64,000 nt of DNA. Source: a virus. Taxonomy: Duplodnaviria > Heunggongvirae > Uroviricota > Caudoviricetes. Position numbers and translations under genes: made by a program. The notes under the pieces were generated by a model. The model made no database searches and was not told where the DNA came from. It saw only the letters and a list, made by a program, of their open reading frames with translations. Positions 1 to 64,000 of this stretch are shown here, piece by piece. Numbering within the stretch: position 1 is the first letter of the stretch; every line of letters begins with the position of its first letter. The DNA lies in the IMG/VR virus record IMGVR_UViG_2778261161_000002. One strand, given 5' to 3'.

Positions 1-451
1 TTTGCTGCCATGTTTCTTCTTGGTATTTAGGCCGACGCCCACCTATACGACCTTCTGCGCGAGCTGCATCAAGTCCAGCGCGTGTACGTTCAACGATAAG
101 CTCACGTTCCATTTCTGCCAGCGCCCCCATTACGTGAAAGAAAAAGCGCCCCATTGGTGTACTGGTGTCGATGGAGTCAGTGAGACTCCGGAAGTTAATG
201 CCTCTGTCACGCAGCTCTTCCACCAGCACAACTAAGTGACGCATGCTGCGCCCAAGACGATCTAACTTCCATACGACTAGGGTGTCACCTCTGGAAAGCA
301 TACGGAGAACCTTTTTTAACCCTGGGCGTTCAGCCTTTTTGCCGCTCGCCTTATCCTCAAAAATTAGCTCACATCCTGCGCTTTCAAGGGCGTTTCGTTG
401 TAAAGCGGTGTTTTGGTCATTAGTTGATACGCGAATGTATCCAATAAGCAT
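1..451 (-). CDS. Serine DNA invertase (Cin/Gin/Pin/Hin family), 3' end beyond window
   Basis: Reverse-strand translation from ATG at 451..449 gives MLIGYIRVSTNDQNTALQRNALESAGCELIFEDKASGKKAERPGLKKVLRMLSRGDTLVVWKLDRLGRSMRHLVVLVEELRDRGINFRSLTDSIDTSTPMGRFFFHVMGALAEMERELIVERTRAG, near-identical in pattern to Pin/Gin. Confidence 0.9.
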   Translation of the reverse strand, partial: MLIGYIRVSTNDQNTALQRNALESAGCELIFEDKASGKKAERPGLKKVLRMLSRGDTLVVWKLDRLGRSMRHLVVLVEELRDRGINFRSLTDSIDTSTPMGRFFFHVMGALAEMERELIVERTRAGLDAARAEGRIGGRRPKYQEETWQQ

Positions 452-556
452 ATGTCCCCCCTTGTATGTTAAGGGGGGAGATTTTAGAAGATGTCCTGTA
501 AGGAAATAACAAACTGACTAAGTTAGTGGCGCATTAGATGTTATTTCTGGAGGGGT

Positions 557-883
557 ATGTTTGCAGATTATGAAAATCTGGCTGTAGTAGTCATAACATC
601 CCTACTAAGTGGAACCGGCGTATTCCTTCTCGGAGTTAGAGACGGGCGCATTTCTGCGTCCCTGCTCAATCTTGCGAGTGAATTGTTTACTGCGGTAACA
701 GCCGGGCTTGCGGGGTATGGGGTGGCGGTTAGCCAAGAATGGCCTGAAGGTATCATTTTCTGCGTTGTTCTGATTGCCAGTAACAACGGTAGTGAAATTT
801 TACAGGGCTTGAAGTCCAGAGCTAGTAACGTCTTGAATCTCTTAAGCGTAATAGCGAATGGGGGAAAAGGTGGAGAGAAATAA
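557..883 (+). CDS. Putative holin (LydA-like by size and position), 108 aa, three hydrophobic segments
   Basis: ORF track; hydrophobic segments VVVITSLLSGTGVFLLGV, LFTAVTAGLAGYGVAV, IIFCVVLIASN; first gene of operon divergent from invertase. Confidence 0.4.
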   Translation: MFADYENLAVVVITSLLSGTGVFLLGVRDGRISASLLNLASELFTAVTAGLAGYGVAVSQEWPEGIIFCVVLIASNNGSEILQGLKSRASNVLNLLSVIANGGKGGEK

Positions 884-1329
884 TGGGTAACTTTGGAAAT
901 TATTTCATTTTTATCATGGCATTTGTTGCCATCATTGACCGTTTCATTTTTCGTCGCAAGAGTGTTGAGATTTTGAGTATTGGTGACGCTGTAGTGAAAG
1001 AATCCGCTATAGCATTTCCTGTTTCGCTACGTGTTAAGCGAAGCTGGGTCAGCAATGCTCAAATCGAATATTGGTTGCAAGACCTGAAAAATCCATCTGT
1101 GGTTATTTCAGGGAAAACGCGACCAGTTGACGCCTCAAAACGCGGTGAGAGAGAAGAGTATTTGCTCATCGATACGAAATATCTTGAGCCAACGAAGTGG
1201 GATCTGAAAGTCACATTGACTAACGGTAACTGCCGACTGAATCCGCTTTATCGCATTTTCCCTATCAATGACTGCATAGAGCGCCAGTTTACGATCGAAA
1301 AGCGTGAAGGAGACTGGGATGTCAAATAA
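883..1329 (+). CDS. Hypothetical protein (LydB-like position), 148 aa
   Basis: ORF track; start overlaps stop of upstream ORF (ATGA coupling). Confidence 0.35.
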   Translation: MGNFGNYFIFIMAFVAIIDRFIFRRKSVEILSIGDAVVKESAIAFPVSLRVKRSWVSNAQIEYWLQDLKNPSVVISGKTRPVDASKRGEREEYLLIDTKYLEPTKWDLKVTLTNGNCRLNPLYRIFPINDCIERQFTIEKREGDWDVK

Positions 1330-1939
1330 GAATAATTATGTTCTTCTTAATTATGCTGAATTAAACGAAAAGGGGCTGGCAAAACTCGTCAAAGAAATCA
1401 GCAAAGGTGGTTACAAGATAGCGAGGGTGATCCCTGCAAGTAATGGCAGGAAGAAAGATGGGATCATGACGCGCACGTTTACCCTTATTGGTATTGATGA
1501 ACAGACAATGGAAGTTCAGGTTAACGATACCGGCGATATATCTGGGATCAAACTGAATGGTAAAACAGTACCGTTCAAGCCAGTAAAAACAATGTCGGCT
1601 TTGGGGCAATCTCTTGCGGCTTTATTTAATCGCGGAGCAACTTCTTTCCAGAAGTCATTAGCTCGAAAACTTGCTCGTGCAGCAAAAAATATTGATGACG
1701 GAAATAAGAAGCGGCAGGGAGTTAAATCTAACGCTCAGAAATTAGCTGAAGCGAAAGAATCACGTGATGCACTCCGTGAAGATATCGCTAATGCTAACGA
1801 CAAACTGTCTAAACTCCAGAGCAAGTCAGACAAAGTAATGCAAGATACGGGTAACGTTAAAGCTGCCTTGTCTCAGGAAGTAGCTAAGACACGTGCTCTT
1901 AAAGAAGAAATCGCGCGTCTGGAGGATGAGCATGATTAA
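1319..1939 (+). CDS. Hypothetical coiled-coil protein of dar-like operon
   Basis: ORF track; start moved to ATG at 1319 preceded by AAGGAG; K/A/E-rich coiled-coil C-terminus. Confidence 0.5.
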   Translation: MSNKNNYVLLNYAELNEKGLAKLVKEISKGGYKIARVIPASNGRKKDGIMTRTFTLIGIDEQTMEVQVNDTGDISGIKLNGKTVPFKPVKTMSALGQSLAALFNRGATSFQKSLARKLARAAKNIDDGNKKRQGVKSNAQKLAEAKESRDALREDIANANDKLSKLQSKSDKVMQDTGNVKAALSQEVAKTRALKEEIARLEDEHD

Positions 1940-3875
1940 CAATCCTTTACGAATTAATATTCAGTCTACTTTTGCTGATACGATCCCCGGCTATATGCCA
2001 AGTCGCTGGTCTTCAGAAGAATTAAGCGAAGATGACCTGATTTTTGAGGCGGCGACCTTAGAAGATATTGAGCTTGCCTATATGGGCAATGAAATTCTGG
2101 TTGTGTCTGACGAAGCTATGTTTGAGTCCATAACTACAACCAGAATTCGGTTAGCTCAAACAATGCGAGCTTTCGTCCGTGCGCTGAATCGTGGCCTGAA
2201 TGGTACGAATATTATGGCAGGGACTGATGAAGCTGGGACCGATGAAAATGGACGTAATTGTATTGGTGGTGCGATTATCGGTCGTGTACGTCGGGTAGCT
2301 AATATCCCTGTTTTGACCGCGCAGATACCGCTTACTGACGGGCAGAGTACAAGCATAATTTTCCACTCTCCAACAGCTGACGGGGCAAAAATAAAGAGTA
2401 ACGACGAGCTTGTTGCATTTCAGTTTTTACTTAATAAGCGTAACGTAACTCACGTTGTCGCCCCGATTGGTGGGAGAGATGTTTCTTTAAGCCAGGTATG
2501 CCAGGCGCTATCTAATTTGATTGAGCGTAACAGCGAAAAATTTAAGAAAGCAAAAGAGCGCCAGGACAAAATGAAGGCAGATATTGAGAGTTATCTCAAT
2601 GAAGCAGATAAACTGGCAGAAGAACGGTCAATAATGATTGATCAGGTGGACGTTGCGCAACGTGGGCTGACTGAAAAGCGTGCTGCTCTTACGGAGATGC
2701 AAAAAAAACTTGATGCCCAGAAAGCTATCAATGAGGAATTACAAGCAAAACGCGATAAATTGTTGTCTGCTAAAGGTGAAAAAACGAAAGAACGAGCGTT
2801 TAGTGACCAGCTGCGACATGTAAAACATAATCTTGCCATTGACGGAAAAACAGTGCTTGATAATGGCGCTGAAGTTAATTATGTCACGTCCGGCAGTGAC
2901 AATTTCGTTACGATAGTAGCACCTGAAGGTAAATTCAGTATTGATGCCAGTGCTGTCAAAGGAGGCAGTTTGGCAGATGCTGCAACCAAATTACTTAAAG
3001 CCTACCGAGAGCATAACGCAGATAAATATAAAGTTGATGTGTTACCAGGCCAGTTGGAAGACTCCGAACCACCACAGACAGACCCCGAAACGAACCCAGT
3101 ATTACAACCAGAGAGCCAAGATGTAGGTGAATACCACTATGCACTTCAATCTCGCCCGGCTGGTGTTGGTGCTGTTCCGGATGGAAATAAAGCCGTGCTT
3201 GATCGTCCTGACCAGGCTGATCAGTATTACGAATATGCTCGTCACGGTATCATTACGTATGACCGTAAACTGACAGATGAAGAAGTCAGCCAGTACGAGT
3301 TGCTTTATCTTCCTGATGAAGATGAGCTGAAAGATTTTGCAGGCCAATTGGTTGCGTCCAGCATGTCGAAACATATTGATGGCTATGTGGACCTGTTTGG
3401 CAGTGACCTGAAAACATTCAAGGCGCAAGTGAAAATTCTTTTCCGCAAAGCGTTTCCAAACGTGGCGTATCCACTTAGTGATGGGGAGAACCTTTTCATT
3501 ATGGACGTGTATAACGCCCTTCAAAATCATTCAAGCGAAGTAAAAACAGAGCATGTGGTTGAGCCAGAATCACAACCACAACCACAACCACAACCACAAC
3601 CAGCACCAGAACAGGAGTCGGAGCCAGAAGAAGCGGGTGAATCAGCAAGTGAAGCTGATCAGGAAGCAGATAAAGCGCTGGAGTACCTGAAATCCGTGCC
3701 GGAGCAGTTTACATCCCGCGATCTGACGGTCATCAGTGCTGAACTTGATCATGTGCAGGAAGCAGCAAACGCTCTAATCAGTGCAGGTCGATACGACGAG
3801 AACGAAGCCACTGTGGGTGCAGCAGTTGACTACCTGATCAATATTCTGGCTGAAATTCAGCAGGGAGGTGTTTAA
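1932..3875 (+). CDS. Large acidic protein with (QP)n linker, DarA-like by size and synteny
   Basis: ORF track; GGAGG upstream of ATG 1932; internal ESQPQPQPQPQPAPEQESEPEE linker; about 650 aa. Confidence 0.4.
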   Translation: MINNPLRINIQSTFADTIPGYMPSRWSSEELSEDDLIFEAATLEDIELAYMGNEILVVSDEAMFESITTTRIRLAQTMRAFVRALNRGLNGTNIMAGTDEAGTDENGRNCIGGAIIGRVRRVANIPVLTAQIPLTDGQSTSIIFHSPTADGAKIKSNDELVAFQFLLNKRNVTHVVAPIGGRDVSLSQVCQALSNLIERNSEKFKKAKERQDKMKADIESYLNEADKLAEERSIMIDQVDVAQRGLTEKRAALTEMQKKLDAQKAINEELQAKRDKLLSAKGEKTKERAFSDQLRHVKHNLAIDGKTVLDNGAEVNYVTSGSDNFVTIVAPEGKFSIDASAVKGGSLADAATKLLKAYREHNADKYKVDVLPGQLEDSEPPQTDPETNPVLQPESQDVGEYHYALQSRPAGVGAVPDGNKAVLDRPDQADQYYEYARHGIITYDRKLTDEEVSQYELLYLPDEDELKDFAGQLVASSMSKHIDGYVDLFGSDLKTFKAQVKILFRKAFPNVAYPLSDGENLFIMDVYNALQNHSSEVKTEHVVEPESQPQPQPQPQPAPEQESEPEEAGESASEADQEADKALEYLKSVPEQFTSRDLTVISAELDHVQEAANALISAGRYDENEATVGAAVDYLINILAEIQQGGV

Positions 3876-4243
3876 TGACCATCTCTGTTTTAGACCGCCT
3901 GAAATTAGGTAAAGAGCTATCAGATCTAATGCAGGCGCAGAAAACTGCGCCAGTATTGCAACGCGTCACCATTGGTAAGCAGATTGTTGATGTGATGCTG
4001 AAATTGGGCCTGGGGACTGCCGCGCAACCGGCAGCGGAACCGCAACAACAGGCTGATCCTGTTGTAGATGAAGTCCCTAAGATAGTGACTGACTTCCTGG
4101 GCGGTGTGTTCACAAAGTCCACACAAATGGAATTTATTGATGCGCTGCGTGGGATCTCAAACTATGTTGGCGAGTTCCTTACGTTGGAGCAGGCTAAAGA
4201 GCAGACCATAAGCTGGGTGAAAGCTAACGGTTATGCCGGGTAA
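3875..4243 (+). CDS. Hypothetical protein, 122 aa (DdrA-like position)
   Basis: ORF track; ATGA overlap with upstream gene. Confidence 0.4.
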   Translation: MTISVLDRLKLGKELSDLMQAQKTAPVLQRVTIGKQIVDVMLKLGLGTAAQPAAEPQQQADPVVDEVPKIVTDFLGGVFTKSTQMEFIDALRGISNYVGEFLTLEQAKEQTISWVKANGYAG

Positions 4244-4249
4244 TCAAAA

Positions 4250-4268
4250 GGGGCTGAAATGCCCCTTT
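4250..4268 (+). terminator. Hairpin AGGGGC-tgaaat-GCCCCT after operon segment
   Basis: Inverted repeat read directly; weak T-run. Confidence 0.4.
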
Positions 4269-4325
4269 CACTTATCTGTTCTCACATAAATCACACACTT
4301 TTTACACTCACAGCTTTCTCTATAG

Positions 4326-5723
4326 TTGGAGTGTATTTTGAACAAATCAGTTACTTCTGCGCTTTCCGAGGCCGCAGATATTAACAGCGTCATTGCTCTG
4401 GTTTCTTCATTAGAGAGGAAAGAAACACACCTGGGGCGAAGTAGCTACGTAGTCACCAGCAAAGGTGCAGAGGTAAAGACGGCTTTTAAGGTCGTTGATG
4501 CCAGCAGTCTGATCATTTCGAACAACCTTGACGGTACGATTAACCCGGCCTTCCCGGAAGAACTCCAACCACGAGATCGTACCCGGCTATCCAGCAAACT
4601 CCAGGTTAACCGTATTGCCTCCAATTTACGCCCGGCACAATTAACGGATTCCGGTATGAGCAGCCACGGAGCGCCTATAGTTGGTCCGGACAACGTTGTT
4701 GAATCCGGCAACGGAAGGAGTATGGGTATCTGGCGTGCCTATGAGCAAGGACAGGCGGATGAGTATCGCCAGTACCTGATCGACCATGCGAAAGAGTTTG
4801 GTCTGAATCCTGACGAAATTTCGCAAATGTCTATGCCCGTACTGGTGCGAGAAAGACTCACAGATGTAGACCGCGCTCAATTTGCCCGCGATTCAAACAT
4901 TAGCGATCTGCAAGAGATGGCAGCAAGTGAAAAAGCGTATGCGGATGCGCAATTTCTCACTGAGAGCGTCATGGCGCTATTTAATCCTTCAGATGATGGA
5001 AATCTGCTGGCGCGGTCCAATGATGCGTTTATTCGTGCGTTTTTGCGCGAAATTGGCGATACAGCGACGGCAGGCTTGCTTACTGCCGATGGGCGTCCCA
5101 CGAAACAGCTTATCGATCGCATCCAGAATGCAATTTTTGCCAAAGCGTACAAGGATGAAAGGCTTGTTCGGCTGGTGTCGGAAGAGCCAGATCCGGAAAT
5201 GCGTAATATCCTGACCGCATTAAATACGGCAGCCAGCGATTTTGCGCAAATGCAGTCGCTGTCTGGCGACGCTCACCATGACGCAGTAACAGGCTTAGTG
5301 GACGGTATAGAGCAGGTTAATGGCCTGGATACACAGGCGATAGCAGCACTCCAGGAAGCAATTAATCTTGTACGTGAAGCCAAAGACAACGGTCAGGCCG
5401 TTGAAGAAGTGATCGCCCAAAGGGGGTTATTCGGCGACAGTACACCGGAAGCTGAGGCATTGGCGCTATTCATCGTAGCAAATAATCGCAGTGCGAAGCG
5501 TATGGGGGCAGCATTCAAAAAAATGGCGCAAAAAATCAACGACGAGCTGACTCATAAACAACAGGCATTGGGCGATATGTTCGGCGGTGGCGATGTTGAT
5601 CTGCGTCGTATTTTGTCTGCTGTATCTGATGAAATTGAGGGTGAATTTGGCGAAGGGAAAGGTCTGAACTTTGCTATGTTTGAAAATTCTACGGATCTAA
5701 ATAATTGCCGTACGGAAAACTAA
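4326..5723 (+). CDS. ParB/sulfiredoxin-like nuclease-domain protein, 465 aa
   Basis: N-terminal region ELQPRDRTRLSSKLQVNRIASNLRPAQL ... VVESGNGRSMGIWRAY resembles ParB N-terminal domain; non-ATG (TTG) start implied by ORF track. Confidence 0.45.
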   Translation: MECILNKSVTSALSEAADINSVIALVSSLERKETHLGRSSYVVTSKGAEVKTAFKVVDASSLIISNNLDGTINPAFPEELQPRDRTRLSSKLQVNRIASNLRPAQLTDSGMSSHGAPIVGPDNVVESGNGRSMGIWRAYEQGQADEYRQYLIDHAKEFGLNPDEISQMSMPVLVRERLTDVDRAQFARDSNISDLQEMAASEKAYADAQFLTESVMALFNPSDDGNLLARSNDAFIRAFLREIGDTATAGLLTADGRPTKQLIDRIQNAIFAKAYKDERLVRLVSEEPDPEMRNILTALNTAASDFAQMQSLSGDAHHDAVTGLVDGIEQVNGLDTQAIAALQEAINLVREAKDNGQAVEEVIAQRGLFGDSTPEAEALALFIVANNRSAKRMGAAFKKMAQKINDELTHKQQALGDMFGGGDVDLRRILSAVSDEIEGEFGEGKGLNFAMFENSTDLNNCRTEN

Positions 5724-5787
5724 ACCAACCGCTGAAATCACATACTGATTATGCTGCCGCAAAACTGGAAACGATTTGCGGTGATTC

Positions 5788-7470
5788 ATGGCAACGAAAG
5801 ACAAAAACAAAGGCTTTCTGTCAGCATTGAAGAAAGCCTTCAACGGTGGTGATGTTACGCCCGCCGATCCGGTCGTTTTTACGAGCGGACATAGTGTCGT
5901 TGCTCGTTCCGGCCTGTCTGCTTTACGTCCAGGCATCCTGGGGAGCAATAGCGATGGCATGACGAGTGAGGCAGATTCAATTTCTTTATCCGCTGAACTG
6001 CCCGGCGAGCGCCTGCAAAAGTACAACATCCTGGAAACGATGGCTAAAAGCCCGACTATCTCGACGGCTTTAAACATTCACATTGCACATGCGCTTGCGC
6101 CTTCAAAAAAAACCGGACAGGCATTCATCCTTTCGCCAAAGGATGGTTCCGATGCCGAGGCAGTAAGTAGATGTGAAGAGTTAACCGCTGATTTGGGGGC
6201 GATGATTAATGACGGACTTCCTTCATGGGCCATGATCATGGCGATCTTTGGGGTGTCTTATGTCCGACCTTATGCTGAACAGGGCAGGGGGATAACAGGC
6301 ATTGAGTCCAGTTATTACACTCTGCCACATTTCGTCCAGGAATTTTATCGCGGTAGCCAGCTGGTTGGATTCAGTGGTGATTACATCCTGGATACGCATA
6401 GTTTGCGCAGAGTAATAACCGAACCGTGGAATCTGGTTTCCATGAAAAATCCCTATTGGACGCCACAGCATAAAGTTATTCCGGTTAGCTACGGCACAAA
6501 AGGGTACTCACTGTTAAGTGAGCAGGCTGATAAGCCGTTAATGGAGACGCAGAATTACGGAACTTCATTCCTGGAATACAGCTATGAACCTTACCTTAAT
6601 TTATGTGCTTCGCTCGCCGCGCTGAAATCAACGCGAAATAATGCAGCCAAAATTGACCGCCTGATTGCTCTTACGACGAACACACTGGACCCGGTTAATG
6701 CGGCGAACTATACGCGTGGCGTCAGCCAGGCATTGAAGCGTCATAGTGACCTGGTGGCGCAAAGGTCGATTAATGCCAACGCTATTCCGACTGTGCTTAA
6801 CCATCTGATACCTGTTATGGGAGACGGGAAGAACGGCATCACCATTGATACGCAATCCATACCCGCAGATATCAGTGGTATCGAAGACGTTATGTTTCAC
6901 CTCCGGCAGCTTGCTGCAAGCCTCGGCATTGACGCAACAATGCTTGGCTGGGCTGATCAGATGAGCGGAGGGCTTGGAGAAGGCGGCTGGCAGCAAACTG
7001 CTATCCAGGCTGCATTGCGTGCGAACTGGATCAGACAGGCCGCCCAGCGAACTATTTATCGGCTTCTGGACATTCACCTCGCTTATAAATACGGCAAGGT
7101 TTACACCGAAACAAACCGCCCTTATGACGTGCAATTCAACTCAATGAACACTGCTATCCAGGAAGAGGAAAACCGGGAACTGGATGCACGCGCCAACTTT
7201 GTTGCTGTCATCTCCCAAATTATGGACCAGATCCAGAACAACCCGAAACTGGCTGGTAGTGACGCGTTTATGCGTTATCTGTTCACTGAGCAGTTGCACA
7301 TCGACGATGACACTCTCAACACCATGATCAAAGAGTTTAAGGCGAATGAATCAGAGCAAAACAACGAGCATGGTATGTACGAATCCGCGCCGTTGTCGTC
7401 CGGTGACGATCCGGAAAACTGGACGCCAGAACAGTTAATAAACTTTGCAAAATTTGTGATGAGCAATTAA
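5788..7470 (+). CDS. Hypothetical large protein, 560 aa (possible virion/morphogenesis-associated)
   Basis: ORF track; no motif I can name with certainty. Confidence 0.45.
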   Translation: MATKDKNKGFLSALKKAFNGGDVTPADPVVFTSGHSVVARSGLSALRPGILGSNSDGMTSEADSISLSAELPGERLQKYNILETMAKSPTISTALNIHIAHALAPSKKTGQAFILSPKDGSDAEAVSRCEELTADLGAMINDGLPSWAMIMAIFGVSYVRPYAEQGRGITGIESSYYTLPHFVQEFYRGSQLVGFSGDYILDTHSLRRVITEPWNLVSMKNPYWTPQHKVIPVSYGTKGYSLLSEQADKPLMETQNYGTSFLEYSYEPYLNLCASLAALKSTRNNAAKIDRLIALTTNTLDPVNAANYTRGVSQALKRHSDLVAQRSINANAIPTVLNHLIPVMGDGKNGITIDTQSIPADISGIEDVMFHLRQLAASLGIDATMLGWADQMSGGLGEGGWQQTAIQAALRANWIRQAAQRTIYRLLDIHLAYKYGKVYTETNRPYDVQFNSMNTAIQEEENRELDARANFVAVISQIMDQIQNNPKLAGSDAFMRYLFTEQLHIDDDTLNTMIKEFKANESEQNNEHGMYESAPLSSGDDPENWTPEQLINFAKFVMSN

Positions 7471-7483
7471 CCGGAGGGAAATA

Positions 7484-8482
7484 ATGCAATCACTGAATAC
7501 TGTTACGGATCGCTTCTCCCTGGTAGAGAAAATCCGCAAACACACACCGCAGAACAACCGAAATTATGTCATTCAGTCGGTACGAGACACATTCAACTCG
7601 CCAGAAACAAAAGAGCGTATCGCGCTGGGTGAGATGTATGGTTATTACGGTCATGGTCGCCGGGCGATGCACTATAACAAAACGAAAAGCCTGAACTTGC
7701 CGGAAGTCTCTGTTGTGATGGTAGATGGGAAGCCTGTTGTATTGGAGAACGTGCCGTCAAACAGGACTATCGACATTTCGATTGACGACAACGGCATTGT
7801 TACGCATACGCAGGAAATACTGGATACAGACACCGGGCGTATTGTTCAGGGCATGATTAATTCTGGTGCTGGTGGTTGGTCGTGGGCTACATCTGGTCCA
7901 GATTCATCGGTATCCCTGGTAAAGTCTTTCCACGGCTTTGATTACGTAACTGTGCCTAACTATATCAGCCTCGACAAGAAAAGCCTGATGCTTGAATCAG
8001 CAGAAGAGCGCGATGCGGCTATTCATGCAGCACTTATCGAACAAGGTTTTACCGATAACGCTGCTACGGATCTGGTTCACCACTTTTCAGCAATGAAAAA
8101 TCAGCAAGCCATGCTCGAATCTGCACATCGTGAAGCCCTGGAATCAGAATTGATGCTCCTTGAAGTGGAAAACATACAGCTTCGAGATAAGCTGCGCGCT
8201 CAAACAGCGATGATGGAAAGCCAGGGGGAAAATGCAAAGCAATGCCGCCGGATTTTGCGTGACGCTATCCAGGAAATGCCTGTTTTTATCAGCGCAGAAC
8301 AGCGCCGGGCGCTCTGCCGTATGCAGTCTGAAGATGATGCCCGCATAGTGGCTGCGATGCTTGAATCTCTTGGGGCAAATGCTACTTATGGCTTACCGGT
8401 ATCAGGCAAGAAAGAACCAGAGTTATCACCGAAGGAGAACAAAAACACCACCCCGTTACTCTTCGTTTCTAGAAGGGGGTAA
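7484..8482 (+). CDS. Hypothetical protein, 332 aa
   Basis: ORF track; RBS GGAGGG upstream; coiled-coil C-terminal half. Confidence 0.45.
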   Translation: MQSLNTVTDRFSLVEKIRKHTPQNNRNYVIQSVRDTFNSPETKERIALGEMYGYYGHGRRAMHYNKTKSLNLPEVSVVMVDGKPVVLENVPSNRTIDISIDDNGIVTHTQEILDTDTGRIVQGMINSGAGGWSWATSGPDSSVSLVKSFHGFDYVTVPNYISLDKKSLMLESAEERDAAIHAALIEQGFTDNAATDLVHHFSAMKNQQAMLESAHREALESELMLLEVENIQLRDKLRAQTAMMESQGENAKQCRRILRDAIQEMPVFISAEQRRALCRMQSEDDARIVAAMLESLGANATYGLPVSGKKEPELSPKENKNTTPLLFVSRRG

Positions 8483-8500
8483 TCGCCTTGTTAAGTTAAA

Positions 8501-8509
8501 TTTCTAACA
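8501..8509 (+). promoter_or_regulatory. Operator-like motif TTTCTAACA (copy 1)
   Basis: aaaTTTCTAACAtagtg upstream of ORF 8683. Confidence 0.5.
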
Positions 8510-8599
8510 TAGTGTATTTATATACACTGTTGATCCTGGTGGATGGGATCGAGTAGGATCGCGGTCACTGCTCCGGTAGCGACTGCCAAAAAAGCAAAA

Positions 8600-8620
8600 G
8601 CCGCTGAGAAGCGGCTTTTT
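8600..8620 (+). terminator. Rho-independent terminator GCCGC-tgagaa-GCGGC + T5
   Basis: Hairpin plus T-run read directly. Confidence 0.7.
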
Positions 8621-8682
8621 GGGTGTATAAATCCACTGCCATAGATTTATACGGTAGATAGATTTTTTCACGGAACTATCTG

Positions 8683-9645
8683 GTGAGTATTTTAAATTCA
8701 GTTTCAGTAACTTTCAACACTTCTGAGTATAAAAACAACACTGAATACCACAAAAAAATCAAAGGTCATCAGTTGAGTTTTTTTGCTCGTCATAGCGGTC
8801 TTCTTTCCCCTTCACATAGCGCCATTATTGCCGAGTTCGCCAACCTGGCAGGGTCTACCGATGAATACATGATCCGTCGCTCATATGCTGATATGTCCGA
8901 GATTACAGGACGCAGCATTTCTACTGTGCGCCGGGCATTTGCTGAAGCGACGAAGTGCGGAATGCTTGTTAAGCAACATCAGGTAGCGAATAACAATGCC
9001 CAGGTGTGTAACGTATATCGGTTTACGACACAATTTCTCCACTTCATTCATGTAGCAATGGAGATAGGGGGTAAGCAGGGCATCAAATTTGCCAACGCCA
9101 CAAAGCTGGTTAAGCAATTGATTTCAAAGGTACGTTATTTTTTTGAAACTGGGAACCCCCTGTTCAAATTGAACAAGTCCCCCCATGTTCAAAATGAACA
9201 GCCAATAGAAAATAAGAGTCACTCTATAGCCAAAAGAAGAGAAAGATCATGCGCGGTTCAGCCAAAGGCTTCACCAGCAGATAGTACTCAAGCGGATAAT
9301 GGGGGACTGGATAAAAAAACAGTAATCAGGGAAGAACATACCAACCACTGCCTGGCGGCGGCAAAAGCGAGAGCTGCAAAGCGTCGTTCAGACGAGGGGC
9401 ACGCAAAACGGCAGGCTCTGTATCGTACCGCTGAAAAGCTGGCAAAAAAATTTGCATGGATACGTAGTGCCGCTACCGCAGTGAATAAGCCTAAACAATC
9501 CAGTGCCCTGGATTTCTCAATGGATTATTCTGGCTCCCAGGGGTGTGTAACCATTGGTGAAGCCTTTGACCTGATGAAACAACGTGGCTATCGGTCTGAA
9601 TTTGACCGGGAGGATTGGTCAATCCCTGCGGGATTTAGGGGATGA
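8683..9645 (+). CDS. HTH DNA-binding protein, possible replication initiator (RepL-like position)
   Basis: HTH-like segment MSEITGRSISTVRRAFAEATKCGMLVKQ; operator-like motif upstream; palindromic repeats inside ORF. Confidence 0.35.
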   Translation: MSILNSVSVTFNTSEYKNNTEYHKKIKGHQLSFFARHSGLLSPSHSAIIAEFANLAGSTDEYMIRRSYADMSEITGRSISTVRRAFAEATKCGMLVKQHQVANNNAQVCNVYRFTTQFLHFIHVAMEIGGKQGIKFANATKLVKQLISKVRYFFETGNPLFKLNKSPHVQNEQPIENKSHSIAKRRERSCAVQPKASPADSTQADNGGLDKKTVIREEHTNHCLAAAKARAAKRRSDEGHAKRQALYRTAEKLAKKFAWIRSAATAVNKPKQSSALDFSMDYSGSQGCVTIGEAFDLMKQRGYRSEFDREDWSIPAGFRG

Positions 9646-9699
9646 CCTGTGTGTCTACAAAGCATCCCAATGATCGGAAAATGCTCGCTCGATGATTTG

Positions 9700-9708
9700 T
9701 GTTAGAAA
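9700..9708 (-). promoter_or_regulatory. Operator-like motif (copy 2, reverse orientation)
   Basis: ttgTGTTAGAAAAtt upstream of first immI-like module. Confidence 0.5.
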
Positions 9709-9929
9709 ATTAATTTGCTGTTTCTAAATCGGAATGTATGATCTGCATCATCGACTGAAGTCATCCATTGCTGAAATTTTTAGTTGATCTTCCATGTTTT
9801 CAGGCTTATATTCATGCCGTCGTAGCAAATTCTGCGACCAGGTTTGACAGCCTGAATGTTAGTGCGGACAACCGCAGATTTCCGATATTGCGGTATTTTT
9901 GTGTCCGTAAACCGCGTTACGCCCGAATT

Positions 9930-10030
9930 ATGGTGGGGCGTGATGGGGAGGCTTCGGCCTGCTGGTCTCACTAACGCCAGTCTGTCAACCCTGTCACGTC
10001 CTGCCACCTGTTTGACAGCGGGTAGCAGGT
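9930..10030 (+). ncRNA. Candidate c4-like antisense RNA region of immI module 1
   Basis: Direct repeats GTTTGACAGC at 9842 and 10010 flank a complementary CTGTCAAC at 9982, upstream of icd-like ORF; architecture as in P1 c4. Confidence 0.3.
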
Positions 10031-10058
10031 TGTTAAACCTGTTAGTGAGGCCGTAACT

Positions 10059-10283
10059 ATGGTTAATGCCAATCCTTGCTCACGTCCAGAATTCATCTGG
10101 CGTTTCCACTCCCTGCAAAAACACTGCGATCACTTCGCAATTGCCGCAACCGAAAAAGAAGCCCGTTCTCTGATCCCTGATCAGCATGGTGTTCTTACTG
10201 GTCGTTTCTCTACTTCCCCACAACCAAACACTAATCCCTGGTATCGCAATATTACCAATCCCGGCATTGCGGAGGCACACTGA
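10059..10283 (+). CDS. icd: Icd-like cell-division inhibitor, 74 aa
   Basis: Small ORF with EFIWRFHSLQKHCDHFAIAATEKEARS immediately upstream of and overlapping ant-like gene; paralog at 50053. Confidence 0.55.
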   Translation: MVNANPCSRPEFIWRFHSLQKHCDHFAIAATEKEARSLIPDQHGVLTGRFSTSPQPNTNPWYRNITNPGIAEAH

Positions 10284-10990
10284 TGGATATCTGCATTCTT
10301 GAAAAGCCATCAATGACCAGCATTGAGATCGCGGAGCTGGTGGGAAAACGTCATGACAATGTGAAGCGTACCATTGAAACATTAGCCGAATCCGGCGTTA
10401 TTGTTCGTCCTCAAATTGAGGATGAACCAAAAATAGATGTAATGGGGCGTTCTCGATTAATTCAGGTGTTCCGATTTAGCGACGAGCAAGGCAAACGAGA
10501 CAGTATCATTGTAGTCGCACAGCTTTGTCCTGAGTTTACTGCCCGGCTGGTGGACCGCTGGCGCGAACTGGAAGAACAAGTACGCCAGCCGTTGACCGAA
10601 ATAGAGATGATCGCCGCAATGGCTGCAAATGCAGTTCAGCAGCAAAAGCGGCTTCATGCTGTTGAGTCAAAGGTTAGCCAGGTCGCTGAAACCGTCGAGC
10701 AAATCAAGAAGGGCAATATGCCAGATGGTTACATTGGCTACCGCCAGCTGGCGGCGAAATGCGGCCTGACTGAAGCCAAATGTCGCAACCTTGTCAACGC
10801 TTACCGGATTCCCACCGATACACATGAGTTTTTAACTCCAGAGGGGGTATTGTCGCGTCGTTCCATCGTGGCCTTATCTCCCTTCATGAATGCTTTTAAC
10901 CGGATGATGTCGGAGGCTGAACACCGAGGAAAACGCTGGTATCACCCCAAAATGGGGCAATTCCAGGTGATCGGTTGGGGAGGTGAGTGA
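10283..10990 (+). CDS. ant: Antirepressor-like protein (Ant-like), 235 aa
   Basis: ATGA-coupled to icd-like ORF; shares conserved blocks GKRDSIIVVAQL.PEFTARLVDRWRELE and MP.GYIGYRQLAAKCGLTEAKCRNLVNAYRIPTDTHEFLTP with ORF 50268. Confidence 0.55.
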   Translation: MDICILEKPSMTSIEIAELVGKRHDNVKRTIETLAESGVIVRPQIEDEPKIDVMGRSRLIQVFRFSDEQGKRDSIIVVAQLCPEFTARLVDRWRELEEQVRQPLTEIEMIAAMAANAVQQQKRLHAVESKVSQVAETVEQIKKGNMPDGYIGYRQLAAKCGLTEAKCRNLVNAYRIPTDTHEFLTPEGVLSRRSIVALSPFMNAFNRMMSEAEHRGKRWYHPKMGQFQVIGWGGE

Positions 10991-11187
10991 TGGACATCAT
11001 GCAGGCGGTAAAAAAAATCAGGGAAGGACAGGCTGAAGTGTGCCGCCGTAAAGCATGGAGTGTTGGTGTATGGGCCTGGCCTGATAATTACTCTACTACC
11101 GGATGGTTTTGTATTAATGGACTCCAGATCCGGGAAGTTGATTTATCGACGGCTGATATAGTCGGTAATGATTGGATCGTGACTTGA
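10987..11187 (+). CDS. Small hypothetical protein, 66 aa
   Basis: ORF track; ATGA overlap with ant-like. Confidence 0.3.
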   Translation: MMDIMQAVKKIREGQAEVCRRKAWSVGVWAWPDNYSTTGWFCINGLQIREVDLSTADIVGNDWIVT

Positions 11188-11196
11188 AGCGTGATG

Positions 11197-11220
11197 CCCC
11201 GGCCTGGCCGGGGCTTTTTT
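11197..11220. terminator. Bidirectional terminator CCCCGGCC-tg-GCCGGGG + T6
   Basis: Hairpin and T-run between convergent genes. Confidence 0.75.
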
Positions 11221-11705
11221 CATGCCTCATTAGTTGAGGTTGCTGCGTCTCCGACTGGTAACAGAGCGGTATTGTGTGGTTCGCCAGCAGGCCAGCGATA
11301 GCCAGACACTCTTGATGTTGGGAATGCGCGAATATTAACCGCATCCCCCTGGTTCCCACCCAAGACAAGCAGATCGCCATTGGCGCGGCGTCCGACAACG
11401 AAGCCTACGTGCCCACCGCCTACGCGGGTAAATACAACGATACATCCGTATGCCGGTGTATCTAATTTCTCGCCCCAATCCAGATAGGATTTTGCCGACT
11501 CAAATCTTGTTGAGCGGATGCCTACACGTTCCAGCATTGCACCGACAAATGCTGCGCACCACGGCGTTTCATCGTCTTTAATTCCGCCGCGCTTGATGTC
11601 GCGCCAGAACTGAACGATTTCAGGGTTGTGTTTAGCGCCTTTTATTTCAGTCAGGCCAATGTGCTTACGGGCTTCAATTAGCCAGCGAGGTTCAATGTTT
11701 GCCAT
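11220..11705 (-). CDS. CHAP/NlpC-P60-like peptidase (TIGR02594-type phage protein), 161 aa
   Basis: Motif PWCAAFVGAML and downstream HVGFVVG typical of Cys-His amidase. Confidence 0.55.
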   Translation of the reverse strand: MANIEPRWLIEARKHIGLTEIKGAKHNPEIVQFWRDIKRGGIKDDETPWCAAFVGAMLERVGIRSTRFESAKSYLDWGEKLDTPAYGCIVVFTRVGGGHVGFVVGRRANGDLLVLGGNQGDAVNIRAFPTSRVSGYRWPAGEPHNTALLPVGDAATSTNEA

Positions 11706-11856
11706 ATTTTTCTCCCGGTCATGGGTTAATAAGTAGGCAAACTATGGGGAGTATGTGATTTTGACGGTAGTATCGTCCCCCTGAAAATAACATTCTCCAT
11801 ACCCTCTCAACCGTACCGCATAGCGGAATTTTTTACGGTTTAGAGGGGGAAATCCT

Positions 11857-14800
11857 TTGGACAAACTACTTCATTCAATCAGTGAAGCCTCCAGCTTAGG
11901 CGAACTGATTGAAATTGTTAGTCGGTTGCATAAATTACGTGCTGTTGCGACCTTTGGCGTCAGGAAAGCCGATGGCGTCAGTATTCAGAAAACACGCCGG
12001 GCAGCAAACAATGCCGCAGTAAATCTTCTTAATTCCCTTCCGCCCGGCTTCGATGGGGCGAAATTAACTGACGAACAACGTCAGATTCTTGCTGGGTATA
12101 CCGGTGAAGGCGGCCTGACAGATGGTGAGGGCAGCCAATACGAATACTACACGCCACAGTTTATGGCTGAAGGTATATGGGATCTGTTTGCTGACTACGG
12201 TATTGATGGCGGGCACGTACTGGAACCATCAGCGGGCACAGGTATTTTCCAGGAGACAAAACGGCAGGGCATGATAATGACCAGCGCCGAACTGTCTCCG
12301 ATTTCTGGTCGAATAAACCAGCTTTTGCACCCGGAAGACGATGTGAATATCGGGGCGTTTGAGGCGCTGGCGGCGAAAGATGCAATGTATGACCACGCTG
12401 TTGGTAACGTACCGTTTGGTGAAGGGCGTTCCGGCGTTGCCGGGCTTGATCCGGCATATGCAAACGAGAAGAACGTTGGCAATTACTTTGTGCTGCGCAC
12501 GATCGACAAGGTTAAGCCTGGTGGGCTTATCGTATTGGTGGTGCCAAATGGCATGACCGATGGTACGAAATATAAAAAATTGCGCGATAAAGTCAGCCGT
12601 AAAGCGGAATTTTTGGGCGCGCATCGTATGCCTTCCGGTACGTTCAGTGAATCAGGTACAGATACCGTGGTGGACGTATGGGTATTGCGTAAACACCCGG
12701 AAGCCTTCCTGGAGATGATCCCCGATACGGATGATTCGACGCTCAAATCGGCAAACGTCCTTTGGGATACCTTCCTCAAAGGAAAATGGTTTACAACCGA
12801 AGGGAAGCGATTTGTTTACGGCGACATGGAACGTACCAGCTTCCGCAATACCCTGGTGGTGAAAAAAGACGGTCGTGTATCCAATGAGTCGATGAAAACC
12901 GCGCTATCTCGTCGCTTTGATAGTCGCATCAATTGGGATTTGCTCGGCGTAACTACTCAGGCATGGCAGGGCGCGAAAGTGGGCGATAAACGCCTTGTAG
13001 GCGGTATCTGGCATGAGTTTGATGGTCTGAAATGGGTTAAGGACACGACAACCAAATCCTCCGCGCTTGATGTAAGTCGATATGGTGTTTCGACGTTTGG
13101 CGATCTGCAGATCGCGTTCCAGTCAACAAACGGGATTCTGGCTTTGTCATGGGACCAGATATCGGCGATCGCGTCCGACTATCCATCGGTTGTCAGTGAT
13201 GAAGTGGCAGCAATGATTCGCTTTGCTGGCAAGCAGCGAGAAAAAGACAGGGAGCGCGTTATGCGCGGTGCACTGATAGGTCAGTTGATCAACAAGGCAC
13301 TTGATTTGCGTAACCTGGGGGTGAACGTTGATGACAAACTGGCAGATGCATCCCGCCTGGCGGCAGCAGAAGTTGCGAAGTATGGACCACCGCACGCGAT
13401 TAAGCTGAATGGGCTTGCTGAAGCTGGCGCTAAAAACTGGATGACGTTCACTGGCAATGTGAAACAGGATGGTTCCACTTCTGACCTTCTGGCAGGGCGA
13501 CTTGATGTAACGGATGGTGCTGCCGGTATTGACTTTACGCGTCCTGAACAAGTGATAGCACATCTTTTTAGTGATGTAGCCCTTAATCCTATAACGCTGG
13601 GCGACTTTCGTGAGGCGTTTGCTGGTGAACTGCCAGAGGACGACGACGCGGCCCTTGAATACCTGGCGAAATTTGATGATATCGCTATTGATGGGTATGG
13701 CTGTCTGCTGCCGATGGACCGCGCCACCAGCGGCGATGTTGCAACCAAAACAGCACTGCTGGTGGGTTGGCGTGATGCGTCAACAGGTGAGCAGAAAGCG
13801 AACTTTGAGCGTCAGTTGGCGAAAATCGAAGAGAAACGCATTTTCACGCCACTAAATAAAGTCACCGTTAATCTGAACGCCCGCTGGCTGGATCGCCGCT
13901 TGATAAAAGAGTTCCTGGCAGAGCAGGGCTATGACGAGTTTAAGTACACTGAACCTGATCTGAAGGTCGTCGATGGCATTCTGGTATCTCCGGACGATTA
14001 CGAAGGTAAGGACGGGGTATTTACCGGCTATCAGCTACGAACCGTAAACGGCAAAAACGGGAATGAGTTCAAGAAGGCCAACAATAAAGACGGCTTCCTG
14101 AACCAGTTAGAAAACTACCTGAACGGTGTTAAACCGCGTGGGCAGAACGCTAACGAGTACCTGGATAAAATTGCTCAACTGGAAGTTAGCTTTAACGACT
14201 GGTTACGCACTCACCCGCAGGCTGATCAGATAGCCCGCGAGTATAACGACGCATTCAATGGTTTCATTCCGTTCACGCATTCTGACGCACCGCTTGGCCT
14301 GGAAGGGATTAGTGGAAAGCGCATTCCTCTGACTTATCAGAATGAAGAAGTTCGGCGCTTGTCAGAAGATGGGCGCGGCATCATGGGATTTGGTACCGGG
14401 CTGGGTAAAACCACGACCGCGCTTGCGCTTGAGGCGTATAACTTCGAAACAGGTCGCACTAAACGCACGTGTATTGTTGTTCCGAAGGCGGTTTATCAGA
14501 ACTGGTATCACGAGGCACAGAGTTTCTACAGTGCTGATGCCTTCGCCAATATGATGTTTATCGGTTTGGATGAAGTTCGTGATGACAGCGGAAATATTCT
14601 GACCGCGCCGGTGCTTGATGAAAATGGCGAACCACGCCTCGACAGTAACGGGCAGCCTCTTACCAGAAATGTTGTGAAAGAGTCCGCCAGCGCCGTTATC
14701 GTTCAGCGCATGAACATGATCCCGTCGTCAAATTGGCGAACGGTCATCATGACAAAAGAACAATTCGCGTCTATCCCGCTACGAGAAAAAACCATCGAGG

Positions 14801-17800
14801 AGAACTCACAGCAAGCTGTCTTTAATGCTGTGGAAATGGGGCGTCTTGACCTGGCGTCTGGCAAACACCGTGATGCACAGAAGAAGAACAAGATTAAGGA
14901 TCAGGCCGCGAATACCGGTACAACGAAGAAGCAGAATATCCCGTACTTTGAGGATATGAACTTCGATAGCGTGATTGCCGACGAGGGGCATAACTACCGC
15001 AACTCCTTTAATGCCGGGCGTGAAGCGGGACAACTGGCATATTTGCCTAACCCGGCAGTATCCAAGATGGCCCGCGACATGGCTGTAAAAGCTGCGTACA
15101 TGATGAAACGCAACAACGGACGTGGTGTAGTCATGCTGACGGCAACTCCGCTGGTGAACAGTCCGATTGATGCCTTCAACATGCTGTCTACTGTCATTCC
15201 GCAGGAAGAGTGGATGCGCATGGGCATCATTACGCCTGATGATTTCGTTCGTGTGTTTGGCAAAACAGCCACAGTTCAGGTCCAGAAAATTTCCGGGGAA
15301 GTGGAAGAGAAGCAGGGGCTGGTGGGCTTCCAGAACCTTGATGGCCTGCGTGGTATTTTCCATCGTTGGACCACTCTGAAGACTGCCGCAGATGTCGGAG
15401 CGACGGTTAAAATTCCCGACATCATCGAGAACACCTTGCAGATCCCGATGACAGGGGAGCAGGAGTCTGCTTATGAAGAACTTCGTAAGCGTGCTCAGGA
15501 GTTAAGTCGCAATGATGAGCTGACAGTCGATGAAAACGGGCATATCACTAACGACAAACCGGATGATTTCATCTTCTCCATCATCCGTGACATGGACAAG
15601 GTTGCTATAGACCCGGATCTGTATGCCAGTGCGATTACATTCCAGTTCCCCGTTGAGCTTGCAGACCAGGTAAAAGCTATTGCTGATGCCTTGCCAAAAG
15701 TAGCTGGTGGTAAAGTGGCAGATGATGTTGATGAGGCCGAGGAAGACGGCGCTGGCGGGCTGGTCAGTACGCGTACCAGCAAGGTAGTGAAGACCGCTTT
15801 TAGTGAACATCCGACGCATGTTGAAATACGTGCCAGCATTGAACTGGAAGCTGAAATACTGAAGGCCATTGCGGCTGCCGGTATTGATATGCAGCAGGTA
15901 TCGCACCCCATCCCGCCGAAGTATGCCGCGCTGATCGAAAATCTTCGTGAAGGTCTGAAGAACGGTAAGCAGATCGTCTTTATTGATGAAAAAGCCCAGC
16001 ACCAGAAGCTGCGCCGTATTATCGCCAGTGCACTGCAAATGCCGGAGCAGGAGATTGGCATTATCAATGCGACGACAGTTAGCCAGGCTGGCGGCATCAA
16101 GCTGAAGAAGGTGAATAAGCCGACCGAACCTACTCCAAACAAAAACGGTGAATACAAAGAAGGGGCATGGGAAACCTACTACAGCAAACTTGCCCAATAT
16201 GAGGATTATCTCTCAGCTAAAAATGATGCTGGCCTTGAGGGCATGGAAGGTATTGCCGCCGACTATAACGAAGGTCGCACGCGCATCATAATCTGTAACA
16301 AGAAGGCTGAAGTAGGTATTAACCTGCACATCGGGACAACCGATATCCACCACCTGACACTACCCTGGACACCAGCCAGTATCGACCAACGAAATGGGCG
16401 CGGTGCGCGCATAGGTTCACCGCAAGAGAAGGTCAATGTTCACTACTATTGTGGCAAAGGCACATTCGACGACTTCCGTCTGGATACGCTGAAACGTAAG
16501 AAAGACTGGATCAAGATGGTGATGACCTCCGACATGTCAGAGATCGCCAATGGTGATGTGGATGATGCTGATGAACGCGCCATTATGCTGGCGGCAAACC
16601 CGGAAGAACGCCGCGCAATCATGGCTCGCCAGGCGCAAGAGCGTGAAGAACGTCTGAAACTGAAAGCACAGCGCGAGGCCAACAATGCTCTCGATATCTA
16701 CCTGAAAGCGGCAAACGCCGCCGGAAAAGATATCGGCATGATGGAGACAGAACTGAAAAGCGCGATGGAACAGATAGAGTATTACCAGCGCAATCTTGAC
16801 GACCTGATAAAAGCGGGTACGAACAGGAATGGGCAAAAATACGCGCTTGAGCAGTTGAGTAGCTACAGAAAACGTGCGCGGGTGCTGCGGTTTGCGATCA
16901 CCAGGGCAAAAGACGCGGATACCATAATGAAACGCTCTCGTGGTGATGTGGAGCGCGCTATTAAGTCTGGTGTGCTGGATATCAGTATCGATGTTATTCA
17001 GAACCCACAGGAATATATGCGCACTGACAAGAATATCCTGTTGCATAAAGGTAGTTATTACCGTGCAGTCATTGATGATCGCGAAACAACAGCGATTGTC
17101 CGGGTGGAAAAAATTGACGGTGAAAAAGCACAATACATCTGTCGTATCGCCTGGCTGGATAGAGCAAGTCGTTACGCTCGATCACCGGGGTCAATCGTTA
17201 CATTGCCGTTTGACTCTGTGATTGAAGCGGTAACTTTTGAAGAGGGGGTTGCTGAATCGCGCGCAACGGCTGCGCGTGGTGTTCAGTGCCACCAGCTATC
17301 AACAATACTTACTCGCGATCAGTTCTATGATGCTATTCGCAATGGGGTAATGAATGTTATTGCTGGTAAACCTGGTAATGCATGGGGCGGTGGATCAGCT
17401 ATTAAATACTGGGCATATCGCACAGAAGATGGTCAGATCGCGCTGTCATCGGCCTATGATGGCGTGATAGGCCAAAAAATCGGGCGAGCATCGGATATAG
17501 CACCTGAACGATGGATATATCCTGATGGCAACGACGAGGCGCTGAAGCGTGAAGTGGCAAAAATACAAGCCAGTGATAACCCGCTGAATATCGTGGACGG
17601 AGAGGGATTCCTCCAGGCATTGTATGGGTATGATTACATCCAGGGAATGCAGGCATGGGGCGCACAGGCAACGATGGATGATGTTGCCAAGGAGTTCGAA
17701 AACTGGATGGCTGGGCGTGGTCTGTCAGGTCGTTCGCTTAATAAAGTCACTTCTGAAGATATTCTTAGCTTGTTCCGTAAACCGTCCGGAGAAGGTCTGG

Positions 17801-18693
17801 AATCATTCTGGAGGACCGTGCTGGCATACCGTTTATTCCAGGGCAGGATGAAAGCCTTTAGCAATATCGATGATATTGAACGGATGTTTAATCAGGTCAA
17901 GATCGCGAAAATTAAGGCGAAGATCGAAAAAACACGTTCTGCGCTGGTGGCCTGGCGCGATGCATTGTTTGAGCAATATAAATCACTCAGTGATGCAGAT
18001 GGATGGGCGGCGCTGGAACAGTTGGCGAATAATGGGGTAGATGGGGCGAAACTCGCCATTGTCCAGGCTGATAACCCCCTGGAATCACCGGCAGCACAGT
18101 GGATTAAGGTGGGGGCTGTCATCAATGCATTTGATGAAAAACACATTAGTAAGGACGATTTTGCTGATGCTGTTTCTGTTAATCGCCTGGTAGAAATGGC
18201 TACCCGCCGCGCCCGTGAGTTGAAAGATGGCGACTATGTGAATGAGTTGCCGGATACGCTCAAATCGGCAACGTGGCAGGACTATGTATCGCTGAAAAAC
18301 GGCGGGGCCACTGAATCAGAGATCGCGGAAAGGCTTGAGCAGGCTGAAAGCAAAAGAGAAGAGCAGGCGGCAGTGGCTGAAGCCAGAGCTGATGAAGCGG
18401 CAAATGATGACTATATCATTGTGGTTAATGATAAGCCTATTCGCGCTAAGGCGCGTGTTCGCGGGCGCTGGTGGAGCGTCAGCGAGGACGTTGGCGCGGT
18501 TTATCTCATTGCCGACCAACCAGGTTCCTCGACAATACGGAACGCCAAAGACGCGATTAAGAAGATTGGCGGGCGTTTCTGGAATTTTGAAGTGAATCCG
18601 GTCGCGGATGTGGACTTTGACCGTCCGGCGTGGATGGTATCTACGCGTTACTCGGTAGATGAACTGCGTAAAATAATCGCCGATGCGGCTTAA
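11857..18693 (+). CDS. darB: Giant 2278-aa DarB-like protein: N-terminal N6-adenine MTase domain + SNF2/DExH helicase domain
   Basis: LEPSAGTGIF (motif I) and GNVPFGEG (motif IV-like); GFGTGLGKTTT Walker A; VIADEGHNYRN box II; DQRNGRGARIG motif VI; size matches P1 DarB. Confidence 0.7.
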   Translation: MDKLLHSISEASSLGELIEIVSRLHKLRAVATFGVRKADGVSIQKTRRAANNAAVNLLNSLPPGFDGAKLTDEQRQILAGYTGEGGLTDGEGSQYEYYTPQFMAEGIWDLFADYGIDGGHVLEPSAGTGIFQETKRQGMIMTSAELSPISGRINQLLHPEDDVNIGAFEALAAKDAMYDHAVGNVPFGEGRSGVAGLDPAYANEKNVGNYFVLRTIDKVKPGGLIVLVVPNGMTDGTKYKKLRDKVSRKAEFLGAHRMPSGTFSESGTDTVVDVWVLRKHPEAFLEMIPDTDDSTLKSANVLWDTFLKGKWFTTEGKRFVYGDMERTSFRNTLVVKKDGRVSNESMKTALSRRFDSRINWDLLGVTTQAWQGAKVGDKRLVGGIWHEFDGLKWVKDTTTKSSALDVSRYGVSTFGDLQIAFQSTNGILALSWDQISAIASDYPSVVSDEVAAMIRFAGKQREKDRERVMRGALIGQLINKALDLRNLGVNVDDKLADASRLAAAEVAKYGPPHAIKLNGLAEAGAKNWMTFTGNVKQDGSTSDLLAGRLDVTDGAAGIDFTRPEQVIAHLFSDVALNPITLGDFREAFAGELPEDDDAALEYLAKFDDIAIDGYGCLLPMDRATSGDVATKTALLVGWRDASTGEQKANFERQLAKIEEKRIFTPLNKVTVNLNARWLDRRLIKEFLAEQGYDEFKYTEPDLKVVDGILVSPDDYEGKDGVFTGYQLRTVNGKNGNEFKKANNKDGFLNQLENYLNGVKPRGQNANEYLDKIAQLEVSFNDWLRTHPQADQIAREYNDAFNGFIPFTHSDAPLGLEGISGKRIPLTYQNEEVRRLSEDGRGIMGFGTGLGKTTTALALEAYNFETGRTKRTCIVVPKAVYQNWYHEAQSFYSADAFANMMFIGLDEVRDDSGNILTAPVLDENGEPRLDSNGQPLTRNVVKESASAVIVQRMNMIPSSNWRTVIMTKEQFASIPLREKTIEENSQQAVFNAVEMGRLDLASGKHRDAQKKNKIKDQAANTGTTKKQNIPYFEDMNFDSVIADEGHNYRNSFNAGREAGQLAYLPNPAVSKMARDMAVKAAYMMKRNNGRGVVMLTATPLVNSPIDAFNMLSTVIPQEEWMRMGIITPDDFVRVFGKTATVQVQKISGEVEEKQGLVGFQNLDGLRGIFHRWTTLKTAADVGATVKIPDIIENTLQIPMTGEQESAYEELRKRAQELSRNDELTVDENGHITNDKPDDFIFSIIRDMDKVAIDPDLYASAITFQFPVELADQVKAIADALPKVAGGKVADDVDEAEEDGAGGLVSTRTSKVVKTAFSEHPTHVEIRASIELEAEILKAIAAAGIDMQQVSHPIPPKYAALIENLREGLKNGKQIVFIDEKAQHQKLRRIIASALQMPEQEIGIINATTVSQAGGIKLKKVNKPTEPTPNKNGEYKEGAWETYYSKLAQYEDYLSAKNDAGLEGMEGIAADYNEGRTRIIICNKKAEVGINLHIGTTDIHHLTLPWTPASIDQRNGRGARIGSPQEKVNVHYYCGKGTFDDFRLDTLKRKKDWIKMVMTSDMSEIANGDVDDADERAIMLAANPEERRAIMARQAQEREERLKLKAQREANNALDIYLKAANAAGKDIGMMETELKSAMEQIEYYQRNLDDLIKAGTNRNGQKYALEQLSSYRKRARVLRFAITRAKDADTIMKRSRGDVERAIKSGVLDISIDVIQNPQEYMRTDKNILLHKGSYYRAVIDDRETTAIVRVEKIDGEKAQYICRIAWLDRASRYARSPGSIVTLPFDSVIEAVTFEEGVAESRATAARGVQCHQLSTILTRDQFYDAIRNGVMNVIAGKPGNAWGGGSAIKYWAYRTEDGQIALSSAYDGVIGQKIGRASDIAPERWIYPDGNDEALKREVAKIQASDNPLNIVDGEGFLQALYGYDYIQGMQAWGAQATMDDVAKEFENWMAGRGLSGRSLNKVTSEDILSLFRKPSGEGLESFWRTVLAYRLFQGRMKAFSNIDDIERMFNQVKIAKIKAKIEKTRSALVAWRDALFEQYKSLSDADGWAALEQLANNGVDGAKLAIVQADNPLESPAAQWIKVGAVINAFDEKHISKDDFADAVSVNRLVEMATRRARELKDGDYVNELPDTLKSATWQDYVSLKNGGATESEIAERLEQAESKREEQAAVAEARADEAANDDYIIVVNDKPIRAKARVRGRWWSVSEDVGAVYLIADQPGSSTIRNAKDAIKKIGGRFWNFEVNPVADVDFDRPAWMVSTRYSVDELRKIIADAA

Positions 18694-18729
18694 CAGATAA
18701 GGAGCGGCCCCAACCGGGGCCGAATTTGA

Positions 18730-19164
18730 ATGACGACACTAATTGACACTGTAAAACCGACGGAATCCTACCTTGAGGACATTTTGCCGCAGGCGCTCAA
18801 TGGCAGGAGTGAAGAGGCGTTTCTGGATGCATATCTGAATGGCATGGTGGAAAGGCTGAAACGAGATCCACAGCTTTATCACCTTTATGGGCCGTGGTGG
18901 CCTGCGCTTAAAACGTTATTGCTGGAGCGCGGCGACATATCATTTGGACAAGTTGTAGATAGTGATGTGGCAGAGATCTACAAAATGAGTCGCCCGGCGC
19001 TTACGGTTTTGGCTGGGCATCTGTATTCGAGCGATCGCCTGGAAAATGACGCGGTATACAATCCTGTTCATGCTCTGGAAGTCGCACCTTATGCCGATGA
19101 TACAGAGCCATACGTGTACACAAGTTACGACGAGTCTATAGAGAAATATCGAATCATGGGGTAG
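18730..19164 (+). CDS. Hypothetical protein, 144 aa
   Basis: ORF track. Confidence 0.45.
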   Translation: MTTLIDTVKPTESYLEDILPQALNGRSEEAFLDAYLNGMVERLKRDPQLYHLYGPWWPALKTLLLERGDISFGQVVDSDVAEIYKMSRPALTVLAGHLYSSDRLENDAVYNPVHALEVAPYADDTEPYVYTSYDESIEKYRIMG

Positions 19165-19166
19165 CC

Positions 19167-19427
19167 ATGCGAAAGAATCGTAGGTTTACGGTCGAAGACC
19201 TAAAGGAATATTCCATATCGAAGGGGTATGTCCTTGAGTTCCACCGATACAAGAAGGTTTTTACGCTGCGAAAAGCAGAAAACCCCGCGAACTGGAGCTG
19301 GGTATACTTTCCTCACACCGATGATAAGTTGGTAGAACTTGTTGATGATTTAACCTATGAAGGTTGGTTGATCGCAATCGACAAGACAATCAAAGAATTA
19401 TCCGAACAGGATAAAATAACCCTTTAA
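19167..19427 (+). CDS. Hypothetical protein, 86 aa
   Basis: ORF track. Confidence 0.4.
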   Translation: MRKNRRFTVEDLKEYSISKGYVLEFHRYKKVFTLRKAENPANWSWVYFPHTDDKLVELVDDLTYEGWLIAIDKTIKELSEQDKITL

Positions 19428-19563
19428 AAATAACAGGTTGGGTAAATGCCATGCGATTTACCCTCCTTGTTGATTAAGGTCACTCTTTACTCTAAAAGCA
19501 AATCCGACCTGTTGCATATAGACCATCCTTGAGTAGTATCTCTCTTGTTTTATAAATCTAACG

Positions 19564-20058
19564 TTGTTGTTATTATTTCGCATATTTACTATCAATAGGT
19601 GTGTTAGAAAAATAGCGCGAAAGAGAAGGCGTCGCAGTGAATATTCTGAAACATCCCCACATGCCGCAGCTCTTAGAGAACTGGAGAAAAACCCAGATCT
19701 AATCAAAAGGAACCATGAGCATTACGAGCAGGTTCGCGTCCTGGACTGGTTGTATCGCAATATGCGTTATGTGTATGAGCATACTCACGCCACTCCAAAC
19801 GGTGGCCTGCGAGGCATAAGGACGGCAATAAAAATGGTGGCAGAGGGCCAAAAGAAGGGATATCCCGATCTTTCTATAGACCTTGCTTGTGGGGGATACC
19901 ACGGAATGCGCATTGAGATGAAACATGGGAGAAATCGCCTGACTCCCGAACAACTCGTCTGGATGACCCGCCTCACTGAAGCCGGTTACTACTGCTTTGA
20001 GGCGCGCAGTGCCGCTGAAGCCATAAAAGCTATCACGGAGTATGTTTGTCTTGATTAA
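19564..20058 (+). CDS. VRR-NUC domain nuclease-like protein (5' end uncertain)
   Basis: HATPNGG ... KGYPDLSIDL ... RIEMKHGRNRLTPEQ pattern of VRR-NUC. Confidence 0.55.
   Translation: MLLLFRIFTINRCVRKIARKRRRRSEYSETSPHAAALRELEKNPDLIKRNHEHYEQVRVLDWLYRNMRYVYEHTHATPNGGLRGIRTAIKMVAEGQKKGYPDLSIDLACGGYHGMRIEMKHGRNRLTPEQLVWMTRLTEAGYYCFEARSAAEAIKAITEYVCLD
19602..19610 (-). promoter_or_regulatory. Operator-like motif (copy 3)
   Basis: ggtgTGTTAGAAAAatag; lies inside 5' part of annotated ORF 19564, suggesting the true start is downstream. Confidence 0.5.
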
Positions 20059-20072
20059 ACGGAGAAATCGTT

Positions 20073-20273
20073 TTGCGTTTACTTAACGTGGCAGAACTTA
20101 TCCCTGCAGGAACTAATGCTATCGCTCGTCGTCGCTCATGGCAGCAGGCTCTATGTATTGAGATCTCGAAACGTATCAATGGAAGTTTTGAAGCTCGCAA
20201 TATTGTTACTGGCGATAAGGTTCACATAACCCCGGAAAGTGCAAGCGCTGATGATTGGGAGTTTGTGCATTGA
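20073..20273 (+). CDS. Small hypothetical protein
   Basis: ORF track. Confidence 0.35.
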   Translation: MRLLNVAELIPAGTNAIARRRSWQQALCIEISKRINGSFEARNIVTGDKVHITPESASADDWEFVH

Positions 20274-20569
20274 GCAAAAAATATCATGTGAGTCTGGCGT
20301 TCGCTGACGATGCGGGGAGGACGCGGAGTATCACGTTGAGCACGCCGGTTAAGGCTGTGACAGCGCCGTTAATCCGTGAAGCTCTCAGAGAGCTGGAATT
20401 GGGGGAAAACTCGGCACTGTTGTCGGTTAGTTGGTTAGGGAAAATGTCAGAGAAACAATACGTGGATGGAGTTACCCCAATAACAGTAATGAGGCTACTT
20501 TCATTGCTGCAATGGGCCATCGTACCTGTATTTATCGCGTATCTTATTTATCAGGCTGCAACACAGTAA
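20255..20569 (+). CDS. Small hypothetical protein with C-terminal TM helix
   Basis: ORF track; LLSLLQWAIVPVFIAYLIYQ. Confidence 0.4.
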   Translation: MGVCALSKKYHVSLAFADDAGRTRSITLSTPVKAVTAPLIREALRELELGENSALLSVSWLGKMSEKQYVDGVTPITVMRLLSLLQWAIVPVFIAYLIYQAATQ

Positions 20570-20575
20570 TTGCAT

Positions 20576-20603
20576 AAAAACCCGCCAATTAGCGGGTTTT
20601 TTG
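20576..20603 (+). terminator. Rho-independent terminator CCCGC-caatta-GCGGG + T6
   Basis: Read directly. Confidence 0.75.
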
Positions 20604-20644
20604 TTTATTGCATCTTCCGATACCGTCATCAAACTAATAAAATA

Positions 20645-20653
20645 TGTTAGAAA
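20645..20653 (-). promoter_or_regulatory. Operator-like motif (copy 4)
   Basis: atatGTTAGAAAAct upstream of ORF 20668. Confidence 0.5.
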
Positions 20654-20667
20654 ACTAATTTAACAAA

Positions 20668-21795
20668 GTGACGGGAACAGCAATGAGTCAACACACTGAT
20701 ACTTCTAATCTGGAAATTATCTCGACAGCAATTGAAACGCTGCGCACACAAATCGCTCTTATACAGAAACGGAATCCGGGTGATGACCTGTCAAAGCGAC
20801 TGCACGAGAGTGTCATTGCCACTACAGATAACCTGGTGGCGGAAATCAACAAGCTGCTTGATGATGGGGCAGTTGATTACAATAAGCTGGTGGATCAGTT
20901 TGAGGAATACCAACAAGCTGTTAATGATGGCTTGATCCGTTTTTCACAAGTCACAGGCGTATCAGCGACAGTTGAAAGCCTGGGTGATGCAGTTAATCAA
21001 TTTGCCGCGAATATGCGTAATGAGATCGGCAATCTGGAAGCGCGTCTTGAACAGGCAAATACACTGCGTAAATCTGCCGAAGCCGATTTGAACCGTTACA
21101 AAAAAGACTATCCGCCCAGCCTGACAAAGCGGCTGGATGTTGCGGAGAAGGATAACCGCGCGCTGAAAAGAGAGCGCCGGGAACTAAAAGAGCGTTTAAC
21201 CAAGCTCAATCAGCAATGCATTGATTATCAAGGCGAAGGCGTCACACTGCGTAAAAAGTTAGCTACAGCGCAGAGCATTATCGAAACATTAAAGCGAGAG
21301 TGCTCACAGCTTGGTCACGATCTGAACCGTGCTTGTGGCATGGGACAAAGACCAGAGACATTTCCACTCATGTATGATGGGCGGGATGCCATTGCCTACA
21401 TCCATGAGTATCCGCACGGCCTGGTTGCGGAAACTGGGCAGCGTGGCGAAGCACTGCTGACGGCTAATTACCATCAACAAATCAGAACCAATCGCCTGTT
21501 AACGATGGATGTGATCCCATCGGTATGGGGAACGCCGCTTTACTATCGCCTGCCGGGCTTCGAAAAGGACTGGAATACCGACATAGACGAATGTCTCGCA
21601 GATAAAATTATGGCGTACCTGGAGACGGATTTTCCGCGCTTATATCGCCGGATTATGGACTCTAAGGATGCGCCAATCGATGAATTAAAAATGCGTCCGG
21701 AGACGCTGGAGGCAATCAAGCAGACGGAGTTTGATACTGTATTCAGTGTGGCCTGCATTCCAAGCTGTTTCCATGAAAGCATCCCGTTCATGTAA
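20668..21795 (+). CDS. Hypothetical coiled-coil protein, 375 aa
   Basis: ORF track. Confidence 0.5.
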   Translation: MTGTAMSQHTDTSNLEIISTAIETLRTQIALIQKRNPGDDLSKRLHESVIATTDNLVAEINKLLDDGAVDYNKLVDQFEEYQQAVNDGLIRFSQVTGVSATVESLGDAVNQFAANMRNEIGNLEARLEQANTLRKSAEADLNRYKKDYPPSLTKRLDVAEKDNRALKRERRELKERLTKLNQQCIDYQGEGVTLRKKLATAQSIIETLKRECSQLGHDLNRACGMGQRPETFPLMYDGRDAIAYIHEYPHGLVAETGQRGEALLTANYHQQIRTNRLLTMDVIPSVWGTPLYYRLPGFEKDWNTDIDECLADKIMAYLETDFPRLYRRIMDSKDAPIDELKMRPETLEAIKQTEFDTVFSVACIPSCFHESIPFM

Positions 21796-21893
21796 GGAGA
21801 TCGTCGTCAGGAAATCATTGACGCTTGCCGGGTATGGGCGAACGAATGGGATAAGAAGAATGGGGGGGTAGAAGATCTTTATGGGAAATAATG

Positions 21894-21902
21894 TGTTAGA
21901 AA
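21894..21902 (-). promoter_or_regulatory. Operator-like motif (copy 5)
   Basis: aatgTGTTAGAAAtcta. Confidence 0.45.
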
Positions 21903-22049
21903 TCTAAAATCACAATTCGAATGTATTGATTGTGAAGATAACTTAACATAGAATTTTCCTTGCTGGTGGGCGGTACCCACGTTTCGCTTGCTGGGCTTGA
22001 TAGTCACTTATTGGTTATTGTTCTCCCACCAGCATTTAACAAATTAAAG

Positions 22050-22058
22050 TGTTAGAAA
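22050..22058 (-). promoter_or_regulatory. Operator-like motif (copy 6)
   Basis: aagTGTTAGAAAAata. Confidence 0.45.
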
Positions 22059-23125
22059 AATATGGTAATACAAGAGCACGCTTTGGCACCGTGCAGGCCA
22101 AAGTTCAGCAGGTTTAGTGCGGAAAGTGGTTTCAGAGAGAGCACTTTGCGGAGTAAACGACAATACATGTTGAGCCACGGAAGGTCTTTTTAAGGTGTTC
22201 ATTGATGATGGTCCGGCAGAGAGTAACGGTACATGCTGTATCTAATCATCAATGCACATCTTCAACATTAAGGAGGCATAGGGATTTTTGTGGCGGTTAC
22301 CTTTTGCCCTGAGTCTCCTTAATGTTGCGGTAATGCACCTATGCGGATGTGGCCTTGCATTGTGTCTTGAAAGAATGGGGTAAGGCCGGGGATATCCCCA
22401 GGGGGAGGCACCCCCGCTGCAACGAACAGCCACAGACGGCAGTCGAGTGATGGAAACGTGTAAAGACTTTAAACCTCGTTACGGCTGGCGTGGCAAACGC
22501 GACAACCGAGACAGAGCGGTGACGGGCGGAGAGAGTGCCGCATCAAGAAAGAAGCCGACTTGTGATCCCTTTCTGCGGGCATTTGAAAGTGAATCCAGCT
22601 CAGGCAGTCGGCTTCTTTCTTGTGTGAGATGTAGCGTATTTGCCCATCTTCGGGTGGGCTTTTTTAGGGTTTTCGTCATGGTTAGCGACTTTGCGGCGGT
22701 TTAGAAACCGACCATTAAAGTAAATGCAAACGATGATCTGATGATGGTAGCGGCCTAAGAAGCCTGACGCCACGGGGTATGAGTCGTCCCCCGTCAAAAA
22801 ATCGACCGCAGAGTGTCCCCGTCTGTGTATTAGGGAACGGGGAGGCATAACAGGCAAGGGCGCTGGTGTGATTAACCAGATGAATGAGAAGGGTCAGGTC
22901 TTTCTGGTCAGCGCCCTTACCTGTTACGTCCCTCCAGCGTAACAGCCATTGCTTGATGGCACCCTGGGAGAATTTCTTGTAACGGGTAAATCCCGTCATG
23001 CTGAAGGCGCTAATCACGCTGGAAGCCAGGGTTATGCATCCCCTGTTACCGAATTGCAGCCAGGGCGCGATGCGCCGAAAAGCATACGGAGGTGGAAGCC
23101 CTCGCCGGAGACGTACCCGGCAAGT

Positions 23126-23202
23126 GATGGTGTAGCTCAGTAGGATAGAGCAGCAGCCTTCTAAGCTGTCGGTCGGTGGTTCGAATCCATCCACCATCGC
23201 CA
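23126..23202 (+). tRNA. tRNA-Arg (anticodon TCT, reads AGA)
   Basis: Manual fold: acceptor GATGGTG/CACCATC, D-arm GCTC..GAGC, anticodon loop CTTCTAA, T-arm GGTGG-TTCGAAT-CCATC, CCA encoded. Confidence 0.8.
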
Positions 23203-23204
23203 AT

Positions 23205-23279
23205 GCCGGTTTAGCTCAGTTGGTAGAGCGCCTGCCTTGTAAGCAGGATGTCAGCGGTTCGAGTCCGTTAACCGGCACC
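23205..23279 (+). tRNA. tRNA-Thr (anticodon TGT)
   Basis: Acceptor GCCGGTT/AACCGGC, anticodon loop CTTGTAA, T-loop TTCGAGT. Confidence 0.8.
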
Positions 23280-23734
23280 GACACAACAGGTAAGGGTATT
23301 TTGCGACGTCGGAGATCGCCGTGCTTGGCAGAGGGTTCGAATCCCTACGAAGTACCCTTACCGTTGTGATGAAGTGCAGCTCTTTGAAGCAACCAGAAGA
23401 TAAGCATCTGGCTTCACAACATAAACCGCATGAACGACCAATAAACGGTAGTCCGTATGGAGAACACCCCGTTGAGGAAGAGGCCTGGCCGGAACCGTAA
23501 CCGGCACTACAACGTTGAGAACACTGGCGTAACGGGGTCATATCCCAATCTATGAATAAATGTTGCGTTGCAGCGTGACAACCAGTGTTCTCAACATTGT
23601 GGTGAATGCGCAGGCTGATGCGCGAAAGACATTGCAGCTATTGCGGAAAAGAGCTGTTCGGCGGGGCAATTAAACGCCCGTGAGAGTCTGAAATAACCGC
23701 AAGCCGGAGATCAGCACCGGTCGCCACAATCAGC

Positions 23735-23821
23735 GGAGAGTAGGGGGCATGGTGCTCAAGCGGTCTTGAAAACCGTCCCATTGCGCAAGCGATGATGGTT
23801 CGATTCCATTACTCTCCGCCA
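23735..23821 (+). tRNA. Probable class II tRNA, anticodon TGA (Ser-like), long variable arm
   Basis: Acceptor GGAGAGT/ACTCTCC, anticodon arm GCGGT-CTTGAAA-ACCGT identical in loop to E. coli tRNA-Ser(UGA), T-arm GATGG-TTCGATT-CCATT, CCA; D-arm atypical. Confidence 0.55.
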
Positions 23822-24442
23822 TCGCAACGTTAAGAGTATTTGGCTAATTAAGCGAATGCCGGAAGCAGAACCGGATCATCAAATGCGTACAGGCGTCATC
23901 GCCGCCCAGCCAGCCAAGTGCTCTTACCATTGCGGTGAATGCGGCTAAGCGCACGCGGAACAGTTAAAACAATCCTCCTTAGTGGTTAAGTCAAACATCC
24001 CGGCGTTAATTGTTAACTGGTTAACGTCACCTGGAGGCACCAGGCACCGCAATCTAATAAAGTTTCAAGCAATGGGGTTTTTGTTGTCAGACTTCAGATA
24101 TAGATGGTTGTGGAAGGAGAGCCTGTACATAGTGCAGTTATTTCTTCCGCTATTTGTCTGCTTTGTCATGCTTCCTGAGCTGAAATACGCAATTTCAGAC
24201 ACTTTAAGCACTATCGTTACTTTTGTGTTTTATCTTTACTTTGATTACTTATTGAGCACTAAAATCAATGAATTATCCGAGGAAATGCAAGGTGGCTGTA
24301 AGTGATGGATTTTTGGGCGTTTGCCGATAAGAACCCTGGTTGGACATTTTTATTTTTGCTGGTGGTTGCATATGGGGTCGAGCAAGCGGCTAAAGCCTTA
24401 CGCGGTTCTGGCAAAAAGCGTAAGCGGAATTAACAGTAATCT

Positions 24443-24518
24443 GGCCCTTTAGCTCAGTGGTTAGAGCAGGCGACTCATAATCGCACGGTCACCGGTTCAA
24501 ATCCGGTAGGGGCCACCA
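24443..24518 (+). tRNA. tRNA-Ile2-like (anticodon CAT, AUA decoder) or tRNA-Met
   Basis: GGCCCTTTAGCTCAGTGGTTAGAGCAGGCGACTCATAATCGC... near-identical to E. coli ileX from memory; T-arm ACCGG-TTCAAAT-CCGGT; CCA. Confidence 0.8.
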
Positions 24519-24972
24519 TATTTGGTTGTAACACGGCGTATGGCACATGCGTCGTTAGCGGTCTGGTGTAGCTGTTAGGTACCTTACTAACACTGCATGG
24601 GCACATCAGGTAGCCGGAATGTGCAAGTCACCGCTGGAGGGATAGCGGACTCAGGGACTCACCATCCTGGCGATTCGGTGTGACAGCCGGAATAGCACGG
24701 CGCACAACAGGAAAAGGCGTTTAATTAACGCGAGCGCCGTTTCCGTTGTGGTAATTGCGGCTATGCGCTCGTGACGAAGCCATTTTCATTCACTACGTTC
24801 TGATAAGTGACGTCGCCGGGAGTGGCTAACCTGGCAGGTGGAGGCACCACCGCCACAACTCCTCTCAATTCATCATATAGCCGCTCAGGCTGTACCTCTT
24901 AATTAATACGAAGTTACGACATCACTACCGGTACTTCCGGGGGATAGTCGCGCGTGTAAAAAAGGAGACGTT

Positions 24973-25548
24973 ATGTTAATGGCGAACGATAACGCATATG
25001 CAGAAGAAGATCTCATTTTGAGTGACTTCATAGGGAAGCGGGAACGCTGGACCCAAAAGCGAGAGGAACTTTACGCCTCATTAGTTCGCAAAGGCGTCAA
25101 TATCGAAACCGCACAGAGCGGCGATATGACAGTGGTAAGCGTTGGATTGCACGGTGTAAGCGTGTCAGCAATCAATCATGAGCCATACGTTGCGTTATCC
25201 GAGTCAATGGTAAGGTTAGTTAAGTTCCTGAAGTACACAGAAGCGAATAATGTAATCATTGGCAAAAAGAATATCCCTTTTTCCTCGGCTTTTTACTGGA
25301 TGATGAAAGGGCTTGATGCCCGGCGGACATCATGGCCTAAAGGGAGCTATATATCGATGTTCCGTGGCAGCATTGGCAGCAAAGAAAAGCTCTTCGAATT
25401 CTTGCCGGAAGAGGCATTCGATATTGTGGAAGGGTGCGATGTGATGGTGATGCCTCGCCTGGTAATGATGAATGGGGATTTACAGGCGCAGACAGACTGG
25501 TTTGCAACTGGTGTGGATATTATCGCGACTGACTGGGAGGCTTTCTGA
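24973..25548 (+). CDS. DUF2829 (Tad2-like) domain protein with N-terminal extension, 191 aa
   Basis: C-terminal half FYWMMKGLDARRTSWPKGSYIS ... WFATGVDIIATDWEAF matches DUF2829 pattern. Confidence 0.5.
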   Translation: MLMANDNAYAEEDLILSDFIGKRERWTQKREELYASLVRKGVNIETAQSGDMTVVSVGLHGVSVSAINHEPYVALSESMVRLVKFLKYTEANNVIIGKKNIPFSSAFYWMMKGLDARRTSWPKGSYISMFRGSIGSKEKLFEFLPEEAFDIVEGCDVMVMPRLVMMNGDLQAQTDWFATGVDIIATDWEAF

Positions 25549-25940
25549 TGTACGGGACTACCAAATTAAGCACTCAACAGGCCACCAATATGGAGTGGTC
25601 TATCGCTAACTGTAAGATCGTGTCATGCAATGTCACGCGTACTGATGTGGGCCATAAAAGCACTATAACAGGCTATCTAGTAATGACCACCAGGGGGATG
25701 AGGGTTAGATTTCGCTGGAAAGCAGAGCAAGTAACGCCATTCAGAGAGCCATCAATGCCGCTGCAGGTTGAGCAGGATTATCTATGTTTACCAGAAATAG
25801 ATGGAGGAATGCTGGTGGAGTCTGATGGTAGTAAGGCTGATTTTGAAGCCAATTTGAAGCTGGCACAGGCCGTAATCAATAGTTATCGCGGAAAGTGGAT
25901 CGCAAAAGTGAAACATGTTGTTCGTTTGTCTCGCTGGTAG
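25548..25940 (+). CDS. Hypothetical protein, 130 aa
   Basis: ORF track; ATGA coupling. Confidence 0.45.
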   Translation: MYGTTKLSTQQATNMEWSIANCKIVSCNVTRTDVGHKSTITGYLVMTTRGMRVRFRWKAEQVTPFREPSMPLQVEQDYLCLPEIDGGMLVESDGSKADFEANLKLAQAVINSYRGKWIAKVKHVVRLSRW

Positions 25941-25961
25941 CGTTAGATATTTAATATTAAT

Positions 25962-25970
25962 TTTCTAATA
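25962..25970 (+). promoter_or_regulatory. Operator-like motif variant TTTCTAATA (copy 7)
   Basis: aatTTTCTAATAtaatc with partial inverted partner cGTTAGATA at 25941. Confidence 0.4.
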
Positions 25971-26048
25971 TAATCATCTTTTTACCAGTCTATACAGTTT
26001 TAACATTCTCATTATCATCCCCTCGGTCATTTCCTGCCCGGGGGATTA

Positions 26049-26441
26049 ATGGAACAAATCAGCAGCGCAGAAATTGCGGATATCATGATCAGGGCTGACT
26101 GCTATCTGACAGTCACTGAAATTACCACTCTCGCCAAAGAAAAATACCCTCATCTCCATGTTTCACGAGTAAGTGTAACTAACATCATTCGTCATTTTGT
26201 TCGTTCAAGCAGGGCAATCTGTGAGCTGGATGATCGTGTGTATCCACGAAAATACTGGCTACATGGTCTGAACGGATATCAGTTCAAGGTGCGCGGGCGC
26301 ACGCCTGAATACGGTAGCTTACTGGTTAAAAACTGTAGCAGGAAATCAGTCGAACAGGCGCGAAAAGAGCAACGAGAGCTGGTGGACATGGCGAATAAGC
26401 TGTGGAATGCCGCCGTTAAAAAGCGTGGTGTTGCTTTATGA
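26049..26441 (+). CDS. Hypothetical protein upstream of pacA (Lpa-like position), 130 aa
   Basis: ORF track; position immediately upstream of terminase genes. Confidence 0.4.
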   Translation: MEQISSAEIADIMIRADCYLTVTEITTLAKEKYPHLHVSRVSVTNIIRHFVRSSRAICELDDRVYPRKYWLHGLNGYQFKVRGRTPEYGSLLVKNCSRKSVEQARKEQRELVDMANKLWNAAVKKRGVAL

Positions 26442-27802
26442 GTCTGGTTAATTGGGAGGAGCACCGCGCCCGCTTTATAGCGTTGCGTGAAGAAAAAGGG
26501 ATCACTGTAAAGGAATACTGTGAGGAGCATGGCCTTAGCTTCAATACAGCCAGAAAGCATCTCAATATGAAAAAAAATGAGGTGCGGTCGCAGGTAAAGA
26601 CAACAAAAAAAAGCACCAAATCACCTGAAAAAAAACGGGCGGGAAGAGCAACAAAAAAGCTGGAAGAGGGCGCAGAAAAAACAAAATTTACAGAAATTGA
26701 CAATTCGCAGGGTGCAGGTTCTTTCCGAAGTATGCCAAGAAAGAAAACTCCGGATCATGAAAGTAATACCAATAATAACAATGAGATAAAAGAATCTGTC
26801 AGGAGATCATTGCGCGAAAAAATGGCGAAAATGATCCCCGAAGAAGATAAAAGCGCCCCAAAAATTGAGGGATCTTCAGCAATGATCCCTGGCGGTGCTG
26901 TGCAACGTGCCACATTGCCCACTACGAATGTGGCTCGCGACATGATGAAGAACGGCGCAGAAGAACACCTGCGGTTAGCAATTCAAATGGCGCAAGAGCG
27001 CGCACTTCAGTATCAAAGCATTGTTGATCAGGAGGCCGAACGTCTACAGGCGGAAATAGACGCCTTGGGCGATAAAGAGCCAGAAGGAATGCACCCTGGG
27101 CAGCGCCTTCTCGGTCTAATCAGTGACGCGGCCTACTACATGAATGATTTTATCAGTAGGTTGGCAGCTATATATCAGTCCGAACAAAAGCTGCGACAGG
27201 GGGATGAAAAGCTTCGTCAGAGCGCTCGCCAGCAAGCATTCAAAGAGGCTGAGGCCAGAGAAAAACTCGAATTAGCACGCCTACAGGCCGAACAGCGTGG
27301 CAAAGAGATTGAATATCGCATTGGCGCTGACGCACGCGCAGCCAGAGTTATCGCCGCCGCTATACGTATGCGTGAGCGCGAGGAACTGGATGATATCGGT
27401 GTTGCTGAATACATCGAGCGCCAGGGGGTCAGCGTCCCGGCTATCCTCGCGGCGCGCGCGGCGAAAGCTATCACTCTTCTCGAACCACCTGTTTCTGACG
27501 TCAATGATGTTGATGATGAACAGCTGGACAAAGAGGCAAGGGAGTTTGCGACGCTTCAGGCTAACCATCCGCAATGGCTGGCAGAGCGCCGGGCGGATGT
27601 GGCAACCATTGTTGAAGAATTGGGGTGCGGAGATTACGACCGCAATGGCGAGCGTAAAGCTGGAGAATTCGAGGCCAACGACGAAGAGCTGGATATTGAC
27701 CCTTCGGCAACGGCTGAAATTTACGGTGATTATGATGCATCTGATGCAGGGTATGACGCCGGAGATGATGATATCGCGATAGAACCGCCGGAGGATGATT
27801 AA
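26438..27802 (+). CDS. pacA: Terminase small subunit PacA-like, 454 aa, acidic C-terminus
   Basis: Position upstream of and coupled to PacB-like ATPase; basic N-terminus, acidic tail DASDAGYDAGDDDIAIEPPEDD; contains GATC cluster. Confidence 0.55.
   Translation: MSLVNWEEHRARFIALREEKGITVKEYCEEHGLSFNTARKHLNMKKNEVRSQVKTTKKSTKSPEKKRAGRATKKLEEGAEKTKFTEIDNSQGAGSFRSMPRKKTPDHESNTNNNNEIKESVRRSLREKMAKMIPEEDKSAPKIEGSSAMIPGGAVQRATLPTTNVARDMMKNGAEEHLRLAIQMAQERALQYQSIVDQEAERLQAEIDALGDKEPEGMHPGQRLLGLISDAAYYMNDFISRLAAIYQSEQKLRQGDEKLRQSARQQAFKEAEAREKLELARLQAEQRGKEIEYRIGADARAARVIAAAIRMREREELDDIGVAEYIERQGVSVPAILAARAAKAITLLEPPVSDVNDVDDEQLDKEAREFATLQANHPQWLAERRADVATIVEELGCGDYDRNGERKAGEFEANDEELDIDPSATAEIYGDYDASDAGYDAGDDDIAIEPPEDD
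26750..26890. other. Candidate pac (packaging cleavage) site: 5 GATC sites in about 135 bp
   Basis: GATC at 26753, 26805, 26833, 26871, 26884 in contexts GGATCA, AGATCA, TGATCC, GGATCT, TGATCC. Confidence 0.45.
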
Positions 27803-29310
27803 TGGCTGGAGGGCGCAAGATTAAATGCGTCACCAGCGATCCACGCTGGCGCGATATGGTAATCAAATACCGCTACAACTTTACCCAGGCTGTTGTCGAT
27901 ATTTTTGGGATGTTCCCCTCCCACCAGCAGCAGCAGATCATTCAGTCCGTGCAGGAAACGGGGAGTAGGACGACCGTCACGTCCGGACACGGAACGGGGA
28001 AGTCGTCCCTTACCGCGATGTTGCTGTTGATTTTCATGATCCTGTTCCCCGATGCCCGTGTCATCATTGTTGCTAACAAGATAGGCCAGGTAAAAACAGG
28101 CGTATTCAAATACGTTAAACAGTATTGGGCGAATGCAGTTAAGCGTCATGGGTGGTTGCAGACCTATTTTGTCCTCTCTGACACCATGTTTTATGAGCGC
28201 TCCCGTAAGGGGATTTGGGAAGTTCTCTGCAAAGGTTATCGACTCGGCAACGAAGAAGCGCTGGCGGGGGAACACGCGGCACATTTGCTTCTAATTCTGG
28301 ATGAAGCATCTGGTATATCTGATAAGGCGATCGGCGTAATGACCGGTGCTCTTACTGAAGAAGATAACCGGATGTTGATGCTATCCCAGCCAACAAGGCC
28401 AAGTGGTTATTTTTACGATTCGCACCATTCTCAAGCAAAAACCCCAGACAACCCGAAAGGGATCTGGACAGCAATTGTTCTTAACTCGGAAGAATCACCG
28501 TTCGTCACACCACAATTCATCAAGCAGAAGCTTCTGGAATATGGGGGGCGCGATTCTATTGAGTACATGGTCAAGGTGCTTGGTCAGTTCCCACGAGAAA
28601 TTAACGGCTATTTGCTTGGTCGTGATGAATGCGATCGCGCTGCTCGCCGCAAGGTGCTGTTGGAGAAAAACTGGGGATGGGTGGCAACGGCTGACGTTGG
28701 TAATGGGCGAGATAAGTCGGTCCTCAACATCTGCAAGGTATCTGGTCACAGGGATAAGCGGCGCGTTGTTAACTTTAAGGTAATGGAGATGCCTGGCACT
28801 ATGGACCCATTGGCCTTTGCTGACTTCATATATAACGAATGTACGCCGGAAAAATACCCGAATATAACAATCGCGGTTGATGCTGATGGTTTTGGTTCTG
28901 ATACGTGTGCGCAGTTGGTGCGTCGTGGTGCGAACCCGGTACGTATTCGGTGGGGAAAACCCATGTTTGCGAACAAAGACAGGGAGCGATTTGTTAATCA
29001 GCGTGCCTACGCAAATATTATGGCGCGAGATGCCATAAAGTCAGGGCGTATGCGGATAGACAGTGACCCTAAAACGGCAGAGCAAGCGTCAAAAATCCCC
29101 TTTTTACTGAATGAAGAAGGGAAAATGGCGATGATGCGCAAAGAGCACATGCGGCAAAAGCTAAACATCAAATCGCCTGACCGATGGGATACCTACTGCT
29201 TCACTATGCTGGTGGACTATGTGCCTGCTAATGAAGATATTGGTGCCGAAATGGCAACTTTCCGAGATCAGGTTCTGGCGGATATCGAAATGCCGGATCT
29301 GGATATATAA
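27802..29310 (+). CDS. pacB: Terminase large subunit PacB-like, 502 aa
   Basis: Walker A TSGHGTGKSS, Walker B LLLILDEASGI, C-terminal acidic nuclease-like region. Confidence 0.75.
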   Translation: MAGGRKIKCVTSDPRWRDMVIKYRYNFTQAVVDIFGMFPSHQQQQIIQSVQETGSRTTVTSGHGTGKSSLTAMLLLIFMILFPDARVIIVANKIGQVKTGVFKYVKQYWANAVKRHGWLQTYFVLSDTMFYERSRKGIWEVLCKGYRLGNEEALAGEHAAHLLLILDEASGISDKAIGVMTGALTEEDNRMLMLSQPTRPSGYFYDSHHSQAKTPDNPKGIWTAIVLNSEESPFVTPQFIKQKLLEYGGRDSIEYMVKVLGQFPREINGYLLGRDECDRAARRKVLLEKNWGWVATADVGNGRDKSVLNICKVSGHRDKRRVVNFKVMEMPGTMDPLAFADFIYNECTPEKYPNITIAVDADGFGSDTCAQLVRRGANPVRIRWGKPMFANKDRERFVNQRAYANIMARDAIKSGRMRIDSDPKTAEQASKIPFLLNEEGKMAMMRKEHMRQKLNIKSPDRWDTYCFTMLVDYVPANEDIGAEMATFRDQVLADIEMPDLDI

Positions 29311-29311
29311 A

Positions 29312-29328
29312 GCCCCGCGATGCGGGGC
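29312..29328. terminator. Hairpin GCCCCGC-ga-TGCGGGGC between convergent pacB and repressor-like gene
   Basis: Read directly; weak U-run. Confidence 0.45.
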
Positions 29329-29337
29329 CGGTTGTGA

Positions 29338-30375
29338 TTACCAGAGCTTCGCGGCGTACTGCGTTTGGGGGAATGTGTATCCGTAACGTTCTTCGATTGC
29401 TTTGCCGTATTTTTTACGAGCTTCATTCAGTTTAATGCCGGTCAGGTCGTCTCCAGAGGCCATCATTACGTCTAACAATTCCAGATCCATTTTATCCAGC
29501 CTTGCCATTGCTTCACGTGATGTACGTATCTTACGTTCAATGATATGGCGAATAGCCGGATCGGCATCCTCCAGCATCTTAGCGGATTTCTGCTTAAGGC
29601 TTTCATTGCGAATATCGATGTTCCTTAAGATGTACGACTTCGCAACGTAGCTTGGCTGGTGTTTTTCCAGGTCACGAACACGATATAAGTTAAAATCGCC
29701 GAGAAGGCTGCAAGGTACCGATTCGACGCCAGAATAAATTGTAATGCTCCGGCGTTCACCAACATTATTGACAACGGGGATCGTTGTCTTCGGTAGTCTT
29801 GCGAAAACCAATGCGCCATGTGCGCCAACTCTAAAGCGAGAAAGGGCATTGCTGCCTTCGATGTTTGTTGTCAGCACAACATCTGTATATGCCTCTTTAC
29901 GCGCCCGGTAGATCTCGCCTTCAGGCTCAGCTTCAAAGAAGCGCTGTTCTTCTTCAAGAGCACCTACGATTTGAGAAAAAACCCTATTTTTCAGGCTTTT
30001 CTTTATGATTTTGTCGTATTTTTTTAGCAATTGTTCACGTGTAAATGTACGTGTTGTTGTAGCGCTTTGCACAACGACATGCGTGCTTTGATTGGTGTCC
30101 TCAATGATGAATGGGATCGGAGAATATACAGACTCAACAATGTTCGACGCTTTGCCGTCGGCATCGCGGCACATGTCAACGAAGGCTTTCCATTCAGCAA
30201 GACATTTTTCAGCTTCTTCTAATATGTTTTGGTCATGCGTTAATGCAACATGGCGGAATTCCTCGCCAGCATAACTGGTATCATGGAAAACAGAGTTTGC
30301 GACCACCAGCTCTTTCCACCGTTCAGCGGTTTGCAGGAACCGTTTGTACTCTTTCTCGATCGACTTCTTACTCAT
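29338..30375 (-). CDS. Putative C1-like immunity repressor, 345 aa
   Basis: Position between pacB and lox/cre as in P1; operator-like motif 20 bp upstream of its start; no family motif verified. Confidence 0.4.
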   Translation of the reverse strand: MSKKSIEKEYKRFLQTAERWKELVVANSVFHDTSYAGEEFRHVALTHDQNILEEAEKCLAEWKAFVDMCRDADGKASNIVESVYSPIPFIIEDTNQSTHVVVQSATTTRTFTREQLLKKYDKIIKKSLKNRVFSQIVGALEEEQRFFEAEPEGEIYRARKEAYTDVVLTTNIEGSNALSRFRVGAHGALVFARLPKTTIPVVNNVGERRSITIYSGVESVPCSLLGDFNLYRVRDLEKHQPSYVAKSYILRNIDIRNESLKQKSAKMLEDADPAIRHIIERKIRTSREAMARLDKMDLELLDVMMASGDDLTGIKLNEARKKYGKAIEERYGYTFPQTQYAAKLW

Positions 30376-30394
30376 TATTCCTACTCGATTTAGT

Positions 30395-30403
30395 TTTCTA
30401 ACA
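30395..30403 (+). promoter_or_regulatory. Operator-like motif (copy 8) at promoter of repressor-like gene
   Basis: agtTTTCTAACAtaaaatt; partial second copy TTTTAGAAAA at 30477..30488. Confidence 0.5.
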
Positions 30404-30584
30404 TAAAATTACTATGACAAATTTATGTCGAATAACAGAGTGAGTAAAGGATCGAACTGTGATTTTTTGTCATCAATTTTAGAAAACCAACCGTAGAAAC
30501 CACACTTCGCAAATTAAAGACCATGAAGGCAACGTGTTACTGGTCATCATCAATCTATGATGGATTTAAAAAAATCGGCATTTT

Positions 30585-30618
30585 ATAACTTTAAATAATT
30601 GGCATTATTTAAAGTTAG
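30585..30618 (+). other. lox-like recombination site: ATAACTTTAAATA-ATTGGCAT-TATTTAAAGTTAG
   Basis: 13-bp inverted arms (12 of 13 complementary) around an 8-bp asymmetric spacer; outer arm ATAACTT identical to loxP; about 150 bp upstream of Cre homolog. Confidence 0.7.
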
Positions 30619-30626
30619 GCTATAAT
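30599..30626 (+). promoter_or_regulatory. Sigma70-like promoter TTGGCA-N16-TATAAT overlapping the lox-like site
   Basis: -35 TTGGCA 30599..30604 lies in the lox spacer; -10 TATAAT 30621..30626; reads toward cre homolog. Confidence 0.45.
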
Positions 30627-30769
30627 CATGTGTAGATGAACAGTGTTGACATCACTGAAAATACGTGCCTCGAATCAAAGGCTTGTATTTTGAAAATTAA
30701 CTTATAGCTACCCTGTCATTTTTATATTTTTCGCGTAGCGTCATCTGTATATAGAGGTGTAATAGTTTC

Positions 30770-31798
30770 ATGAGTGAATTAATTATCTCTGGCAGTTCCG
30801 GTGGTTTTCTGCGCAACATTGGCAAAGAGTACCAGGAAGCCGCAGAAAACTTTATGCGGTTCATGAATGACCAGGGGGCTTATGCGCCGAATACTCTGCG
30901 CGACCTCCGGTTGGTGTTTCATTCCTGGGCGCGCTGGTGTCACGCTCGCCAGCTTGCCTGGTTTCCGATCTCACCAGAAATGGCCCGCGAGTATTTTCTT
31001 CAGCTGCATGATGCCGATCTGGCTTCGACCACCATTGATAAGCACTACGCCATGCTGAACATGCTGCTTTCGCATTGTGGCCTTCCGCCACTTTCGGATG
31101 ATAAAAGTGTTTCTCTGGCTATGCGGCGCATCCGGCGCGAAGCGGCAACTGAAAAAGGCGAACGAACAGGCCAGGCTATACCGCTTCGGTGGGACGATCT
31201 GAAACTGCTCGACGTCCTGTTGTCCAGGTCAGAACGGCTGGTGGACCTGCGCAACCTGGCTTTTCTCTTTGTTGCATACAATACGCTGATGCGTATGTCG
31301 GAAATATCGCGTATTCGTGTAGGTGATCTGGACCAAACAGGTGACACTGTCACGCTACATATTTCACACACGAAGACAATAACGACCGCCGCCGGGCTTG
31401 ATAAGGTGCTTTCCCGTCGCACTACCGCTGTGCTGAATGACTGGCTGGATGTTTCCGGGCTTCGCGAGCATCCTGACGCTGTGCTGTTCCCGCCGATACA
31501 CCGTAGCAATAAGGCCAGGATCACGATAACGCCCCTTACTGCACCTGCAATGGAGAAAATATTCAGCGACGCCTGGGTGTTGCTGAATAAAAGAGATGCT
31601 ACGCCAAACAAAGGAAGATACCGGACGTGGACCGGGCATAGTGCACGCGTCGGGGCCGCTATTGATATGGCTGAAAAGCAGGTGTCTATGGTGGAGATCA
31701 TGCAGGAAGGAACCTGGAAGAAACCGGAAACACTTATGCGGTATCTTCGCCGTGGCGGCGTGTCTGTGGGGGCTAATAGCCGCCTGATGGATTTGTAA
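30770..31798 (+). CDS. cre: Cre-like tyrosine recombinase, 342 aa
   Basis: Blocks WFPISPEMAREYFLQL, NMLLSHCGLPPLSDDKSVSLAMRRIRRE, IRNLAFLFVAYNTLMRMSEISRIRVGDL, WTGHSARVGAAIDMA, LMRYLRR align with P1 Cre including catalytic R, H, R, W, Y. Confidence 0.85.
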   Translation: MSELIISGSSGGFLRNIGKEYQEAAENFMRFMNDQGAYAPNTLRDLRLVFHSWARWCHARQLAWFPISPEMAREYFLQLHDADLASTTIDKHYAMLNMLLSHCGLPPLSDDKSVSLAMRRIRREAATEKGERTGQAIPLRWDDLKLLDVLLSRSERLVDLRNLAFLFVAYNTLMRMSEISRIRVGDLDQTGDTVTLHISHTKTITTAAGLDKVLSRRTTAVLNDWLDVSGLREHPDAVLFPPIHRSNKARITITPLTAPAMEKIFSDAWVLLNKRDATPNKGRYRTWTGHSARVGAAIDMAEKQVSMVEIMQEGTWKKPETLMRYLRRGGVSVGANSRLMDL

Positions 31799-31804
31799 AT
31801 TAAA

Positions 31805-31813
31805 TTTCTAACA
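31805..31813 (+). promoter_or_regulatory. Operator-like motif (copy 9)
   Basis: aaaTTTCTAACAcatct just after cre stop. Confidence 0.45.
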
Positions 31814-31871
31814 CATCTTTTTAGATTAACATCTTTGCTGTAAAGTACCCTCGCCTATTTAGGAGGGTGCT

Positions 31872-32216
31872 TTGCAGAGTCAAATCACGGAATCAAGACG
31901 CTTCAAGGTGGATGGTTACACCGTAACCTTCGCCGCTGGTGTTAAGAACAGTCATGCTGTCGTTGTGTTCGGCATCATGACCGGGCTTGAGGCCGTCCCT
32001 GTGTTTACCCTCGAAAAAAACTGGCGAAATCTGGAGGAAGCAGAAAGCTACGTCCGGAAAGTAACCATCATTGCCGCCGAAAAACTCCTGGCCCACTATC
32101 AGGAAAATTATCGCACTATGGTCGAGAAGATTAATCTCGCTTTCACTCGCCCCACTACCGGCTTTATTGCACCGGATACTAATGCAGGTCGATATCCTGC
32201 AAGGGGGCGTCGGTGA
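31872..32216 (+). CDS. Hypothetical protein, 114 aa (cra-like position)
   Basis: ORF track; RBS GGAGGG. Confidence 0.45.
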   Translation: MQSQITESRRFKVDGYTVTFAAGVKNSHAVVVFGIMTGLEAVPVFTLEKNWRNLEEAESYVRKVTIIAAEKLLAHYQENYRTMVEKINLAFTRPTTGFIAPDTNAGRYPARGRR

Positions 32217-32689
32217 AAACTTATTACCCATCTCTGAATTGTTACCCGTCTTCCTATCCAGAATTATCCGGGAAGCTGTTAGCTCTATTAGCTAAAGCAC
32301 CTACGGAATGGTTTAAGCCAGTCGTTATCAATCCACACTTCCTGGATTACGGAACTGTTCGCACTCGTAACGAACTCAAAAACCTACTGGCGCATGGATT
32401 CATTCGACACCGTGCCGGGAAAGGCTATCAGTTAGCGATTGCGCCAGAAGAGGCCGTGCGGCTATTCGCATATCGTGACAGCCAGACAAAAGCTCGGGTA
32501 ATAGCTCAAATACTTCATAACGGCAGCACCTATGCCCGCCAGTTTGGCGGCGACACGTCGCAGTTCTTGCGGGCGGTGCGATCGCTGGAGGAGCAAGGAG
32601 TTATTGAAAGTTCCTGTCTTCCTGTTCCTACCGTTCCACATATCAAACGTCGGGTTTACACCTTCACGCAGAGAGCTAAAAAACAATGA
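32213..32689 (+). CDS. Hypothetical protein, 158 aa
   Basis: ORF track. Confidence 0.45.
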   Translation: MKTYYPSLNCYPSSYPELSGKLLALLAKAPTEWFKPVVINPHFLDYGTVRTRNELKNLLAHGFIRHRAGKGYQLAIAPEEAVRLFAYRDSQTKARVIAQILHNGSTYARQFGGDTSQFLRAVRSLEEQGVIESSCLPVPTVPHIKRRVYTFTQRAKKQ

Positions 32690-33180
32690 TTTACGTAAAA
32701 GTGAAACGCCTACATCCGGCAGCAAAACTTCCAGCTTATGCCACCTCCGGATCGGCGGCGATGGATTTTGAGGCTGTTGAAATAAAACCATGCGTCGATA
32801 GCAATGGTGCAATTTCCTCAAGCTGGTGGGTGTACACCGGACTGGCTATGGAGATCCCGCCCGGCTGGTGTCTGAAACTCTATCCGCGCTCCGGATTGGG
32901 CTGCAAAAAACATACTCGCCTGGCTAACTGCGTAGGAATTATCGACTCCGATTATCGCGGTGAAATCATGGCAAAACTGATTACTGATCCCGGCGGGGAA
33001 GGCGTTTGTCTCAAGCCTGGAATGGCTGTCATGCAAGGCATTTTTGAGCGTGTTGAACAAGTCTCACTAGTCGAGGTTGAGGAACTCAACGAAACGGAAC
33101 GTGGTGCTGGTGGCTTTGGTAGCACATCGGAAGACCACTTTGAAATCAAGCGCACACCGCTTCAGTACGCAAAGTTTTAA
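32686..33180 (+). CDS. dut: dUTP diphosphatase (dUTPase)
   Basis: Motifs SGSAAMDF, PRSGLG, GIIDSDYRGEI, ERGAGGFGSTSE. Confidence 0.85.
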   Translation: MIYVKVKRLHPAAKLPAYATSGSAAMDFEAVEIKPCVDSNGAISSSWWVYTGLAMEIPPGWCLKLYPRSGLGCKKHTRLANCVGIIDSDYRGEIMAKLITDPGGEGVCLKPGMAVMQGIFERVEQVSLVEVEELNETERGAGGFGSTSEDHFEIKRTPLQYAKF

Positions 33181-33194
33181 GCAGAGGAAAGGCT

Positions 33195-33896
33195 ATGAAT
33201 TACATGACAACGAAAGAGCTTTTTAAGTTCCTTCCCAAATACAAAGCTCACAAAAACGTTAGTGCATCGAAAATCAAAAATGTTGTTATTTTCGGAGTAA
33301 CTGCTTCCCCACTTTGGGGCTGCATCGAACTCGTTGAACCAAAAGGGGCAACAGTTTGTGTTGACGCAATTTTTTTACAAAAACACCGACCAAAAACTGG
33401 CGGGTATCTGATCGTTTATGAAAACGGTTATCTGTTCTATGCCCCGGAGAAACCATTTGAGCAATGCTATGGCCTGGTTAACGACGCCTCCGAAAATGGG
33501 GTATCGCTCAGCATTGAAGGTCACAATGGGGTGACATTCATTACAGCCAGGGACGTAACTATTTCTGCTGGCGGTATCGCTACTCTACAAGAAGAAATCG
33601 ACCTTGAAGCAGCCGACTTTTCTGACGCGCTGATGTGGCTGAAGGATGGCAAGAAAGTTGCTCGACGCGGGTGGAACGGCGAAAACCAATTCTGCTGGCT
33701 GGTTCCTGACAAACAGGGTGCTTCAAGACTAACCCCTATAAAACATGCCGCAAACGGAGAGCTTGAAATCAATTTCGACTCTCCTCTTGCTCCTTATGGT
33801 GCGCATTTCGTTTTGAAAAATGCACAAGGTGTAGTTGTTCCATGGATGCCTTCTGTAGGTGACCTGCTGGCATGTGACTGGTTTGTAGTGGAGTGA
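33195..33896 (+). CDS. DUF2829 (Tad2-like) domain protein with N-terminal extension, 233 aa
   Basis: C-terminal LMWLKDGKKVARRGWNGENQFCWL ... VVVPWMPSVGDLLACDWFVVE matches DUF2829. Confidence 0.6.
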   Translation: MNYMTTKELFKFLPKYKAHKNVSASKIKNVVIFGVTASPLWGCIELVEPKGATVCVDAIFLQKHRPKTGGYLIVYENGYLFYAPEKPFEQCYGLVNDASENGVSLSIEGHNGVTFITARDVTISAGGIATLQEEIDLEAADFSDALMWLKDGKKVARRGWNGENQFCWLVPDKQGASRLTPIKHAANGELEINFDSPLAPYGAHFVLKNAQGVVVPWMPSVGDLLACDWFVVE

Positions 33897-33902
33897 TTTA
33901 AC

Positions 33903-34709
33903 GTGGAAAATACTAAAGCAATTCAATACCGCTTGCGTAATGGCCTGCTGGTGGCTGTTAACGCCGACATGTCACTGCCGTTTGACACGATTGAACGCAC
34001 CATAATGACGTATCTCGGCTTTAATGAAGAACTGAATGAAGAGCATGGCGTAGCTATATGGAGTGATGCAGACAGCGGCGTTCGTCGTTACATCACCGCC
34101 AGGGGCAAAGACTACTCTCTGGAAGAACTGTTTGCCCTTGCGCAGTCTTTCGAATGTGTAGCATTAGACCTGTTTAATGATCCTGCTATAGCGCAACGAC
34201 TTATACGCGAGCTTGGGCTATCCGTTACACCAATTATCTTTAAAAATGGCAGCCTGACTGGCACATGGCGCGTAGAACGCATATCAAACTACCTTCCATA
34301 TAACCGACAGTTAAATGGAGTAATCTCCGGCGTTAATCAGCCCGTAGCATGTGAAAATGTAAACCTGGTTGTCGCTGTTTTGGCAACCGCATGTCGTGTT
34401 ATCGGTTTGGCTAAACAGGCATTTATTCATTTCCCAAATGGTGCAGAAGGTAGCGCAGAGATTATCGCGTGTGATTTCGAATTTACCTGGATGCTACGCG
34501 AATATCTGGACCAAACAGTATTCCGTGCCGAAGAACTGGATATGTATATCACGTCAACGATTCCAGACGATGTGCGAGCTGAAGCAATCGCTACAGCCAG
34601 GGCGAAATGCCGTGCGGCGATTGCAGAACAGGCCAAAGAAGAACAGTCCGATGAAGTCGCGGCAGATGTGGAGGCAGAGGTAGCGGAGGATGCTGATGCT
34701 GACGCCTAA
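33903..34709 (+). CDS. Hypothetical protein with acidic C-terminal tail (PacA-like position in paralogous module)
   Basis: Ends EEQSDEVAADVEAEVAEDADADA; overlaps downstream ATPase-like ORF. Confidence 0.45.
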   Translation: MENTKAIQYRLRNGLLVAVNADMSLPFDTIERTIMTYLGFNEELNEEHGVAIWSDADSGVRRYITARGKDYSLEELFALAQSFECVALDLFNDPAIAQRLIRELGLSVTPIIFKNGSLTGTWRVERISNYLPYNRQLNGVISGVNQPVACENVNLVVAVLATACRVIGLAKQAFIHFPNGAEGSAEIIACDFEFTWMLREYLDQTVFRAEELDMYITSTIPDDVRAEAIATARAKCRAAIAEQAKEEQSDEVAADVEAEVAEDADADA

Positions 34710-35796
34710 AAACATCACCGAATTACCAGAGTGGAGAGAGCTGGTAAGCAAATATAGCCATGACTGGGCATTAGCAGCAGAAGAGTTGATGGGTGTTAAG
34801 TTAACCCACCAGCAAAAGCTAATTGTTGAGGCGATTCAACAAAAAGGTTCAGCAGTCAGCGTCACCACTCCTGAAGGGATAGGCCAAAAGACGGTTATCG
34901 CTATAATTAGTATTCTTTATACAATCCTGATGCCTGAGTCTAAAACGGTTATTGTTTCCCCAAAGTTCTATAATTGTCGCAGGCAAGTTATCCAATACAT
35001 AAGTACGTATTGGGATAGAGTCAGTAACAGAATCCCATTGCTGGGAGAATATTTTAAAGTCGATGGAAACGGCATCAATCATCGTTACCGGGAATATTGG
35101 GGCTGCGAAATTAAGCCATATCACCGAAATTATGAGGAAGGTTTCGGTGGATATTATGCTGAACATCTTTTAATCATTGTTACGGAGGCGGCTCTTGCTG
35201 GCGATCGGCTATTCAGCATGTTAAGAGCATCGTTAGTAAGTGACGATTCACGTATACTTTTAATGTCCGCTCCTTCAGAGGAGGAGCATGGACACTTTTA
35301 CGATTCCCATCATGGTCGTGCTAAATCAGAAGAAAATCCATGTGGTATTTATACAGCCATCAAGCTGAACGCAGAAGATACCCCCATTATTTCTCAAGGT
35401 TATCTTGATAACATTGCAGAAATATATGGTGGTAAAAACAGCGATTACTACCGTCGTATGATTCTTGGTGAGTTTCCTGGTATTAGGGAGGCTGTTCTTG
35501 AATCAGATATGCCGAAGACAATGCGCTTTTCGATGCCTGATGGTAGTGAATGGATAATGCCATTACGAGTGATAGCCCGGCATCATGCACAGCACCACGC
35601 CAAAAAACATGGCGTTACAACATTGGAGTGGTTGAAATCGCACACCATTCCACTCTTCACTGCAGATCACAATGCTATCGTTGAGTGGGCAAAAACAATT
35701 CCGTGGGAGAATGTTGCTGAATACGCCCACATGCTAAAACCGCCGAAAGACAGGCAAGAAATTAGCTGGCTGACAGCAGAAAAAATCATTGAGTGA
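34690..35796 (+). CDS. Terminase-ATPase-like paralog of PacB N-terminal domain, 368 aa, degenerate Walker A
   Basis: HQQKLIVEAIQQKGSAVSVTTPEGIGQKT vs PacB HQQQQIIQSVQETGSRTTVTSGHGTGKSS; GHFYDSHHGRAKS vs GYFYDSHHSQAKT; no C-terminal nuclease region. Confidence 0.55.
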   Translation: MLMLTPKNITELPEWRELVSKYSHDWALAAEELMGVKLTHQQKLIVEAIQQKGSAVSVTTPEGIGQKTVIAIISILYTILMPESKTVIVSPKFYNCRRQVIQYISTYWDRVSNRIPLLGEYFKVDGNGINHRYREYWGCEIKPYHRNYEEGFGGYYAEHLLIIVTEAALAGDRLFSMLRASLVSDDSRILLMSAPSEEEHGHFYDSHHGRAKSEENPCGIYTAIKLNAEDTPIISQGYLDNIAEIYGGKNSDYYRRMILGEFPGIREAVLESDMPKTMRFSMPDGSEWIMPLRVIARHHAQHHAKKHGVTTLEWLKSHTIPLFTADHNAIVEWAKTIPWENVAEYAHMLKPPKDRQEISWLTAEKIIE

Positions 35797-35803
35797 TAGT
35801 AGG

Positions 35804-35829
35804 AAGCCCGCCTGGTTGAGCGGGCTTCT
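35804..35829. terminator. Bidirectional terminator GAAGCCCGC-ctggttga-GCGGGCTTC
   Basis: Hairpin with T-run; between convergent genes. Confidence 0.7.
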
Positions 35830-35831
35830 TT

Positions 35832-36212
35832 TCAAATATTGGAACCATATAGTTCACGTAGTTTTTCCGCTACTGAAGATACGGGGATTTCACCAGTTGC
35901 AGCCCCCACCGCAAGTTCCACCAGCACGGGAGAATCATATACCTGTATACCGTTACGGCGTAGAAATAGCAGCGCACTGTTTAGCGCGGTACGCTTATTG
36001 GCATCATTGAATATATGCCCTCTCGCAGTAGCCACCAGGTAGGTTGCGGAGACTTCGAAAAGGTCGGTGATCTCTTCGTAGGCAACTCTGGCCTGAACTC
36101 TCCCGATAATGGCCTCTGCCCTACCCGGATCTGACATTCCCGGCAGGCCGCCGTAGCGGCTTATATTCGCATCATGAAGCGCAATAAGTTCTTCCGGTGA
36201 TATATGCCTCAT
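35832..36212 (-). CDS. doc: Doc toxin (death on curing, Fic/Doc family)
   Basis: [88 protein letters not shown], near-identical to P1 Doc from memory. Confidence 0.9.
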
Positions 36213-36433
36213 TATCGGTTAACCAGTTCCTTGTTGGTGGAGTCCAGGGTGTCAAACAGGGATGCAAATTCAGCATCCAGCGCCGCCTTTTTGTAGGCTT
36301 CGAAAGTAGCCTTGCTGACAATTACTGCTGGTTCACGGCCTCTGCGGGTGATTTCAACCTCTTCCCCGGCTTCAACATTGTTGAGCAATTCAGAAAGGTT
36401 GCCGCGCGCGGTACGGAAGTTAATGGACTGCAT
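36212..36433 (-). CDS. phd: Phd antitoxin (prevents host death)
   Basis: [73 protein letters not shown]; start taken at second Met; overlaps doc start. Confidence 0.9.
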
Positions 36434-36505
36434 AAACACCTCGTGTACTCGTTATGTGTACACAATCATAAACTTCACAGGCATAAAGCACCAGCACTTT
36501 GCAGC

Positions 36506-36895
36506 TTAAATGACCGGACAATCATCAAACTCCCCACTTCGGGCATCATTGATGACATGAGTGATCACACCAAAAACAGCATTACTACCCGTGTAACCAT
36601 CGTCATCTACTGGTAACGCCTCTTTCTTCCCGGTGCTTAAATCCTCCAGGTGCTGGCGCGGATACTTTCGGTATCTCTTTATGCGATATTCACCCTCCAT
36701 AGCGCACACAAGCAGCGAACCATCAACTGGAGTAAGCGAAGAATCAACCACCAGCAAAGCACCCTGCAATATTCCCTCACGGTGATGGCTGTCTGCCGCC
36801 CGCATGAAGTATGTCGCTGATGGATGCCTGATTAGTTGCTGATCAAGAGAAATTCTGCTTTCAACATAGTCCGCCGCAGGAGAAGGGAAGCCCAT
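36506..36895 (-). CDS. humD: UmuD'-like S24 peptidase (HumD)
   Basis: [29 protein letters not shown] aligns with UmuD [30 protein letters not shown]; lacks UmuD N-terminal arm. Confidence 0.85.
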   Translation of the reverse strand: [129 protein letters not shown]

Positions 36896-37250
36896 AGCGT
36901 TTTCACCTCAATAATACTGTTCATTTATACAGTATACATTAAAGAGACACCTTTGGTGCAAACGCGTTATCGCCGGTCATCATTAACTCCTACATTCAGG
37001 GCAAGAGTTCCCTTCCGCAAAATAGGGGAAACTGCTATCAAGCTCATCACACCATCTGCGATGGTCGTAGCACCAAAACGCCTCCCACGGTGCACGGAAA
37101 TACTTCATCCACCAGGACACTCGATCAGGTATATCTGCTGGTGGCAGCTCTTCTGGCAATAATTTGCCTGATAATTCCCTTTCCGCCCGCGCCAGCATTC
37201 CTTTTAGACTCGCATTCTCTTTTTCAAGAATCTCTATGCGCGCCTGTAAC

Positions 37251-38000
37251 TCAGCTTTCGTTGGCATGGTCCGCCTCATGTTTATCAGCCACCAGCGGCA
37301 ATAAAGCCTTCGCCATTTCATGAACCAACATGGCATCAATGACGCCTAGCGTATGGCCCGGCTTAATCTTTAATGCGGCCTCAAGATAGCCTCTTTCCAG
37401 AGTGGTTTTTACGCTTTTCCTGGGCGCTTGTTGGGAACTATCCGGAAAATCCGGATGGTTCCCAGCCTCATAAGCTACCCGCAACCAGTGCATGAATGTT
37501 TCCGCAGACACACAACCGCAGTCCACATCGATTTTCCCGCGTTGCTGTTCCAGCCATTGCTCAAAATCTAACTTGTAAGCCTTACTTTCAGACTTAACTT
37601 TCTGAGACGCTATGCGAGCTGCTTCATACTGTTCACGAGTGACAACCGATGTAAACGCACTGCGATCAAGGTCACTGATATCGCAAATAATGCCATCAAT
37701 GGAATAATTCTTTGATGATTGGTAATTTTTATGGCGCGTACCAAAAAGAACCGTAGCGCGACTACTACCTGGCATCGTAATGGATAGATGGCAAAAATCT
37801 TTTCCATCAGGCCATCCACGCCCCTTAGATAATTCCTTCACTAACAAGTCAATCAGTGTCATAGCTTTACCATCCTTGCAAGGCGCTAAAGCTATTTTGG
37901 CAAGCTCCAATACTTCATCTGCTGTGTATCCAGCACCGTGACCATACATTTCGATACGGGAAATAATATCTGAAATACGCTCTTTAGTGATTCTTGTCAT
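37251..38000 (-). CDS. Hypothetical protein; N-terminus paralogous to ORF 39067..39987
   Basis: MTRITKERISDIISRIEMYGHGAGYTADEVLELAKIALA vs MTTITKERLLTIKQWRETYGPGSNVVLPAEEAEELARIALA. Confidence 0.5.
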   Translation of the reverse strand: MTRITKERISDIISRIEMYGHGAGYTADEVLELAKIALAPCKDGKAMTLIDLLVKELSKGRGWPDGKDFCHLSITMPGSSRATVLFGTRHKNYQSSKNYSIDGIICDISDLDRSAFTSVVTREQYEAARIASQKVKSESKAYKLDFEQWLEQQRGKIDVDCGCVSAETFMHWLRVAYEAGNHPDFPDSSQQAPRKSVKTTLERGYLEAALKIKPGHTLGVIDAMLVHEMAKALLPLVADKHEADHANES

Positions 38001-38206
38001 AGTTTTATTTCCTTGCATGGTTCGCCTTTACGGCAAACAGCTACACGGTCATTTCTTACATTAACCACAGTCACCGTTCCGTCATCGCATTGAATAACGA
38101 TGAAAGGGTGTTCATTCTCTTTTGTGCAATGTTGCTGTTCCCCTGCTGTAACAGTGAGGGGAATTAATAAAATAATAATTACTGCGAATTTACTAAATGT
38201 TGCCAT
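37997..38206 (-). CDS. Small secreted protein with signal peptide, 69 aa
   Basis: MATFSKFAVIIILLIPLTVTAGEQ; four Cys in mature part. Confidence 0.45.
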   Translation of the reverse strand: MATFSKFAVIIILLIPLTVTAGEQQHCTKENEHPFIVIQCDDGTVTVVNVRNDRVAVCRKGEPCKEIKL

Positions 38207-38230
38207 AGCAATCTTTCTTTCTGTTTTTCA

Positions 38231-38524
38231 TTATGGTTGAATCCAGTTATCTTCAATAGCAATGCTCAATCTTTGTAACCATTCTGCTAATTTCAGCATT
38301 GCTTCTCTTTCGCTTAAACCACGAGGAAAATCATCAAGCGATATTGTTGGCTTGAAGTTTCCCAAATTATCCATTTCAACGGTCAGATTTTGCTCCAGCA
38401 CGGTATTCCTTACGCGGCTATTGTGCCGAAGCAAATATACTGAACGTGATTTATTGGTTTTGTGGTCGAACGTATATTCGGTAAGTATCATCTGGCTTCC
38501 GCCATGATTATTACCGCGCCACAT
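38231..38524 (-). CDS. Hypothetical protein, 97 aa
   Basis: ORF track. Confidence 0.4.
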   Translation of the reverse strand: MWRGNNHGGSQMILTEYTFDHKTNKSRSVYLLRHNSRVRNTVLEQNLTVEMDNLGNFKPTISLDDFPRGLSEREAMLKLAEWLQRLSIAIEDNWIQP

Positions 38525-38831
38525 AATTACTCCGTGTTAATTTTACCTTTATCGCGAACACCTTTACCGGTTTATCGCCGAAGTGCGGGTGTGTGATTAT
38601 CTTGATTTCATAGCCGTCATACGGAACATCAATTCTGCGGCTGGAATCGTCGCGCTTCGGATATCCCTTTGTGATAATCAGGCGGTCATACTTACGGTTA
38701 ACGAGGCGCTTATTCCAGTAGTCATTACACAGGCGATACTCTTCCGTTTTCTCCCCGCGAATCATGGCATCGAAGTATTCACCTTTAACGGCAAGTTGCA
38801 GGTTAGCCATTACCTCACCTCCAGTCTCCAT
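38511..38831 (-). CDS. ASCH/PUA-like domain protein
   Basis: ANLQLAVKGEYFDAMIRGEKTEEYR pattern. Confidence 0.4.
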   Translation of the reverse strand: METGGEVMANLQLAVKGEYFDAMIRGEKTEEYRLCNDYWNKRLVNRKYDRLIITKGYPKRDDSSRRIDVPYDGYEIKIITHPHFGDKPVKVFAIKVKLTRSNYVAR

Positions 38832-39070
38832 ACCGCCTGACCAATCCGGCTGGCATGGGTATCTTTGGATACTGTTCCGTCTTTAGCCAGCTCCATAAGA
38901 ATTTTGCGCAAATCTGCCGAACGCCATTCTTCATCAGGAAATTCCTTCTCCATTGCCAACCGCAGATTCCAGGTTGCCATCCTGAATGGATATTCCCCGC
39001 CGAGAGCTTTATCTTGCAGGGCAGCCCGGGAACGCATCACCTGCAAAACCTTCTCTTTTACATCCATCAT
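38810..39070 (-). CDS. Hypothetical protein, 86 aa
   Basis: ORF track. Confidence 0.4.
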   Translation of the reverse strand: MMDVKEKVLQVMRSRAALQDKALGGEYPFRMATWNLRLAMEKEFPDEEWRSADLRKILMELAKDGTVSKDTHASRIGQAVWRLEVR

Positions 39071-39987
39071 TCCGCCTCCTGCGGCGGTTCTGGTAGCGGC
39101 ATCCAGTGAGTTACTTTCGATGCCGGTTCTTCCCCATCGTCAGTAACTGCCCACCATTTGTTTCTCGACCAATCGTAATACCCTTCGAAGGTATTGCACT
39201 CAGTCCAGCCGTAAGACTTACCCCAACACCAAACATACTGTTTATCGTTCGGCATTCGCTCACTACAGCTTATCCAACTATCCGGAGTTCCCGGAGAGTT
39301 GCCATTTACATCGAAGTTTGGCTCTGCGTCCTGAACCAGGAGGATGTAACCATTCTTGGCCGTATCAAGTTCTAACGCCTCGGTGACGGTGCCGAAATAG
39401 CGATTACCTAAATCAGCATCACAAGTGCTTACATCAATGGAAACTTCCATGCCTTCGATTAATTCTGGCAAGTTGTAAGTTTGGCTTACAGGTTGGCTAC
39501 CCTGAAGCATGGCAGCGTGGCAGGCTTCATCAACCATAGCTTCTACGTTTTCGAGAAGTACGTAACTGTACTGCTGCCCACTAACCCATTCTTTTCTGCG
39601 AGGTAATGCGCGTGGGTCCGCTACAATGGTTCGCAAACGTTCCAGAACAGCAGGCACTACCGGCTCTACTGCCAACTGACTGGCATATTTGTTAATGGTA
39701 ACGATAAGCTCTTGCTCGGCCTCATCCAGACAATCACCGATACCTCGCCTGTCACCGTCAAAATCATCGAAATCGGCACGAATCCTGGCAACCTCCCGGA
39801 TTGCGGACAACACTTCACCAGGAATAAGCGGAGAGTTGCCCGATAGTACATTCTGCTCCAGTGATGCCAGAGCAATTCGTGCCAGTTCTTCCGCTTCTTC
39901 TGCTGGCAGTACAACGTTGCTACCAGGTCCGTATGTTTCGCGCCACTGCTTGATTGTCAGCAGTCGCTCTTTGGTAATAGTGGTCAT
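39067..39987 (-). CDS. Hypothetical protein, 306 aa
   Basis: ORF track; N-terminal paralogy with 37251..38000. Confidence 0.5.
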   Translation of the reverse strand: MTTITKERLLTIKQWRETYGPGSNVVLPAEEAEELARIALASLEQNVLSGNSPLIPGEVLSAIREVARIRADFDDFDGDRRGIGDCLDEAEQELIVTINKYASQLAVEPVVPAVLERLRTIVADPRALPRRKEWVSGQQYSYVLLENVEAMVDEACHAAMLQGSQPVSQTYNLPELIEGMEVSIDVSTCDADLGNRYFGTVTEALELDTAKNGYILLVQDAEPNFDVNGNSPGTPDSWISCSERMPNDKQYVWCWGKSYGWTECNTFEGYYDWSRNKWWAVTDDGEEPASKVTHWMPLPEPPQEAE

Positions 39988-40428
39988 AGTTAGTTACTCT
40001 CCATAGTCTAATTTAACAAGTCGGCATTTGAGATATCCAAAATTCTCTGGCTTGGCATCTCTTAAATAAAATTCTTCAGGGAGTTTCCCCCTTATTTTTA
40101 ATCTGCATAATTCTGTAAAAAACAACCCCCTATGATTTACAGGCTCACAACGCGGCATTATCACAAACAACCCAATCCTGCTACCTGATATCACAGGACA
40201 TAACGCGGCATCGTTAATTGTCGACATTTGGCGCTCCTGCAAGTTAGCCAGCAAACCATGTAAAAATAGTTTCCATGATTTAAATGTTGGAATTTTTATC
40301 ACGTAATGTCGCAAAACTATTACTACACGCGTTGCACCACGCCGGTTAATATAAGCTCGCCTGAAGTTTGTCACGGTCTAATCTCCACCCTCTGAATCTG
40401 ACAGAGTTCGCGGTGTGTTAACGCCATA

Positions 40429-40926
40429 TCACTCTCCTTTGATGCGAATGCCAGTGGTACTCATTCTCCTGATTTCCCAGAGCACACGAGGAACACCACC
40501 GTTTCCGACCGGATCGCGTTTACTCCGCAGGGCGACGCTTGATTCCGCCCAGCTTTTTCTTGGAGGAAGCTCTTTCACACGAACAAAACCAGCTGCGCGA
40601 AGAGATGCTCCTGATTCATCTGCCTGGGTGTACGTAATACAACGTTGATAACCCATAGCTTTTGCTGCCCGCCAGATAGCACCATAAAGCGCGCTGTTAG
40701 CGTTGCGTTCTCCTGTGGTACATGTGCGATTTACTTCAAGCGTTAATCCATCGTCCAAATGTCGTGCAACAGGTCTACCGGCTGTCGCCACACCTATCAA
40801 TTCTCCGGCATCATTTCTCAGACCAATGCTGAATTTATGCCCCACCGGGGGTTTATTGTGTCGGTGATGTCTGGATATAAACGCCTTCGCAACACGAAGA
40901 GTAACCGGTGAAATCTGCACTCTCAC
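40429..40926 (-). CDS. Hypothetical protein, 165 aa, ends GIRIKGE
   Basis: ORF track; 3' end shares 25-bp direct repeat with next gene. Confidence 0.45.
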   Translation of the reverse strand: MRVQISPVTLRVAKAFISRHHRHNKPPVGHKFSIGLRNDAGELIGVATAGRPVARHLDDGLTLEVNRTCTTGERNANSALYGAIWRAAKAMGYQRCITYTQADESGASLRAAGFVRVKELPPRKSWAESSVALRSKRDPVGNGGVPRVLWEIRRMSTTGIRIKGE

Positions 40927-41399
40927 TCTCCTTTGATGCGAATGCCAGCGGCGCGTGGCACATTAACTTCCACGATGCGCACTGTTGGTTTGTACATCTC
41001 AATTGCTGTCAGCCAGTCAGTTCCTGTCATGCGCTTTTCTGCATCGCCATTAGTCCACTGAACTGGTACACCAATAGCCTTCATCGCGATTTCTATTTCC
41101 CCGGCAATGGCGCTTTTTCCGCAACCAGTAAAACCAGATACAACGACAAGAACTTCGCCTTTTGCTGGTTTTATTTCCCGCGCCTCCACCTCTGCAATTC
41201 GGCACATAGCATCGATATTTGTGTCTTCCTGGCGTTTAACTTCATCCAATAATGCCAACGCGATATCTGGCGAAAAGTGCTTCATAAAATCGTTAAGCGC
41301 ATTAATTCGCTGATCGAAAGGCATTACAGGCGCTTCACCAGCAATTTTTGTTTTTTCAGCAATTTCACGAAGCTTTTGATAGTCAATTTTGTTTGTCAT
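40923..41399 (-). CDS. Hypothetical P-loop-like protein, 158 aa, ends GIRIKGE
   Basis: GFTGCGKS; ORF track. Confidence 0.45.
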   Translation of the reverse strand: MTNKIDYQKLREIAEKTKIAGEAPVMPFDQRINALNDFMKHFSPDIALALLDEVKRQEDTNIDAMCRIAEVEAREIKPAKGEVLVVVSGFTGCGKSAIAGEIEIAMKAIGVPVQWTNGDAEKRMTGTDWLTAIEMYKPTVRIVEVNVPRAAGIRIKGE

Positions 41400-42274
41400 G
41401 CCACTACCTCTTCGAATTTCAACTCCAATTGGTCACCCCAGATTTCACATGATTCGGAACACGAACCAGTATCAAACCGCTTGGCCTGCACCATCGCCTG
41501 ATACAAATTTCTGTAGTCGCTGTCGGCATACATTCTGGCAATCCCGTCAAGCGTCAGGTGACCACGGTACATAACGTCTTTACCTGTTCTGCGATGACCA
41601 TCCCTGACGTGTTTGCCTGTAACCAGTTCATTAAAAACCCGCATCAGACCTGGTTCGTCTTTACATGCAAGCCCCAGCTTTTGCGTTGACTTTTTGATGC
41701 AAAAAACACAGTTCCCGAGGTGCTCCGGGATTTGCAAATCAAAAGGTTGTTTTCGCCACCACCGGATAACATCCGACTTATCAAAATCTGACAGCTCGGC
41801 AAGATACCGGACGCCCGGTTTCGGTTTCAGCCTACGGGGTTCGTCCGCACGAATACCCAGCCATGTGATGTAATTCCCTCGCCCAAAATGGTCATCGCAA
41901 TATTTCGTGAAAGGGGTGAGTTTTAGCCTGTCAGTACAGAACGCGCCGCCGATGTATGGCGTACCGTACTTTTTAACCATGTCCATAAACGGTTTAAGCA
42001 CCGGCATTCGCGTCTGAATATCCTTTGGTTCCCATTCCGTATAACCATTTGGCTGCCCAAGTTCTGGATTTATATCGACCTGCAACACCGTTAGCGGTAC
42101 ATTCCAGAACTTCACAACCTCACGAATAAAGCGATACGTCAGAGGATGTTCACAGCCGGTATCCATAAAAATGAAATGGACGCTAGCGCCAGCTTTTCGC
42201 TGTGCTTCCATCAGATGAACGAGATAAGCCGATGTTCGTCCACCTGAAAAGCTGACGACTTGATGCATACTCAC
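41396..42274 (-). CDS. PAPS reductase-like (PP-loop ATP pyrophosphatase family) protein
   Basis: PP-loop SFSGGRTS near N-terminus; Cys-rich C-terminus. Confidence 0.6.
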   Translation of the reverse strand: MSMHQVVSFSGGRTSAYLVHLMEAQRKAGASVHFIFMDTGCEHPLTYRFIREVVKFWNVPLTVLQVDINPELGQPNGYTEWEPKDIQTRMPVLKPFMDMVKKYGTPYIGGAFCTDRLKLTPFTKYCDDHFGRGNYITWLGIRADEPRRLKPKPGVRYLAELSDFDKSDVIRWWRKQPFDLQIPEHLGNCVFCIKKSTQKLGLACKDEPGLMRVFNELVTGKHVRDGHRRTGKDVMYRGHLTLDGIARMYADSDYRNLYQAMVQAKRFDTGSCSESCEIWGDQLELKFEEVVA

Positions 42275-42277
42275 GGT

Positions 42278-42970
42278 TTATTCCTGAACGCGCTTAAACT
42301 CGATTACCCATACCCACGGGTTAGATAGCCAGTTATCCTGCCCGTAAATACTGCGCCAGATATCACCAAAACCAACGCGATAAACAGCTTCCGGCGGCGT
42401 AATTTTGTACATCGCCGGAGATGCGCCTTCTGCTTTAGCATCTGCCTCGCTCATATCACGCAGCCGTTCCACACGCACGTCGGTAATTTCCAGCAAAATG
42501 CGCGATGCCCAGCGCGGCATGTGAATTGATGGACGCCACCCGCCATCAAATTTTTCATTCACAGTGTGAGGTTTCCAGTCGGCATCATCGGGTATCGACC
42601 ACAAGCCGTAATCACCCGGCTTTTGCTCACAACTGGCCCGATAAATCCTTGCTGCGTTCTTCTCATCGCCACGACAAAGGTTGTCGTTCCAGTCCACACT
42701 GCAACCATCCTCATTGCCTAATATCGCCCACGCCTCACGGACCCATATGCGATCACCAACGTTACCGAACGGGCATAAACCATGTTCAGGTGCATCCATA
42801 ACGTGGGTATAGACACCATTGCGTTTCTTGGTCGGTTTACGGATAACCAGGCAGTTATCGGCCCTGACATTTTTTACAGGTCGGCGAGTCTGCGTCTTCC
42901 TTCCTTCGAGGATGGCCCTGACCATCTCATCGTTAAAAATCATCCCGCGTTCTTTCATTTTTTGATCCAC
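42278..42970 (-). CDS. ASCH-like domain protein, 230 aa
   Basis: MIFNDEMVRAILEGRKTQTRRP. Confidence 0.4.
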   Translation of the reverse strand: MDQKMKERGMIFNDEMVRAILEGRKTQTRRPVKNVRADNCLVIRKPTKKRNGVYTHVMDAPEHGLCPFGNVGDRIWVREAWAILGNEDGCSVDWNDNLCRGDEKNAARIYRASCEQKPGDYGLWSIPDDADWKPHTVNEKFDGGWRPSIHMPRWASRILLEITDVRVERLRDMSEADAKAEGASPAMYKITPPEAVYRVGFGDIWRSIYGQDNWLSNPWVWVIEFKRVQE

Positions 42971-42974
42971 CTCA

Positions 42975-43970
42975 TCAGTTATTGAACGTGATCACTCCGC
43001 GCTCGATGGCGAAGTCGAAAAGCTGGTTAGCTGCTACGTAAAGGCGTATGCCATGTGCTTTTTCCCATGCCCGGACATCGTTTTCTGCGCTTCTGGCGCA
43101 GTCATCGCAAAGAGGAACAGCCCAGCGGTCGTGTTCGTTTAACGAGCGGGCGCGGTACATGAATGGGTGATTAACCTTGCCGCCGCAGCCTACACACGGG
43201 CGAGACACCACAAACCGGAGATAAGCCGGGCTTTTTCCGAGTAAGGTTTTTGGACGGCGCATATATAGGAGGCCAGAATCTTCATCGACGGACAGATTGA
43301 CGATCTGCTCTGCGGAAATATCCACCAGCTCGCGGGTACTATGCTCCCAGGTAATATCCGACTCTTTCAGAGTGCCGGTAGGGATTTCAGTTTTTGGCTG
43401 ACAAAATGCAATGCGACCAGCTTCATCAGGCAGTTCGTCTTTAAGATTCCGGCGAATGGCCCAAAAGGTGAGTTCAACCATGCTCAGATCGCGATCTGGC
43501 GGAAGTTTTAACTCGCTGGCAGCCCAGTTCATAATCCAGTTGGCGCGATTCAGTGACAGTTGGTCTTCCAGCTTGCCGTATCCCTTCATCATGTATTCCG
43601 CATCATGCTTCCAGCACAGGCGAACGGCAGAACCGTTATAGAAATGGGTGGTTAACTGGTGGCTGCAATCGCGCTTATCATGCGCCTGGCAATCGTGAAT
43701 GTTGGTGCTAACCCAGTGAACGAGAGAATCCTCACCACCTAACGCGTTAAATACGCGCTCACTTTGAAAAAAGGGTGCCAGTGACTGGTTGGTAACCAGT
43801 GAATAATTCAGGTCAACGACACCATCAGGGGTGTTTTCAGCCTGTTCACGCGGCAATGGGGATATAAGAAAACGACGTCCTGCGCCGATGTAATTGCTGG
43901 TGGGCTTATCTACAGGAAAGACAGCCACACCAGTTTCATTTACGACATATGGGGTGATTATTGCACTCAT
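42975..43970 (-). CDS. Hypothetical protein with C-terminal Cys cluster, 331 aa
   Basis: CVGCGGKVNHP ... CDDCARS. Confidence 0.45.
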   Translation of the reverse strand: MSAIITPYVVNETGVAVFPVDKPTSNYIGAGRRFLISPLPREQAENTPDGVVDLNYSLVTNQSLAPFFQSERVFNALGGEDSLVHWVSTNIHDCQAHDKRDCSHQLTTHFYNGSAVRLCWKHDAEYMMKGYGKLEDQLSLNRANWIMNWAASELKLPPDRDLSMVELTFWAIRRNLKDELPDEAGRIAFCQPKTEIPTGTLKESDITWEHSTRELVDISAEQIVNLSVDEDSGLLYMRRPKTLLGKSPAYLRFVVSRPCVGCGGKVNHPFMYRARSLNEHDRWAVPLCDDCARSAENDVRAWEKAHGIRLYVAANQLFDFAIERGVITFNN

Positions 43971-44012
43971 AATGCATACCGACTCTGTTTTGTTCCGAGC
44001 GGTAAAATAATA

Positions 44013-44021
44013 TGTTAGAAA
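44013..44021 (-). promoter_or_regulatory. Operator-like motif (copy 10) with inverted partner TTCTAAC at 44034..44041
   Basis: atatGTTAGAAAActaaaatcaatGTTCTAACg. Confidence 0.5.
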
Positions 44022-44068
44022 ACTAAAATCAATGTTCTAACGCATTTTTGAGTGCGTAAGTGATTTGA

Positions 44069-44761
44069 TCAGACTTTAAGCTGCCCTCCCTTCACCTGCA
44101 TTAGCGTCAGATTTCCGCAAAAAACCGCGCCCGTGTCTATGTAGTGCTGATTCCAGTATGCTTTTGGTCTTCGTACCGGTGTGTGCCCAAAGATAAAGCG
44201 ATCTGCGCCTGTAATTTCTCCACCAATGCCATCTATCGAATCACCGACGCGACTGCGCGACCAGACAACATCAAAAAGCGACACATCCTTACCGAACTGG
44301 TACTCTCCACCTGGATAGTCGGCATGGGCTATAACGATAGTTTCATGCCCGGTGTTCAACTCAATGATATATGGCAGACGCTTTACCAGCTCCACCAGCG
44401 CCCTGGCTAATATTTCCTGATCAGCGTCCAGCATGAAGAACCATTGTCCGCCATTCATTAGCCAGTTATTCACGTTGCCATCAGGACTTAACGCATCGAT
44501 CATTAATCGCTCGTGGTTTCCCATAACCGACCGAAACCAGGGCATCTGCAATAGCTCCAGGCATTCAACATTTTCGGTGCCGCGATCGATAAGGTCGCCA
44601 ACCGATATCAGTAAATCCTGCGCCGGGTCAAAATCCACACGATGGAGTTCGGACATCAGTCTGGTGTAGCAACCATGCAGATCACCAACAACCCATATGT
44701 TTCTGTAGCCAGAACCATCAATACGGCTATATAAATTCACTTCATGCATAGCCTGTGTCAT
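44069..44761 (-). CDS. Ser/Thr protein phosphatase (lambda PPase-like metallophosphatase)
   Basis: GDLHGC, GDLIDRG, GNHE motifs. Confidence 0.8.
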
Positions 44762-45069
44762 GCGGCAACCTTCTCACGCAGCCAGATACAAACCGGACCA
44801 TCTTCAGTGTCATGAATAGAGCCAACAAACCAGCCTTCACCCTCTGGTCGCTCCGGTTCCCAGGCGGCAATATCGGGACCAGCTGCGTCCAGATCAAAAT
44901 CATCTTCATCCATACTGCGAATAGTCCACTGAAGATTATTTCCCTTCATCCAGGCGTCAAATTCCTCAGTGGAAATATATTCACGGCCTGCGCAAAACTT
45001 TTCATACTCCGGATGTGTCCAGCAGCCATATTCATCACGTTCTACCGGCATTTCTTTAATTGTGCTCAC
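44758..45069 (-). CDS. Hypothetical protein, 103 aa
   Basis: ORF track; overlapping stops and starts in operon. Confidence 0.4.
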
Positions 45070-45290
45070 TCTTCATCCTCCAAATCGGCAACGGCCTCCA
45101 TCACATCAGAACCGCGAATAAACTCAAAAGCACGGCAAGCCATTTCAAACACCTGTTGTTCTTGCGGATGCGGTGACTCCCAATACTTAAAACCAGGTCG
45201 ATGCTCGTAACCCATCATGGAATAAAAATCGCCAGCAAGTTCAATCGCGGCATCAACAAGTTCGCGATTTGTCATCGTCTGTTCTGTCAT
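45066..45290 (-). CDS. Hypothetical protein, 74 aa
   Basis: ORF track. Confidence 0.4.
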   Translation of the reverse strand: MTEQTMTNRELVDAAIELAGDFYSMMGYEHRPGFKYWESPHPQEQQVFEMACRAFEFIRGSDVMEAVADLEDEE

Positions 45291-45562
45291 TTTGTTTTCT
45301 CCTGTCTGAACATCACTATCATCAGGTCGCCTTTTGTCGCTATCCTGGCTGTTGTGCCTGGTTCTATGCGGCTAAGTTCAAATGCGTCATAGAACGCTTC
45401 TAATGCCTTCTGGCGTAGTTCCTGTTTGCGCCGTTTTTTCCACTGTTTTAGGAAAATGGAACCCAGCCATCGCCATGTACTGGACATGATGTAAAGCCAA
45501 CCGAGAAGTGCCAGTCCGGTATTTAGGGCCGTATCGATCGTTATCGTGGTGTCGATATTCAC
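45287..45562 (-). CDS. Small membrane protein, 91 aa
   Basis: LALLGWLYIMSSTWRWLGSIF. Confidence 0.4.
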   Translation of the reverse strand: MNIDTTITIDTALNTGLALLGWLYIMSSTWRWLGSIFLKQWKKRRKQELRQKALEAFYDAFELSRIEPGTTARIATKGDLMIVMFRQEKTK

Positions 45563-45807
45563 TGTGGAGGCTCCTGCTTTTCTGCCTTCAATACCATGCG
45601 AGAACCATCATCCAGCTCCCAATTAATTTCACCGCCTTCAGCCATGACTAGATGCCAAACGAGTTGTGCGGCCTCGTTGGTTACATCGCGACCGCGATCA
45701 TTGCCGACACGACGTTTTGTTCCATCCCCTAAGTCACGCATTTTTGCCAACACGATTGTTTTTGATAGCGGTGAAAAACCAAGCTGTAGTCGTGCTGAAT
45801 TGCTCAC
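45559..45807 (-). CDS. Hypothetical protein, 82 aa
   Basis: ORF track. Confidence 0.4.
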   Translation of the reverse strand: MSNSARLQLGFSPLSKTIVLAKMRDLGDGTKRRVGNDRGRDVTNEAAQLVWHLVMAEGGEINWELDDGSRMVLKAEKQEPPQ

Positions 45808-46568
45808 TGTTTGCCTCCTTTTCCAAGCTGGGCGGCGATATCTTCGAGAACGCCATCAGAGAATGAGCGGTCAAAATCACCTTCCGGCGCATTAGCCATA
45901 AACTCAGTAGAGGTAAGAATCATCCGGGCAATATCCGCGGCGTTCTTCGCAGTATCATCAATAAAACCAGCTTCCCAGGCAGCCAGCATTCTGTTCGCCA
46001 CAAAGTAAGCGCCCTCCTTGCGTGCTTCAGTCTTCACTTCAGCCAGAAAAGCATCGGTGGCTGGTGTTTGCGGCATCCCTCCATCTGTTGCGCAGATATA
46101 CGCATCAGATATTTCATCCTGCTCGCCATCAAACACGTAGCAACTCTGTGCGATAAATTTATTCAGCCCTGCATTCTCCGCCGCCAGCGCCGCGCGATTA
46201 CCCTCCAGCTCTGCAATGCGCTGTTTTGCGGCATCAAGTTCAATCGATAATTTTTCCAACTGCTCTTTATGCTTCTTGTATTCCTGATATGCGTGCCAGG
46301 ACTGACCTTTGCGCACACTATCAGTAATATCAGTAATCTGTTCTGGTGTTAGCGTGGTCAGTGGCTGTGCTGGGAAAATCAGCACTTTCCCGGAATCCCA
46401 ATCAAAACCAGCGTGAATTGACTGAACCTCAACTGAGGGTGTTGAACCAATGCTGCCAGGCGAATGAACAACGATCGTTACATCCATATCGCGACGATGG
46501 CTGTGGTTATTGGACAAAATACGATTCACCAACTCAGAAAATTTGGAGAATTTCATGCGGAGCCTCAA
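45804..46568 (-). CDS. Ead/Ea22-like protein, 254 aa
   Basis: C-terminal TDAFLAEVKTEARKEGAYFVANRMLAAWEAGFID paralogous to ORF 46972. Confidence 0.5.
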   Translation of the reverse strand: MRLRMKFSKFSELVNRILSNNHSHRRDMDVTIVVHSPGSIGSTPSVEVQSIHAGFDWDSGKVLIFPAQPLTTLTPEQITDITDSVRKGQSWHAYQEYKKHKEQLEKLSIELDAAKQRIAELEGNRAALAAENAGLNKFIAQSCYVFDGEQDEISDAYICATDGGMPQTPATDAFLAEVKTEARKEGAYFVANRMLAAWEAGFIDDTAKNAADIARMILTSTEFMANAPEGDFDRSFSDGVLEDIAAQLGKGGKQ

Positions 46569-46975
46569 TATGCAAAATAGACAGTTGCCACACCGTTATA
46601 GTGATCAAACGATACGGCGTTTACTTCATAGCTGGCAGGAAGCTTCGAGCCGAGAACGTATCCGGGCCACGTTTTCCATGGAATTTCTCTACTCTCACTA
46701 TCCCCATATACCGTACATCCAAGTGAACCTACAGCCTCGTCATAACGTTTGCCGCATGTTATGAAACCTATATTTTTCTTGCCGGTCTTAATGGCGATTG
46801 GGTGAACACTAGCTGATGCATTGGCAGCACGCTGTGACTGTTGGTTTGCGATATTCGCAGAGTTCGCAGCAGCTACAGCAGCCGTGGTCGCGGCGGTAGA
46901 TGCCACAATAACTGCTGAAGCCTGCGCCTGTTGGGTAATGGTCAGCAATGCCGCCACAAAAATCATCCTCTTCAC
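46565..46975 (-). CDS. Secreted protein with signal peptide, 136 aa
   Basis: MKRMIFVAALLTITQQAQA. Confidence 0.45.
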   Translation of the reverse strand: MKRMIFVAALLTITQQAQASAVIVASTAATTAAVAAANSANIANQQSQRAANASASVHPIAIKTGKKNIGFITCGKRYDEAVGSLGCTVYGDSESREIPWKTWPGYVLGSKLPASYEVNAVSFDHYNGVATVYFAY

Positions 46976-47475
46976 TTGTCAGCTCCTTTGCGAATCTGTT
47001 CCGCCCATTCTTCAAGGGATTTCTCCGCATATTCACCGGACAGGCCATCAATCGGGTGCGGTTCATTAGCCAACTCTTCTTTCGCTGACAGAATCATGCG
47101 CGTAACGTCGAAAACTTCACGTAAAGACTTATTGATAAATCCGTGGTTGAAAGCAGCAGCAAGACGGCTTGCGGTATAGTTAATCCCCTCGTTGCGAGCC
47201 TCCGCACGAATTTCAGCCAGGAAAGCATCGGTGACTGGCATATTTCCTGTTGCCTTCATGGCCTCCAAAATAACCAGAACGCCATCTCTCCCTGCCACCT
47301 CGCAGATAACCTCGGTGTTGTCGCCAACAACATCGCAGAATGCCTGAACTGCTTTACGAGCAAGTGCATTCTCCGCCGCCAGCGCAGCACACGCTTTCTC
47401 AAGTCGGGAAATTTCCGTTACATACTCAGCGTTACGCTCTGCCAGTTGTGCGGGCGTTAAACCTTCAGACTTCAT
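46972..47475 (-). CDS. Ead/Ea22-like protein, 167 aa
   Basis: TDAFLAEIRAEARNEGINYTASRLAAAFNHGFIN. Confidence 0.5.
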   Translation of the reverse strand: MKSEGLTPAQLAERNAEYVTEISRLEKACAALAAENALARKAVQAFCDVVGDNTEVICEVAGRDGVLVILEAMKATGNMPVTDAFLAEIRAEARNEGINYTASRLAAAFNHGFINKSLREVFDVTRMILSAKEELANEPHPIDGLSGEYAEKSLEEWAEQIRKGADK

Positions 47476-47782
47476 ACACTCTCCTTTCGAAATAAACGTA
47501 CTGATTAATCATGCCCAGGGGCATTTCGAGTTTTTCCGCGATCTCACGGCGGGGAACACCACACTGATGAAGCTGCCGTGCCAGTTCTATATCGCTCTGC
47601 CGGTATTTGGCTGACGGATGAAAGTCTCCTTTCAGAATCATGCTGATCCCCAACTCCCGCGCTTTAGTCCTGACGGCATCACCGGTACGACCGATCAGCT
47701 TCCCAATACTCTCGACCGTCATAGTTCCGGCGCACTGGCGGAGTATCATGATTTCTGCCCTTCCCCATCCCCGCCAGCTCAC
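47465..47782 (-). CDS. Putative HTH DNA-binding protein, 105 aa
   Basis: ORF track; two helix-rich basic segments. Confidence 0.4.
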   Translation of the reverse strand: MSWRGWGRAEIMILRQCAGTMTVESIGKLIGRTGDAVRTKARELGISMILKGDFHPSAKYRQSDIELARQLHQCGVPRREIAEKLEMPLGMINQYVYFERRVYEV

Positions 47783-48417
47783 GCAGAACTCCTTCTAACC
47801 AAAAGAACGCCATCTTCAGAAACAACGTTGCAGGACTTCAGGTAATTCATTGCCTCTTTCGGTAATGGATTCTTTGGATCGGCGTTTGCCAGGGATTTCG
47901 ATAACCTCATGATAAATTTGATCATTACCTTCTGGCGGAGCTTGTGCTCATGAGATAAAGAAAGGTAATAGGAAATGGTATGGGCTAAACGCTCACGAAG
48001 CTGTTCTGTGCCGTGATATACAGCAGCGATATCACGCAGTGCATTGACCAGTTCCCGGTAAATATGCGGAGCAACCTGGCATTCAATGTTGGTTGGTGAC
48101 TCATAAATTACAGTCAGCCCCAGCTTTTCAGCCAGCGCGTGCTCTGCACGAGCACCAACCGATTCTTCCCATCGATTGAGCAAATAAATCGCATCAGCAG
48201 AACGCACCATTGCCAGGCAAATATCCATGTATTCACTCTGGCAAAGGCCACCAGGTAACACCGCTGGATTCAGAACGATATGCCCTTCAGCCATCAGCTC
48301 GCTCGCTTTCGCATTAAACGCCGCACGGTTGTAATCTGGATAACCAGTCATCGGCCCCGCGATGTAAATTTTCAAAACACGTTTCACCATCAAAATTTCC
48401 CCAAAATCGTGACGCAA
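47779..48417 (-). CDS. DUF4406-like (nucleoside 2-deoxyribosyltransferase-like) domain protein
   Basis: KIYIAGPMTGYPDYN ... HIVLNP. Confidence 0.45.
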   Translation of the reverse strand: MRHDFGEILMVKRVLKIYIAGPMTGYPDYNRAAFNAKASELMAEGHIVLNPAVLPGGLCQSEYMDICLAMVRSADAIYLLNRWEESVGARAEHALAEKLGLTVIYESPTNIECQVAPHIYRELVNALRDIAAVYHGTEQLRERLAHTISYYLSLSHEHKLRQKVMIKFIMRLSKSLANADPKNPLPKEAMNYLKSCNVVSEDGVLLVRRSSA

Positions 48418-48584
48418 AACATAAGCACTGCGAAAAGCTCAATACCAAGTTCAAGTAGCGCCAACGCCCCGAAAAACAACACATAGAACAGGCCAATCTC
48501 ATTCACAGATGGCTGGTGGATCGCACTTAAAGCTATAAGCATCATGTCCTCCAAACAGTTATCAGGAATGATATTAATGTTTTG

Positions 48585-48593
48585 TGTTAGAAA
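48585..48593 (-). promoter_or_regulatory. Operator-like motif (copy 11), promoter region of leftward operon
   Basis: tttgTGTTAGAAAAtcaa. Confidence 0.5.
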
Positions 48594-48662
48594 ATCAATT
48601 TTGAATATCTAACTGTTTTGATCAATCATAGAAAAATAGCTGAAAAGTAAGAGGCAGCCATC

Positions 48663-49241
48663 ATGCAGAAACAGAGCTATTGGGAGAAACAGAGACAAAA
48701 AGCCATGCAAAAATTGGCTGACCCAGCCTGGCGAGAGGAACAAAGGGCAAAGCGCCTTCAACAAGCTCAACGCCAGCAGCAGCGAGCGAGAGAAAAAGCC
48801 GCATCGCCTGAATATCGGCAAAAGAAAATTGAAAAAGCAAAGCAATATGAACAGCGGAGAAAAGATAAAGCTGTATCCGCTCCGCCCAAAAAAACACGCA
48901 CGTCACGCGGCCTGAAGGGCAGATCACTCACAGCCGATGAACGCCGGATACAGACCGCTATCGGTACTCTCCCCTGCATTGCCTGCCATATTCACGGGCA
49001 ACATAGCCCAGTGGTATCCCTGCACCATATCTTCGGGAGAACGGCAGAGAACGCACATAAATATGTCCTCCCTTTGTGTAAATGGCACCACCAGTACGCA
49101 GCGCCAGCCGAGGTCCGAGAACAATATCCCTGGCTGGTCCCTGTTCATGCTGATGGAAAAATAGGCGGAAAAGCAGATTTCATACGGCACAATGCCGATG
49201 AAATGGCGTTGTATCAGATGGCGATTGAATTAATAAATTAG
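48663..49241 (+). CDS. Ref-like HNH endonuclease with basic disordered N-terminus
   Basis: K/R/Q-rich N-terminal 90 aa then CIACHIHG ... HHIFG ... CKWHH metal-binding pattern. Confidence 0.5.
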   Translation: MQKQSYWEKQRQKAMQKLADPAWREEQRAKRLQQAQRQQQRAREKAASPEYRQKKIEKAKQYEQRRKDKAVSAPPKKTRTSRGLKGRSLTADERRIQTAIGTLPCIACHIHGQHSPVVSLHHIFGRTAENAHKYVLPLCKWHHQYAAPAEVREQYPWLVPVHADGKIGGKADFIRHNADEMALYQMAIELIN

Positions 49242-49242
49242 T

Positions 49243-49251
49243 TTTCTAACA
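49243..49251 (+). promoter_or_regulatory. Operator-like motif (copy 12)
   Basis: agtTTTCTAACAtttta. Confidence 0.45.
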
Positions 49252-49879
49252 TTTTAAGTTGAATTGTAAATTTCTCCGATGTACATTCACTACCGATTGG
49301 CACACCGGTCAACTTTTTGAGACAAACTGTTTAGTTTTTCGTATTATTGCCCCCGCCATACCTATGGCGGTGCAATATAGGTGGCTGAAAAGCCCCCGTT
49401 GACTCACGGTGTTCCAGCCTTTATTGCGCCGCCACCAGACCGTGGAACAGTCGATGGCGGCTCCGAAAGCAAGGAGTCACTACACTATGAACAACTACAG
49501 TCTTTTCCCATCACTCGTCGTCCACCACTCACGCGATAATCTGCATTCTTTATTCGCGCTGGGGGAGTCAAAATGACTGTTCGCTACCTCAACTTTCAAA
49601 TCAAGAACATTACTGGCGGTTGCTATGACTGGTTTGTCACTCTCGGAAAAGAAGTGATTACCGGGAAGCTGGATGAAGTGAAAGCTAAAGCAATGGCCTA
49701 CGCCTGCAAGCAAGCCCGGAAGAAATCCGCCAAAGCATAAAATACTGACTGTTGCGCCCTGGCATTATCGTGGGGTATATTTCTACGGCACCTTAGAAAA
49801 ACGGGTGCCGGGATTGGAACCCCGGATAATGCAAAAGGCGACACAGACGCCGAAAGCGTCTTTTCTTGTGTCATGCCAT

Positions 49880-50030
49880 CGCACAGCCATACGTAGCGTT
49901 TAGCTCAGAGATCAATGGTAGTGCTGGCTGGGCTGCCGAAAGGCAGGCCGGTTCCCTTTTGCGCCGGTAGTTCCAACCCAGTCAGTGCTACCGCCATTGA
50001 GATTGGAACCTCACGCGGTAGCTCCTTAAA
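49880..50030 (+). ncRNA. Candidate c4-like antisense RNA region of immI module 2
   Basis: GATTGGAACC at 49812 and 50001 with partially complementary GTTCCAACC at 49970; tRNA-like TAGCTCAG segment. Confidence 0.3.
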
Positions 50031-50052
50031 TTAGCAAAAGGAGGCTGCCAAT

Positions 50053-50268
50053 ATGGCTACTATCCCTACCCCAACTCATTCTGAATTTATCTGGCGTTTC
50101 TATTCCTGCCAAAAACACCTGTATATCTGCGTCATGGCTGCAACCGAAGCAGAAGCTCGTTCATACCTTCCTGAAGAACCCTGCATTTTTGCCGCACGCT
50201 TCACTCTTGATGCGATGGAGATCCTCAATTACTGGAATCTGCCAATGAACTGCGTGGAGGTGCACTGA
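50053..50268 (+). CDS. icd: Icd-like protein, 71 aa (second copy)
   Basis: EFIWRFYSCQKHLYICVMAATEAEARS; paralog of 10059. Confidence 0.55.
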   Translation: MATIPTPTHSEFIWRFYSCQKHLYICVMAATEAEARSYLPEEPCIFAARFTLDAMEILNYWNLPMNCVEVH

Positions 50269-51209
50269 TGAATCTGTCCATCTCTCAAAAAGCGACAATG
50301 ACCAGCATTGAGATCGCGGAACTGGTAGGAAGTCGCCAAGATAGTGTGAAGAGAACTATCGAAACACTGGCTAAAAAGAGTGTGATCCAATTTCCACAAT
50401 CTGTGGAAATTGAAAATAAACAATCAGTTGGCCCTCGTCGATTTTCCAAGGCTTACATCTTTGAAGGCGAACAAGGCAAGCGCGATAGTATCATTGTCGT
50501 CGCACAGCTCTCTCCGGAATTCACCGCCCGGCTGGTGGACCGCTGGCGCGAACTGGAGAATGCCAGGGGACCGTTAAAATCAAAAGCCGAAATCCTGGCT
50601 GAAATGGCGCAAATGCATCTTGAGCATGAACGCCGGATCAACGCCGTAAATGCCCAGGTAGCCGAGGTATCAGCACAAGTATCGATGGTCGCTGAAACAC
50701 TCGAGCAAATAAAGAAAGGCAATATGCCGGAAGGCTACATTGGCTACCGCCAGCTGGCGGCGAAATGCGGCCTGACTGAAGCCAAATGTCGCAACCTGGT
50801 TAACGCTTACCGGATACCCACTGATACGCATGAGTTTTTGACTCCCGACGGTTTGCTTGCGCGACGCTCAATTGTGGCCCTGGCCCCCTTCCGGAAAGCC
50901 TTTAAGCAGGTTATGTCGGAGGCAGAACCACGCAACAAACGCTGGTATCATCCAAAGATGGGGATGTTTCAGGCAATCCACCATCCTGTGCCTGAAAGTC
51001 CAAAGGCAAACCTGTCGTTGCATACCGCCAGAGAGAGGATTAAAACAGGGTATGCAATCGTATGCCGTCGAGCATCTTGGCCTGAAGGTGTATGGGTATG
51101 GCCCGAAGGTGGATCACGAAAGCACTGGCGCACTATCCGGGATGGGAAAATCCATGCGATTGATTTAGCTCCAGAGGATGTTGTTGCTACGGACTGGATT
51201 GTTAGTTAA
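50268..51209 (+). CDS. ant: Antirepressor-like protein (second copy), 313 aa
   Basis: Shares conserved blocks with ORF 10283 including a 56-bp identical DNA stretch. Confidence 0.55.
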   Translation: MNLSISQKATMTSIEIAELVGSRQDSVKRTIETLAKKSVIQFPQSVEIENKQSVGPRRFSKAYIFEGEQGKRDSIIVVAQLSPEFTARLVDRWRELENARGPLKSKAEILAEMAQMHLEHERRINAVNAQVAEVSAQVSMVAETLEQIKKGNMPEGYIGYRQLAAKCGLTEAKCRNLVNAYRIPTDTHEFLTPDGLLARRSIVALAPFRKAFKQVMSEAEPRNKRWYHPKMGMFQAIHHPVPESPKANLSLHTARERIKTGYAIVCRRASWPEGVWVWPEGGSRKHWRTIRDGKIHAIDLAPEDVVATDWIVS

Positions 51210-51217
51210 TTACTGTT

Positions 51218-51236
51218 GCCCCGGCCTGTCCGGGGC
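51218..51236 (+). terminator. Hairpin GCCCCGG-cctgt-CCGGGGC
   Basis: Read directly; short T-run. Confidence 0.5.
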
Positions 51237-51268
51237 TTTAACTACTAAATAACCGGATTCTCCGCACG

Positions 51269-51553
51269 ATGAAGAAAATAGATTTCACTTACTCTGCTGC
51301 CACAATCCAGCGACGTTTCAGTCTCATAAGGGAAGTGGAACTATCAAAAAACTGGTATCAAATTCTACTGGATGAAGAGTTTTCACTGATGGTTATAGCA
51401 GAAAAATTGGCTATGCCGAATGACCGGCACAAGGTCATAGCCAGCCTGGATCTGGTGACAAACAGATACTGGGAATCCGAGGAACTACTTGAAGTTGGCT
51501 TGATACGCGAGATGATAGAACAGGCTGTTCCCCTCCACTTACAGCAACCATAA
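51269..51553 (+). CDS. Hypothetical protein, 94 aa
   Basis: ORF track. Confidence 0.4.
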   Translation: MKKIDFTYSAATIQRRFSLIREVELSKNWYQILLDEEFSLMVIAEKLAMPNDRHKVIASLDLVTNRYWESEELLEVGLIREMIEQAVPLHLQQP

Positions 51554-51689
51554 TTGAAAGGTCTTAACGATAGTCTGCCACGAATAGTTACTTTCACTGC
51601 CTAAAGTTATTTAATTGCATTACAAAGTGTAAATTAGTAACATTAGAATCTCACACAGCACTATAACTATATGTTTTTTATGTAAAAGG

Positions 51690-52049
51690 ATGATAATCGT
51701 GGCTACTAAAATTAAACTTGAAAACCCTCAAACTGGCGAATCAATCACCGGTTTTTATGGTTTTTCCTGGACTACATTCTTGTTTGGTGCTTTTCCAGCT
51801 TTGTTCAGGAAAGACTTTATAACTTTTATTGGGGTATTCGTAGTGATGCTGATACTGGCATTCCTCACAGCCGGAATTGGCCCGTGGATTGCCTCATTTA
51901 TCTGGGCGTTCATGTATAATAAATATTTCACCGTAAATAAGATAAAACAAGGCTTCATTTTTGCTGGTTCTCACACAGAAAATGAGTTGGCTGCTAGCAA
52001 GCTAGGATTGTCATTAAATCAAAACAACTGCAAAACTATTACCGAGTAA
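51690..52049 (+). CDS. Small membrane protein, 119 aa
   Basis: Two TM segments WTTFLFGAFPALF and FIGVFVVMLILAFLTAGIGPWIASFIWAF; AT-rich. Confidence 0.5.
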   Translation: MIIVATKIKLENPQTGESITGFYGFSWTTFLFGAFPALFRKDFITFIGVFVVMLILAFLTAGIGPWIASFIWAFMYNKYFTVNKIKQGFIFAGSHTENELAASKLGLSLNQNNCKTITE

Positions 52050-52089
52050 TAGCCAAAAAGCAGGCTTAATAGTAAGCCTGCTATGTCAA

Positions 52090-52974
52090 TCACGAATCTC
52101 TCTGACAATTCAGAAACATAAACGCCCGCTTGTCTGTTAAATCCGTAACATAATACTCTCTCATGCCTGTAGGTTTTATTCTACGAGCATATACAAACTT
52201 ATGAACTGGTTGTTTTTCCCCATAACTTACATCAGTCCTAAATTCATCAACCACGCTACCATCTTTTTCGACTTCCTTCCTCACCAGCTTATTTTCTAAT
52301 GCTGGCTTTAATTCGTCCATGCCACTAAAAGCATCCTGGCCTGTACTATTGCCTCGATTTCCGCGCGGCAAATCCCAGGAGAAATAAGTGCCATAGTCAG
52401 TAATCACACGATCCCAGACTCCGGTATCCCCCATATAGTTAGAGCGCTTTCCATTGTAGGTTACAGCCACTTTACAGGAGTACGTTTCTTCATTCCCTCC
52501 AGCCTTACTCGCTGTGGTTGCAGGGATATTTTGGATAGATGCGCTTACGTCATCTTGCGTTAATTCCTCAACTGGAGCAAATTCATATATGGGTGTGCCG
52601 AGGCTATTTAAATATAACTTATATCTAACCCTAAGCGCACTTCCATCTGAGAATTCATACGTTCCCAGGCATTGGAGCTTATTTTTTTCTCTTATCTCAT
52701 TGATCTGATTATAAGCATCAATTACAGAGATTGCTTCCTGATCGTCCTTCAGCAGTTCATTATAATCATCAATTAACATCTGTCTGGTTTTAGGGGCATT
52801 GCAGTCAATTTTGCTAAAATCATAAGCAAAGGCAAATGTGGGAACAGAGAGAGCAACAACAGTAGCAAGTATTGTTGAGGAACATCTTTTTCCATTTTTT
52901 ATAAAAAACATTTCATTAACTCCATACTTTACCATCTTAGCCGCGAGCGCGGTCCCTAAAACCATTAACTTCAC
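52090..52974 (-). CDS. Secreted protein of unknown function
   Basis: Signal peptide ILATVVALSVPTFAFA after internal Met; AT-rich. Confidence 0.5.
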   Translation of the reverse strand: MKLMVLGTALAAKMVKYGVNEMFFIKNGKRCSSTILATVVALSVPTFAFAYDFSKIDCNAPKTRQMLIDDYNELLKDDQEAISVIDAYNQINEIREKNKLQCLGTYEFSDGSALRVRYKLYLNSLGTPIYEFAPVEELTQDDVSASIQNIPATTASKAGGNEETYSCKVAVTYNGKRSNYMGDTGVWDRVITDYGTYFSWDLPRGNRGNSTGQDAFSGMDELKPALENKLVRKEVEKDGSVVDEFRTDVSYGEKQPVHKFVYARRIKPTGMREYYVTDLTDKRAFMFLNCQRDS

Positions 52975-53206
52975 TGCACCGTTCCTTCATGCAATCAAAA
53001 TGACTTTTATGTTATAAAAATAATCAGCCAAATCAACATGATTTAGGCCAAATTTCTGTCAAAAAATAAAATCCACAAAAAGTGGTTGACACTATTTTGG
53101 AAATCACAAACTGCACATAATCCATCGCGCTAACGGCTCCCGTTGAAGGTTCTTTTGACGATTAACTTTCAGCCGAAGCGCGGTAGGGAGTCATAACGCC
53201 AAAGCA

Positions 53207-53230
53207 GGCCGCCATGTGCGGCCTTTTTTT
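53207..53230 (+). terminator. Rho-independent terminator GGCCGC-catgt-GCGGCC + T7
   Basis: Read directly; no obvious + strand gene upstream. Confidence 0.6.
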
Positions 53231-53257
53231 GTATCCGTCATCCGTGGAGGAAGGACA

Positions 53258-53911
53258 ATGGAAAAGATCGCAATATTCAGCCTGACCACCAGCAAGCCTC
53301 AAATGCTCACTGCAATACTGAAAGACGGTGCTCTCATTATTAACGAAGTAAAACCCCTTCCCGCGTCAGCATTGGAGCAAAAGCAAAAAATTCCTCCAGC
53401 TATAGCAGCCCTGCGGAAAAGCAAATTTAAGGTACTGGTAGACGAAATTACGCCAACGATCTCCGCTGGCACCGGAGCAAGCCAGGTGACTCTCAAGACC
53501 CGTCATGCCGATGGCAGAGCAGCAATCATCGTCGGGATGGAGAGATACAGAGAGTTAAAACTCCAGAAGCTATTATCCCTGCCGCAAAATAACAAAGGTG
53601 CTTTCGAAATCCCCGACTCCATCGTTGACACCGAATACAACGGTAACGGAGAAGAAGTCTACCGGGTGAACTGGCAGGATATCAGGCCGGAACATATTCT
53701 GATGATCCTGTGTTGCTACGCGACCGTATACCACAACGTTGCCAGTGCAGATTACGTAGAGCAGATGACCGGTACAGTCGAGAAAGAGCAAAAAACAGGC
53801 ATACTCGCTTCGTTCCTTTCCATTATTGGGCATGAAAAAGTTAAAGCAGGCACCTCCCAGCCAAAGTCACTGGCCGGGAAAGAAGTTGATGAAGATACCG
53901 TGATACTTTGA
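53258..53911 (+). CDS. Hypothetical protein, 217 aa
   Basis: Start at MEKIAIF preceded by GGAGGAAGG. Confidence 0.5.
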   Translation: MEKIAIFSLTTSKPQMLTAILKDGALIINEVKPLPASALEQKQKIPPAIAALRKSKFKVLVDEITPTISAGTGASQVTLKTRHADGRAAIIVGMERYRELKLQKLLSLPQNNKGAFEIPDSIVDTEYNGNGEEVYRVNWQDIRPEHILMILCCYATVYHNVASADYVEQMTGTVEKEQKTGILASFLSIIGHEKVKAGTSQPKSLAGKEVDEDTVIL

Positions 53912-54224
53912 TCACATTAGTAGCTTTGTTAACTCCCTCAATACCAGGTAGAAGAGTAACAAAAATATTGACGCAAGTATTTGCGTGGTCAATGAGGCGT
54001 TCATAAACAGATCAATAAGCTTTAACAATTCTAGAATAACATCCATGTCATTCACTCCGTTTAATTTTTAATCTAATGCCAGCAAATGAAGCTGGCCCCC
54101 GCATAAAGATTAATGAAAGTCACTTGTCACCAGTGAGGGGATCCCTGAACTGGTGGCCTGTCTGTTTCTCGCATTTCACACCCTGCATACAGTTTCCCCC
54201 AGGTTATGACTGAGAGGCTTTGTT

Positions 54225-54554
54225 ATGGGCTATAGCAGACTCGACGATAGGTACATTGAAGACGATATTTTTCGTGCGCTGTTTCACCAGGAAATGATTA
54301 AGCGGGTATCGGAGTATCACTCTGATAATTTCCAGTACACGATAAAGATTGATGAAGTATATCGTTCAGACCTTGCAGCCTACAGGGCGTATGGCAATGC
54401 AGATTTGCGCTGGGTATTCCGGGTGCTGGTGGGCCATGAGTCAGAAATGGAAGAAATGCCCGCAGGGACCACGTTAACTCTTCCTGATGTGGCATGGCTG
54501 AGGAACAAGATCCGTGATTACGCAAGCGCGGAACCGGAGATAGAAAATGCCTGA
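54225..54554 (+). CDS. Tail protein X-like (LysM-like) protein
   Basis: YTIKIDEVYRSDLAAYRAYGN ... MPAGTTLTLPDV resembles P2 gpX. Confidence 0.4.
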   Translation: MGYSRLDDRYIEDDIFRALFHQEMIKRVSEYHSDNFQYTIKIDEVYRSDLAAYRAYGNADLRWVFRVLVGHESEMEEMPAGTTLTLPDVAWLRNKIRDYASAEPEIENA

Positions 54555-55740
54555 TTTCCTGAAAAACCAGGACGGGCGCTATATCACTGACGGCCTGTCC
54601 TCTAAGGACTTCACGCGTTTATTCGACCTTATCAGGAAAGAACAAACCCGTAAGCGCCGACAAGCTCACCGGACGCTGACGCCAGGTAGACTGAGGAACA
54701 AATCCGCCGAAGATATTCTCAAGTTAGGGAAGAAAAAAGGCGGCACGTTCTTCACGCGAGACGACCTGAAAGGTTTCGAAAAGCTACGGAGTAAAACGCG
54801 CGAAAAATATGACAGCAAGACGGCTGGCATCACATACGCCCAGCTGGTGGCATCCAGCCAGGCAATCGATATTAAGCGTGCAAATAACGCCGTGGATGAC
54901 GGATCTGGTATCAAAAGAGCTACACCCGTATCTCTTCGCCACAATGTGATTAATATCCGCGTAGAAGCATCGGATATATCCGTCCACCAGCACCATATCG
55001 TCCGGATACGCTTTGAAGAATGGGAGCAGATGGTTGATGACATCGCAGAAGACGATAAATCAGCTCTCAAAATCACTAAATCACTGTGCGCCGGGCGAGT
55101 GTCTTTCGATTGTGACTGTGGTCGTCATCAATACTGGTATCGTTACATCGCCACTGCGGGTAACTTTGCCCTGGCACCGCCAAAAGAATACGCCTATCCA
55201 AAAGTTCGCAACCCGAAGCTGCAAGGCGTCGCCTGTAAACACGTGATCCACTCAATGACGCGGTTACAGTCCGCCAGTTGGCAAATGAGTATTGCTCGTG
55301 CGCTACAAAAGGCTGCAACGCAAATTGCATTTGGTGACGATCGCCGCCGTACAACCAAACACTTCTCAAAAGAAGACGAGAAGGAGTTTAATCGCAATCG
55401 TAGCAGTAAAACGAACGTTGAAGCCGCCAAACGCGAATGGAGGCTCTATCAGAAGCGCCAGGCAGCTTTAAGTACAAAACTGGCAAAGGACAACGGCAAG
55501 ATCGACAAACTACGTGACCAATTGACCAAGGCCAGAAAGTTGTCAGATGCACAGAAAAAACGGGCGGCAGCAAAAGAAGCGGCCTTGCAACGTGAGAAAC
55601 AGAAAAACAAGGAGCTTCAGCAACGCCTTGCCGATCAGTTCGCACTGAAGAAGCAGGCGTTCATTGATGCGCTTGTCATGGCTGGAACACCACCAGCACA
55701 AGCTGAAAAAATGTTCATGGAGTATGTAAAAAAAGCATAA
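54547..55740 (+). CDS. Hypothetical protein with SWIM-type zinc-finger-like motif and K-rich coiled-coil tail
   Basis: FDCDCGRHQYWYRYIATAGNFALAPPKEYAYPKVRNPKLQGVACKHVIH. Confidence 0.45.
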   Translation: MPDFLKNQDGRYITDGLSSKDFTRLFDLIRKEQTRKRRQAHRTLTPGRLRNKSAEDILKLGKKKGGTFFTRDDLKGFEKLRSKTREKYDSKTAGITYAQLVASSQAIDIKRANNAVDDGSGIKRATPVSLRHNVINIRVEASDISVHQHHIVRIRFEEWEQMVDDIAEDDKSALKITKSLCAGRVSFDCDCGRHQYWYRYIATAGNFALAPPKEYAYPKVRNPKLQGVACKHVIHSMTRLQSASWQMSIARALQKAATQIAFGDDRRRTTKHFSKEDEKEFNRNRSSKTNVEAAKREWRLYQKRQAALSTKLAKDNGKIDKLRDQLTKARKLSDAQKKRAAAKEAALQREKQKNKELQQRLADQFALKKQAFIDALVMAGTPPAQAEKMFMEYVKKA

Positions 55741-55773
55741 ACCACACATAGCCTAGCTGCCTAGGCTAGGCTT

Positions 55774-56502
55774 TCATCTTTTTGAAAAATCAATTTCCGT
55801 TTTATCAAATAAATTTGAAATATCAGCAACCAATTTATTAAAATCATGATCGCCATTATAAAGCGAAGTCTTCTTTATTGCCATTACAAAATCATATAAC
55901 TTTTCTGGGGAGTCAATACCAACCCCTCTACTTTTAAAAAGCTCAATGATAACTCCAACATCATCATATAATAACTTTATTGCCGCCATAATCTCTTTTT
56001 GCTGCCTAAGCAATCTCTCAAGTTCATTTTTATTTTCATCCATAATTCTTTTGTTGAATTGTGTATCATTAATACTTTTTATTATTTCAGTCTCTTTTAT
56101 TTGCAACGCCTTTCTTTTATTTTGATCCATGTCGGCATCCAAATACCTTATCTCTGTATATATTTTACTTGTTAGCTTTGATACGCAAAGAGTGACAATC
56201 GGAGCTGCAATTGATGCAATAATTCCAAAAATAAATGGCAAGCAAAAATGATAAAGCCAAGGAGACAAAACGCCTTCATAAACTAGAGGAATCTTACCTC
56301 CAACAAATGTTACAGATAAAGTATATAGGATATCATCCTTTGACTTCATCAATATTAGTATATCTTTCCAATTAATAATTAGAAAAGAAATTAATATATA
56401 TGCAAACACTTTATTAAAAAGCTTGTCTTTTATGGCATCTCCAAAAGATACTTTTATTAGATCATTTTCAGTCAATTTTTCTGTTGATGAATCTGTATTC
56501 AT
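55774..56502 (-). CDS. AT-rich membrane protein (candidate abortive-infection/exclusion effector), 242 aa
   Basis: TM segments then coiled-coil; low GC relative to flanks. Confidence 0.5.
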   Translation of the reverse strand: MNTDSSTEKLTENDLIKVSFGDAIKDKLFNKVFAYILISFLIINWKDILILMKSKDDILYTLSVTFVGGKIPLVYEGVLSPWLYHFCLPFIFGIIASIAAPIVTLCVSKLTSKIYTEIRYLDADMDQNKRKALQIKETEIIKSINDTQFNKRIMDENKNELERLLRQQKEIMAAIKLLYDDVGVIIELFKSRGVGIDSPEKLYDFVMAIKKTSLYNGDHDFNKLVADISNLFDKTEIDFSKR

Positions 56503-56564
56503 ATAAACTACCGTGATTTCTAATATCTATTTTATGAAAATAGCGGTCATCCAGACCGCCAAAC

Positions 56565-56924
56565 TCAAATACCAACCAAGCTTTCAAGAGGAATGCCAAA
56601 CTGGGAATGTAAACGGCGAATCATAGGTAACGTCAAATTTCGTGTCCCATTTAGCACTTCGTAAACACGATTTGACTTACCAATCGCCGGTTCCAGATCC
56701 TTCACGGTCAGCCCTTGCTGTTCCATACGGAATTTAATGGCCTCAATAGGTGATGGTGGCTCAATTGGGTAATGTTTTTTCTCGTACTCCTCAATGAGAA
56801 GACTCATAACCTCAAAGAAATCACCTTCCGGAGTATTCATTTCCGGTTCGTTATCGAACATCGGTTCGACCGCACGCAGTGCGGCCTCATAATCTTGTTC
56901 TGTACGGATAGGTTTAATGTTCAT
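56565..56924 (-). CDS. HigA-like HTH antitoxin/regulator (E. coli YgjM type)
   Basis: C-terminal GLTVKDLEPAIGKSNRVYEVLNGTRNLTLPMIRRLHSQFGIP resembles HigA HTH. Confidence 0.6.
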   Translation of the reverse strand: MNIKPIRTEQDYEAALRAVEPMFDNEPEMNTPEGDFFEVMSLLIEEYEKKHYPIEPPSPIEAIKFRMEQQGLTVKDLEPAIGKSNRVYEVLNGTRNLTLPMIRRLHSQFGIPLESLVGI

Positions 56925-56936
56925 TAATTACAAAGG

Positions 56937-56962
56937 AAAGCCCACTTGCTAAGTGGGCTTTT
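56937..56962. terminator. Hairpin AAGCCCAC-ttgctaa-GTGGGCTT + T-run
   Basis: Between higA and HigA-like gene. Confidence 0.55.
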
Positions 56963-56980
56963 TGTATGTGTTTTACTATA

Positions 56981-57319
56981 TCAGGCTGCTTTTTTATTCA
57001 GGTTCCGCTGAGAAATAAATTTTTCAGCAGTATTGATACGACTTAACTCTTCCTGAACGCGCATATCATTTTCGACTTCCCACAGATCTACTGCGGTCTG
57101 AAGATTAATCCAAAAATCTACAGAAGTATCGAATGCTTTTGCCAGGCGATATGCCATATCCATCGTTAGCTTACGATTATTATTAACAAGAGCACTTACG
57201 GTGTTACGATGAACATGAAGTATTTCTGCTAACTCGTTGATCTTCAGCTCTAACGGCTCCAGGTATTCGTACAGCAGGATATCACCTACGGTCGTCGGTT
57301 TTCTGGTTGCCTGTTTCAT
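56981..57319 (-). CDS. higA: HigA antitoxin (XRE-type HTH)
   Basis: TVGDILLYEYLEPLELKINELAEILHVHRNTVSALVNNNRKLTMDMAYRLAKAFDTSVDFWINLQ. Confidence 0.8.
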   Translation of the reverse strand: MKQATRKPTTVGDILLYEYLEPLELKINELAEILHVHRNTVSALVNNNRKLTMDMAYRLAKAFDTSVDFWINLQTAVDLWEVENDMRVQEELSRINTAEKFISQRNLNKKAA

Positions 57320-57389
57320 TTTTTGCCCTTACTAGCGTGCGTATTAAGTGGACTCTGGTCAGAACCCGGTCCGTAACCGGGTATCTGTT

Positions 57390-57692
57390 TTAGTATTTGT
57401 GAGGGTCGAGATACAAGTCCTCGGCCTTTCCGTTAACCCACTTAAAAATTAACCTATATTGCTTATTCACCCTTACTGATGAATAGCCATTTAGCTTCCC
57501 TGACAGTTCCTCATACCGATTACCTGGTGGTGATCTTAAATCCTTACAGGTAGTTGCGGCATTGATAATGTCCAACTTCCGTGACAATGTCATATGAATA
57601 TCAGGAGGTATCTTTCTATGTGGTGTTGAAAATTCAAAAAAATCATCAAGCCACGCATCCCTGAAATCCTTTATGTTAATTTTTTTGGTCAT
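57390..57692 (-). CDS. higB: HigB toxin (RelE/ParE superfamily)
   Basis: YRLIFKWVNGKAEDLYLDPHKY C-terminus; upstream of higA. Confidence 0.75.
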   Translation of the reverse strand: MTKKINIKDFRDAWLDDFFEFSTPHRKIPPDIHMTLSRKLDIINAATTCKDLRSPPGNRYEELSGKLNGYSSVRVNKQYRLIFKWVNGKAEDLYLDPHKY

Positions 57693-57842
57693 TAGTCATT
57701 TGATCCTCCGTGATGATTACCGAATGCCATAACTATAGCGCACCGTTGCACTGTGCGCAAGTGCATTTTATGAATTCCCCCTCCTTCATCCAAAATCACA
57801 ATCTCCCGAAAATCTTCCTTTCGATACCTGACAGATCGACCT

Positions 57843-58646
57843 TTGAGGATGCTTATGGGCCGTTTTGACGAATGGTTTGCTGACGATGTAAACCTGGCAA
57901 GTAAGGAGTCAGAACATGACTGCACGCAGAGAGAAACGCCAGCGCCGATTGAAGCGAATGCAGGAGGCGCGCCGGAACATGGCAATACCAGTTCGGATTC
58001 ATTCAGCATTCTGGAAGAGCAACCCGCCGCCAAAGCTGATAGCCATGATAATTTTGCTGATAGCAACGGTGGCCTTACTCCGGACGCTGGCGAATCAAAT
58101 ATAGCCACACTTCCACCTTCCCTGGCTGGCAGAGAACCGACTCCACAGCTAAAAGCACGCTATAACGGGCATAAAGCCTTTAACGACCAAATCCGCGCAG
58201 ACTGGATGCTGATTATTGAATCCAGCCCAGACGCGTTTCAGGCTCTCTTATATCGACCAGATGTTGGCACATATGGGGTAGTCAGCGACGAAACAGGAGA
58301 AGAGTCATTCACTGAACTGGATAACAACCAGCGCGAACTGACTTACCAGGAACCTGAAATCGTTTATGTGCTGGATAACCCGGACGGGCGTGACTCTCTC
58401 CATGCGATTGACGCAGACGGTGAGCAGGATGGCTTAACCGATGATGTTCTGATTCTGCGTATTGCAGCAAATAACGTCCCCGTCGGATCAATTCTTGAAT
58501 GGAATGAAGAGATGGTAAACGGCGTAGCCCGCCGCTGGTGGTACGTGCACCGTATTTTTAGCTACGGCACACAGCATGTTGGTTCGCTTTACTACTGCAT
58601 ACCGGCCAGGAATTTTGATACGACTCAAAACGGAGTGATCGAATGA
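57843..58646 (+). CDS. Hypothetical acidic protein (start uncertain)
   Basis: ORF track; N-terminal low-complexity region. Confidence 0.35.
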   Translation: MRMLMGRFDEWFADDVNLASKESEHDCTQRETPAPIEANAGGAPEHGNTSSDSFSILEEQPAAKADSHDNFADSNGGLTPDAGESNIATLPPSLAGREPTPQLKARYNGHKAFNDQIRADWMLIIESSPDAFQALLYRPDVGTYGVVSDETGEESFTELDNNQRELTYQEPEIVYVLDNPDGRDSLHAIDADGEQDGLTDDVLILRIAANNVPVGSILEWNEEMVNGVARRWWYVHRIFSYGTQHVGSLYYCIPARNFDTTQNGVIE

Positions 58647-59410
58647 CTTCAAATAAAACCCTCCTGGCGCGAACAGGTGAATGGCAAACCTCACGCACAG
58701 GAAAATTCCAGACCACGGGCTTTGAAAGCGTGGATAACGCGTTTGCTACGCTAATCAGCAATATCTTTTCTGATATCTTACTGGTGGCCCCCGCGCCGGA
58801 AGAAAAACGCTTTGCGTCATTCCTGAATCGTCCACCAGCAGAGCGTGTCTATGTGGCCCGTTTCGACAATGCGATCGAGTTTCTTAAAGCAGTTCGTCGC
58901 GCAAATGCCGGGCAAGGGAGAAAACCTGAAAACCAGAACATTAACCGGGATGCTCTCCCCCTGGTCAATATCTCACGCACTATGGATATCAATTATATCA
59001 ACGATGATCAGCAGATTGACCGCAAAAAAGTAGCCAGTTTTTGCGAACCGGATACCGGAATGCCTTTAGCAGAACTGGAATACACCCAGGCCATTCTGAC
59101 GTATGACGTTACGTTAATGGCAACTGATAAAGCGACCATGAGTCTGATGTGTAATTCGCTGGGCGCACGGCTTCGCCTGATGACAGGTACACAATTTGAA
59201 GCAACCACTCACCTTGTTCGTGTCCCGGTCCCGCTGATTTGCTCGATACAGGATGCCAAAGAAGTCGGATTTACGGATGTTTCGGCACCAATTGGAGAAG
59301 AGCGTATTTATGCCACACAAGCGCCGATAAGTGTGATTGCAGACGTGATCACAGCATGGGAGTTGGACGCAAAACGTATTATTACCGAAACCTCGATATC
59401 TATGGGGTGA
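58643..59410 (+). CDS. Hypothetical protein (possible virion structural), 255 aa
   Basis: ORF track; ATGA coupling. Confidence 0.45.
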   Translation: MTSNKTLLARTGEWQTSRTGKFQTTGFESVDNAFATLISNIFSDILLVAPAPEEKRFASFLNRPPAERVYVARFDNAIEFLKAVRRANAGQGRKPENQNINRDALPLVNISRTMDINYINDDQQIDRKKVASFCEPDTGMPLAELEYTQAILTYDVTLMATDKATMSLMCNSLGARLRLMTGTQFEATTHLVRVPVPLICSIQDAKEVGFTDVSAPIGEERIYATQAPISVIADVITAWELDAKRIITETSISMG

Positions 59411-59413
59411 TAA

Positions 59414-60394
59414 GTGGCCCAGGAGTTACAACAATATTTTCTACAGTCAGTGCTCATTAACGATAACAAAGTGCCACGAGACTGGATTTTTACCGCAGTA
59501 TATGTAGAAAAAACCAGCCTCAAAGCCCCTTTGCTAAAACTGGAAATTCATGACGCTACCGGCACCGTAATTGATGACTGGAAAGCCAAATACGGTGCAT
59601 CGCTGGTGGCTGAAATGGGCGATCCAAACGGTAATGTAGGCACTTTTAAAACAGATTTCTTTGTTACGTCTGCAATGCTGGCTGGTGATGTTGTTACCGT
59701 TATTGCTGTCAGTGAAGACGTGCGCAGGTTTAAGATCCCCTCCCCGCGCACAAATTTACATACCAACAAAACACCAGACGCTATATTCAAGGCATATTCC
59801 GGCAAGCTTAAAATTACCAGCAGCGTGCTAAAACGCGCAGTTACATATCATCTGAATGCTGGTGACAAACCGTCAAAAATGCTTTCGGAGATAGCGCGAG
59901 ACAAAGGTGCATTGTGTTGGGTATGTCGGGGGGAATTTAACTTTTACACCCTGGCTGATCTGATGAAGCAAACGCCATCATTTACCTACGAGGGGAATAA
60001 CCCTAAAGCAGAATACACTTTGTCAAAAATGCGCCTACTCCAACAGGAACATGCGTCAACAGCAAAGAATCAATATCGTTTTGTTGGGTATTCCATGACC
60101 GATGGCTACGTCGAATATGGCGATAGCTCACTCCCAGTGCGTTATATATCCGACTCTGATATGGAAACTCTTCGCAATATGCAGCTGTCTCTCGTCCCCA
60201 AAATGGATATAGAAGTCGCAGGCAATCCTGATATAAAACCGGGGATGGTAATAGAGATTATCGTATACCGCTATGACCAGGAAAACCGCATTGATGAATC
60301 AATGCCCCGTAAGCTGATAGTAAAAAATGTTGCGCACTTTGAGGACCGCGTAGGCTACACAACACGAATGATATTGGGAGTGCCGAACAAATGA
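59414..60394 (+). CDS. Hypothetical protein (possible baseplate component), 326 aa
   Basis: ORF track; coupled to spike-like gene. Confidence 0.45.
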   Translation: MAQELQQYFLQSVLINDNKVPRDWIFTAVYVEKTSLKAPLLKLEIHDATGTVIDDWKAKYGASLVAEMGDPNGNVGTFKTDFFVTSAMLAGDVVTVIAVSEDVRRFKIPSPRTNLHTNKTPDAIFKAYSGKLKITSSVLKRAVTYHLNAGDKPSKMLSEIARDKGALCWVCRGEFNFYTLADLMKQTPSFTYEGNNPKAEYTLSKMRLLQQEHASTAKNQYRFVGYSMTDGYVEYGDSSLPVRYISDSDMETLRNMQLSLVPKMDIEVAGNPDIKPGMVIEIIVYRYDQENRIDESMPRKLIVKNVAHFEDRVGYTTRMILGVPNK

Positions 60395-61044
60395 AGCGTA
60401 GAGCGCAAATTGTTGGAACTGTGCACCCGGCAGGGCTTATGCGTGCTCAAGTCCGTGTTTTACCTGACTGGAATGGCGTTCCTGATGACGATCTACCCTG
60501 GGCGGAATACCAGTTACCCATCGGGAACGCTTTTGTACCTACAGTCAAAGGTGACCTGGTCTGGGTAGAGTTTCCTTATTTAGATGTTAACGGTCGAATA
60601 GACACCAGACGCCCAATGATAGTTGGTGCCGCTCAGGATGCACCGGGAGGAATTCCAAACGTTGCACCAGAAGCATCTGGCAAAGGCAACGGCTGGACGC
60701 CGCCGGAAGTAGATGGAGCACCTCCCCGCCCCCAAATCTCAGCAACGAAAGACTTCGTTATTCACCGCAACAATATTCTTGAAGTACGAACTGCTGGTGG
60801 CGGCTATGAAATTGCCAATACGGCAGCTGGCTCAAGGATTGGCATGAATGAGTCCGGGCAGATATATATCATTGGTCCGGCTGATGTAATCGTGAATGCA
60901 GGAGGGAGTGTTAACGTCAAATCAGCCAACAACATCAATGTTAATGGGGAAAATATAGCTGTCACCGCTAACGGGGACATAGCTTTCAAGGCAGGAGGAA
61001 CCTTTCAGGCCACTGCTGGCAACTTCGATTTCAAGAAAGGATAG
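60391..61044 (+). CDS. Baseplate spike/gpV-like protein
   Basis: N-terminal OB-like GDLVWVEFPYLDVNGRIDTRRPMIVG and C-terminal beta-helix-like repeats VNAGGSVNVKSANNINVNGENIAVTANG. Confidence 0.55.
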   Translation: MKRRAQIVGTVHPAGLMRAQVRVLPDWNGVPDDDLPWAEYQLPIGNAFVPTVKGDLVWVEFPYLDVNGRIDTRRPMIVGAAQDAPGGIPNVAPEASGKGNGWTPPEVDGAPPRPQISATKDFVIHRNNILEVRTAGGGYEIANTAAGSRIGMNESGQIYIIGPADVIVNAGGSVNVKSANNINVNGENIAVTANGDIAFKAGGTFQATAGNFDFKKG

Positions 61045-61081
61045 AAAATGCACCCATTTATGTTAGATAATTAACATGCAT

Positions 61082-61090
61082 TTTCTAACA
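61082..61090 (+). promoter_or_regulatory. Operator-like motif (copy 13) with inverted partner TGTTAGATA at 61061..61069
   Basis: tttaTGTTAGATAattaacatgcaTTTTCTAACAtaaat immediately upstream of rdgC. Confidence 0.5.
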
Positions 61091-61103
61091 TAAATGGTGA
61101 GAC

Positions 61104-62009
61104 ATGAGATCAGTCGCTTTCAAAAATATCTTCATCTATCGTCTTTCACGCGAAGTTAACTGGGATACCGCAGAAGTAAATGCTGCCCTTAGCAAGTTTG
61201 TGTTTACCCCATGCGGTTCTCAGGATATTGCTAAAGCTGGTTGGACCCCCGTCCTTGGCGACAACCTCACCCATGAATACAAGGGTTTTCTTCTGATACA
61301 GCATAAACGAGAGGAAAAAATCCTACCTTCTCAAGTGCTCAAAGAAGAGCTACAGAAAAAAATCCTGAAACTTGAAGAAGAACAAGACAGAAAGCTGAAG
61401 AAGACCGAAAAAGATTCGCTGAAGGATGAAGTGCTTCACTCTCTTCTTCCTCGTGCTTTCACGAGAAAATCAGTCGCTAAAATCCTGATAGACCGAAGCA
61501 ATCATCTGGTTTTTGTCGAGGCGAGCAGTGCTAAAAAAGCAGAGGATCAGCTGGCTTTGTTACGGAAATCTCTTGGCAGCTTGCCCGTTGTCCCCTTCTC
61601 TCCGAAAGACCCATTAGAACTGACCATCACTGGCTGGATTAAAAATGGCTTCCCGAACGGTTTCCGTGCCGGTGAGGAAGCGACCTTAAAAGCATTGCTT
61701 GATGATGGCGGCGCGGTCCGCTGCAAAAAAGTGGACCTGCTATCCGACGAGATCATGAGTCATATAGAAGCTGGTAAGGTTGCAACCACAGTTGCGGTTA
61801 ACTGGCAAGACCGTGCATTTTTCAGACTGAATGACGATATGAGTATCAAGGCTTTGTCGTTCAGCGACGAATTGTACGACCAGAACGACGATATTGATCG
61901 AGGGGATGTTGCTCAACGATTTGACGCTGACTTTATCCTGTTTACTGCTGAATTATCAGCGATGTTCACTTCGCTGGTGGAGGCCGTTGGTGGTGAAGCA
62001 GAACGTTAA
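61104..62009 (+). CDS. rdgC: Recombination-associated protein RdgC
   Basis: [69 protein letters not shown] blocks match E. coli RdgC. Confidence 0.9.
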
Positions 62010-62022
62010 CAATAGACCTCTT

Positions 62023-62673
62023 ATGGTGAGTCTTTGTGATTTCACGGGGAAAATGGTCGCCCCCTGGCTGGAGCATGGTATAGATGCTGTTATCGTCGAT
62101 CCACAACACGCAAAGACCACAGATGAGCTGATGCAATCAGGCGCAGTTCTGACACGTATCAGTGCGATTATCGATAGTGATGAAGTTTATGCTTTTCTCC
62201 GAAATAATTTACAACGTATTGTGTTTTTAGCTGGTTTTCCGCCGTGCACGGACCTTGCTGTTTCCGGTGCGCGCTGGTTTGCACATAAGGCTGACAAAGA
62301 TCCGGTTTTCCAGTTCAAAGCGATGCAAGTCGTCTGGCAGTGTTACGACATTGCAAAGATGATTGGTTTCCCGTACATGATTGAAAACCCGGTCAGCCAA
62401 ATATCGACATTCTGGCGTAAACCTGATCACATCTTCCATCCTTACCACTTCACTGCATATTGCAAGGAAGACAATTACACCAAAAAAACATGCCTCTGGA
62501 GCGGGCAGGGCTTTGTCATGCCTGATGCCCTAATGGACGAATCATTAGGCAAGCCAGATAACAGAATCCATACCGCGCCACCTGGGCCTGAAAGGGCTAA
62601 TTTTCGAAGTGCTACTCCGAATGGATTCGCAAAAGCAGTTTTCGAAGCAAATAAGGGGGTGCTCTATGAGTAA
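62023..62673 (+). CDS. Short C5-cytosine-methyltransferase-like protein (atypical, about 216 aa)
   Basis: GFPPCTDLAVSG (PC motif IV-like) and MIENPV (ENV-like) in correct order and spacing; no TRD; stop overlaps dam start. Confidence 0.4.
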   Translation: MVSLCDFTGKMVAPWLEHGIDAVIVDPQHAKTTDELMQSGAVLTRISAIIDSDEVYAFLRNNLQRIVFLAGFPPCTDLAVSGARWFAHKADKDPVFQFKAMQVVWQCYDIAKMIGFPYMIENPVSQISTFWRKPDHIFHPYHFTAYCKEDNYTKKTCLWSGQGFVMPDALMDESLGKPDNRIHTAPPGPERANFRSATPNGFAKAVFEANKGVLYE

Positions 62674-63571
62674 ATCTCTAGTAAGCACAGCCATAGAAAG
62701 ACATGATTCGATGGCGGAAATTAGCTATATGCGCACCATTCGGACTCCGGATGAATACGAGCGTCCGATCTTCAAATGGGTAGGCGGTAAATTTTCAGAG
62801 TTGCCTATAGTGCTTGAGCATCTACCACACGGTAAGCGGTTAATAGAACCATTCGTTGGTGGCGGTTCCGTATTTACGAATGCAGGATTTCGCCACAACC
62901 TGCTTAATGATATTAACGGTGACTTGATTAACTTCTATCAGACATTGCAGCGAGAAAGACATTCTCTAGTCACGCTGTCATATAGTTTTTTCCAAAATTA
63001 CAACAACGCTGACGCTTACCTCGAAGTGCGTGAGGCATTTAACAGAGGAAAGTATGACCAACTACATCATGCTGCTGCCTTTTTGTACCTTAATCGGCAC
63101 TGTTTTAATGGCGTAACACGGTACAACCAAAATGGCGAGTTCAACGTAGGGTATGGTAAATACAAAGCGCCCTACTTCCCACATGCAGAGATGGAGGCAT
63201 TTTTGGCTGATGACGTACTCAAAAACACTTCCTTTGTATCAGGTGACTTTGCTGGCGTCATCGAGGCGGCTGGTGAAGGCGATGTGATTTTTTGCGATCC
63301 GCCGTATGAACCGCTGCCGGATACAGAAGGGTTTACCAGTTATTCAGGAAATAGCTTCCGTTTCGACGAACAGAAACGGCTGGTATCTCTATTGGTGGAA
63401 GCCCACCAGCGCGGCGCTAAGGTAGTGATTACAAATAGTGGTGCGCCAAACATCCGTGAACTATATGAAGGAAACGGGTTTAAAGTACATCATATGGCAG
63501 CCAGACGGTCGGTTTCCTGCAAGGCGTCAACACGTGTAGTTGCTAACGATATAATTGCAATAATGAAGTAA
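62666..63571 (+). CDS. dam: Dam-family N6-adenine DNA methyltransferase (GATC)
   Basis: FKWVGGK, EPFVGGGSVF, FLYLNRHCFNGVTRYN, GEFNV, CDPPY align with E. coli Dam. Confidence 0.85.
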   Translation: MSKSLVSTAIERHDSMAEISYMRTIRTPDEYERPIFKWVGGKFSELPIVLEHLPHGKRLIEPFVGGGSVFTNAGFRHNLLNDINGDLINFYQTLQRERHSLVTLSYSFFQNYNNADAYLEVREAFNRGKYDQLHHAAAFLYLNRHCFNGVTRYNQNGEFNVGYGKYKAPYFPHAEMEAFLADDVLKNTSFVSGDFAGVIEAAGEGDVIFCDPPYEPLPDTEGFTSYSGNSFRFDEQKRLVSLLVEAHQRGAKVVITNSGAPNIRELYEGNGFKVHHMAARRSVSCKASTRVVANDIIAIMK

Positions 63572-63573
63572 AA

Positions 63574-63600
63574 AACGCCGCAGTAGCGGCGTTTACTTTT
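63574..63600. terminator. Bidirectional terminator AACGCCGC-agta-GCGGCGTT; strong T-run on minus strand (glnS terminator)
   Basis: Read directly. Confidence 0.7.
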
Positions 63601-63619
63601 TCATGTGGCGAAATACCTA

Positions 63620-64000
63620 TTAACCTAACTTCGCCCAGGTATCACGCAGCCCAACGGTGCGGTTAAATACCGGTTTTTCCGCCGTAGAATGGCGGCTGTC
63701 GAGGCAGAAATAACCTTCACGCTCAAACTGGAATGCTTTACCCGCTACCGCTTCTTTCAGCGACGGTTCAGCAAAGCCTTGTTTGATCACCAGCGATTCC
63801 GGGTTAATCACCGACAGGAAATCATCCGCAGCACCTGGGTTCGGCACGTTGAACAGACGATCGTACAGGCGGATTTCAACCGGCAGCGCATGTTCCGCGC
63901 TCACCCAGTGAATAACGCCTTTCACTTTACGACCATCTGCCGGATCTTTGCTTAAGGTGTCGGCGTCATAAGTACAGAAGATGGTGGTGATATTGCCTTC
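63620..64000 (-). CDS. glnS: Glutaminyl-tRNA synthetase, 3' end (host gene, 5' part beyond window)
   Basis: [100 protein letters not shown] matches E. coli GlnRS C-terminus. Confidence 0.9.

Follow-up and report, generated by a model that had tools for sequence, protein, structure and literature searches.

A two-domain Tad2-like protein of D6-type phage-plasmids, a candidate immune-signal sponge with an altered ligand pocket

I analyzed a gene for a Tad2-like (DUF2829) protein and its surroundings in a stretch of viral DNA of 64,000 nucleotides (hereafter, the window). The features that matter for the analysis are as follows.

23126-23279, 23735-23821, and 24443-24518: tRNA cluster of Arg(tct), Thr(tgt), Ser(tga), and a CAT-anticodon tRNA
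24963..24967, + strand: Shine-Dalgarno sequence AGGAG, 5 nt before the start codon (direct sequence reading)
24973..25548, + strand: two-domain Tad2-like gene, 191 aa, ATG start (ORF list), the same as phage D6 gp006/orf6, YP_009914683
25000..25245, + strand: N-terminal lineage-specific alpha/beta domain, aa 10-91, alpha-alpha-beta-beta-beta-alpha (predicted fold)
25279..25542, + strand: C-terminal Tad2-like (PF11195/DUF2829) domain, aa 103-190 (Pfam)
25333..25344, + strand: W121-P122-K123-G124, the altered W-N-G-K-G ligand loop (alignments and pocket comparison)
25498..25518, + strand: W176-F-A-T179-G-V181-D182, the counterpart of W87-L-A-S90-Q-T92-D93 (alignment)
25548..25940, + strand: orf5 (D6 gp005/orf5), a 130-aa basic protein, in TGATG overlap with the Tad2-like gene
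33195..33896, + strand: second Tad2-like protein, 233 aa (local domain HMM; PF11195 at 76.3 bits, aa 141-232)
9697, 20642, 25961, 30394, 44010, 48582, 53007, 61058, and 61081: sites of the motif TTTTCTAAYATAA

The ORF at 24973..25548 is a real gene with a strong ribosome-binding site. Its product and gp006/orf6 of Escherichia phage D6 are 100% identical. D6 is a P1-like plasmid prophage that shares 97.8% identity with the window region, and phrog_7362 matches the product over its full length (E 8.5e-136). The window is a D6-like P1-family phage-plasmid. In PLSDB, the gene lies on 125 plasmids from E. coli, Salmonella, Shigella, and a few others, nearly all of which are non-mobilizable and about 75-97 kb in size. 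Among 5,426 complete E. coli genomes, 98 carry the gene, and it is plasmid-borne every time. The dN/dS value of the gene is 0.10 against an allele of 90% nucleotide identity; this allele was used because synonymous sites are saturated against a 54%-identical orthologue, which was dropped.

In the window, the gene order is tRNAs, tciA/tciB, tRNA-Met, the Tad2-like gene, orf5, lpa, pacA, pacB, and then c1 on the opposite strand. All two-domain homologues with a retrievable context occupy one and the same slot of P1/D6-like elements of about 88-93 kb, bounded by tciA/tciB (TerB, DUF3927) on one side and by lpa-pacA-pacB-c1 on the other. In P1, the equivalent slot holds the non-essential genes phd-doc, pdcA, and pdcB (HNH endonuclease). 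I considered pdcA/pdcB as counterparts of the D6 module, and they turned out to be unrelated. Since the P1 genes of the slot are non-essential and unrelated, the slot is a variable accessory-cargo position.

Several side observations were made in this region. The CAT-anticodon tRNA is tRNA-Met according to ARAGORN, tRNA-Ile according to the PGAP annotation of a related plasmid, and trnI in P1. The RefSeq record of D6 lists Asn, Thr, and Ser tRNAs and leaves the CAT tRNA between tciB and orf6 unannotated. The tciA-like ORF (23982..24305, + strand) has a GTG start and encodes 107 aa, versus 144 aa in D6; the D6 alignment around it (the 23931-24051 region) is split in two pieces with 88% coverage, and a sub-threshold Rfam match to STnc100 (39.4 versus 47 bits) overlaps its start. 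Near the Tad2-like gene, Rfam gave only tRNAs and sub-threshold matches.

As for regulation, a sigma-70 scan upstream of the Tad2-like gene gave no promoter on the + strand. The P1 C1-operator consensus has no match in the window at up to 3 mismatches. The P1 Lpa box (AAGT-N-ACTT, from the P1 annotation) combined with a -10 element gave 7 sites versus 5.9 expected, none of which lies upstream of the Tad2-like gene. On the other hand, the 13-bp motif TTTTCTAAYATAA occurs at 9 sites with at most 1 mismatch, versus 0.23 expected by chance. The sites that were checked lie in intergenic spacers, among them the spacer that separates orf5 from lpa and the one upstream of c1, and the site before lpa is exactly at the position of the C1 operator Olpa in P1. 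TTTTCTAAYATAA is probably the C1 repressor operator of D6-type elements. No copy is present directly upstream of the Tad2-like gene.

The start codon of orf5 overlaps the Tad2-like gene by one nucleotide (TGATG), indicating translational coupling in the D6-proximal clade. The orf5 product is basic (pI 9.4) and is confidently predicted to adopt a pocket-forming alpha+beta fold (pLDDT 89); Pfam, PHROG, and PADLOC searches gave no family match for it. Do the two proteins work as one unit? An acidic Tad2-like protein might be the scaffold or regulator of a basic cone-fold (RsaM/NTF2-like) protein, or the reverse. The overlap of the two genes would fit such a unit, as would the persistence of orf5 homologues at loci with a Tad2-like protein of 22-36% identity, the opposite charges (pI 5.0 versus 9.4), the confident pocket-forming fold of orf5, and the similar purifying selection (dN/dS of 0.12 for orf5). 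However, the distribution of orf5 among the homologue loci is patchy, and I regard a two-protein unit as rather improbable. Since orf5 is absent beside the more distant two-domain homologues, it is a companion limited to the D6-proximal clade and not an obligate subunit.

The C-terminal half of the 191-aa protein had been assigned to DUF2829 (Tad2-like) in a reading of the sequence without database searches. This assignment was borne out by the profile search. PF11195 matches aa 103-190 with 39.1 bits (E 1.1e-9; profile positions 3-72 of 73), above the curated cut-off of 25 bits. The score is modest compared with the 76 bits of the second copy in the window. To avoid circularity, I also searched with a profile made of members of the two-domain subfamily and nothing else, which reaches five solved Tad2 sequences with E values from 1.8e-7 to 5.7e-6, including SptTad2 (1.8e-7), HgmTad2/AcrIIA7 (1.2e-6), ModTad2 (2e-6), and SPO1 Tad2 (5.7e-6). 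A Foldseek search of viral predicted structures (BFVD) with the predicted fold gave a run of phage proteins named 'Thoeris anti-defense 2-like domain-containing'. When 1.84 billion representative proteins were scanned exhaustively with HMMER, no more than 31 relatives came up at E<=1e-3; about 12 of them have the full two-domain length, the others being short or differently extended Tad2-like proteins. Other searches were negative: a single-sequence search of the PDB with the 191-aa protein gave only chance matches to malate dehydrogenase, the NCBIfam release 20 HMMs did not match the protein despite its PGAP name, and PADLOC reported nothing for this protein, for its orf5 partner, or for the second Tad2-like copy. 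In summary, aa 103-190 form a genuine Tad2-like (PF11195/DUF2829) domain on the grounds of sequence, profile, and predicted fold.

The labels of the same gene have drifted in databases. It is a 'hypothetical protein' in D6 and in most PLSDB entries, an 'MW1434 family type I TA system toxin' in some PLSDB entries, and a 'Thoeris anti-defense Tad2 family protein' in the current RefSeq/PGAP annotation of the identical gene. Could the protein be the toxin of a type I toxin-antitoxin system? The PGAP-derived label on several plasmid copies and the phd-doc addiction module in the equivalent slot of P1 speak for it. However, the MW1434 name goes back to a list of prophage genes of S. aureus that was compiled by bioinformatics only, and RefSeq has since relabelled the protein. 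Type I toxins are generally short, hydrophobic peptides that act at the membrane. The protein of 24973..25548 has 191 aa, is acidic and soluble, does not exceed a hydropathy of 1.2 in any 19-residue stretch, and is confidently modelled as two globular domains. The toxin label was rejected for the size, the globular model, the low hydropathy, and the list-derived name; I consider it extremely improbable. The candidate sponge that the sequence-only reading had proposed is reasonable. It coincides with the current automated annotation, so that at this level there is little in the finding that was not known before. What is new is modest: a lineage-restricted two-domain architecture, a pocket without the canonical diphosphate clamp, a conserved and coupled partner, orf5, and a coexisting second copy with the canonical clamp.

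The N-terminal domain (aa 10-91) is predicted with a pLDDT above 90. It has no match in Pfam (E<=1) or NCBIfam, dsrm included, and is under purifying selection with a dN/dS of 0.08 against the 90%-nucleotide allele. Within the reach of HMMER, the domain was seen only fused to the Tad2-like domain of the two-domain subfamily, and it is confined to about a dozen clusters at 50% identity. It had been remarked that an N-terminal extension of this kind is unusual for the family. This did not hold up: Tad2-like phage proteins of 150-270 aa are common in BFVD, about half of the matches outside the subfamily in the exhaustive HMMER search exceed 125 aa, a head domain of 48 aa precedes the Tad2 core in pdAcrIIA7, fusions of Tad2 to other sponge domains are frequent, and the second Tad2-like protein of the window itself has a 140-aa N-terminal part. 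Thus, what is particular to the product of 24973..25548 is the identity of the N-terminal domain and not the existence of an extension.

The ligand pockets of Tad2 proteins are well described. The gcADPR pocket of SPO1 Tad2 includes W25, N26, W73, and D79, plus T78 and others, while that of HgmTad2 consists of W21, N22, G23, M76, A78, T82, V84, W87, L88, S90, T92, and D93. The Trp pair sandwiches the ligand, the Asn(-Gly) of the WNGKG loop holds the diphosphate, and S90, T92, and D93 of the S-x-T-D segment contact the ribose hydroxyls and the adenine. The W21A/N22A and S90A/T92A/D93A mutants of HgmTad2 have lost gcADPR binding. A separate pocket of HgmTad2 for cyclic dinucleotides is made of R31, K46, S47, F70, and N85.

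In the alignment, W21, M76, W87, and D93 of HgmTad2 are kept in the window protein as W121, M165, W176, and D182, respectively, and S90 is conservatively changed to T179. Both W121 and W176 are present in every one of the 29 aligned sequences. In contrast, N22-G23 is replaced by P122 plus a one-residue deletion, so that WNGKG reads WPKG and the clamp is lost. T92 is changed to V181, and A78, T82, and V84 are changed to N167, Q171, and Q173. Across the two-domain subfamily, the position of the clamp Asn varies strongly (P, R, D, M, N, G, or H). In the cyclic-dinucleotide pocket, R31 alone is kept (R131), while K46, S47, and N85 correspond to E142, F143, and T174. The beta2-beta5 insertion is about 30 residues long, versus 41 in HgmTad2. 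Judging from these residues, with the Trp pair kept and the clamp lost, conservation covers the fold and the aromatic core of the pocket but does not extend to its polar and phosphate-binding part. A non-canonical gcADPR site is rare among short Tad2 proteins, at only about 1% by the estimate of Li et al., and the two-domain clade falls within this minority.

Is the protein a binder of macromolecules rather than a nucleotide sponge? The Tad2 fold might recognize a structured RNA or a host or phage protein, with the N-terminal domain aiding recognition in the manner of a dsRBD or HPF. AcrIIA7 was reported to capture tracrRNA, with K58, K66, and K71 essential for RNA binding, although its anti-CRISPR activity was not reproduced by another group. 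Only the counterpart of K71 is kept in the window protein (K123); the other two are M111 and T119. Both domains are acidic with a net charge of -3.3 each (pI 5.0 for the whole protein), versus a pI of 8.9 for HgmTad2/AcrIIA7. The lack of any dsrm or other Pfam match at E<=1 also counts against this reading, and the alpha-beta-beta-beta-alpha arrangement is a common small fold, the identities being 8-17%. A bona fide dsRBD was rejected because the N-terminal domain is acidic and has no basic surface signature. E. coli is not known to have a type II-A CRISPR-Cas9, which speaks against an AcrIIA7-like role. Altogether, macromolecule binding seems unlikely.

The reading that I prefer is that the product of 24973..25548 is an immune-signal sponge, although I would put it at about an even chance. 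The analysis shows the gene, its domain identity, the predicted fold, the states of the pocket residues, synteny, and selection; for this reading, I infer the oligomeric state, the ligand binding, and the anti-defence phenotype of the protein. The gene would encode an accessory anti-defence protein of D6-type phage-plasmids. The C-terminal Tad2-fold domain would most likely form a homo-oligomer, a tetramer by analogy, and the pockets between its protomers would bind and hold a small, nucleotide-derived signal of host immunity. With the signal captured, a Thoeris-, CBASS-, or Pycsar-type system would be left with an inactive effector. The pocket may have been retuned, keeping W121, W176, and the ribose-contacting D182 and dispensing with the Asn-Gly clamp and the adenine-contacting Thr. 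Since these two elements are lost, the ligand is probably not bound in the way 3'cADPR is bound in SPO1 Tad2 and HgmTad2, and it may be a different molecule. Tad2 members sequester various ligands, such as 3'cADPR, His-ADPR, N7-cADPR, and cGAMP/cGG/cUG or cUMP/cCMP; this functional plasticity of the family makes a retuned ligand plausible for the window protein. The N-terminal domain is a lineage-specific add-on that might serve in modulation or oligomerisation or as a further binding module.

Several points weigh against the sponge reading. The N22-G23 clamp, which is needed for gcADPR binding by HgmTad2 as judged from W21A/N22A, is replaced by Pro and a deletion, and a conserved site for phosphate binding would not be expected to vary as this position does in the subfamily. 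Val stands in place of T92, and Phe and Thr in place of the cyclic-dinucleotide residues S47 and N85. At 39 bits, the Pfam match is a modest one. Furthermore, the pockets of known sponges are positively charged, while the window protein is acidic overall. The candidate status given in the sequence-only reading follows from the Tad2-like domain and agrees with the RefSeq name, while its more specific assignment to Thoeris and CBASS is not simply transferable, because the pocket residues are altered (the clamp lost, T92 replaced by Val, and S47 and N85 changed). A bolder version of the sponge reading is that the Tad2 pocket was rebuilt for a signal new to Tad2, that the N-terminal domain is a novel ligand-binding or sponge module, and that orf5 is a further anti-defence factor. 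The Sequestin sponge family was found via 'guilt by fusion or adjacency' with Tad2. I hold this combination to be a long shot.

A phmmer search found no close paralogue of the 24973..25548 product in the window, and a local domain HMM was needed to detect the second copy at 33195..33896. In this copy, the GWNG clamp is canonical and the W.PSV.D segment resembles that of ModTad2. A second Tad2-like protein with a canonical clamp on the same element would fit a division of labour between the two proteins. The second copy lies directly after a dUTPase gene (32686..33180). Its N-terminal region of about 100 aa matches stand-alone proteins of other phages (phrog_11049; Ralstonia GP4 and PaBG), which is what a fused module would show. 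Among phages, the second copy has its best match in SJ46 (71%) and not in D6; thus, the window is mosaic at 33195..33896. A published DefenseFinder survey listed 'Tad2 AcrIIA7 (anti-Thoeris)' in 93% of D6 elements and 56% of P1 elements, and the stronger-scoring second copy is likelier than the gene at 24973..25548 to be the one behind these figures.

Further Tad2-like sequences were noticed. In an Ant/Rha-like anti-repressor (phrog_63; 50268..51209, + strand), the C-terminal 60 aa or so gave fragmentary matches to the local Tad2 HMM (E 4e-4); Pfam gives no support, and it is probably not a third Tad2 copy. One related P1-like contig (L007) has extra weak Tad2-like ORFs at 413..931 and 6001..6621, including a 172-aa Tad2-like ORF upstream of a pmgS-like gene, and another (L013) has a weak Tad2-like match of 92 aa at 530..805. 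Since these related contigs carry additional weak Tad2-like ORFs, the presence of several Tad2-like genes per element seems to be a recurring trait of the P1/D6 phage-plasmid group.

Clinical and livestock isolates of E. coli, Shigella, and Salmonella commonly carry D6/P1-type phage-plasmids, and coping with host defences shapes the stability and host range of these elements. If the divergent copy binds another signal than the canonical copy, the known ligand range of the Tad2 family grows, and the divergent copy could be a bait for a new immune messenger of Enterobacteria, as in the case of ModTad2 and His-ADPR. Should it prove to be one more gcADPR sponge, it would be an unremarkable member of the family, and the label in the databases is already correct.

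How does the window protein compare with the known Tad2 systems? The founding member, SPO1 Tad2 (gp34.65; PDB 8SME-8SMG), is an 89-aa inhibitor of type I Thoeris. The window protein shares its Pfam family and fold and keeps the counterparts of W25, W73, and D79. In contrast to SPO1 Tad2, it lacks the counterpart of N26, is twice as long with two domains, and belongs to a phage-plasmid of a proteobacterial host. HgmTad2/meAcrIIA7 (PDB 8KBI-8KBM) and SptTad2 (8WJD) are tetrameric sponges for gcADPR and cyclic dinucleotides. Compared with these two, the window protein has a Pro and one residue fewer in place of N22-G23, and a Val for T92. Compared with HgmTad2, it also has Asn, Gln, and Gln for A78, T82, and V84 and Glu, Phe, and Thr for K46, S47, and N85, is acidic instead of basic, has the shorter insertion (about 30 versus 41 residues), and carries an extra 100-aa N-terminal domain. 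It does not show the feature set of the cyclic-dinucleotide-binding subgroup (HgmTad2/SptTad2), since R131 is kept while S47 and N85 are changed and the insertion is short. Unlike the RNA-binding DUF2829 proteins of the AcrIIA7 type, it has neither K58 and K66 nor a basic core. ModTad2 (PDB 9EIB/8V3E), a sponge for His-ADPR and cUMP, retains the GWNGKG loop, which the 24973..25548 product does not, and its W.PSV.D segment is much closer to the second copy than to this product. In pdAcrIIA7 (PDB 9KZR), the 48-aa head domain modulates activity with the tetramer intact, and the Acb4-Tad2 and Sequestin-Tad2 fusions are functional dual sponges. Like these proteins, the window protein is a Tad2 core behind an extra N-terminal module; unlike them, its module is not the two-helix head of pdAcrIIA7, Acb4 (PF13876), or Sequestin (PF21825).

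Follow-up and report, generated by a model that had tools for sequence, protein, structure and literature searches.

A conserved array of GATC repeats within pacA is a candidate pac site of the D6-type phage-plasmids

Within the 64,000-bp stretch of viral DNA analysed here (the window), five GATC (Dam) sites lie close together in pacA, the gene for the small subunit of the pacase. Conservation of these sites among diverged relatives indicates that the cluster is probably the packaging-initiation (pac) recognition region of a D6-type phage-plasmid and the evolutionary counterpart of P1 pac. In P1, pac is a 161-bp site in pacA that contains seven TGATCA/G repeats with Dam sites, and methylation controls its cleavage (PMC10028697). 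We regard the D6-type array as a well-supported candidate pac site, seemingly orthologous to P1 pac but of variant architecture, at which cleavage and its dependence on methylation would follow by analogy with P1. The cluster is the expected orthologue of a textbook element in a known P1 relative, and its variant repeat word and missing arm are of moderate interest. No pac feature is annotated in the D6 GenBank records, and full-text literature searches returned no description of a D6 pac site, although an earlier mention in the primary D6 papers is possible.

Judged by its sequence, the window is a D6-like plasmid prophage related to P1. The pacA-pacB segment (26438-29310) is 99.5% identical to that of Escherichia phage D6, and the closest complete replicon is the E. 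coli plasmid NZ_AP018804 (99.9%). The D6 records annotate lpa, pacA, pacB, c1, the rox site and dre, and the order in the window is identical (Table 1). The block is syntenic with lpa-pacA-pacB-c1-lox-cre of P1, and the distance from the GATC cluster to rox (~3.8 kb) resembles that from pac to lox (~4.0 kb). The gene was identified as pacA through the annotated pacA of the D6 records (99.5%) and through a match to PHROG 1711, 'terminase' (E=1.8e-183). A tblastn search of a phage collection with PacA (E<=1e-5) matched only D6 itself, so that homology to P1 PacA had to be sought by direct pairwise comparison; this gave 21% identity (E=2e-9), with the N-terminal motif W..H...G.T..Y..L..NTAR..L invariant. 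PacB is 56% identical to P1 PacB over 488 aa. On the strength of these alignments, both subunits are homologous to the P1 pacase proteins PacA and PacB. A sequence search of the PDB with PacA returned no relative at E<=1. According to a published survey, the D6-like subgroup has homologues of pacB only (PMC7969092); contrary to that survey, the alignments in fact place a strongly diverged PacA, together with its candidate site, in a D6-like element.

D6-type pacA was found in 141 plasmid records and in numerous viral contigs, with identities ranging between 100% and ~28%. The pacA of the window is carried by 99 of 5,426 complete E. coli genomes, on a plasmid every time, and D6-type pacA is present too in Salmonella, Shigella and Citrobacter; plasmid prophages of this type are thus common. 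An open reading frame at 24973..25548 of the window encodes a Pfam domain of the Tad2-like kind (Thoeris anti-defence 2; E=1e-9), and NCBI annotates its relatives as 'MW1434 family type I TA system toxin'.

Table 1. Positions in the window of the candidate pac region, its repeats and the associated genes
Feature	Position	Strand	Remarks
lpa, late-promoter activator	26049..26441	+	Immediately 5' of pacA, as in P1
pacA, pacase small subunit, 454 aa	26438..27802	+	N-terminal HTH-like region, then low-complexity linker with the cluster
Five-GATC (Dam site) cluster	26753..26887		Candidate pac recognition region
Repeat 1, CATGATCCG	26751..26759	-	GATC 26753-26756; pacA nt 316
IHF-like TAACAATGAGATA	26776..26788	+	AT-rich spacer between repeats 1 and 2; chance-level match
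Repeat 2, AATGATCTC	26803..26811	-	GATC 26805-26808; pacA nt 368
Repeat 3, exact AATGATCCC	26830..26838	+	GATC 26833-26836; pacA nt 396
Repeat 4, GAAGATCCC	26869..26877	-	GATC 26871-26874; pacA nt 434
Repeat 5, exact AATGATCCC	26881..26889	+	GATC 26884-26887; pacA nt 447
pacB, pacase large subunit, 502 aa	27802..29310	+	
c1	29338..30375	-	
rox site (Dre target)	30586..30617		~3.8 kb downstream of GATC cluster
Dam-family N6-adenine DNA methyltransferase, 301 aa	62666..63571	+	

The original prediction of a Dam-regulated pac site had noted five GATC sites within about 135 bp of pacA, where about 0.5 would be expected. The positions were confirmed, as was the expectation (0.48 in 135 bp); the sites span pacA nt 316-450 and are separated by 52, 28, 38 and 13 bp. 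The window as a whole holds 226 GATC, and dinucleotide shuffles gave slightly more (253). No other group of five sites is as tight: the runner-up among independent clusters covers 270 bp in the window and 331 bp in the complete 91,159-bp D6 genome. However, the chance of an equally tight cluster anywhere in the window was P=0.22 under uniform placement and P=0.18 under an order-3 Markov model, and for the whole of D6 it was P=0.30; limiting the test to the pre-specified pacA gene gave P=0.005. The numbers in the prediction were therefore right, but the significance that they implied was overstated. Density was rejected as proof of pac, as such tightness is expected in about one of every three to five sequences of this size, and because density alone is not significant after a scan-wide test, the case rests on conservation.

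Elsewhere in the window, three GATC sites fall within 29 bp (8532-8560, ttGATCctggtggatggGATCgagtagGATCgcgg) between a pro-like ORF (7484..8482) and a repL-like ORF (8683..9645), followed by a hairpin and T-run at about 8585-8620. The triplet might be a Dam-sensitive element that acts in control, or as the origin, of the lytic replicon.

Each GATC in the cluster is part of a longer repeat. The consensus, AATGATCCC, is asymmetric and is present in both orientations (-, -, +, -, +), with repeats 2 and 3 together forming a 10-nt inverted repeat. Both exact copies of AATGATCCC in the 64 kb sit in the cluster, compared with ~0.5 expected anywhere, and the cluster contains three of the 11 copies of ATGATCC in the window (0.026 expected). 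The five hexamers read GGATCA, AGATCA, TGATCC, GGATCT and TGATCC. Their proposed resemblance to the TGATCA/G elements of P1 proved to be a loose one: the ATGATC core is shared, but none of the five repeats matches TGATCA or TGATCG on either strand. In a related lineage (L004), four of the five repeats are ATGATCCC and all five contain TGATCC. More broadly, the D6-type PacA clades use TGATCC while nearly all other clades use TGATCA, such that the word changes with the PacA clade, as would be expected if PacA reads it. The putative recognition helix of PacA is ARKHL in the D6-type clades, compared with ARREL or ARRYL in the TGATCA-type clades, and we infer that the difference in the repeat word is linked to this difference in the helix.

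Conservation of the sites was analysed in three colinear pacA lineages, namely that of the window and D6, L004 (NZ_CP085065) and L044, which share 72-75% nucleotide identity overall and 60-68% in nt 301-480. All five GATCs are invariant in the three lineages (permutation P=6.5e-5), against a background in which 14.5% of linker 4-mers and ~50% of columns are invariant. Four of the nine invariant linker runs of at least 5 nt contain GATC; these runs include GGATCA, GATCATT, AAATGATCCC and AATGATCCC, the last two being the longest of all, and repeat 3 lies within the 10-nt run AAATGATCCC. The five GATCs occupy reading frames 0, 1, 2, 1 and 2, and since all three frames are used, no single repeated peptide motif lies behind the array. 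The codon before Ser (TCN) alternates between AGA (Arg) and GGA (Gly) at sites 2 and 4 with GATC preserved, and at both Met-Ile-Pro motifs the Ile codon is ATC in all lineages, never ATT or ATA. Shuffling of synonymous codons gave ~2 GATC compared with the five seen (P=0.01, 0.007 and 0.002 in the three lineages). P1 pac, used as a positive control, gave eight compared with 5.4 (P=0.038), and by this measure the D6-type array is at least as strong as the control.

The linker that holds the array connects the N-terminal HTH-like region of PacA with the C-terminal part, both of them conserved. It is AT-rich (37-42% GC), A-skewed and rich in Lys, Glu, Asn and Ser, and protein constraint on it is weak, so that PacA would lose little by the retention of a DNA word here. 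The Enterobacter clade, at 55% amino-acid identity, has lost sites 1 and 4 and retains the other three (2, 3 and 5); two GATCs are gained nearby, one of them in a six-codon insertion, and the total is again five. Such turnover at a constant number indicates selection on the array rather than on particular codons. It is conservation rather than density that makes the cluster real. Two natural variants have each lost one GATC through a T-to-C change (GACC), one at pacA nt 368 (L029; Ser to Pro) and the other at nt 396 (L049; Ile to Thr), which suggests either that single sites are dispensable or that those prophages package poorly.

Two further runs, AATTTACA and TGACAA (window 26685-26703; pacA nt 248-266), located 50-70 nt upstream of repeat 1, are also invariant in the three D6-type lineages. 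They may reflect conservation at the protein level (Phe-Thr..Asp) or may be extra DNA elements of the site.

Across the wider family, pacA was taken from ~90 loci of P1-like, Pantoea, Citrobacter, Xenorhabdus, Rosenbergiella and other clades. Twenty clade representatives, reaching down to ~21% PacA identity and including P1 with its mapped pac, were compared; 18 of these carry 5-9 GATC in pacA nt 150-480, where 0.9-1.7 would be expected. The Pantoea, Citrobacter, Xenorhabdus and Rosenbergiella arrays share the gene region and the GATC enrichment of the D6-type array, and that of the Enterobacter pJBIWA008_2 type shares in addition the TGATCC word and three of the five positions. The D6 group differs from the others in layout. 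Every examined clade outside this group has two arms, the left one within nt 150-260 and the right one within nt 320-480; in the Enterobacter relatives of D6 these comprise three repeats (nt 157-181) and five repeats, respectively. In contrast, the D6, L004 and L044 lineages contain no left arm, with no GATC between pacA nt 63 and 316 and with a four-codon gap where the Enterobacter clade has its left arm. Most of the two-armed pacA genes of other P1-related prophages also use the palindromic TGATCA, and their left arm is often 12-bp periodic, encoding Asp-His/Asp-Gln repeats.

Two observations concern this left part of the gene. In a set of related Pantoea loci (L007 and relatives), six TGATCA occur at an exact 12-bp spacing in pacA nt 154-214, all in frame 0 and encoding Asp-His/Asp-Gln repeats, a regular left arm unlike anything in P1 or D6. 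In the window, the minus strand at 26498-26506 (pacA nt 63; GATC at 26500) reads AGTGATCCC, which differs from the 9-mer at one position. D6, L004 and L044, all three without a left arm, retain this GATC, and the Enterobacter clade, with a left arm, lacks it; the same stretch also encodes the conserved Gly-Ile-Thr of the HTH region.

Like P1 pac, the array is carried by the gene for the small subunit of a homologous pacase, where it occupies the linker that follows the N-terminal HTH region, and it is built of repeated words with an ATGATC core that holds the Dam site. In P1, whose site measures about 161-162 bp, the hexamers fall into two groups (pacA nt 195-229 and nt 325-348) that enclose the annotated IHF site and the cleavage points; both arms matter, and P1 pac works with PacA, PacB, IHF and HU. 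In contrast, the D6-type site has five repeats rather than seven, uses AATGATCCC rather than TGATCA/G, is without a separate left arm of four repeats and lies ~120 nt further into the gene. Rather than the two arms of a P1-type pac (4 + 3 hexamers and a ~90-bp cleavage region), a single array was found, and no significant IHF site was found in it.

Other packaging systems share some of these features. P22 (gene 3) and SPP1 (pacL, pacC and pacR) begin their processive headful series at a recognition site within or next to the small-terminase gene, and the D6-type array is likewise embedded in its small-terminase gene. To our knowledge, the P22 and SPP1 sites are neither built of Dam sites nor methylation-gated, and their small terminases are unrelated in sequence to PacA. 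Methylation of GATC after replication decides the action of proteins on DNA in SeqA sequestration of oriC, in the pap operon and at the IS10 transposase; however, these systems control replication initiation, transcription and transposition rather than cleavage by a terminase.

The element had also been predicted to encode its own Dam methylase, and membership of the Dam family was borne out. The product of 62666..63571 scores 248.3 bits against TIGR00571 (cut-off 114.85) and matches PF02086 at E=2.5e-56; E. coli Dam structures match it at E=2.5e-58, and its DPPY motif aligns with that of E. coli Dam. Its score of 239 falls short of the equivalog cut-off of 441 that applies to E. coli Dam itself. 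Specificity for GATC is probable from the family membership, from the best solved relatives (E. coli Dam and DpnM, both GATC enzymes) and from the D6 record, which describes a methylase similar to the C-terminal half of P1 dmt. Like P1, the genome encodes a Dam-family methylase, here homologous to part of P1 Dmt. An ORF directly upstream (61894..62673) overlaps this gene and occupies the position of the second DNA methyltransferase of the D6 record (D6 orf64); P1 combines its methylase functions in the single fusion protein Dmt.

One point in favour of a mere by-product of chance or coding, in which Asp-His, Gly/Arg-Ser and Met-Ile-Pro (twice) happen to spell GATC, is the scan-wide P of only 0.18-0.30; in addition, the protein sequence alone raises the expectation to ~2 GATC, and Met-Ile-Pro and Gly-Ser each occur twice. 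However, this would leave unexplained why Ile is always ATC at both Met-Ile-Pro motifs, why the rare codons AGA and GGA alternate while GATC stays, why five sites are invariant (P=6.5e-5) in a linker that is ~50% invariant per column, and why losses are offset by gains in the 55% clade amid a family-wide enrichment; we consider it highly improbable. A conserved array could instead serve some other Dam or SeqA purpose, such as sequestration or timing of pacA-pacB or the marking of new DNA, with the true pac lying elsewhere. GATC clusters generally read out methylation state, as at oriC/SeqA and in the pap switch, the D6 array is without the two-armed P1 layout, and the tight GATC triplet upstream of the repL-like gene indicates that Dam-sensitive control may operate elsewhere in the genome. 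Yet no promoter-like site was found in or near the cluster, which argues against a transcriptional switch; the cluster lies >300 nt inside the gene, and in P1 the corresponding position is where experiments have mapped pac. Moreover, a word that varies with the PacA clade is expected of a binding site for PacA but not of one for SeqA or Dam, since these recognise nothing beyond GATC, and this alternative is accordingly unlikely.

The missing arm raises a different question, whether the array is half or a remnant of the packaging site and has a modulating or assisting role, with essential elements for recognition or cleavage outside 26750-26890, for example AGTGATCCC or non-GATC sequences. The left arm at nt 150-260 in the other examined clades, and the presence of both arms in the Enterobacter relatives, are consistent with this, as are the exact retention of the one-mismatch 9-mer at nt 63 in the lineages without a left arm and the conserved runs AATTTACA and TGACAA upstream of repeat 1. 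However, the nt-63 site coincides with the codons of the conserved Gly-Ile-Thr of the HTH, so that constraint on the protein could account for its retention, the upstream runs encode conserved residues too, and D6 is a viable phage with this array alone, which makes a partial site quite unlikely. The array as the pac recognition region remains the reading that we prefer, and to this extent the conservation, codon, site-turnover and family comparisons support what was originally proposed, with cleavage expected by analogy with P1.

According to this preferred reading of the array as pac, an Lpa-dependent operon would produce PacA and PacB late in lytic growth; the gene order is that observed in the window, and the timing is modelled on P1. 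PacA would bind the five AATGATCCC-type repeats within its own gene on concatemeric DNA, presumably via its N-terminal helix-turn-helix, and the DNA would be cut in or beside the array by PacA with PacB (nuclease and ATPase), probably together with host IHF/HU. If the direction is as in P1, headful packaging would then proceed toward pacB, c1 and rox, which lie in the order and at the distance given above. The first headful would consequently carry rox in its terminal redundancy, allowing Dre-mediated circularisation. Because every repeat contains a GATC, cutting is expected to need full adenine methylation, which, following P1, would be provided by host Dam and by the element's own Dam-family enzyme. 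Hemimethylated fresh copies would be spared, giving one cut per packaging series.

It is conceivable, and we suggest it tentatively, that pac has been re-engineered in this group into a single mixed-orientation AATGATCCC array, the left arm having been lost and the word switched together with the PacA recognition helix. If so, the pacase would assemble on DNA with a different geometry, and packaging would be orthogonal to that of P1, providing a second, non-cross-reacting tool for phagemids and transduction. A packaging site predicts the start of the packaging series and hence which flanking DNA each series packages. The array would also provide a defined fragment for D6-based phagemids that should not cross-react with P1, and a natural experiment on joint changes in the specificity of a small terminase and of its site, here from TGATCA to TGATCC and from two arms to one.

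No exact IHF consensus was found within the cluster. The IHF-like TAACAATGAGATA has two mismatches to the consensus WATCAANNNNTTR, a level reached about once per 100 bp by chance, and it resembles the annotated P1 IHF site AAACAAAGAGTTA; ATAACA, in the spacer between repeats 1 and 2, is invariant across lineages. Our best guess, made with low confidence, is that the cut falls in this AT-rich spacer, in which the IHF-like sequence may, on weak evidence, mark a point of bending or cleavage. An exact IHF consensus at 27011-27023, beside a sixth GATC (27026), was left out of the element because it lies in a conserved Val-Asp-Gln-Glu-Ala coding stretch and this GATC is not kept in L004. Contig ends were considered as a proxy for virion ends and rejected as anecdote, with one broken assembly compared with 22 other D6-type viral contigs that match both flanking probes and span the cluster. 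In the one genome that breaks there (IMG isolate genome 2537562191), one contig ends (L054) and another starts (L043) just 3' of repeat 1, at about 26757-26766 of the window, with a 10-bp overlap, ATGAAAATAA; the break could represent pac-cut ends or a plain assembly artefact.

Follow-up and report, generated by a model that had tools for sequence, protein, structure and literature searches.

Phage P1 has 22 dispersed operators to which its C1 repressor binds, asymmetric and 17 bp long (ATTGCTCTAATAAATTT). RepL and Lpa are controlled by C1 (PMC8546580), as are ref, ssb, dmt, kilA and ban (PMC4713147). The c4/ant module of P1 acts through C1 and not in its place (PMC8546580). In the P1 record (NC_005856), C1 operators are placed at lpa and around c1. 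Closer to the locus described here is phage D6, whose c1 gene has been annotated in GenBank since 2004 as 'c1, phage repressor protein, similar to the C1 repressor of phage P1' (AY753669.1, AAV84948.1) and appears in a second D6 record as D6_1, 'prophage repressor' (MF356679.1, ASR76322.1). Neither operators nor promoters are annotated as features in the D6 GenBank records.

The stretch of DNA analysed here, referred to as the window, is 64 kb long and forms part of an element of roughly 90 kb. Megablast of positions 29000-31000 retrieved phage D6 at 99.5-99.8% identity, and the coding sequence of the 345-aa ORF that is the subject of this study differs from D6 c1 by 1 nt in 1038 (99.9% nt identity), i.e., it is essentially the same gene, flanked likewise by pacB and by rox/dre. 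The c1 region is also 100% identical to that of several E. coli plasmids in which the gene is annotated 'phage repressor protein', and 140 plasmid records match overall. Outside the c1 region, the window and D6 share blocks that are 76-99% identical, with indels and gaps. The window is a D6-like phage-plasmid, that is, an E. coli plasmid prophage related to P1, and is not D6 itself; the 345-aa ORF is the already known c1 of D6-type phage-plasmids. As far as annotation goes, the outcome is routine, namely the c1 immunity repressor of a group that is common in E. coli, Salmonella and Shigella. Taking the evidence below together, the ORF very probably encodes the master lysogeny repressor of this D6-like member of the P1 family and is a distant, longer homolog of P1 and P7 C1.

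The c1 locus and its homology to P1 C1

The c1 gene occupies 29338..30375 on the minus strand (stop codon included; ATG start) and has a Shine-Dalgarno sequence, AGGA, that was read from the sequence at 30379..30382 on the same strand. On its downstream side, pacB (27802..29310, plus strand) converges on c1 across a G+C-rich hairpin at 29311..29329, which has an 8-pair stem with 7 GC pairs and is likely the shared terminator of both genes. On the upstream side, a gap of 210 bp separates c1 from the rox site TAACTTTAAATAATTGGCATTATTTAAAGTTA, a 32-bp inverted repeat at 30586-30617, which is followed by dre (30770..31798, plus strand), encoding the 342-aa tyrosine recombinase Dre and transcribed away from c1; both the site and the gene are identified via the D6 annotation. 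The gene order pacB / c1 / rox-dre is also found in two relatives (L007 and L008). Convergent with pacB and divergent from a recombination module of the lox/cre type, the ORF lies at the immC position, and P1 and P7 c1 are located in the same orientation between pacB and a lox-type site. The first-pass annotation had put the ORF between pacB and lox/cre, transcribed away from cre, and had read it as a putative immunity repressor in the position of c1. The placement is correct, with rox/dre as the module, and the functional reading is supported, at the level of sequence, by homology to P1 C1, by synteny and by the D6 annotation.

Searches against P1 C1 assign the protein to the C1 family and not to an unrelated one. 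BLASTP aligns P1 C1 (NC_005856) and the window protein over 240 collinear residues with 21% identity (E 2e-8), and when P1 C1 was used as a tblastn query against the 64-kb window, this ORF was the sole match. We then have two alignments, one of 9 D6-type sequences (43-90% identity) and one of 11 P1-type sequences, for which a family-against-family comparison with hhalign returned a probability of 97% (E 1e-10), pairing residues 7-241 of the D6-type family with residues 8-246 of P1. The Pfam family PF27008 (Phage_P7_repressor_C1) is common to both: in precomputed assignments it matches the cluster of the window protein, 10/10 D6-type sequences and 20/20 P1-type sequences. The NCBIfam model NF041318 (phage_rep_C1) matches residues 7-240 of the window protein with an E value of 9e-6, at a score (25.4 bits, versus 607.5 bits for P1 C1) that does not reach the equivalog cutoff of 500 bits. 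Judged by its sequence, the window protein does belong to the C1 family, but distantly and in a separate subfamily, and it is no equivalog of P1 C1.

What the protein has in common with P1 and P7 C1 is a homologous core of approximately 240 residues; what sets it apart is the low identity (approximately 20%) and the length of 345 aa compared to 283 aa in P1, a difference that the first-pass annotation had already recorded. Searching 1.8 billion representatives with a profile yielded 133 clusters, comprising short, P1-like forms (approximately 250-285 aa) as well as long, D6-like forms (approximately 345-380 aa). A Pfam scan of the ORF gave no match, which is no evidence against homology because P1 C1 itself is unmatched in the same release; PF27008 is newer than the release that was scanned. 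In PHROGs, the sole match is phrog_1678, listed as 'unknown function', and sequence searches of the PDB, both with the single protein and with an 89-sequence profile, produced nothing meaningful. A lambda-type CI/Cro helix-turn-helix repressor was considered and rejected: neither Pfam nor NCBIfam reports an HTH_3, Cro/CI or peptidase S24 domain in the protein, and its predicted fold is alpha/beta and Tus-like.

Candidate operators across the window

Comparison of 14-mers from the region upstream of c1 with the whole window revealed one segment, 30390-30403, that recurs approximately 15 times, and alignment of the copies gave the asymmetric 16-bp consensus TTARTTTTCTAACAYA. When up to 3 mismatches are allowed, TTARTTTTCTAACAYA has 19 matches in the window compared to 1.9 +/- 1.5 expected, and 0/100 shuffles reach this number, a count that is partly circular, these sites being the ones that defined the pattern. 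A position weight matrix (PWM) picks out 14 strong sites with scores of 19.7-24.8, against a background with a mean of -15 and a standard deviation of 6.3. The six next-best sites score 12.8-16.4, and all but one of these have a strong site within approximately 160 bp. The strong sites are intergenic or located at annotated gene starts or ends (D6 annotation mapped by BLAST). The motif is rich in A and T, and its copies point either along or against the gene that follows. Three head-to-head pairs (25939/25957, 44011/44029 and 61059/61077) share the same geometry, in which a site on the minus strand at x is followed by one on the plus strand at x+18.

Two of the sites lie directly upstream of c1, and they correspond to the operator-like motif and the partial copy that had been reported about 20 bp and 100 bp upstream of the start codon at first pass. 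The proximal candidate operator, TTAGTTTTCTAACATA, is an exact match to the consensus with the top PWM score (24.8) and is located 15-30 bp upstream of the c1 ATG, at 30390..30405 on the plus strand, antisense to c1. The distal candidate operator, TTGGTTTTCTAAAATT, is degenerate (PWM 15.4) and is inverted relative to the proximal one, at 30475..30490 on the minus strand, 100-115 bp upstream of the ATG.

Other candidate operators precede homologs of genes with known places in the P1 regulon. A bivalent site (25939-25954, minus; 25957-25972, plus) is found upstream of lpa (26049..26441), and a single plus-strand site at 8496..8511 upstream of repL (8683..9645). The first of two immI-like regions (C4 RNA at 9926-10011, icd from 10059, and ant) is preceded by a minus-strand site at 9698..9713, and the second (C4 RNA at 49911-49998, icd from 50053) by a plus-strand site at 49238..49253. 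Further sites are located in the divergent ref / orf88 promoter region (48583..48598, minus; ref starts at 48663) and, as a bivalent site (61059-61074, minus; 61077-61092, plus), upstream of the hrdC-dcm-dmt operon, in which hrdC starts at 61104. The remaining candidates comprise a bivalent site at 44011..44044 upstream of a pdcB homolog (minus strand, starting at 43970), a plus-strand site at 31800..31815, just after the dre stop codon and upstream of the orf117-orf116-dut operon (31872..), and a minus-strand site at 53008..53023 upstream of simB (minus strand, starting at 52974). A second exact consensus match (20643..20658, minus) is located 10-25 bp upstream of pmgS (20668..), two minus-strand sites (19546-19561, which is weak, and 19600-19615) are at the start of pmgM, and another two on the same strand (21892-21907 and 22048-22063) follow pmgS, ahead of an ORF-poor stretch of 1.2 kb and tRNA genes. 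Several candidate sites thus stand before genes that carry the label 'morphogenetic' (pmgS and pmgM).

The motif appears to behave like a C1-type operator in that it is dispersed, asymmetric, approximately 16 bp long and situated before homologs of operons that are controlled by C1 in P1. TTARTTTTCTAACAYA and the P1 operator ATTGCTCTAATAAATTT share the core TCTAAyA and differ elsewhere, and the P1 operator consensus has no copy in the 64-kb window, which fits a related repressor with a separate immunity specificity. The resemblance to the P1 and P7 C1 systems extends from the operators themselves (many, dispersed, asymmetric, 16-17 bp, with a TCTAAyA core and some of them paired) to the genes at which they are found, namely c1, lpa, repL (via kilA in P1), ref, dmt and immI, with those of the D6 type being predicted sites. 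For D6-type elements, the explicit operator consensus, the map of candidate repressed operons and the conserved promoter-operator layout at c1 described below go beyond what the GenBank records hold.

The predicted c1 promoter and the proposed immunity circuit

We fetched the c1 loci of six relatives (89, 69, 61, 51, 48 and 44% protein identity) and aligned the regions upstream of c1 with that of the window, giving counts out of 7. The flanking DNA upstream of c1 has diverged, with a mean column identity of 51%, and three blocks persist. The proximal operator core TGTTAGAAAA is invariant in 7/7 and is located about 15-30 nt before the start codon. The distal core, of the TTTTCTAA type, is kept in the opposite orientation, at 81-83 nt from the proximal core in 5/7 loci and farther away, at 87 and 95 nt, in the remaining two. 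The third block, TTTACT-17-TAAATT, is likely the c1 promoter (Pc1), with a predicted start near 30413. Its predicted -35 hexamer (TTTACT; 30443..30448, minus strand) precedes the proximal operator core by 45 nt in 5/7 loci and by 47-50 nt in two, and its predicted -10 hexamer (TAAATT; 30420..30425, minus strand) conforms to TA(A/G)(A/G)TT exactly 17 bp after the -35 in 6/7; the most distant relative has TTTACG-17-TATAGA at the place of Pc1. A strict sigma-70 scan of the c1 strand came up empty in the region upstream of c1; Pc1 escaped it because this promoter matches at only 8/12 hexamer positions, and was called from conservation.

Given that the predicted promoter lies between the two operators, the proximal site (at about +9 to +24) would be part of the 5' leader and clear of the -10 and -35 hexamers, and the distal operator, about 85 bp from the proximal one, is at about -62 to -77 of Pc1. 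The arrangement differs from that in P1, where Oc1ab overlaps the -35 of Pc1 (NC_005856). The first-pass annotation had proposed an operator at the gene's own promoter, and this is substantially correct but needs qualifying: in silico, two sites do bracket the conserved promoter, as would suit autoregulation, but the proximal one appears to lie in the leader and not on the promoter hexamers.

The layout also bears on the possibility that, while the ORF is a C1 homolog, the motif is not its operator but belongs to promoters or is bound by some other factor, for instance as an Lpa-dependent late-promoter box or a host protein site. The motif is indeed AT-rich with hexamers that resemble a -10 (TAACAT) and a -35 (TTGATT/TTAGTT), so that it could be read as a core promoter at several sites, and some copies stand ahead of pmgS and pmgM, with their morphogenetic label. 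However, at c1 the motif lies downstream of the conserved promoter and does not form Pc1. Moreover, its copies point along as well as against the downstream gene and form head-to-head pairs of fixed geometry, its core resembles that of the P1 C1 operator, and the motif precedes lpa itself as well as c1, repL and the immI regions, which in P1 have early or immunity functions. We therefore regard this explanation as improbable, and favour the motif as the operator of the C1 homolog.

On that reading, we infer DNA binding, repression, autoregulation and looping by the 345-aa protein. Its N-terminal core of approximately 245 residues would recognise the asymmetric 16-bp operator, and the 14 or more strong copies spread across the 64-kb window would serve as repressor sites. 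Acting at single operators or head-to-head pairs, the repressor would silence early and lytic operons, namely repL for lytic replication, lpa, which encodes the late-gene activator, ref, hrdC-dcm-dmt and both c4-icd-ant antirepressor regions. The operons that begin with pdcB, simB, pmgS, pmgM and orf117 are candidate targets as well. The repressor would also limit its own synthesis, with a weak upstream operator and a consensus leader operator bracketing Pc1; in its bound state it may block elongation or escape from Pc1, perhaps aided by looping of the DNA between these two operators.

The P1 immC region comprises c1, coi, imcA and imcB together with the operators Oc1a-e, whereas its D6-type counterpart is without coi and imcA/B. 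Searching the 64-kb window by tblastn with P1 Coi, ImcA, ImcB and Lxc gave no match, which agrees with the first-pass observation that no coi-like small ORF is present. The sole small ORF in the gap between c1 and rox (33 aa, 30423..30524) was considered as a coi-like gene and discarded, as it is kept in the closest relative alone. Lxc has also gone undetected in a D6-like plasmid (PMC6799933). An 86-aa ORF, orf13 (19167..19427), follows ulx exactly at the position of lxc in P1; as Lxc equivalents, both orf13 and the C-terminal extension of the repressor (see below) were rejected, with no BLASTP similarity to P1 Lxc and no informative Pfam or NCBIfam matches. With Coi missing and no Lxc homolog in the window, the regulatory logic may differ from that of P1 in further ways.

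By contrast with these P1 partners, the antirepressor modules are present in duplicate. Rfam identifies C4 antisense RNAs at 9926-10011 and 49911-49998, both above the gathering score (76.7 and 66.3 bits), together with a1b1 targets, and each is followed by homologs of icd and ant, as in an immI-type region. This raises the question of whether the C1 homolog is only an accessory, with immunity specificity stemming mainly from the two c4 RNA/antirepressor modules or from another repressor. Two complete C4 regions in a window in which Coi and Lxc were not found would suit such a scheme, but both C4 RNAs are downstream of candidate operators (9698 and 49238), which would place the two immI regions under the 345-aa protein. 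In addition, the c4/ant module of P1 works via C1 (PMC8546580), and no other repressor-like gene with a dispersed set of sites of its own was seen. An accessory role is, in our view, very unlikely.

With the 345-aa protein as the main repressor, de-repression would proceed via the two c4-controlled antirepressor modules, since there is no Coi gene upstream of c1. Put differently, the conserved promoter-operator layout at c1, without coi, predicts that induction runs through these modules.

Predicted fold of the repressor

The conserved C1 core (codons 1-245; 29641..30375, minus strand) forms an alpha/beta domain that presumably binds the operators. An AlphaFold2 (AF2) model of the whole protein has a pLDDT of 84, and a model of residues 1-245 made from 89 sequences has a pLDDT of 94.2 and a pTM of 0.84. 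The predicted core fold resembles that of Tus (PDB 1ecr, 4xr0-2), and nothing else matched over a comparable extent. The Tus-like core is a fold-level prediction and not established homology. The Pfam family of Tus, PF05472 ('Ter'), does not match the window protein, and of the 89 family members two match it, with E values of 0.012 or weaker. The hhalign comparison of the C1 family with a single E. coli Tus sequence, whose listed homologs are all at least 81% identical, returned a probability of 12.6%, and the PDB sequence search had no Tus among its matches. A likeness between the operator and TerB (12/14 positions, with a 2-nt gap) was set aside as evidence, since 2.5-7% of shuffled or random controls equal it (p about 0.03-0.07). 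A search of openly accessible literature found no paper linking C1 to Tus.

Tus of E. coli and the window protein thus have in common a predicted core fold and asymmetric DNA sites of approximately 16-23 bp. They differ in the lack of significant likeness in sequence or between operator and Ter, and in function, with fork arrest by Tus as opposed to transcription repression by C1, whose sites are at promoters. That the protein is in fact a Tus-like polar barrier to forks or helicases, or a DNA binder for plasmid maintenance, with Ter-like motifs and with repression secondary or absent, is exceedingly unlikely given its homology to P1 C1, whose role as a repressor is experimentally established (PMC8546580, PMC4713147), the clustering of motif sites at promoters and gene starts with no fork-trap arrangement, and the weakness of the similarities to Tus and TerB just described.

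For a protein that we take to be a repressor, the predicted fold nevertheless allows a tentative proposal, towards which we are somewhat more doubtful than confident: the P1/D6 C1 family may be an evolutionary relative of Tus, in which a monomer clamps asymmetric sites via a Tus-like beta-sheet cleft, and to which the D6-type branch has added a conserved helical C-terminal module, maybe for oligomerisation or looping, or to fill the co-regulator roles of Lxc and Coi. If confirmed, a Tus-like core would explain in structural terms how C1 binds asymmetric operators, and would point to a possible relative of Tus on mobile elements. It is the one point of possible specialist interest in a gene that is otherwise ordinary.

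The C-terminal extension itself (codons 246-345; 29338..29640, minus strand) is beyond the region that aligns with P1 C1, in which its approximately 100 residues have no counterpart, and it has no Pfam match. We propose that it is an oligomerisation or co-regulator module. In the AF2 model it comprises a long hairpin of helices and a small bundle of three, and it is conserved in the 9 D6-type sequences, with R251, K282, M296, D297, S307, G308, D309 and R320 being invariant.

Mosaic relation to phage D6

The window is a mosaic relative of D6. When its full length (1-64000) is compared with the D6 GenBank record MF356679.1, the matching blocks are 76-99% identical, and several segments lack a match in D6, for example those at about 37400-42970 and 45570-47360.

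Candidate operators and the modules they accompany

Candidate C1 operators form head-to-head pairs at lpa (25939-25972), pdcB (44011-44044) and hrdC (61059-61092). All 3 pairs share one fixed arrangement, with a gap of 2 bp between the 16-mers, and this constant geometry in the sequence suggests that the predicted sites are occupied cooperatively or by dimers. A candidate operator also precedes each of the 2 immI-like modules (C4 antisense RNA, icd and ant), both of which are complete (9806-10011 and 49788-49998). Rfam detects the C4 RNA twice in the window, together with its a1b1 targets, as well as a match to the Hfq-binding RNA isrK directly upstream of the second C4 (49788-49866).

Directly after the ulx homolog lies an 86-aa ORF on the plus strand (19167-19427; orf13 of D6), which is the exact position of the corepressor gene lxc in P1. 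No similarity of orf13 to Lxc is detectable, and its position makes it a candidate corepressor analog.

The tRNA genes and their upstream stretch

ARAGORN and Rfam both put the tRNA genes on the plus strand, at 23126-23821 and 24443-24515. ARAGORN called Arg-TCT, Thr-TGT and Ser-TGA tRNAs; Rfam confirmed the first 2 and added the tRNA at 24443-24515. In the D6 GenBank record, by contrast, the tRNAs are annotated on the opposite strand relative to the neighbouring genes, and the first, labelled Asn, is just 78% identical to its counterpart here. Between pmgS and the tRNA genes, a 1.2-kb stretch (21892-23125) lacks convincing ORFs and opens with two candidate operator copies (at 21892 and 22048). 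This stretch may serve as leader to a tRNA operon under C1 control, or it may contain an unannotated RNA.

rox and rox-like sites

Variant rox-like sites are present in three relatives, at 9727-9758 in locus L008 and at about 776-800 in L012 and L009, with arms of TTATCTAAAGTTA compared to TTATTTAAAGTTA in D6; in L008, the spacer differs too. Since each variant site adjoins its own Dre-like recombinase, the relatives may possess additional heterospecific recombinase/site pairs. In the window, rox is located at 30586-30617, and a strong predicted sigma-70-like promoter directed toward dre (TTGGCA-16-TATAAT, 11/12; 30599-30626) begins within the rox spacer.

Follow-up and report, generated by a model that had tools for sequence, protein, structure and literature searches.

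Introduction

The Dre/rox recombination system of Escherichia phage D6 was reportedly described by Sauer and McDermott in 2004 (Nucleic Acids Res 32:6086). Beside Cre/loxP it is well established in genome engineering and is applied in mice, zebrafish, cell lines and bacteria. In E. coli and in mammalian cells Dre acts on pairs of rox sites and not on loxP, and Cre, Dre, VCre and Vika do not cross-react with one another's sites (PMC3082901, PMC3553980). The published roxP site is the 32-bp sequence 5'-TAACTTTAAATAATGCCAATTATTTAAAGTTA-3' (PMC4777119), and with its two native D6 boundary bases rox has been printed as (A)TAACTTTAAATAAT TGGC ATTATTTAAAGTTA(G) (PMC3082901). Randomised positions flanking the 4-bp centre affect compatibility more than a randomised centre does, and the authors of that work concluded that the functional crossover region of rox is probably about the length of that of loxP (PMC4777119). 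Other described pairs (Panto/pox, Nigri/nox, Vika/vox, VCre/VloxP and SCre/SloxP) resemble the locus reported here in that a short inverted-repeat target lies close to a tyrosine recombinase, but they involve other proteins, sites and hosts, and none is identical to the sequence studied here. Panto also recombines rox (PMC4957104).

The DNA analysed in this study, referred to as the window, is a stretch of 64,000 nucleotides from a virus of the Caudoviricetes (IMG/VR record IMGVR_UViG_2778261161_000002). An original prediction made from its letters alone proposed that a palindrome in the window was a lox-like site of novel specificity, that it was the target of a diverged Cre homolog encoded nearby and that it overlapped a promoter through which the recombinase could regulate its own gene. 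Judged by its sequence, the flagged palindrome is a rediscovery of the well-known Dre/rox pair and was already known. The promoter and the proposed autoregulation are the sole part for which no description was found in the literature, the two primary D6 papers aside.

Results

The palindrome is the rox site of phage D6

A repeat finder returned a perfect 14-4-14 inverted repeat, TAACTTTAAATAAT-TGGC-ATTATTTAAAGTTA, lying between a repressor gene and a recombinase gene (Table 1). No other perfect inverted repeat with arms of 12 nt or more and a spacer of 10 nt or less exists in the 64 kb. In Markov-1 random sequences, used to set the chance level, repeats with arms of 12 nt or longer numbered 0.07 on average, and arms of 14 nt or longer never occurred. 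The 32-mer is also single in the window when up to 3 mismatches are allowed, and it was found 0 times in 100 shuffles. The palindrome is real and far beyond chance.

Table 1. Coordinates of the rox-dre locus and its neighbouring genes in the 64-kb window
Feature	Coordinates	Strand	Description	Basis
pacA and pacB, packaging terminase genes	26438..29310	+	ORFs of 454 and 502 aa	pacA and pacB of AY753669
c1, phage repressor gene	29338..30375	-	345 aa; left of rox, divergent	c1 CDS of AY753669
rox, 32-bp Dre target	30586..30617	.	left arm 30586-30599, asymmetric centre TGGC 30600-30603, right arm 30604-30617	14-4-14 repeat; reverse complement of published roxP; aligned AY753669 feature; invariance across diverged elements
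-35-like hexamer TTGGCA	30599..30604	+	last left-arm base, 4-nt centre and first right-arm base; putative function	consensus scan
-10-like hexamer TATAAT	30621..30626	+	3 nt past the right arm of rox, toward dre; predicted start near 30633	
dre, Cre-like tyrosine recombinase	30770..31798	+	342 aa	339/342 residues vs AAV84949; Pfam Phage_integrase; matches to Cre structures; catalytic and specificity residues

When window positions 30300-31900 were searched with megablast against a phage collection, three Escherichia phage D6 records matched at 97% identity, and the D6 features beneath the match were annotated as 'dre: tyrosine recombinase', 'c1: phage repressor protein' and 'region of crossover (rox) site for Dre recombinase'. 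Identity to the D6 immC record AY753669 amounts to 97.4% across this region. The rox feature of that record (4909..4940) corresponds exactly to the 32-mer of the window, and this 32-mer, read on the opposite strand, is letter for letter the published 32-bp roxP, TAACTTTAAATAATGCCAATTATTTAAAGTTA. The intergenic region between c1 and dre is 99% identical to that of D6, with rox and both promoter hexamers unchanged. By comparison with the AY753669 annotation, rox occupies the same place here, from c1 to dre within the pac-c1 region of a P1-related phage. The locus is therefore like Dre/rox of D6 (AY753669, MF356679) in its identical 32-bp site and promoter hexamers, in the order pacA-pacB-c1-rox-dre and in a recombinase with 339 of 342 residues identical. 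The differences are that the replicon in the window is a relative of D6, with about 97% DNA identity here, and that its Dre carries the changes R163L, T253I and S342L.

These matches indicate that the 32-mer is almost certainly rox, the target of the Dre encoded by the downstream ORF, and that both are carried by a D6-like E. coli phage-plasmid. Nothing speaks against the identification as rox and Dre. A previously undescribed lox specificity, as the original prediction read the site, would account for the difference from loxP, to which 22/34 positions are identical. However, no new lox specificity is present, because the sequence is identical to the published rox (AY753669 annotation; PMC4777119, PMC3082901) and the recombinase shares 99% identity with Dre. 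The matches in databases and in the literature refute that reading, and its probability is practically nil. The narrower claim that the specificity is distinct from that of loxP was correct, given that neither Cre on rox nor Dre on loxP cross-reacts (PMC3082901, PMC3553980).

The 34 bp cited in the original prediction (30585..30618, with TATAAT at 30621..30626) are exactly rox plus the boundary bases printed in PMC3082901. They had been parsed as 13-8-13, the architecture of loxP, and this holds only in part. By symmetry rox is a 14-4-14 site, whereas loxP is 13-8-13, and rox does not have the perfect 13-bp arms and 8-bp asymmetric spacer of a lox-type site. The 13-8-13 parse scores 12/13 because its outermost bases, A30585 and G30618, are non-complementary. 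However, the 8-bp 'spacer' of that parse, ATTGGCAT, corresponds to the loxP-length crossover register, and a functional crossover of about loxP length has been suggested for rox (PMC4777119). The arm ends ATAACTT had also been described as identical to loxP. Of these bases TAACTT is indeed shared, but the leading A30585 lies outside the conserved site, because some lineages have A there and others C. In gene orientation rox and P1 loxP share the 22/34 positions, including TAACTT at the arm ends, and they have the same orientation relative to the gene.

A second copy of the site, which the original prediction had suggested looking for, was absent from the window with up to 3 mismatches to the 32-mer. 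It was also absent from the closest complete plasmid, CP057047 (93,415 bp), with up to 9 mismatches. That replicon has one rox only, and besides two chance matches with 2 mismatches it contains no further arm-like half-sites.

The recombinase has the residues of a Cre-type enzyme with rox specificity

The claim that the site is the lox-type target of a diverged Cre homolog was borne out. The best solved relatives of the protein encoded by ORF 30770..31798 are Cre structures (E = 3e-69), its global identity to P1 Cre is 40.8%, and it contains a Phage_integrase domain (PF00589, E = 9e-16). It shares fold and family with Cre as well as all catalytic residues: R175, E178, K202, H290, R293, W316 and Y325 align with R173, E176, K201, H289, R292, W315 and Y324 of Cre. 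The R-E-K-H-R-W-Y set and the Phage_integrase domain place it in the Cre subfamily of tyrosine recombinases. At the positions of K43, R259 and G263 in Cre, the protein has R44, P259 and K263, the residues associated with rox specificity. A Cre triple mutant with K43R/R259P/G263K acquires rox activity (PMC4957104).

The three substitutions R163L, T253I and S342L separate the window allele from the reference Dre of D6 (AAV84949), and from the activity of the reference protein the window allele is predicted to recombine rox. Among public contigs, 129 carry the exact window allele and at least 1000 the reference D6 allele. Codon 163 encodes L in the window Dre and R in all other Dre-type sequences examined; L is found at the aligned residue in P1 Cre and in one 54%-identical homolog.

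The window belongs to a D6-like plasmid prophage

The window is 99.5% identical and collinear over 39.5 kb with E. coli plasmid CP057047, a D6/P1-like plasmid prophage. It is a D6-like plasmid prophage of E. coli, a close relative of D6 and not D6 itself. The terminase genes pacA and pacB complete the order pac-c1-rox-dre of P1-related phages. No match to the 345-aa C1 was found in the copy of Pfam-A that was searched, and precomputed annotations assign its homologs in related loci to PF27008 (Phage_P7_repressor_C1).

Three segments of the window have no counterpart in CP057047 (39493-40921, 56434-56742 and 62011-62740) and represent indels or replaced segments. Two separate C4 antisense RNA loci were detected, one at 9806-10011, which also matches c4-a1b1 targets, and one at 49788-49998, which also matches isrK. 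The presence of two C4 loci points to two immI-like immunity modules, and this fits the annotation of the related plasmid, which lists two Icd/Rha gene pairs. On the plus strand, positions 23126-24518 contain four clustered tRNA genes (Arg-TCT, Thr-TGT, Ser-TGA and Met-CAT).

The rox 32-mer is invariant across diverged elements

The rox-dre pair is carried by 144 plasmids of PLSDB and by 124 of 5,426 complete E. coli genomes. It is found at a median of one place per genome in these E. coli genomes, and 124 of the 127 places are plasmid-borne. For sequence comparison, 31 loci from plasmids and IMG/VR were reduced to 21 distinct sequence contexts. The 32-mer is kept at 100% in elements whose identity to the window is 61-82% in the left flank, 75-85% in the right flank and 80-88% in dre, while the adjoining outer base A30585 is A or C depending on the lineage. 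The original prediction was to be given up if the inverted repeat were not conserved in related elements with the same recombinase; the 32-mer proved invariant across diverged elements. By this pattern, the rox 32-mer is under strict purifying selection.

More distant recombinases that are 63-69% identical (Klebsiella, Raoultella and a metagenome) keep the same synteny of c1 and recombinase gene and are accompanied by rox or by rox with 1-2 arm changes. A Leclercia homolog of 51% identity is accompanied by another palindrome, TATAGATAAT-AGGC-ATTATCTATA. The dre gene of Shigella dysenteriae CP026821 is cut short at codon 193, and the accompanying site, near position 4000 of that locus (L009), has 4 substitutions, TAACTTTAGATAAT-TAGT-ATTATTTAAAGCTA, with the -10 lost. 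Judging from these changes, rox and dre decay together in this element.

The comparison also bears on whether the palindrome might mainly be the operator of a transcription factor, for example of the adjacent C1 repressor, and not a recombination site. An operator would fit a palindrome that overlaps a promoter in the c1-dre control region, and the C1 operators of P1 flank lox. However, a P1-type C1 operator, ATTGCTCTAATAAATTT, was absent throughout the window with up to 3 mismatches, which is consistent with a different immunity specificity. Moreover, the palindrome occurs once per replicon, whereas the C1 operators of P1 are dispersed round the genome; the same 32 bp suffice for Dre recombination in heterologous hosts (PMC4777119, PMC3082901); and the site decays together with dre. 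A main role as an operator is consequently very improbable, and a recombination site is strongly preferred.

Some loci depart from the common pattern. Over the interval corresponding to window positions 30286-30917, the identity of loci L008 (NZ_CP100729) and L024 to the window rises across rox, from 81-82% over 300 bp on its left to about 99% over 300 bp on its right. This switch looks like a mosaic junction of the kind that exchange at rox would leave. The centre of rox is GGGG in L023 (IMGVR_UViG_2579778873_000001), where dre is intact, and TAGC or GCTA, depending on the strand read, in L031 (IMGVR_UViG_3300009011_000012), and position 9 of the left arm is changed from A to G in L008. These variants could be naturally heterospecific sites.

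A near-consensus promoter overlaps rox

The original prediction of a promoter overlapping the site was confirmed at the level of motifs. TTGGCA and TATAAT, 16 nt apart and so within the 16-18 nt range, match the sigma-70 consensus at 11 of 12 positions. This is the best match in the window, and the two strands together (128 kb) contain no other that reaches 11/12. Only the conservation of the -10 is informative here, because the recombination site dictates the sequence of the -35. TATAAT is present in 20 of the 21 rox contexts and TATGAT in the remaining one, while the 3 nt before the -10 vary (GGC, GTA, GAC and AGC), as do the bases after it. Outside this set the Raoultella homolog retains TTGGCA, 16 nt and TATAAT, and the Leclercia element, with its different site, has the same register (TAGGCA, 18 nt, TATGAT). 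In other distant homologs the -10 is weaker (TAGCAT, TATAAC) or missing. This distribution suggests that the predicted promoter is functional, which we consider somewhat better supported than an even chance.

It could also be that the match is incidental, with TTGGCA supplied by the needs of the site and TATAAT by an AT-rich intergenic region, and that dre is transcribed from elsewhere with no self-regulation. Several observations are in keeping with this. The -35 is unable to vary independently of rox, the -10 is weak or missing in distant homologs that have rox or rox-like sites, and a perfectly conserved TTGACA further downstream (30646-30651) could serve another promoter. In addition, a full-text literature search, the two primary D6 papers aside, found nothing on Dre autoregulation, and the promoters of P1 cre do not overlap lox: P4cre is annotated upstream of lox, P3cre to P1cre downstream, and P2coi reads leftward, whereas the -35 in the window lies in the centre of the site. 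Against an incidental match, the promoter is the only one of its quality in the 128 kb, and TATAAT recurs in 20/21 contexts from at least three lineages with differing neighbour bases. Leclercia, despite its different site, still has a -35 in the centre followed by a -10, and the TTGACA at 30646-30651 has no acceptable -10 at 16-18 nt downstream. An incidental match is possible but less than even in probability, and a working promoter overlapping rox is preferred.

The intergenic region contains other conserved sequences. A run of 6-8 A residues (window 30568-30574), about 11 nt upstream of rox, is common to all four differently flanked lineages, while the bases around it differ between them; it might be a DNA bend or an UP-like element. 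Between rox and dre, the motif CAGTRTTGACA (30641-30651), with a perfect -35 hexamer inside, is kept in all lineages. It is followed by an imperfect 13-nt inverted repeat (30658-30691) that a scan scored as terminator-like on the minus strand only. Repetition within the window is not significant for CAGTRTTGACA or for the other conserved intergenic motif, TGAGTAAAGGAT. The predicted 5' leader (30633-30775) folds no better than shuffled sequences (z = -1.31), and because of this no attenuator is claimed.

Discussion

Another D6-like plasmid prophage with rox and dre adds nothing fundamental to what is known of this pair, although the survey of plasmids and complete E. coli genomes does show that the pair is common in nature. 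By homology to Cre-loxP, one Dre monomer would bind each arm of rox, two rox sites would synapse in a tetramer, and Tyr325 would cleave and exchange strands within the central region by way of a Holliday intermediate, with the asymmetric TGGC centre setting the direction of the site. The likely roles are resolution of plasmid-prophage dimers and cyclisation of terminally redundant infecting DNA. It should be noted that both are carried over by analogy from Cre-lox of P1 and not from data on D6. The analogy extends to the arrangement of the locus, since in P1 as well c1 and the recombinase gene flank the site, which is present once per genome. However, cra and about 400 bp separate lox from cre in P1, whereas the gap between rox and dre in the window is 152 bp, and no annotated P1 promoter overlaps lox.

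The layout of the predicted promoter suggests how Dre might regulate itself in the phage. The -35 would lie in the crossover centre, with the AT-rich left arm upstream of it and the -10 placed 3 nt past the right arm, and this near-consensus sigma-70 promoter would drive dre until Dre bound at rox blocked RNA polymerase and limited its own synthesis. Repression of the predicted promoter by rox-bound Dre is a tentative proposal, and it is held with less confidence than the promoter itself. The complete proposal, in which rox doubles as the core of the dre promoter and occupancy by Dre shuts dre transcription off, is rather unlikely to be correct in all its parts. A functional precedent exists in the Tn3/gamma-delta family, where the resolvase binding site res overlaps the promoter of the resolvase gene and self-repression has been demonstrated experimentally. 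Resolvase is a serine recombinase and res has three subsites, so the likeness is one of functional analogy only. Self-repression of this kind is what we suggest for Dre at rox, with the difference that resolvase autoregulation is demonstrated and that of Dre is a proposal.

If the proposal is true, rox acting as a promoter would form a self-limiting circuit that Cre-lox of P1 lacks, and natural changes in the rox centre, such as the GGGG of one IMG/VR contig, would alter both Dre expression and site compatibility. For practical purposes, wild-type rox carries a near-consensus bacterial promoter that reads outward, which calls for some caution when rox is placed in bacterial constructs.

The survey also turned up dre-rox outside the usual phage-plasmid setting. 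Loci L003 (NZ_CP029493), L004 (NZ_CP075720) and L010 (NZ_CP049291) combine a perfect rox with a dre homolog that is about 79% identical in DNA sequence, and in each the homology to the window starts at rox or just before it. They occupy resistance regions in plasmids of non-phage or hybrid type (IncFIB/IncHI1B, IncY and IncC/IncFIB), with nearby resistance genes that include mph(A), sul3 and tet(A). Mobile elements adjoin all three, namely IS26 and IS903B in L003, IS26 on both sides in L004 and Tn3/TEM-1 upstream in L010.

Follow-up and report, generated by a model that had tools for sequence, protein, structure and literature searches.

A Tad2-like gene of a D6/P1-type phage-plasmid includes a Dec-like OB-fold domain and may encode a two-module anti-defense protein

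Introduction

What might a phage gain from a Tad2-like domain that is fused to a second, unrelated domain of its own? This question is raised by the gene at 33195..33896 of the 64,000-nucleotide stretch of viral DNA analyzed here (the window; all features located below lie on its + strand). 'AcrIIA7/Tad2' is already the commonest anti-defense match in surveys of phage-plasmids, and one more Tad2-like gene on such an element is by itself to be expected. The current analysis is therefore concerned as much with the N-terminal part of the encoded protein as with its recognizable C-terminal domain.

Results

The interval 33195..33896, delineated by ORF calling and Pfam-A, is a single complete ORF (233 aa, ATG start, stop codon at 33894-33896) composed of a Dec-like OB-fold, a linker and a Tad2-like domain. 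The DUF2829 domain that an earlier, sequence-only reading had placed here is borne out by the profile search, as PF11195 'Tad2-like' matches aa 141-232 over profile positions 2-73 of 73 (Pfam-A; 76.3 bits, gathering threshold 25; E 2.7e-21, well outside chance) and both peptides quoted in that reading occur in the translation. The domain (aa 141-233; 33615..33893) is equally evident from sequence and structure searches of the PDB. With phmmer, every matching chain came from the Tad2 family, namely ModTad2 9eib (E 1.6e-12), SptTad2 8wjd (5.8e-9), HgmTad2 8kbi (2e-7), SPO1 Tad2 8sme and AcrIIA7 9kzr (both 4.5e-7), as well as 8v3e. With Foldseek and the full predicted model, ranks 1-24 were all Tad2 structures (target-normalized TM-score 0.61-0.85). 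The AF2 model exhibits the Tad2 fold, taken as an N-terminal helix on an antiparallel sheet followed by a short C-terminal helix and strand (H142-150, E154-157, E166-170, E204-208, E214-216, H221-225 and E229-232). NCBIfam (E<=0.1) and PADLOC yielded no matches for the 233-aa protein; the name 'MW1434 family type I toxin-antitoxin toxin', which NCBI assigns to the homolog on one plasmid, was rejected by the same NCBIfam search. The main result adds a further ordinary member to an established anti-defense family, since the NCBI label for the gene already reads 'DUF2829 domain-containing'.

The conserved part of this domain is its ADPR pocket. Reported gcADPR contacts are W25, N26, W73, S76 and D79 in SPO1 Tad2 and W21, N22, G23, W87, S90 and D93 in HgmTad2 (10.1101/2023.05.01.538930; PMC10680739). 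In our alignments, the GWNG motif codons W160-N161-G162 (33672..33680) correspond to SPO1 W25/N26 and HgmTad2 W21/N22/G23, while the codons W217, S220 and D223 (33843..33863) correspond to SPO1 W73, S76 and D79 and to HgmTad2 W87, S90 and D93. The entire set is present in the window protein, and 44 homologs show no variation at W160, W217, S220 or D223. G222 replaces SPO1 T78 and HgmTad2 T92.

Alignments also delimit a long, allele-specific insertion (aa ~171-203; 33705..33803) that separates the early beta strands of the fold from the late ones and lies where HgmTad2 and ModTad2 have their second (CDN/cUMP) pocket. Its structure is not resolved in the predicted model because pLDDT is <50 at aa 174-191 and 195-197. 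An HgmTad2-like c-di-GMP pocket received no support from a residue comparison, in which HgmTad2 R31, P32, D34, L36, K46, S47, F70 and N85 align with V, P, K, G, K, H, Y and a gap, the alignment being unreliable inside the insertion. Among P1/D6-like elements, the pocket/insertion region exists as three alleles on one scaffold, one of which has EWKG in place of GWNG; the allele that is commonest in related plasmids is 44% identical to ModTad2, compared to 36% for the window protein. The long insertion could either form or abolish a second pocket.

The window encodes another Tad2-like protein, copy 1 (24973..25548; 191 aa), upstream of lpa/pacA/pacB. The sequence-only reading had described two diverged DUF2829 copies in one phage, the present one (copy 2) being the clearer, and the data agree: PF11195 scores 39.1 bits in copy 1 (Pfam; E 1.1e-9, aa 103-190) versus 76.3 bits in copy 2, and BLASTP detects no similarity between the two. 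Copy 1 was detectable only with Pfam and with a family HMM built here (E 1.1e-5); phmmer searches of all six-frame ORFs of the window returned no paralogs, whether the query was the complete copy 2 protein, its Tad2 domain or its N-domain. The N-terminal ~100 aa of copy 1 are unrelated and its own. Its pocket positions are W121, P122, W176, T179 and D182, which retain both Trp and the Asp, with Pro for the phosphate-binding Asn and Thr for Ser. Judged from sequence, the different ligand specificities previously suggested for the two copies are plausible.

The N-terminal ~140 aa of copy 2 had likewise been described as a fused domain unrelated to Tad2, which is correct, and Pfam-A has no match in them. 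They consist of a previously unrecognized Dec-like OB-fold (aa ~12-97; 33228..33485), which is absent from Pfam and has a homolog in the OB-fold of Dec, the decoration protein of phage L, and a beta-rich, low-confidence linker (aa 98-140; 33486..33614) that is collinear with the start of the Dec trimeric spike. The fold is given by monomer structure prediction, and a profile built from aa 1-138 can be aligned with Dec residues 35-119, TARTITLTGAVTGSAS included. The ~40-aa linker, which aligns collinearly with Dec residues 90-119, is short and of low confidence (pLDDT <50 at aa 98-106 and 119-137), and Tad2 follows rather than the rest of the spike; in relatives the linker is variable or other inserts take its place. 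The family motif YEDGYxSxSP has become YENGYLFYAP in the window lineage. Lockin was considered as an identity for the N-domain and rejected, as published primers imply termini for LockinA-C that differ from its own, and so were Sequestin and TadIV-1, both of which are helical. The N-domain is dispensable in nature: the OB core is deleted in phage D6, and a dUTPase-Tad2 fusion exists without the N-domain.

The OB domain belongs to a very large family, with no fewer than 1,696 cluster representatives matching at E<=1e-3 and having lengths of 85-160 aa in most cases; its members are for the most part stand-alone phage proteins of ~90 aa. Among 145 OB representatives, the Pfam partners were Acb4 and Tad2 (four each), Sequestin (three) and Acb2/Tad1 (one), in addition to five other families found once each and two marginal matches. 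An independent IMG/VR sample of 80 OB loci, found with an alignment of stand-alone OB members and analyzed with crude ORF calling, contained fusions to Tad2 (three), Sequestin (two), Acb4 (one) and DUF4406 (one). The genes directly adjoining the loci in this sample included Acb2/Tad1 four times and Acb4 once, and capsid, portal and terminase genes were absent from the immediate neighbors. Consequently, in two independent samples, immune-signal sponges account for most Pfam-recognizable OB partners, whether fused or next door. Of these partners, PF13876 is Acb4 and PF21825 is Sequestin, the latter having been found through its fusion to known sponges (PMC12265669; PMC11722364). Two distant homologs of the window protein, P0078 and P0090, combine OB, Tad2 and Sequestin domains. 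Our literature search found no paper linking OB-fold, Thoeris and sponge.

The ORF is preceded by a Shine-Dalgarno-like GAGGAAAGG (33184..33192, read from the sequence), which ends 2 nt 5' of the ATG. The dUTPase gene that the earlier reading had noted beside it is indeed there (32686..33180; PF00692, E 1.7e-14; PHROG 135, E 1.8e-61), 14 nt upstream and apparently in the same operon. Both genes are included within a putative seven-gene unit of closely spaced or overlapping genes, which places the Tad2 ORF between a Cre-like recombinase gene on one side and doc/phd on the other. Consensus scans, the only source for the ends of this unit, gave a putative promoter (TTGGCA-16-TATAAT, 11/12; 30599..30626), which is the sole sigma-70-like match on the + strand within 30300-36300 and sits 5' of the recombinase gene (annotated as 'similar to P1 gene cre'), and a terminator-like hairpin (35810..35825) just 3' of the last gene (34690-35796). 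The sequence of the recombinase presumably matches Dre recombinase. From this layout, the Tad2 ORF appears to share a sigma-70-type promoter, and hence a transcript, with the recombinase gene and dut. With up to three mismatches allowed, the window contains no match to a consensus of the P1 C1 operator, and C1 control can therefore not be inferred. The ORF is not P1 'isaA' either, as the isaA homolog is the downstream gene 33903-34709.

The window is an E. coli phage-plasmid of the D6/P1 type. Cluster P0001, 'DUF2829 domain-containing protein [E. coli]', matches the protein at 100% identity, and the plasmids CP057047.1 and NZ_CP127300.1 carry the gene with 100% identical DNA. Orthologs are encoded by the P1/D6-type phages D6 (orf114), SJ46 (J46_0048), RCS47 ('part 1/part 2') and Ro157c2YLVW. 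The OB+Tad2 architecture is found in gp55 of Klebsiella phage SopranoGao as well, and transcriptional regulator genes adjoin it; from these neighbors, we read the locus as an early region.

Discussion

We consider it fairly probable that the ORF encodes a two-module anti-defense protein of a D6/P1-type phage-plasmid, in which a Tad2 sponge for a TIR/Thoeris-type signal is joined to an accessory N-terminal module. Most likely, the C-terminal domain would assemble into the homotetramer typical of its family and would bind and sequester, at the protomer interfaces, an ADP-ribose-derived signal produced by a TIR-domain (Thoeris-type) defense, such that the host effector would stay inactive. His-ADPR, 3'cADPR and N7-cADPR are all candidate ligands; the specific ligand is not readable from sequence, since the T78/T92 position is Gly and the insertion is unmodeled (pLDDT <50). 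The Dec-like OB-fold would presumably serve anti-defense as an extra ligand-binding, oligomerizing or regulatory unit, as opposed to capsid decoration, and it may be a second binding module. A sigma-70-type promoter could provide the sponge soon after entry as well as in the resident plasmid prophage. A broader proposal, which we advance only tentatively, is that the OB domain defines a novel sponge family for immune signals in phages, or an anti-defense module of another class, with Dec as a capsid-binding offshoot. In that case, the window protein would be a double anti-defense protein, its modules neutralizing different signals.

Several other explanations have to be weighed against this two-module reading. 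Firstly, the N-terminal module might not bind anything, but rather gate the Tad2 core as a 'head' that regulates or occludes it. The analogy is pdAcrIIA7, another DUF2829 protein, whose full-length form is inactive in vitro until its 48-aa head is removed, whereupon it binds tracrRNA, both forms being tetramers (PMC13133391). Natural variants without the N-domain also retain an intact Tad2 domain. However, the AcrIIA7 head is a pair of helices unrelated to the OB-fold, and OB domains are found chiefly on their own and, in other fusions, with unrelated sponge folds, which favors an autonomous function over a Tad2-specific gate. A gating head is thus unlikely.

Secondly, the protein could be expressed from the plasmid prophage and sequester a housekeeping messenger of the host, such as c-di-GMP, thereby altering the behavior of the lysogen. 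HgmTad2 binds c-di-GMP with an affinity in the picomolar range and retains it through purification from E. coli (PMC10680739), the long insertion of the window protein lies in the region of that very pocket, and the putative operon promoter is sigma-70-like. Nevertheless, the guanine/phosphate readers of HgmTad2 (R31, D34, L36, S47 and N85) are V, K, G, H and a gap in the window protein, subject to the unreliable alignment within the insertion, and it is the ADPR pocket that is conserved. We regard a role in host physiology as quite unlikely.

Thirdly, the OB-fold and a beta-helix-like linker might attach to the capsid in trimeric form, like Dec on phages L and P22, and display Tad2 on the virion, perhaps as an adhesin for small molecules or carbohydrates. 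Dec, a capsid decoration protein, is the sole characterized homolog of aa 12-97, and the similarity continues collinearly into the start of its trimeric spike. Furthermore, homologs are named 'capsid decoration protein' in some phage records, and the gene of one stand-alone homolog occupies a Dec-like position between the lysis genes and the genome end. P1 virion proteomics lists no decoration protein, but this does not bear against decoration in D6-like phages because tblastn finds no OB-module homolog in P1. Despite these points, decoration is very unlikely: the capsid-binding K30 and Y49 of Dec are Val and Cys in the window protein, at positions that vary in the family; the gene resides in a Cre-like recombinase/dut operon outside any head or late cluster; phage D6 is viable despite its deleted OB core; and the neighbors and fusion partners of OB domains are sponges, with capsid, portal and terminase genes absent there. 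In addition, gp05, the stand-alone homolog of Ralstonia phage GP4, is outside the 3.7 A head structure (gp2 and gp1 only), and a cytoplasmic signal sponge would have no obvious extracellular use.

E. coli and Salmonella encode type I CRISPR systems and are not known to encode type II (Cas9/tracrRNA) ones, which counts against an AcrIIA7-type anti-CRISPR that binds tracrRNA or another guide RNA. Such an inhibitor would be expected to have the conserved basic groove residues of pdAcrIIA7 (K58, K66, K71, K93 and R101) and a type II CRISPR host. Such a function is extremely improbable: AcrIIA7 9kzr is matched through overall homology (E 4.5e-7), AcrIIA7 does bind tracrRNA (PMC13133391) and surveys name such phage-plasmid genes 'AcrIIA7', but Tad2 homologs gave no Cas9 inhibition (Li et al., PMC10680739) and the nearest relatives are Thoeris sponges, not AcrIIA7.

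The novelty therefore lies in naming the unannotated N-domain as a Dec-like OB-fold and in recognizing a large, non-Pfam family that is fused or adjacent to four sponge families. As guilt-by-fusion logic is what found Sequestin, the OB family is a concrete and cheap-to-test candidate anti-defense module, and its link to Dec recasts the origin of the phage L protein. The three Tad2 alleles of P1/D6-type elements form a natural specificity series for sponge retargeting. Clinical and livestock isolates of E. coli commonly carry D6/P1-type elements, whose anti-defense cargo affects which phages, therapeutic phages included, infect lysogens.

Among known systems, ModTad2 from a Myroides odoratus prophage (PDB 9EIB with His-ADPR, 8V3E apo) is the top match in both the PDB sequence search and Foldseek. 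It is 36% identical to the window protein over 97 columns (E 1.6e-12), both have the GWNG and W-PS-xD-LA-DW motifs, and proteins of its family act as homotetramers that soak up TIR-derived signals. The ligands sequestered by ModTad2 are His-ADPR and cUMP, and the defenses that the Tad2 family inhibits are Thoeris I, II and IV, CBASS and Pycsar (PMC12393519). However, ModTad2 is a stand-alone protein of 89 aa, whereas the window protein adds the ~140-aa N-terminal extension and has an insertion ~9 residues longer. SPO1 Tad2 (gp34.65; 8SME/8SMF/8SMG) has the same fold (target-normalized TM-score up to 0.85; 34% identity) and the five equivalent pocket residues given above, while its T78, H71 and D67 are Gly, Val and Gln in the window protein; its insertion is short and it has no extra domain. 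HgmTad2/AcrIIA7 and SptTad2 (8KBI-8KBM, 8WJC, 8WJD, 9KZR) do combine the DUF2829 core with a long inter-strand insertion like that of the window protein. In HgmTad2, this insertion forms a second, cyclic-dinucleotide pocket, the contacts of which are mostly unconserved in the window protein. pdAcrIIA7 indicates that an N-terminal appendage on the Tad2 fold is compatible with tetramers, although its head is two-helical and that of the window protein is an OB-fold; the tracrRNA binding of AcrIIA7 is irrelevant for an E. coli host.

The N-domain and Dec (phage L, 6E3C) have the same order of OB-fold elements (beta0, beta1-3, alphaOB, beta4-5, alpha2), are 30% identical over 81 aligned residues, have the motif P-E-V-G-G-Y-L...AFE..Y in common and continue into a beta-rich segment. 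In contrast, the capsid contacts of Dec identified by mutagenesis, K30 and Y49, correspond to V31 and C55, and Dec has SQYGE where the OB family has an invariant YEDGY. Dec is also encoded by a late head-cluster gene (134 aa, no Tad2), unlike the window gene with its recombinase/dut unit. A further parallel is provided by the natural sponge-sponge fusions, such as the Acb4-Tad2 protein of Pasteurella phage Pm86, Tad2-Sequestin and Sequestin-Acb4 (Tal et al. 2025, PMC12265669), in which, as in the window protein, Tad2 is joined to another small, mostly stand-alone phage domain. Their partners are known sponges, whereas the window N-domain falls outside Tad1, Tad2, Acb2, Acb4, Sequestin, Lockin and TadIV-1; a Pfam-based fusion screen would miss the OB domain because it has no Pfam model. 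The closest counterparts are the P1/D6-type orthologs, which have the same type of locus and 68-76% protein identity per domain, with SJ46 J46_0048 located immediately 5' of the isaA gene. In phage D6, an in-frame deletion has removed the OB core, leaving an orf114 product of 146 aa compared to 233 aa here, and the RCS47 gene is interrupted by a ~10-kb insertion, whereas the window gene is intact. In these named orthologs the Tad2 insertion is of allele B, while the window protein represents the rarer allele A.

Protein architecture and genomic context

The 233-aa product of the gene at 33195..33896 (+), hereafter the window protein, combines two modules: a C-terminal domain that genuinely belongs to the Tad2 family and retains an intact ADPR-type pocket, and an N-terminal Dec-like OB-fold belonging to a large, uncharacterized family that travels with sponges, the phage proteins that sequester immune signals. 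The sequence-only reading had described a DUF2829 domain at 33195-33896, fused to an N-terminal domain of about 140 aa and encoded next to a dUTPase. This description is upheld: the span matches exactly one ORF, with an ATG start and GAGGAAAGG ahead of it, the gene directly upstream encodes a dUTPase (32686-33180, +), and Pfam assigns aa 141-232 to the Tad2-like domain PF11195, once named DUF2829 (76.3 bits versus a cut-off of 25, E 2.7e-21), whereas aa 1-140 lack any Pfam model. The DUF2829 label was already known from the NCBI name, "DUF2829 domain-containing protein". An AlphaFold2 model built from 44 homologs has a mean pLDDT of 73, with two globular parts that are both confident. In a Foldseek comparison with the PDB, ranks 1-24 are Tad2 structures and rank 25 is phage L Dec, with nothing further significant.

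The window is an E. coli phage-plasmid of the D6/P1 type. Plasmids CP057047.1 and NZ_CP127300.1 share the 2.2 kb around the gene at 100% identity; the match to phage D6 is 96.6% identical over the 77% that aligns, a coverage explained by a deletion in D6 orf114 (2594-3034 of the D6 locus), which has lost the OB-fold core in frame at a junction of MNNMATKELFKFLPKYKAHK with KNGTTV... and retains the linker and Tad2 as a 146-aa product. P1 itself has no OB module homolog by tblastn. In the SJ46 ortholog J46_0048 (3854-4699 of its locus), the annotated start lies 56 codons too far upstream of the conserved start MNNMTTKELF, and in RCS47 (FO818745) the gene is in two pieces, "part 1" (15495-15896) and "part 2" (25583-25813), parted by a ~10-kb insertion with inverted repeats at both sides.

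The gene lies between a Cre-like tyrosine recombinase gene (30770-31798, +), annotated in D6, along with a rox site, as "similar to P1 gene cre" and presumably matching Dre recombinase in sequence, and the doc/phd toxin-antitoxin pair (35832-36439, -), which border the apparent operon on either side. Upstream of the dUTPase gene, a 158-aa protein of unknown function (32213-32689, +; PHROG 6669) has a marginal PADLOC match to a CARF model (E 0.024) that is probably due to chance; if true, a CARF identity would be of interest beside a signal sponge. Downstream, a homolog of P1 isaA of unknown function (33903-34709, +; PHROG 2326) is followed by a gene (34690-35796, +; PHROG 5902) whose 368-aa product weakly resembles terminase large-subunit ATPases (PHROG 2, E 1.6e-10); both are candidates for further cargo of the accessory operon. 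The window also carries a 1.1-kb gene at the place of a pdcA-like gene in D6. A Tad2 gene directly behind a dUTPase gene is also present in the unrelated Bacillus phages JL and Shanette (locus L007, 1418-2288), and the homolog P0059 of E. coli plasmids is an in-frame dUTPase-Tad2 fusion of 241 aa, joining GAGG to ITTQQEE and lacking both the entire OB domain and the terminal GFGSTSEDH... stretch of the dUTPase, which we read as catalytic motif V.

The sole sigma-70-like match on the + strand of 30300-36300, a near-consensus site at 30599-30626, lies upstream of the recombinase gene. Between this putative promoter and 35796, seven + strand genes overlap or leave little space between them, and a terminator-like hairpin comes next at 35810. 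These features hint at a single transcription unit, in which case the window protein might be produced both soon after entry and while the element resides as a plasmid-prophage. Such timing would suit a sponge, since a sponge must precede signal accumulation.

The N-terminal module and its family

The first 100 aa are confidently modeled from 24 homologs (pLDDT 88.3) as a small barrel in the order beta0, beta1-3, helix, beta4-5, helix, which is the order described for the OB-fold of Dec. The profile of this region has one significant PDB sequence match, phage L Dec (6E3C, E 1.8e-4), with PEVGGYL...AFE..Y as a motif common to both, and the profile of aa 1-138 is collinear with Dec residues 35-119, reaching into the trimeric-spike segment. 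The linker that follows is short and poorly modeled, and more distant homologs carry different inserts in its place.

An exhaustive HMMER search with aa 1-102 (E<=1e-3) matched 1,696 representatives of 50% identity clusters, the best 150 of which are mostly 85-160 aa in length; in longer proteins, the OB domain occupies the N- or C-terminal end. Across 145 representatives, Pfam recognizes nothing over the OB domain itself, and no Pfam-based screen could have seen it. Among the same 145, the Pfam partners are Acb4 (PF13876) and Tad2 (four each), Sequestin (PF21825; three) and the Acb2/Tad1 hairpin (one), in addition to single cases of DUF4406, DUF5662, RyR, AlpA and DUF551 and two marginal matches. 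Acb4 and Sequestin correspond to PF13876 and PF21825 (PMC11722364, PMC12265669), and Sequestin was itself found through its fusion to Tad2 and Acb4 (PMC12265669). An independent sample of 80 IMG/VR loci, retrieved with stand-alone OB members, gave the following: 25 longer OB-containing ORFs contain fused Tad2 (three), Sequestin (two), Acb4 (one) and DUF4406 (one), and the 101 immediate co-directional flanking ORFs include four Acb2/Tad1 and one Acb4. A known sponge is thus fused or adjoining at approximately 11 of the 80 loci. Each such sponge family has only a few thousand members in collections of tens of millions of phage proteins, so by rough comparison the enrichment is very large. As of April 2026, the recognized sponge families are Tad1, Tad2, Acb2, Acb4, Sequestin, Lockin and TadIV-1, and the literature searched yielded no paper linking the OB-fold to Thoeris sponges.

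Several homologs extend this architecture. Klebsiella phage SopranoGao gp55 is also OB plus Tad2 and lies beside transcriptional regulator genes, in what we read as an early region, and distant homologs add a Sequestin domain at the C-terminus. Three others (P0062, P0084 and P0087) carry between OB and Tad2 a small conserved domain, ...WRKKPV.IEA.Q...GDWII.G..GE.YPCKPDIF..TYEPA, which Pfam does not recognize at E<0.01, making it a further unannotated module of OB-Tad2 chains. In P0027 (306 aa), the first ~24 residues are swapped for a ~100-aa tail-fibre N-terminus (PF03406, Phage_fiber_2) joined inside the OB domain; recombination or chimeric assembly could account for it.

As to function, the module might be a regulatory head, which is possible by analogy to pdAcrIIA7. 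That it serves as an extra binding module is a tentative idea to which we give rather less than even weight. Capsid decoration, the role that kinship with Dec would suggest, is unlikely: the Dec capsid-binding residues K30 and Y49 defined by mutagenesis fall at family-variable positions (Val and Cys in the window protein), whereas the near-invariant family residues CHK..V.A.KI and KH.P..GGY.V.YEDGY.S.SP..FE.GY are unconserved in Dec, where YEDGY reads SQYGE, the gene lies outside the head cluster, D6 itself lacks the OB core, the stand-alone homolog of Ralstonia phage GP4 is absent from the components of its solved head, and no capsid, portal or terminase gene occurs among the 101 flanking ORFs. 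As a companion of sponges, the OB module is a testable and potentially valuable lead.

The Tad2 domain, its variants and known Tad2 proteins

Among 120 cluster representatives retrieved with the window protein, one N-terminal scaffold is combined with a Tad2 pocket and insertion region that takes three forms. Allele A, that of the window, has a long insertion and GWNG (9 clusters); allele B is ModTad2-like with GWNG (33 clusters, among them those with hundreds of members); and allele C has a short insertion and EWKG in place of GWNG, a change that turns the phosphate-binding Asn into Lys (21 clusters). The latter combination is common in related plasmids (P0006-P0019, P0043-P0052 and others), and its pocket could be either retargeted or inactivated. 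Variation centered on ligand-facing parts would fit a retargeting of specificity.

The window also encodes a second Tad2-like protein of 191 aa (copy 1; 24973-25548, +), just ahead of lpa (26049-26441) and pacA/pacB, which RefSeq labels only as a hypothetical protein and which was recognized by a family HMM and then by Pfam (39.1 bits). Its N-terminal ~100 aa are its own, unrelated to those of the window protein and with no Pfam match; in the pocket of copy 1, both Trp and the Asp are retained, with Pro replacing Asn and Thr replacing Ser. The earlier suggestion of two diverged copies in one element is borne out: both contain PF11195, they share no BLASTP similarity, and they are real, anciently diverged Tad2 genes. 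They may plausibly differ in ligand specificity.

Compared with known systems, the window protein is ordinary in its Tad2 core. Its significant PDB sequence matches there are solely Tad2-family chains (ModTad2, SptTad2, HgmTad2/AcrIIA7 and SPO1 Tad2), of which ModTad2 is the nearest solved relative (36% identity, versus 34% for SptTad2, 34% for SPO1 Tad2 and 31% for HgmTad2). In the published structures, the ADP-ribose-derived signal is held by W25, N26, W73, S76 and D79 of SPO1 Tad2 and by W21, N22, G23, W87, S90 and D93 of HgmTad2; HMMER alignments place W160, N161, G162, W217, S220 and D223 of the window protein at the equivalent positions, with W160, W217, S220 and D223 invariant among 44 homologs. 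The peripheral contacts differ, with SPO1 T78/HgmTad2 T92 replaced by Gly and SPO1 H71 and D67 by Val and Gln. The insertion of 30-odd residues between core strands is comparable in length to that forming the cyclic-dinucleotide pocket of HgmTad2; it is modeled at pLDDT <50, the HgmTad2 contact residues are mostly unmatched, and it may or may not form a second pocket. Sequestration of a host messenger is a possible function; the prediction with the best support is that a TIR-derived signal is sequestered, and a ModTad2-like specificity for His-ADPR is our first guess at the ligand.
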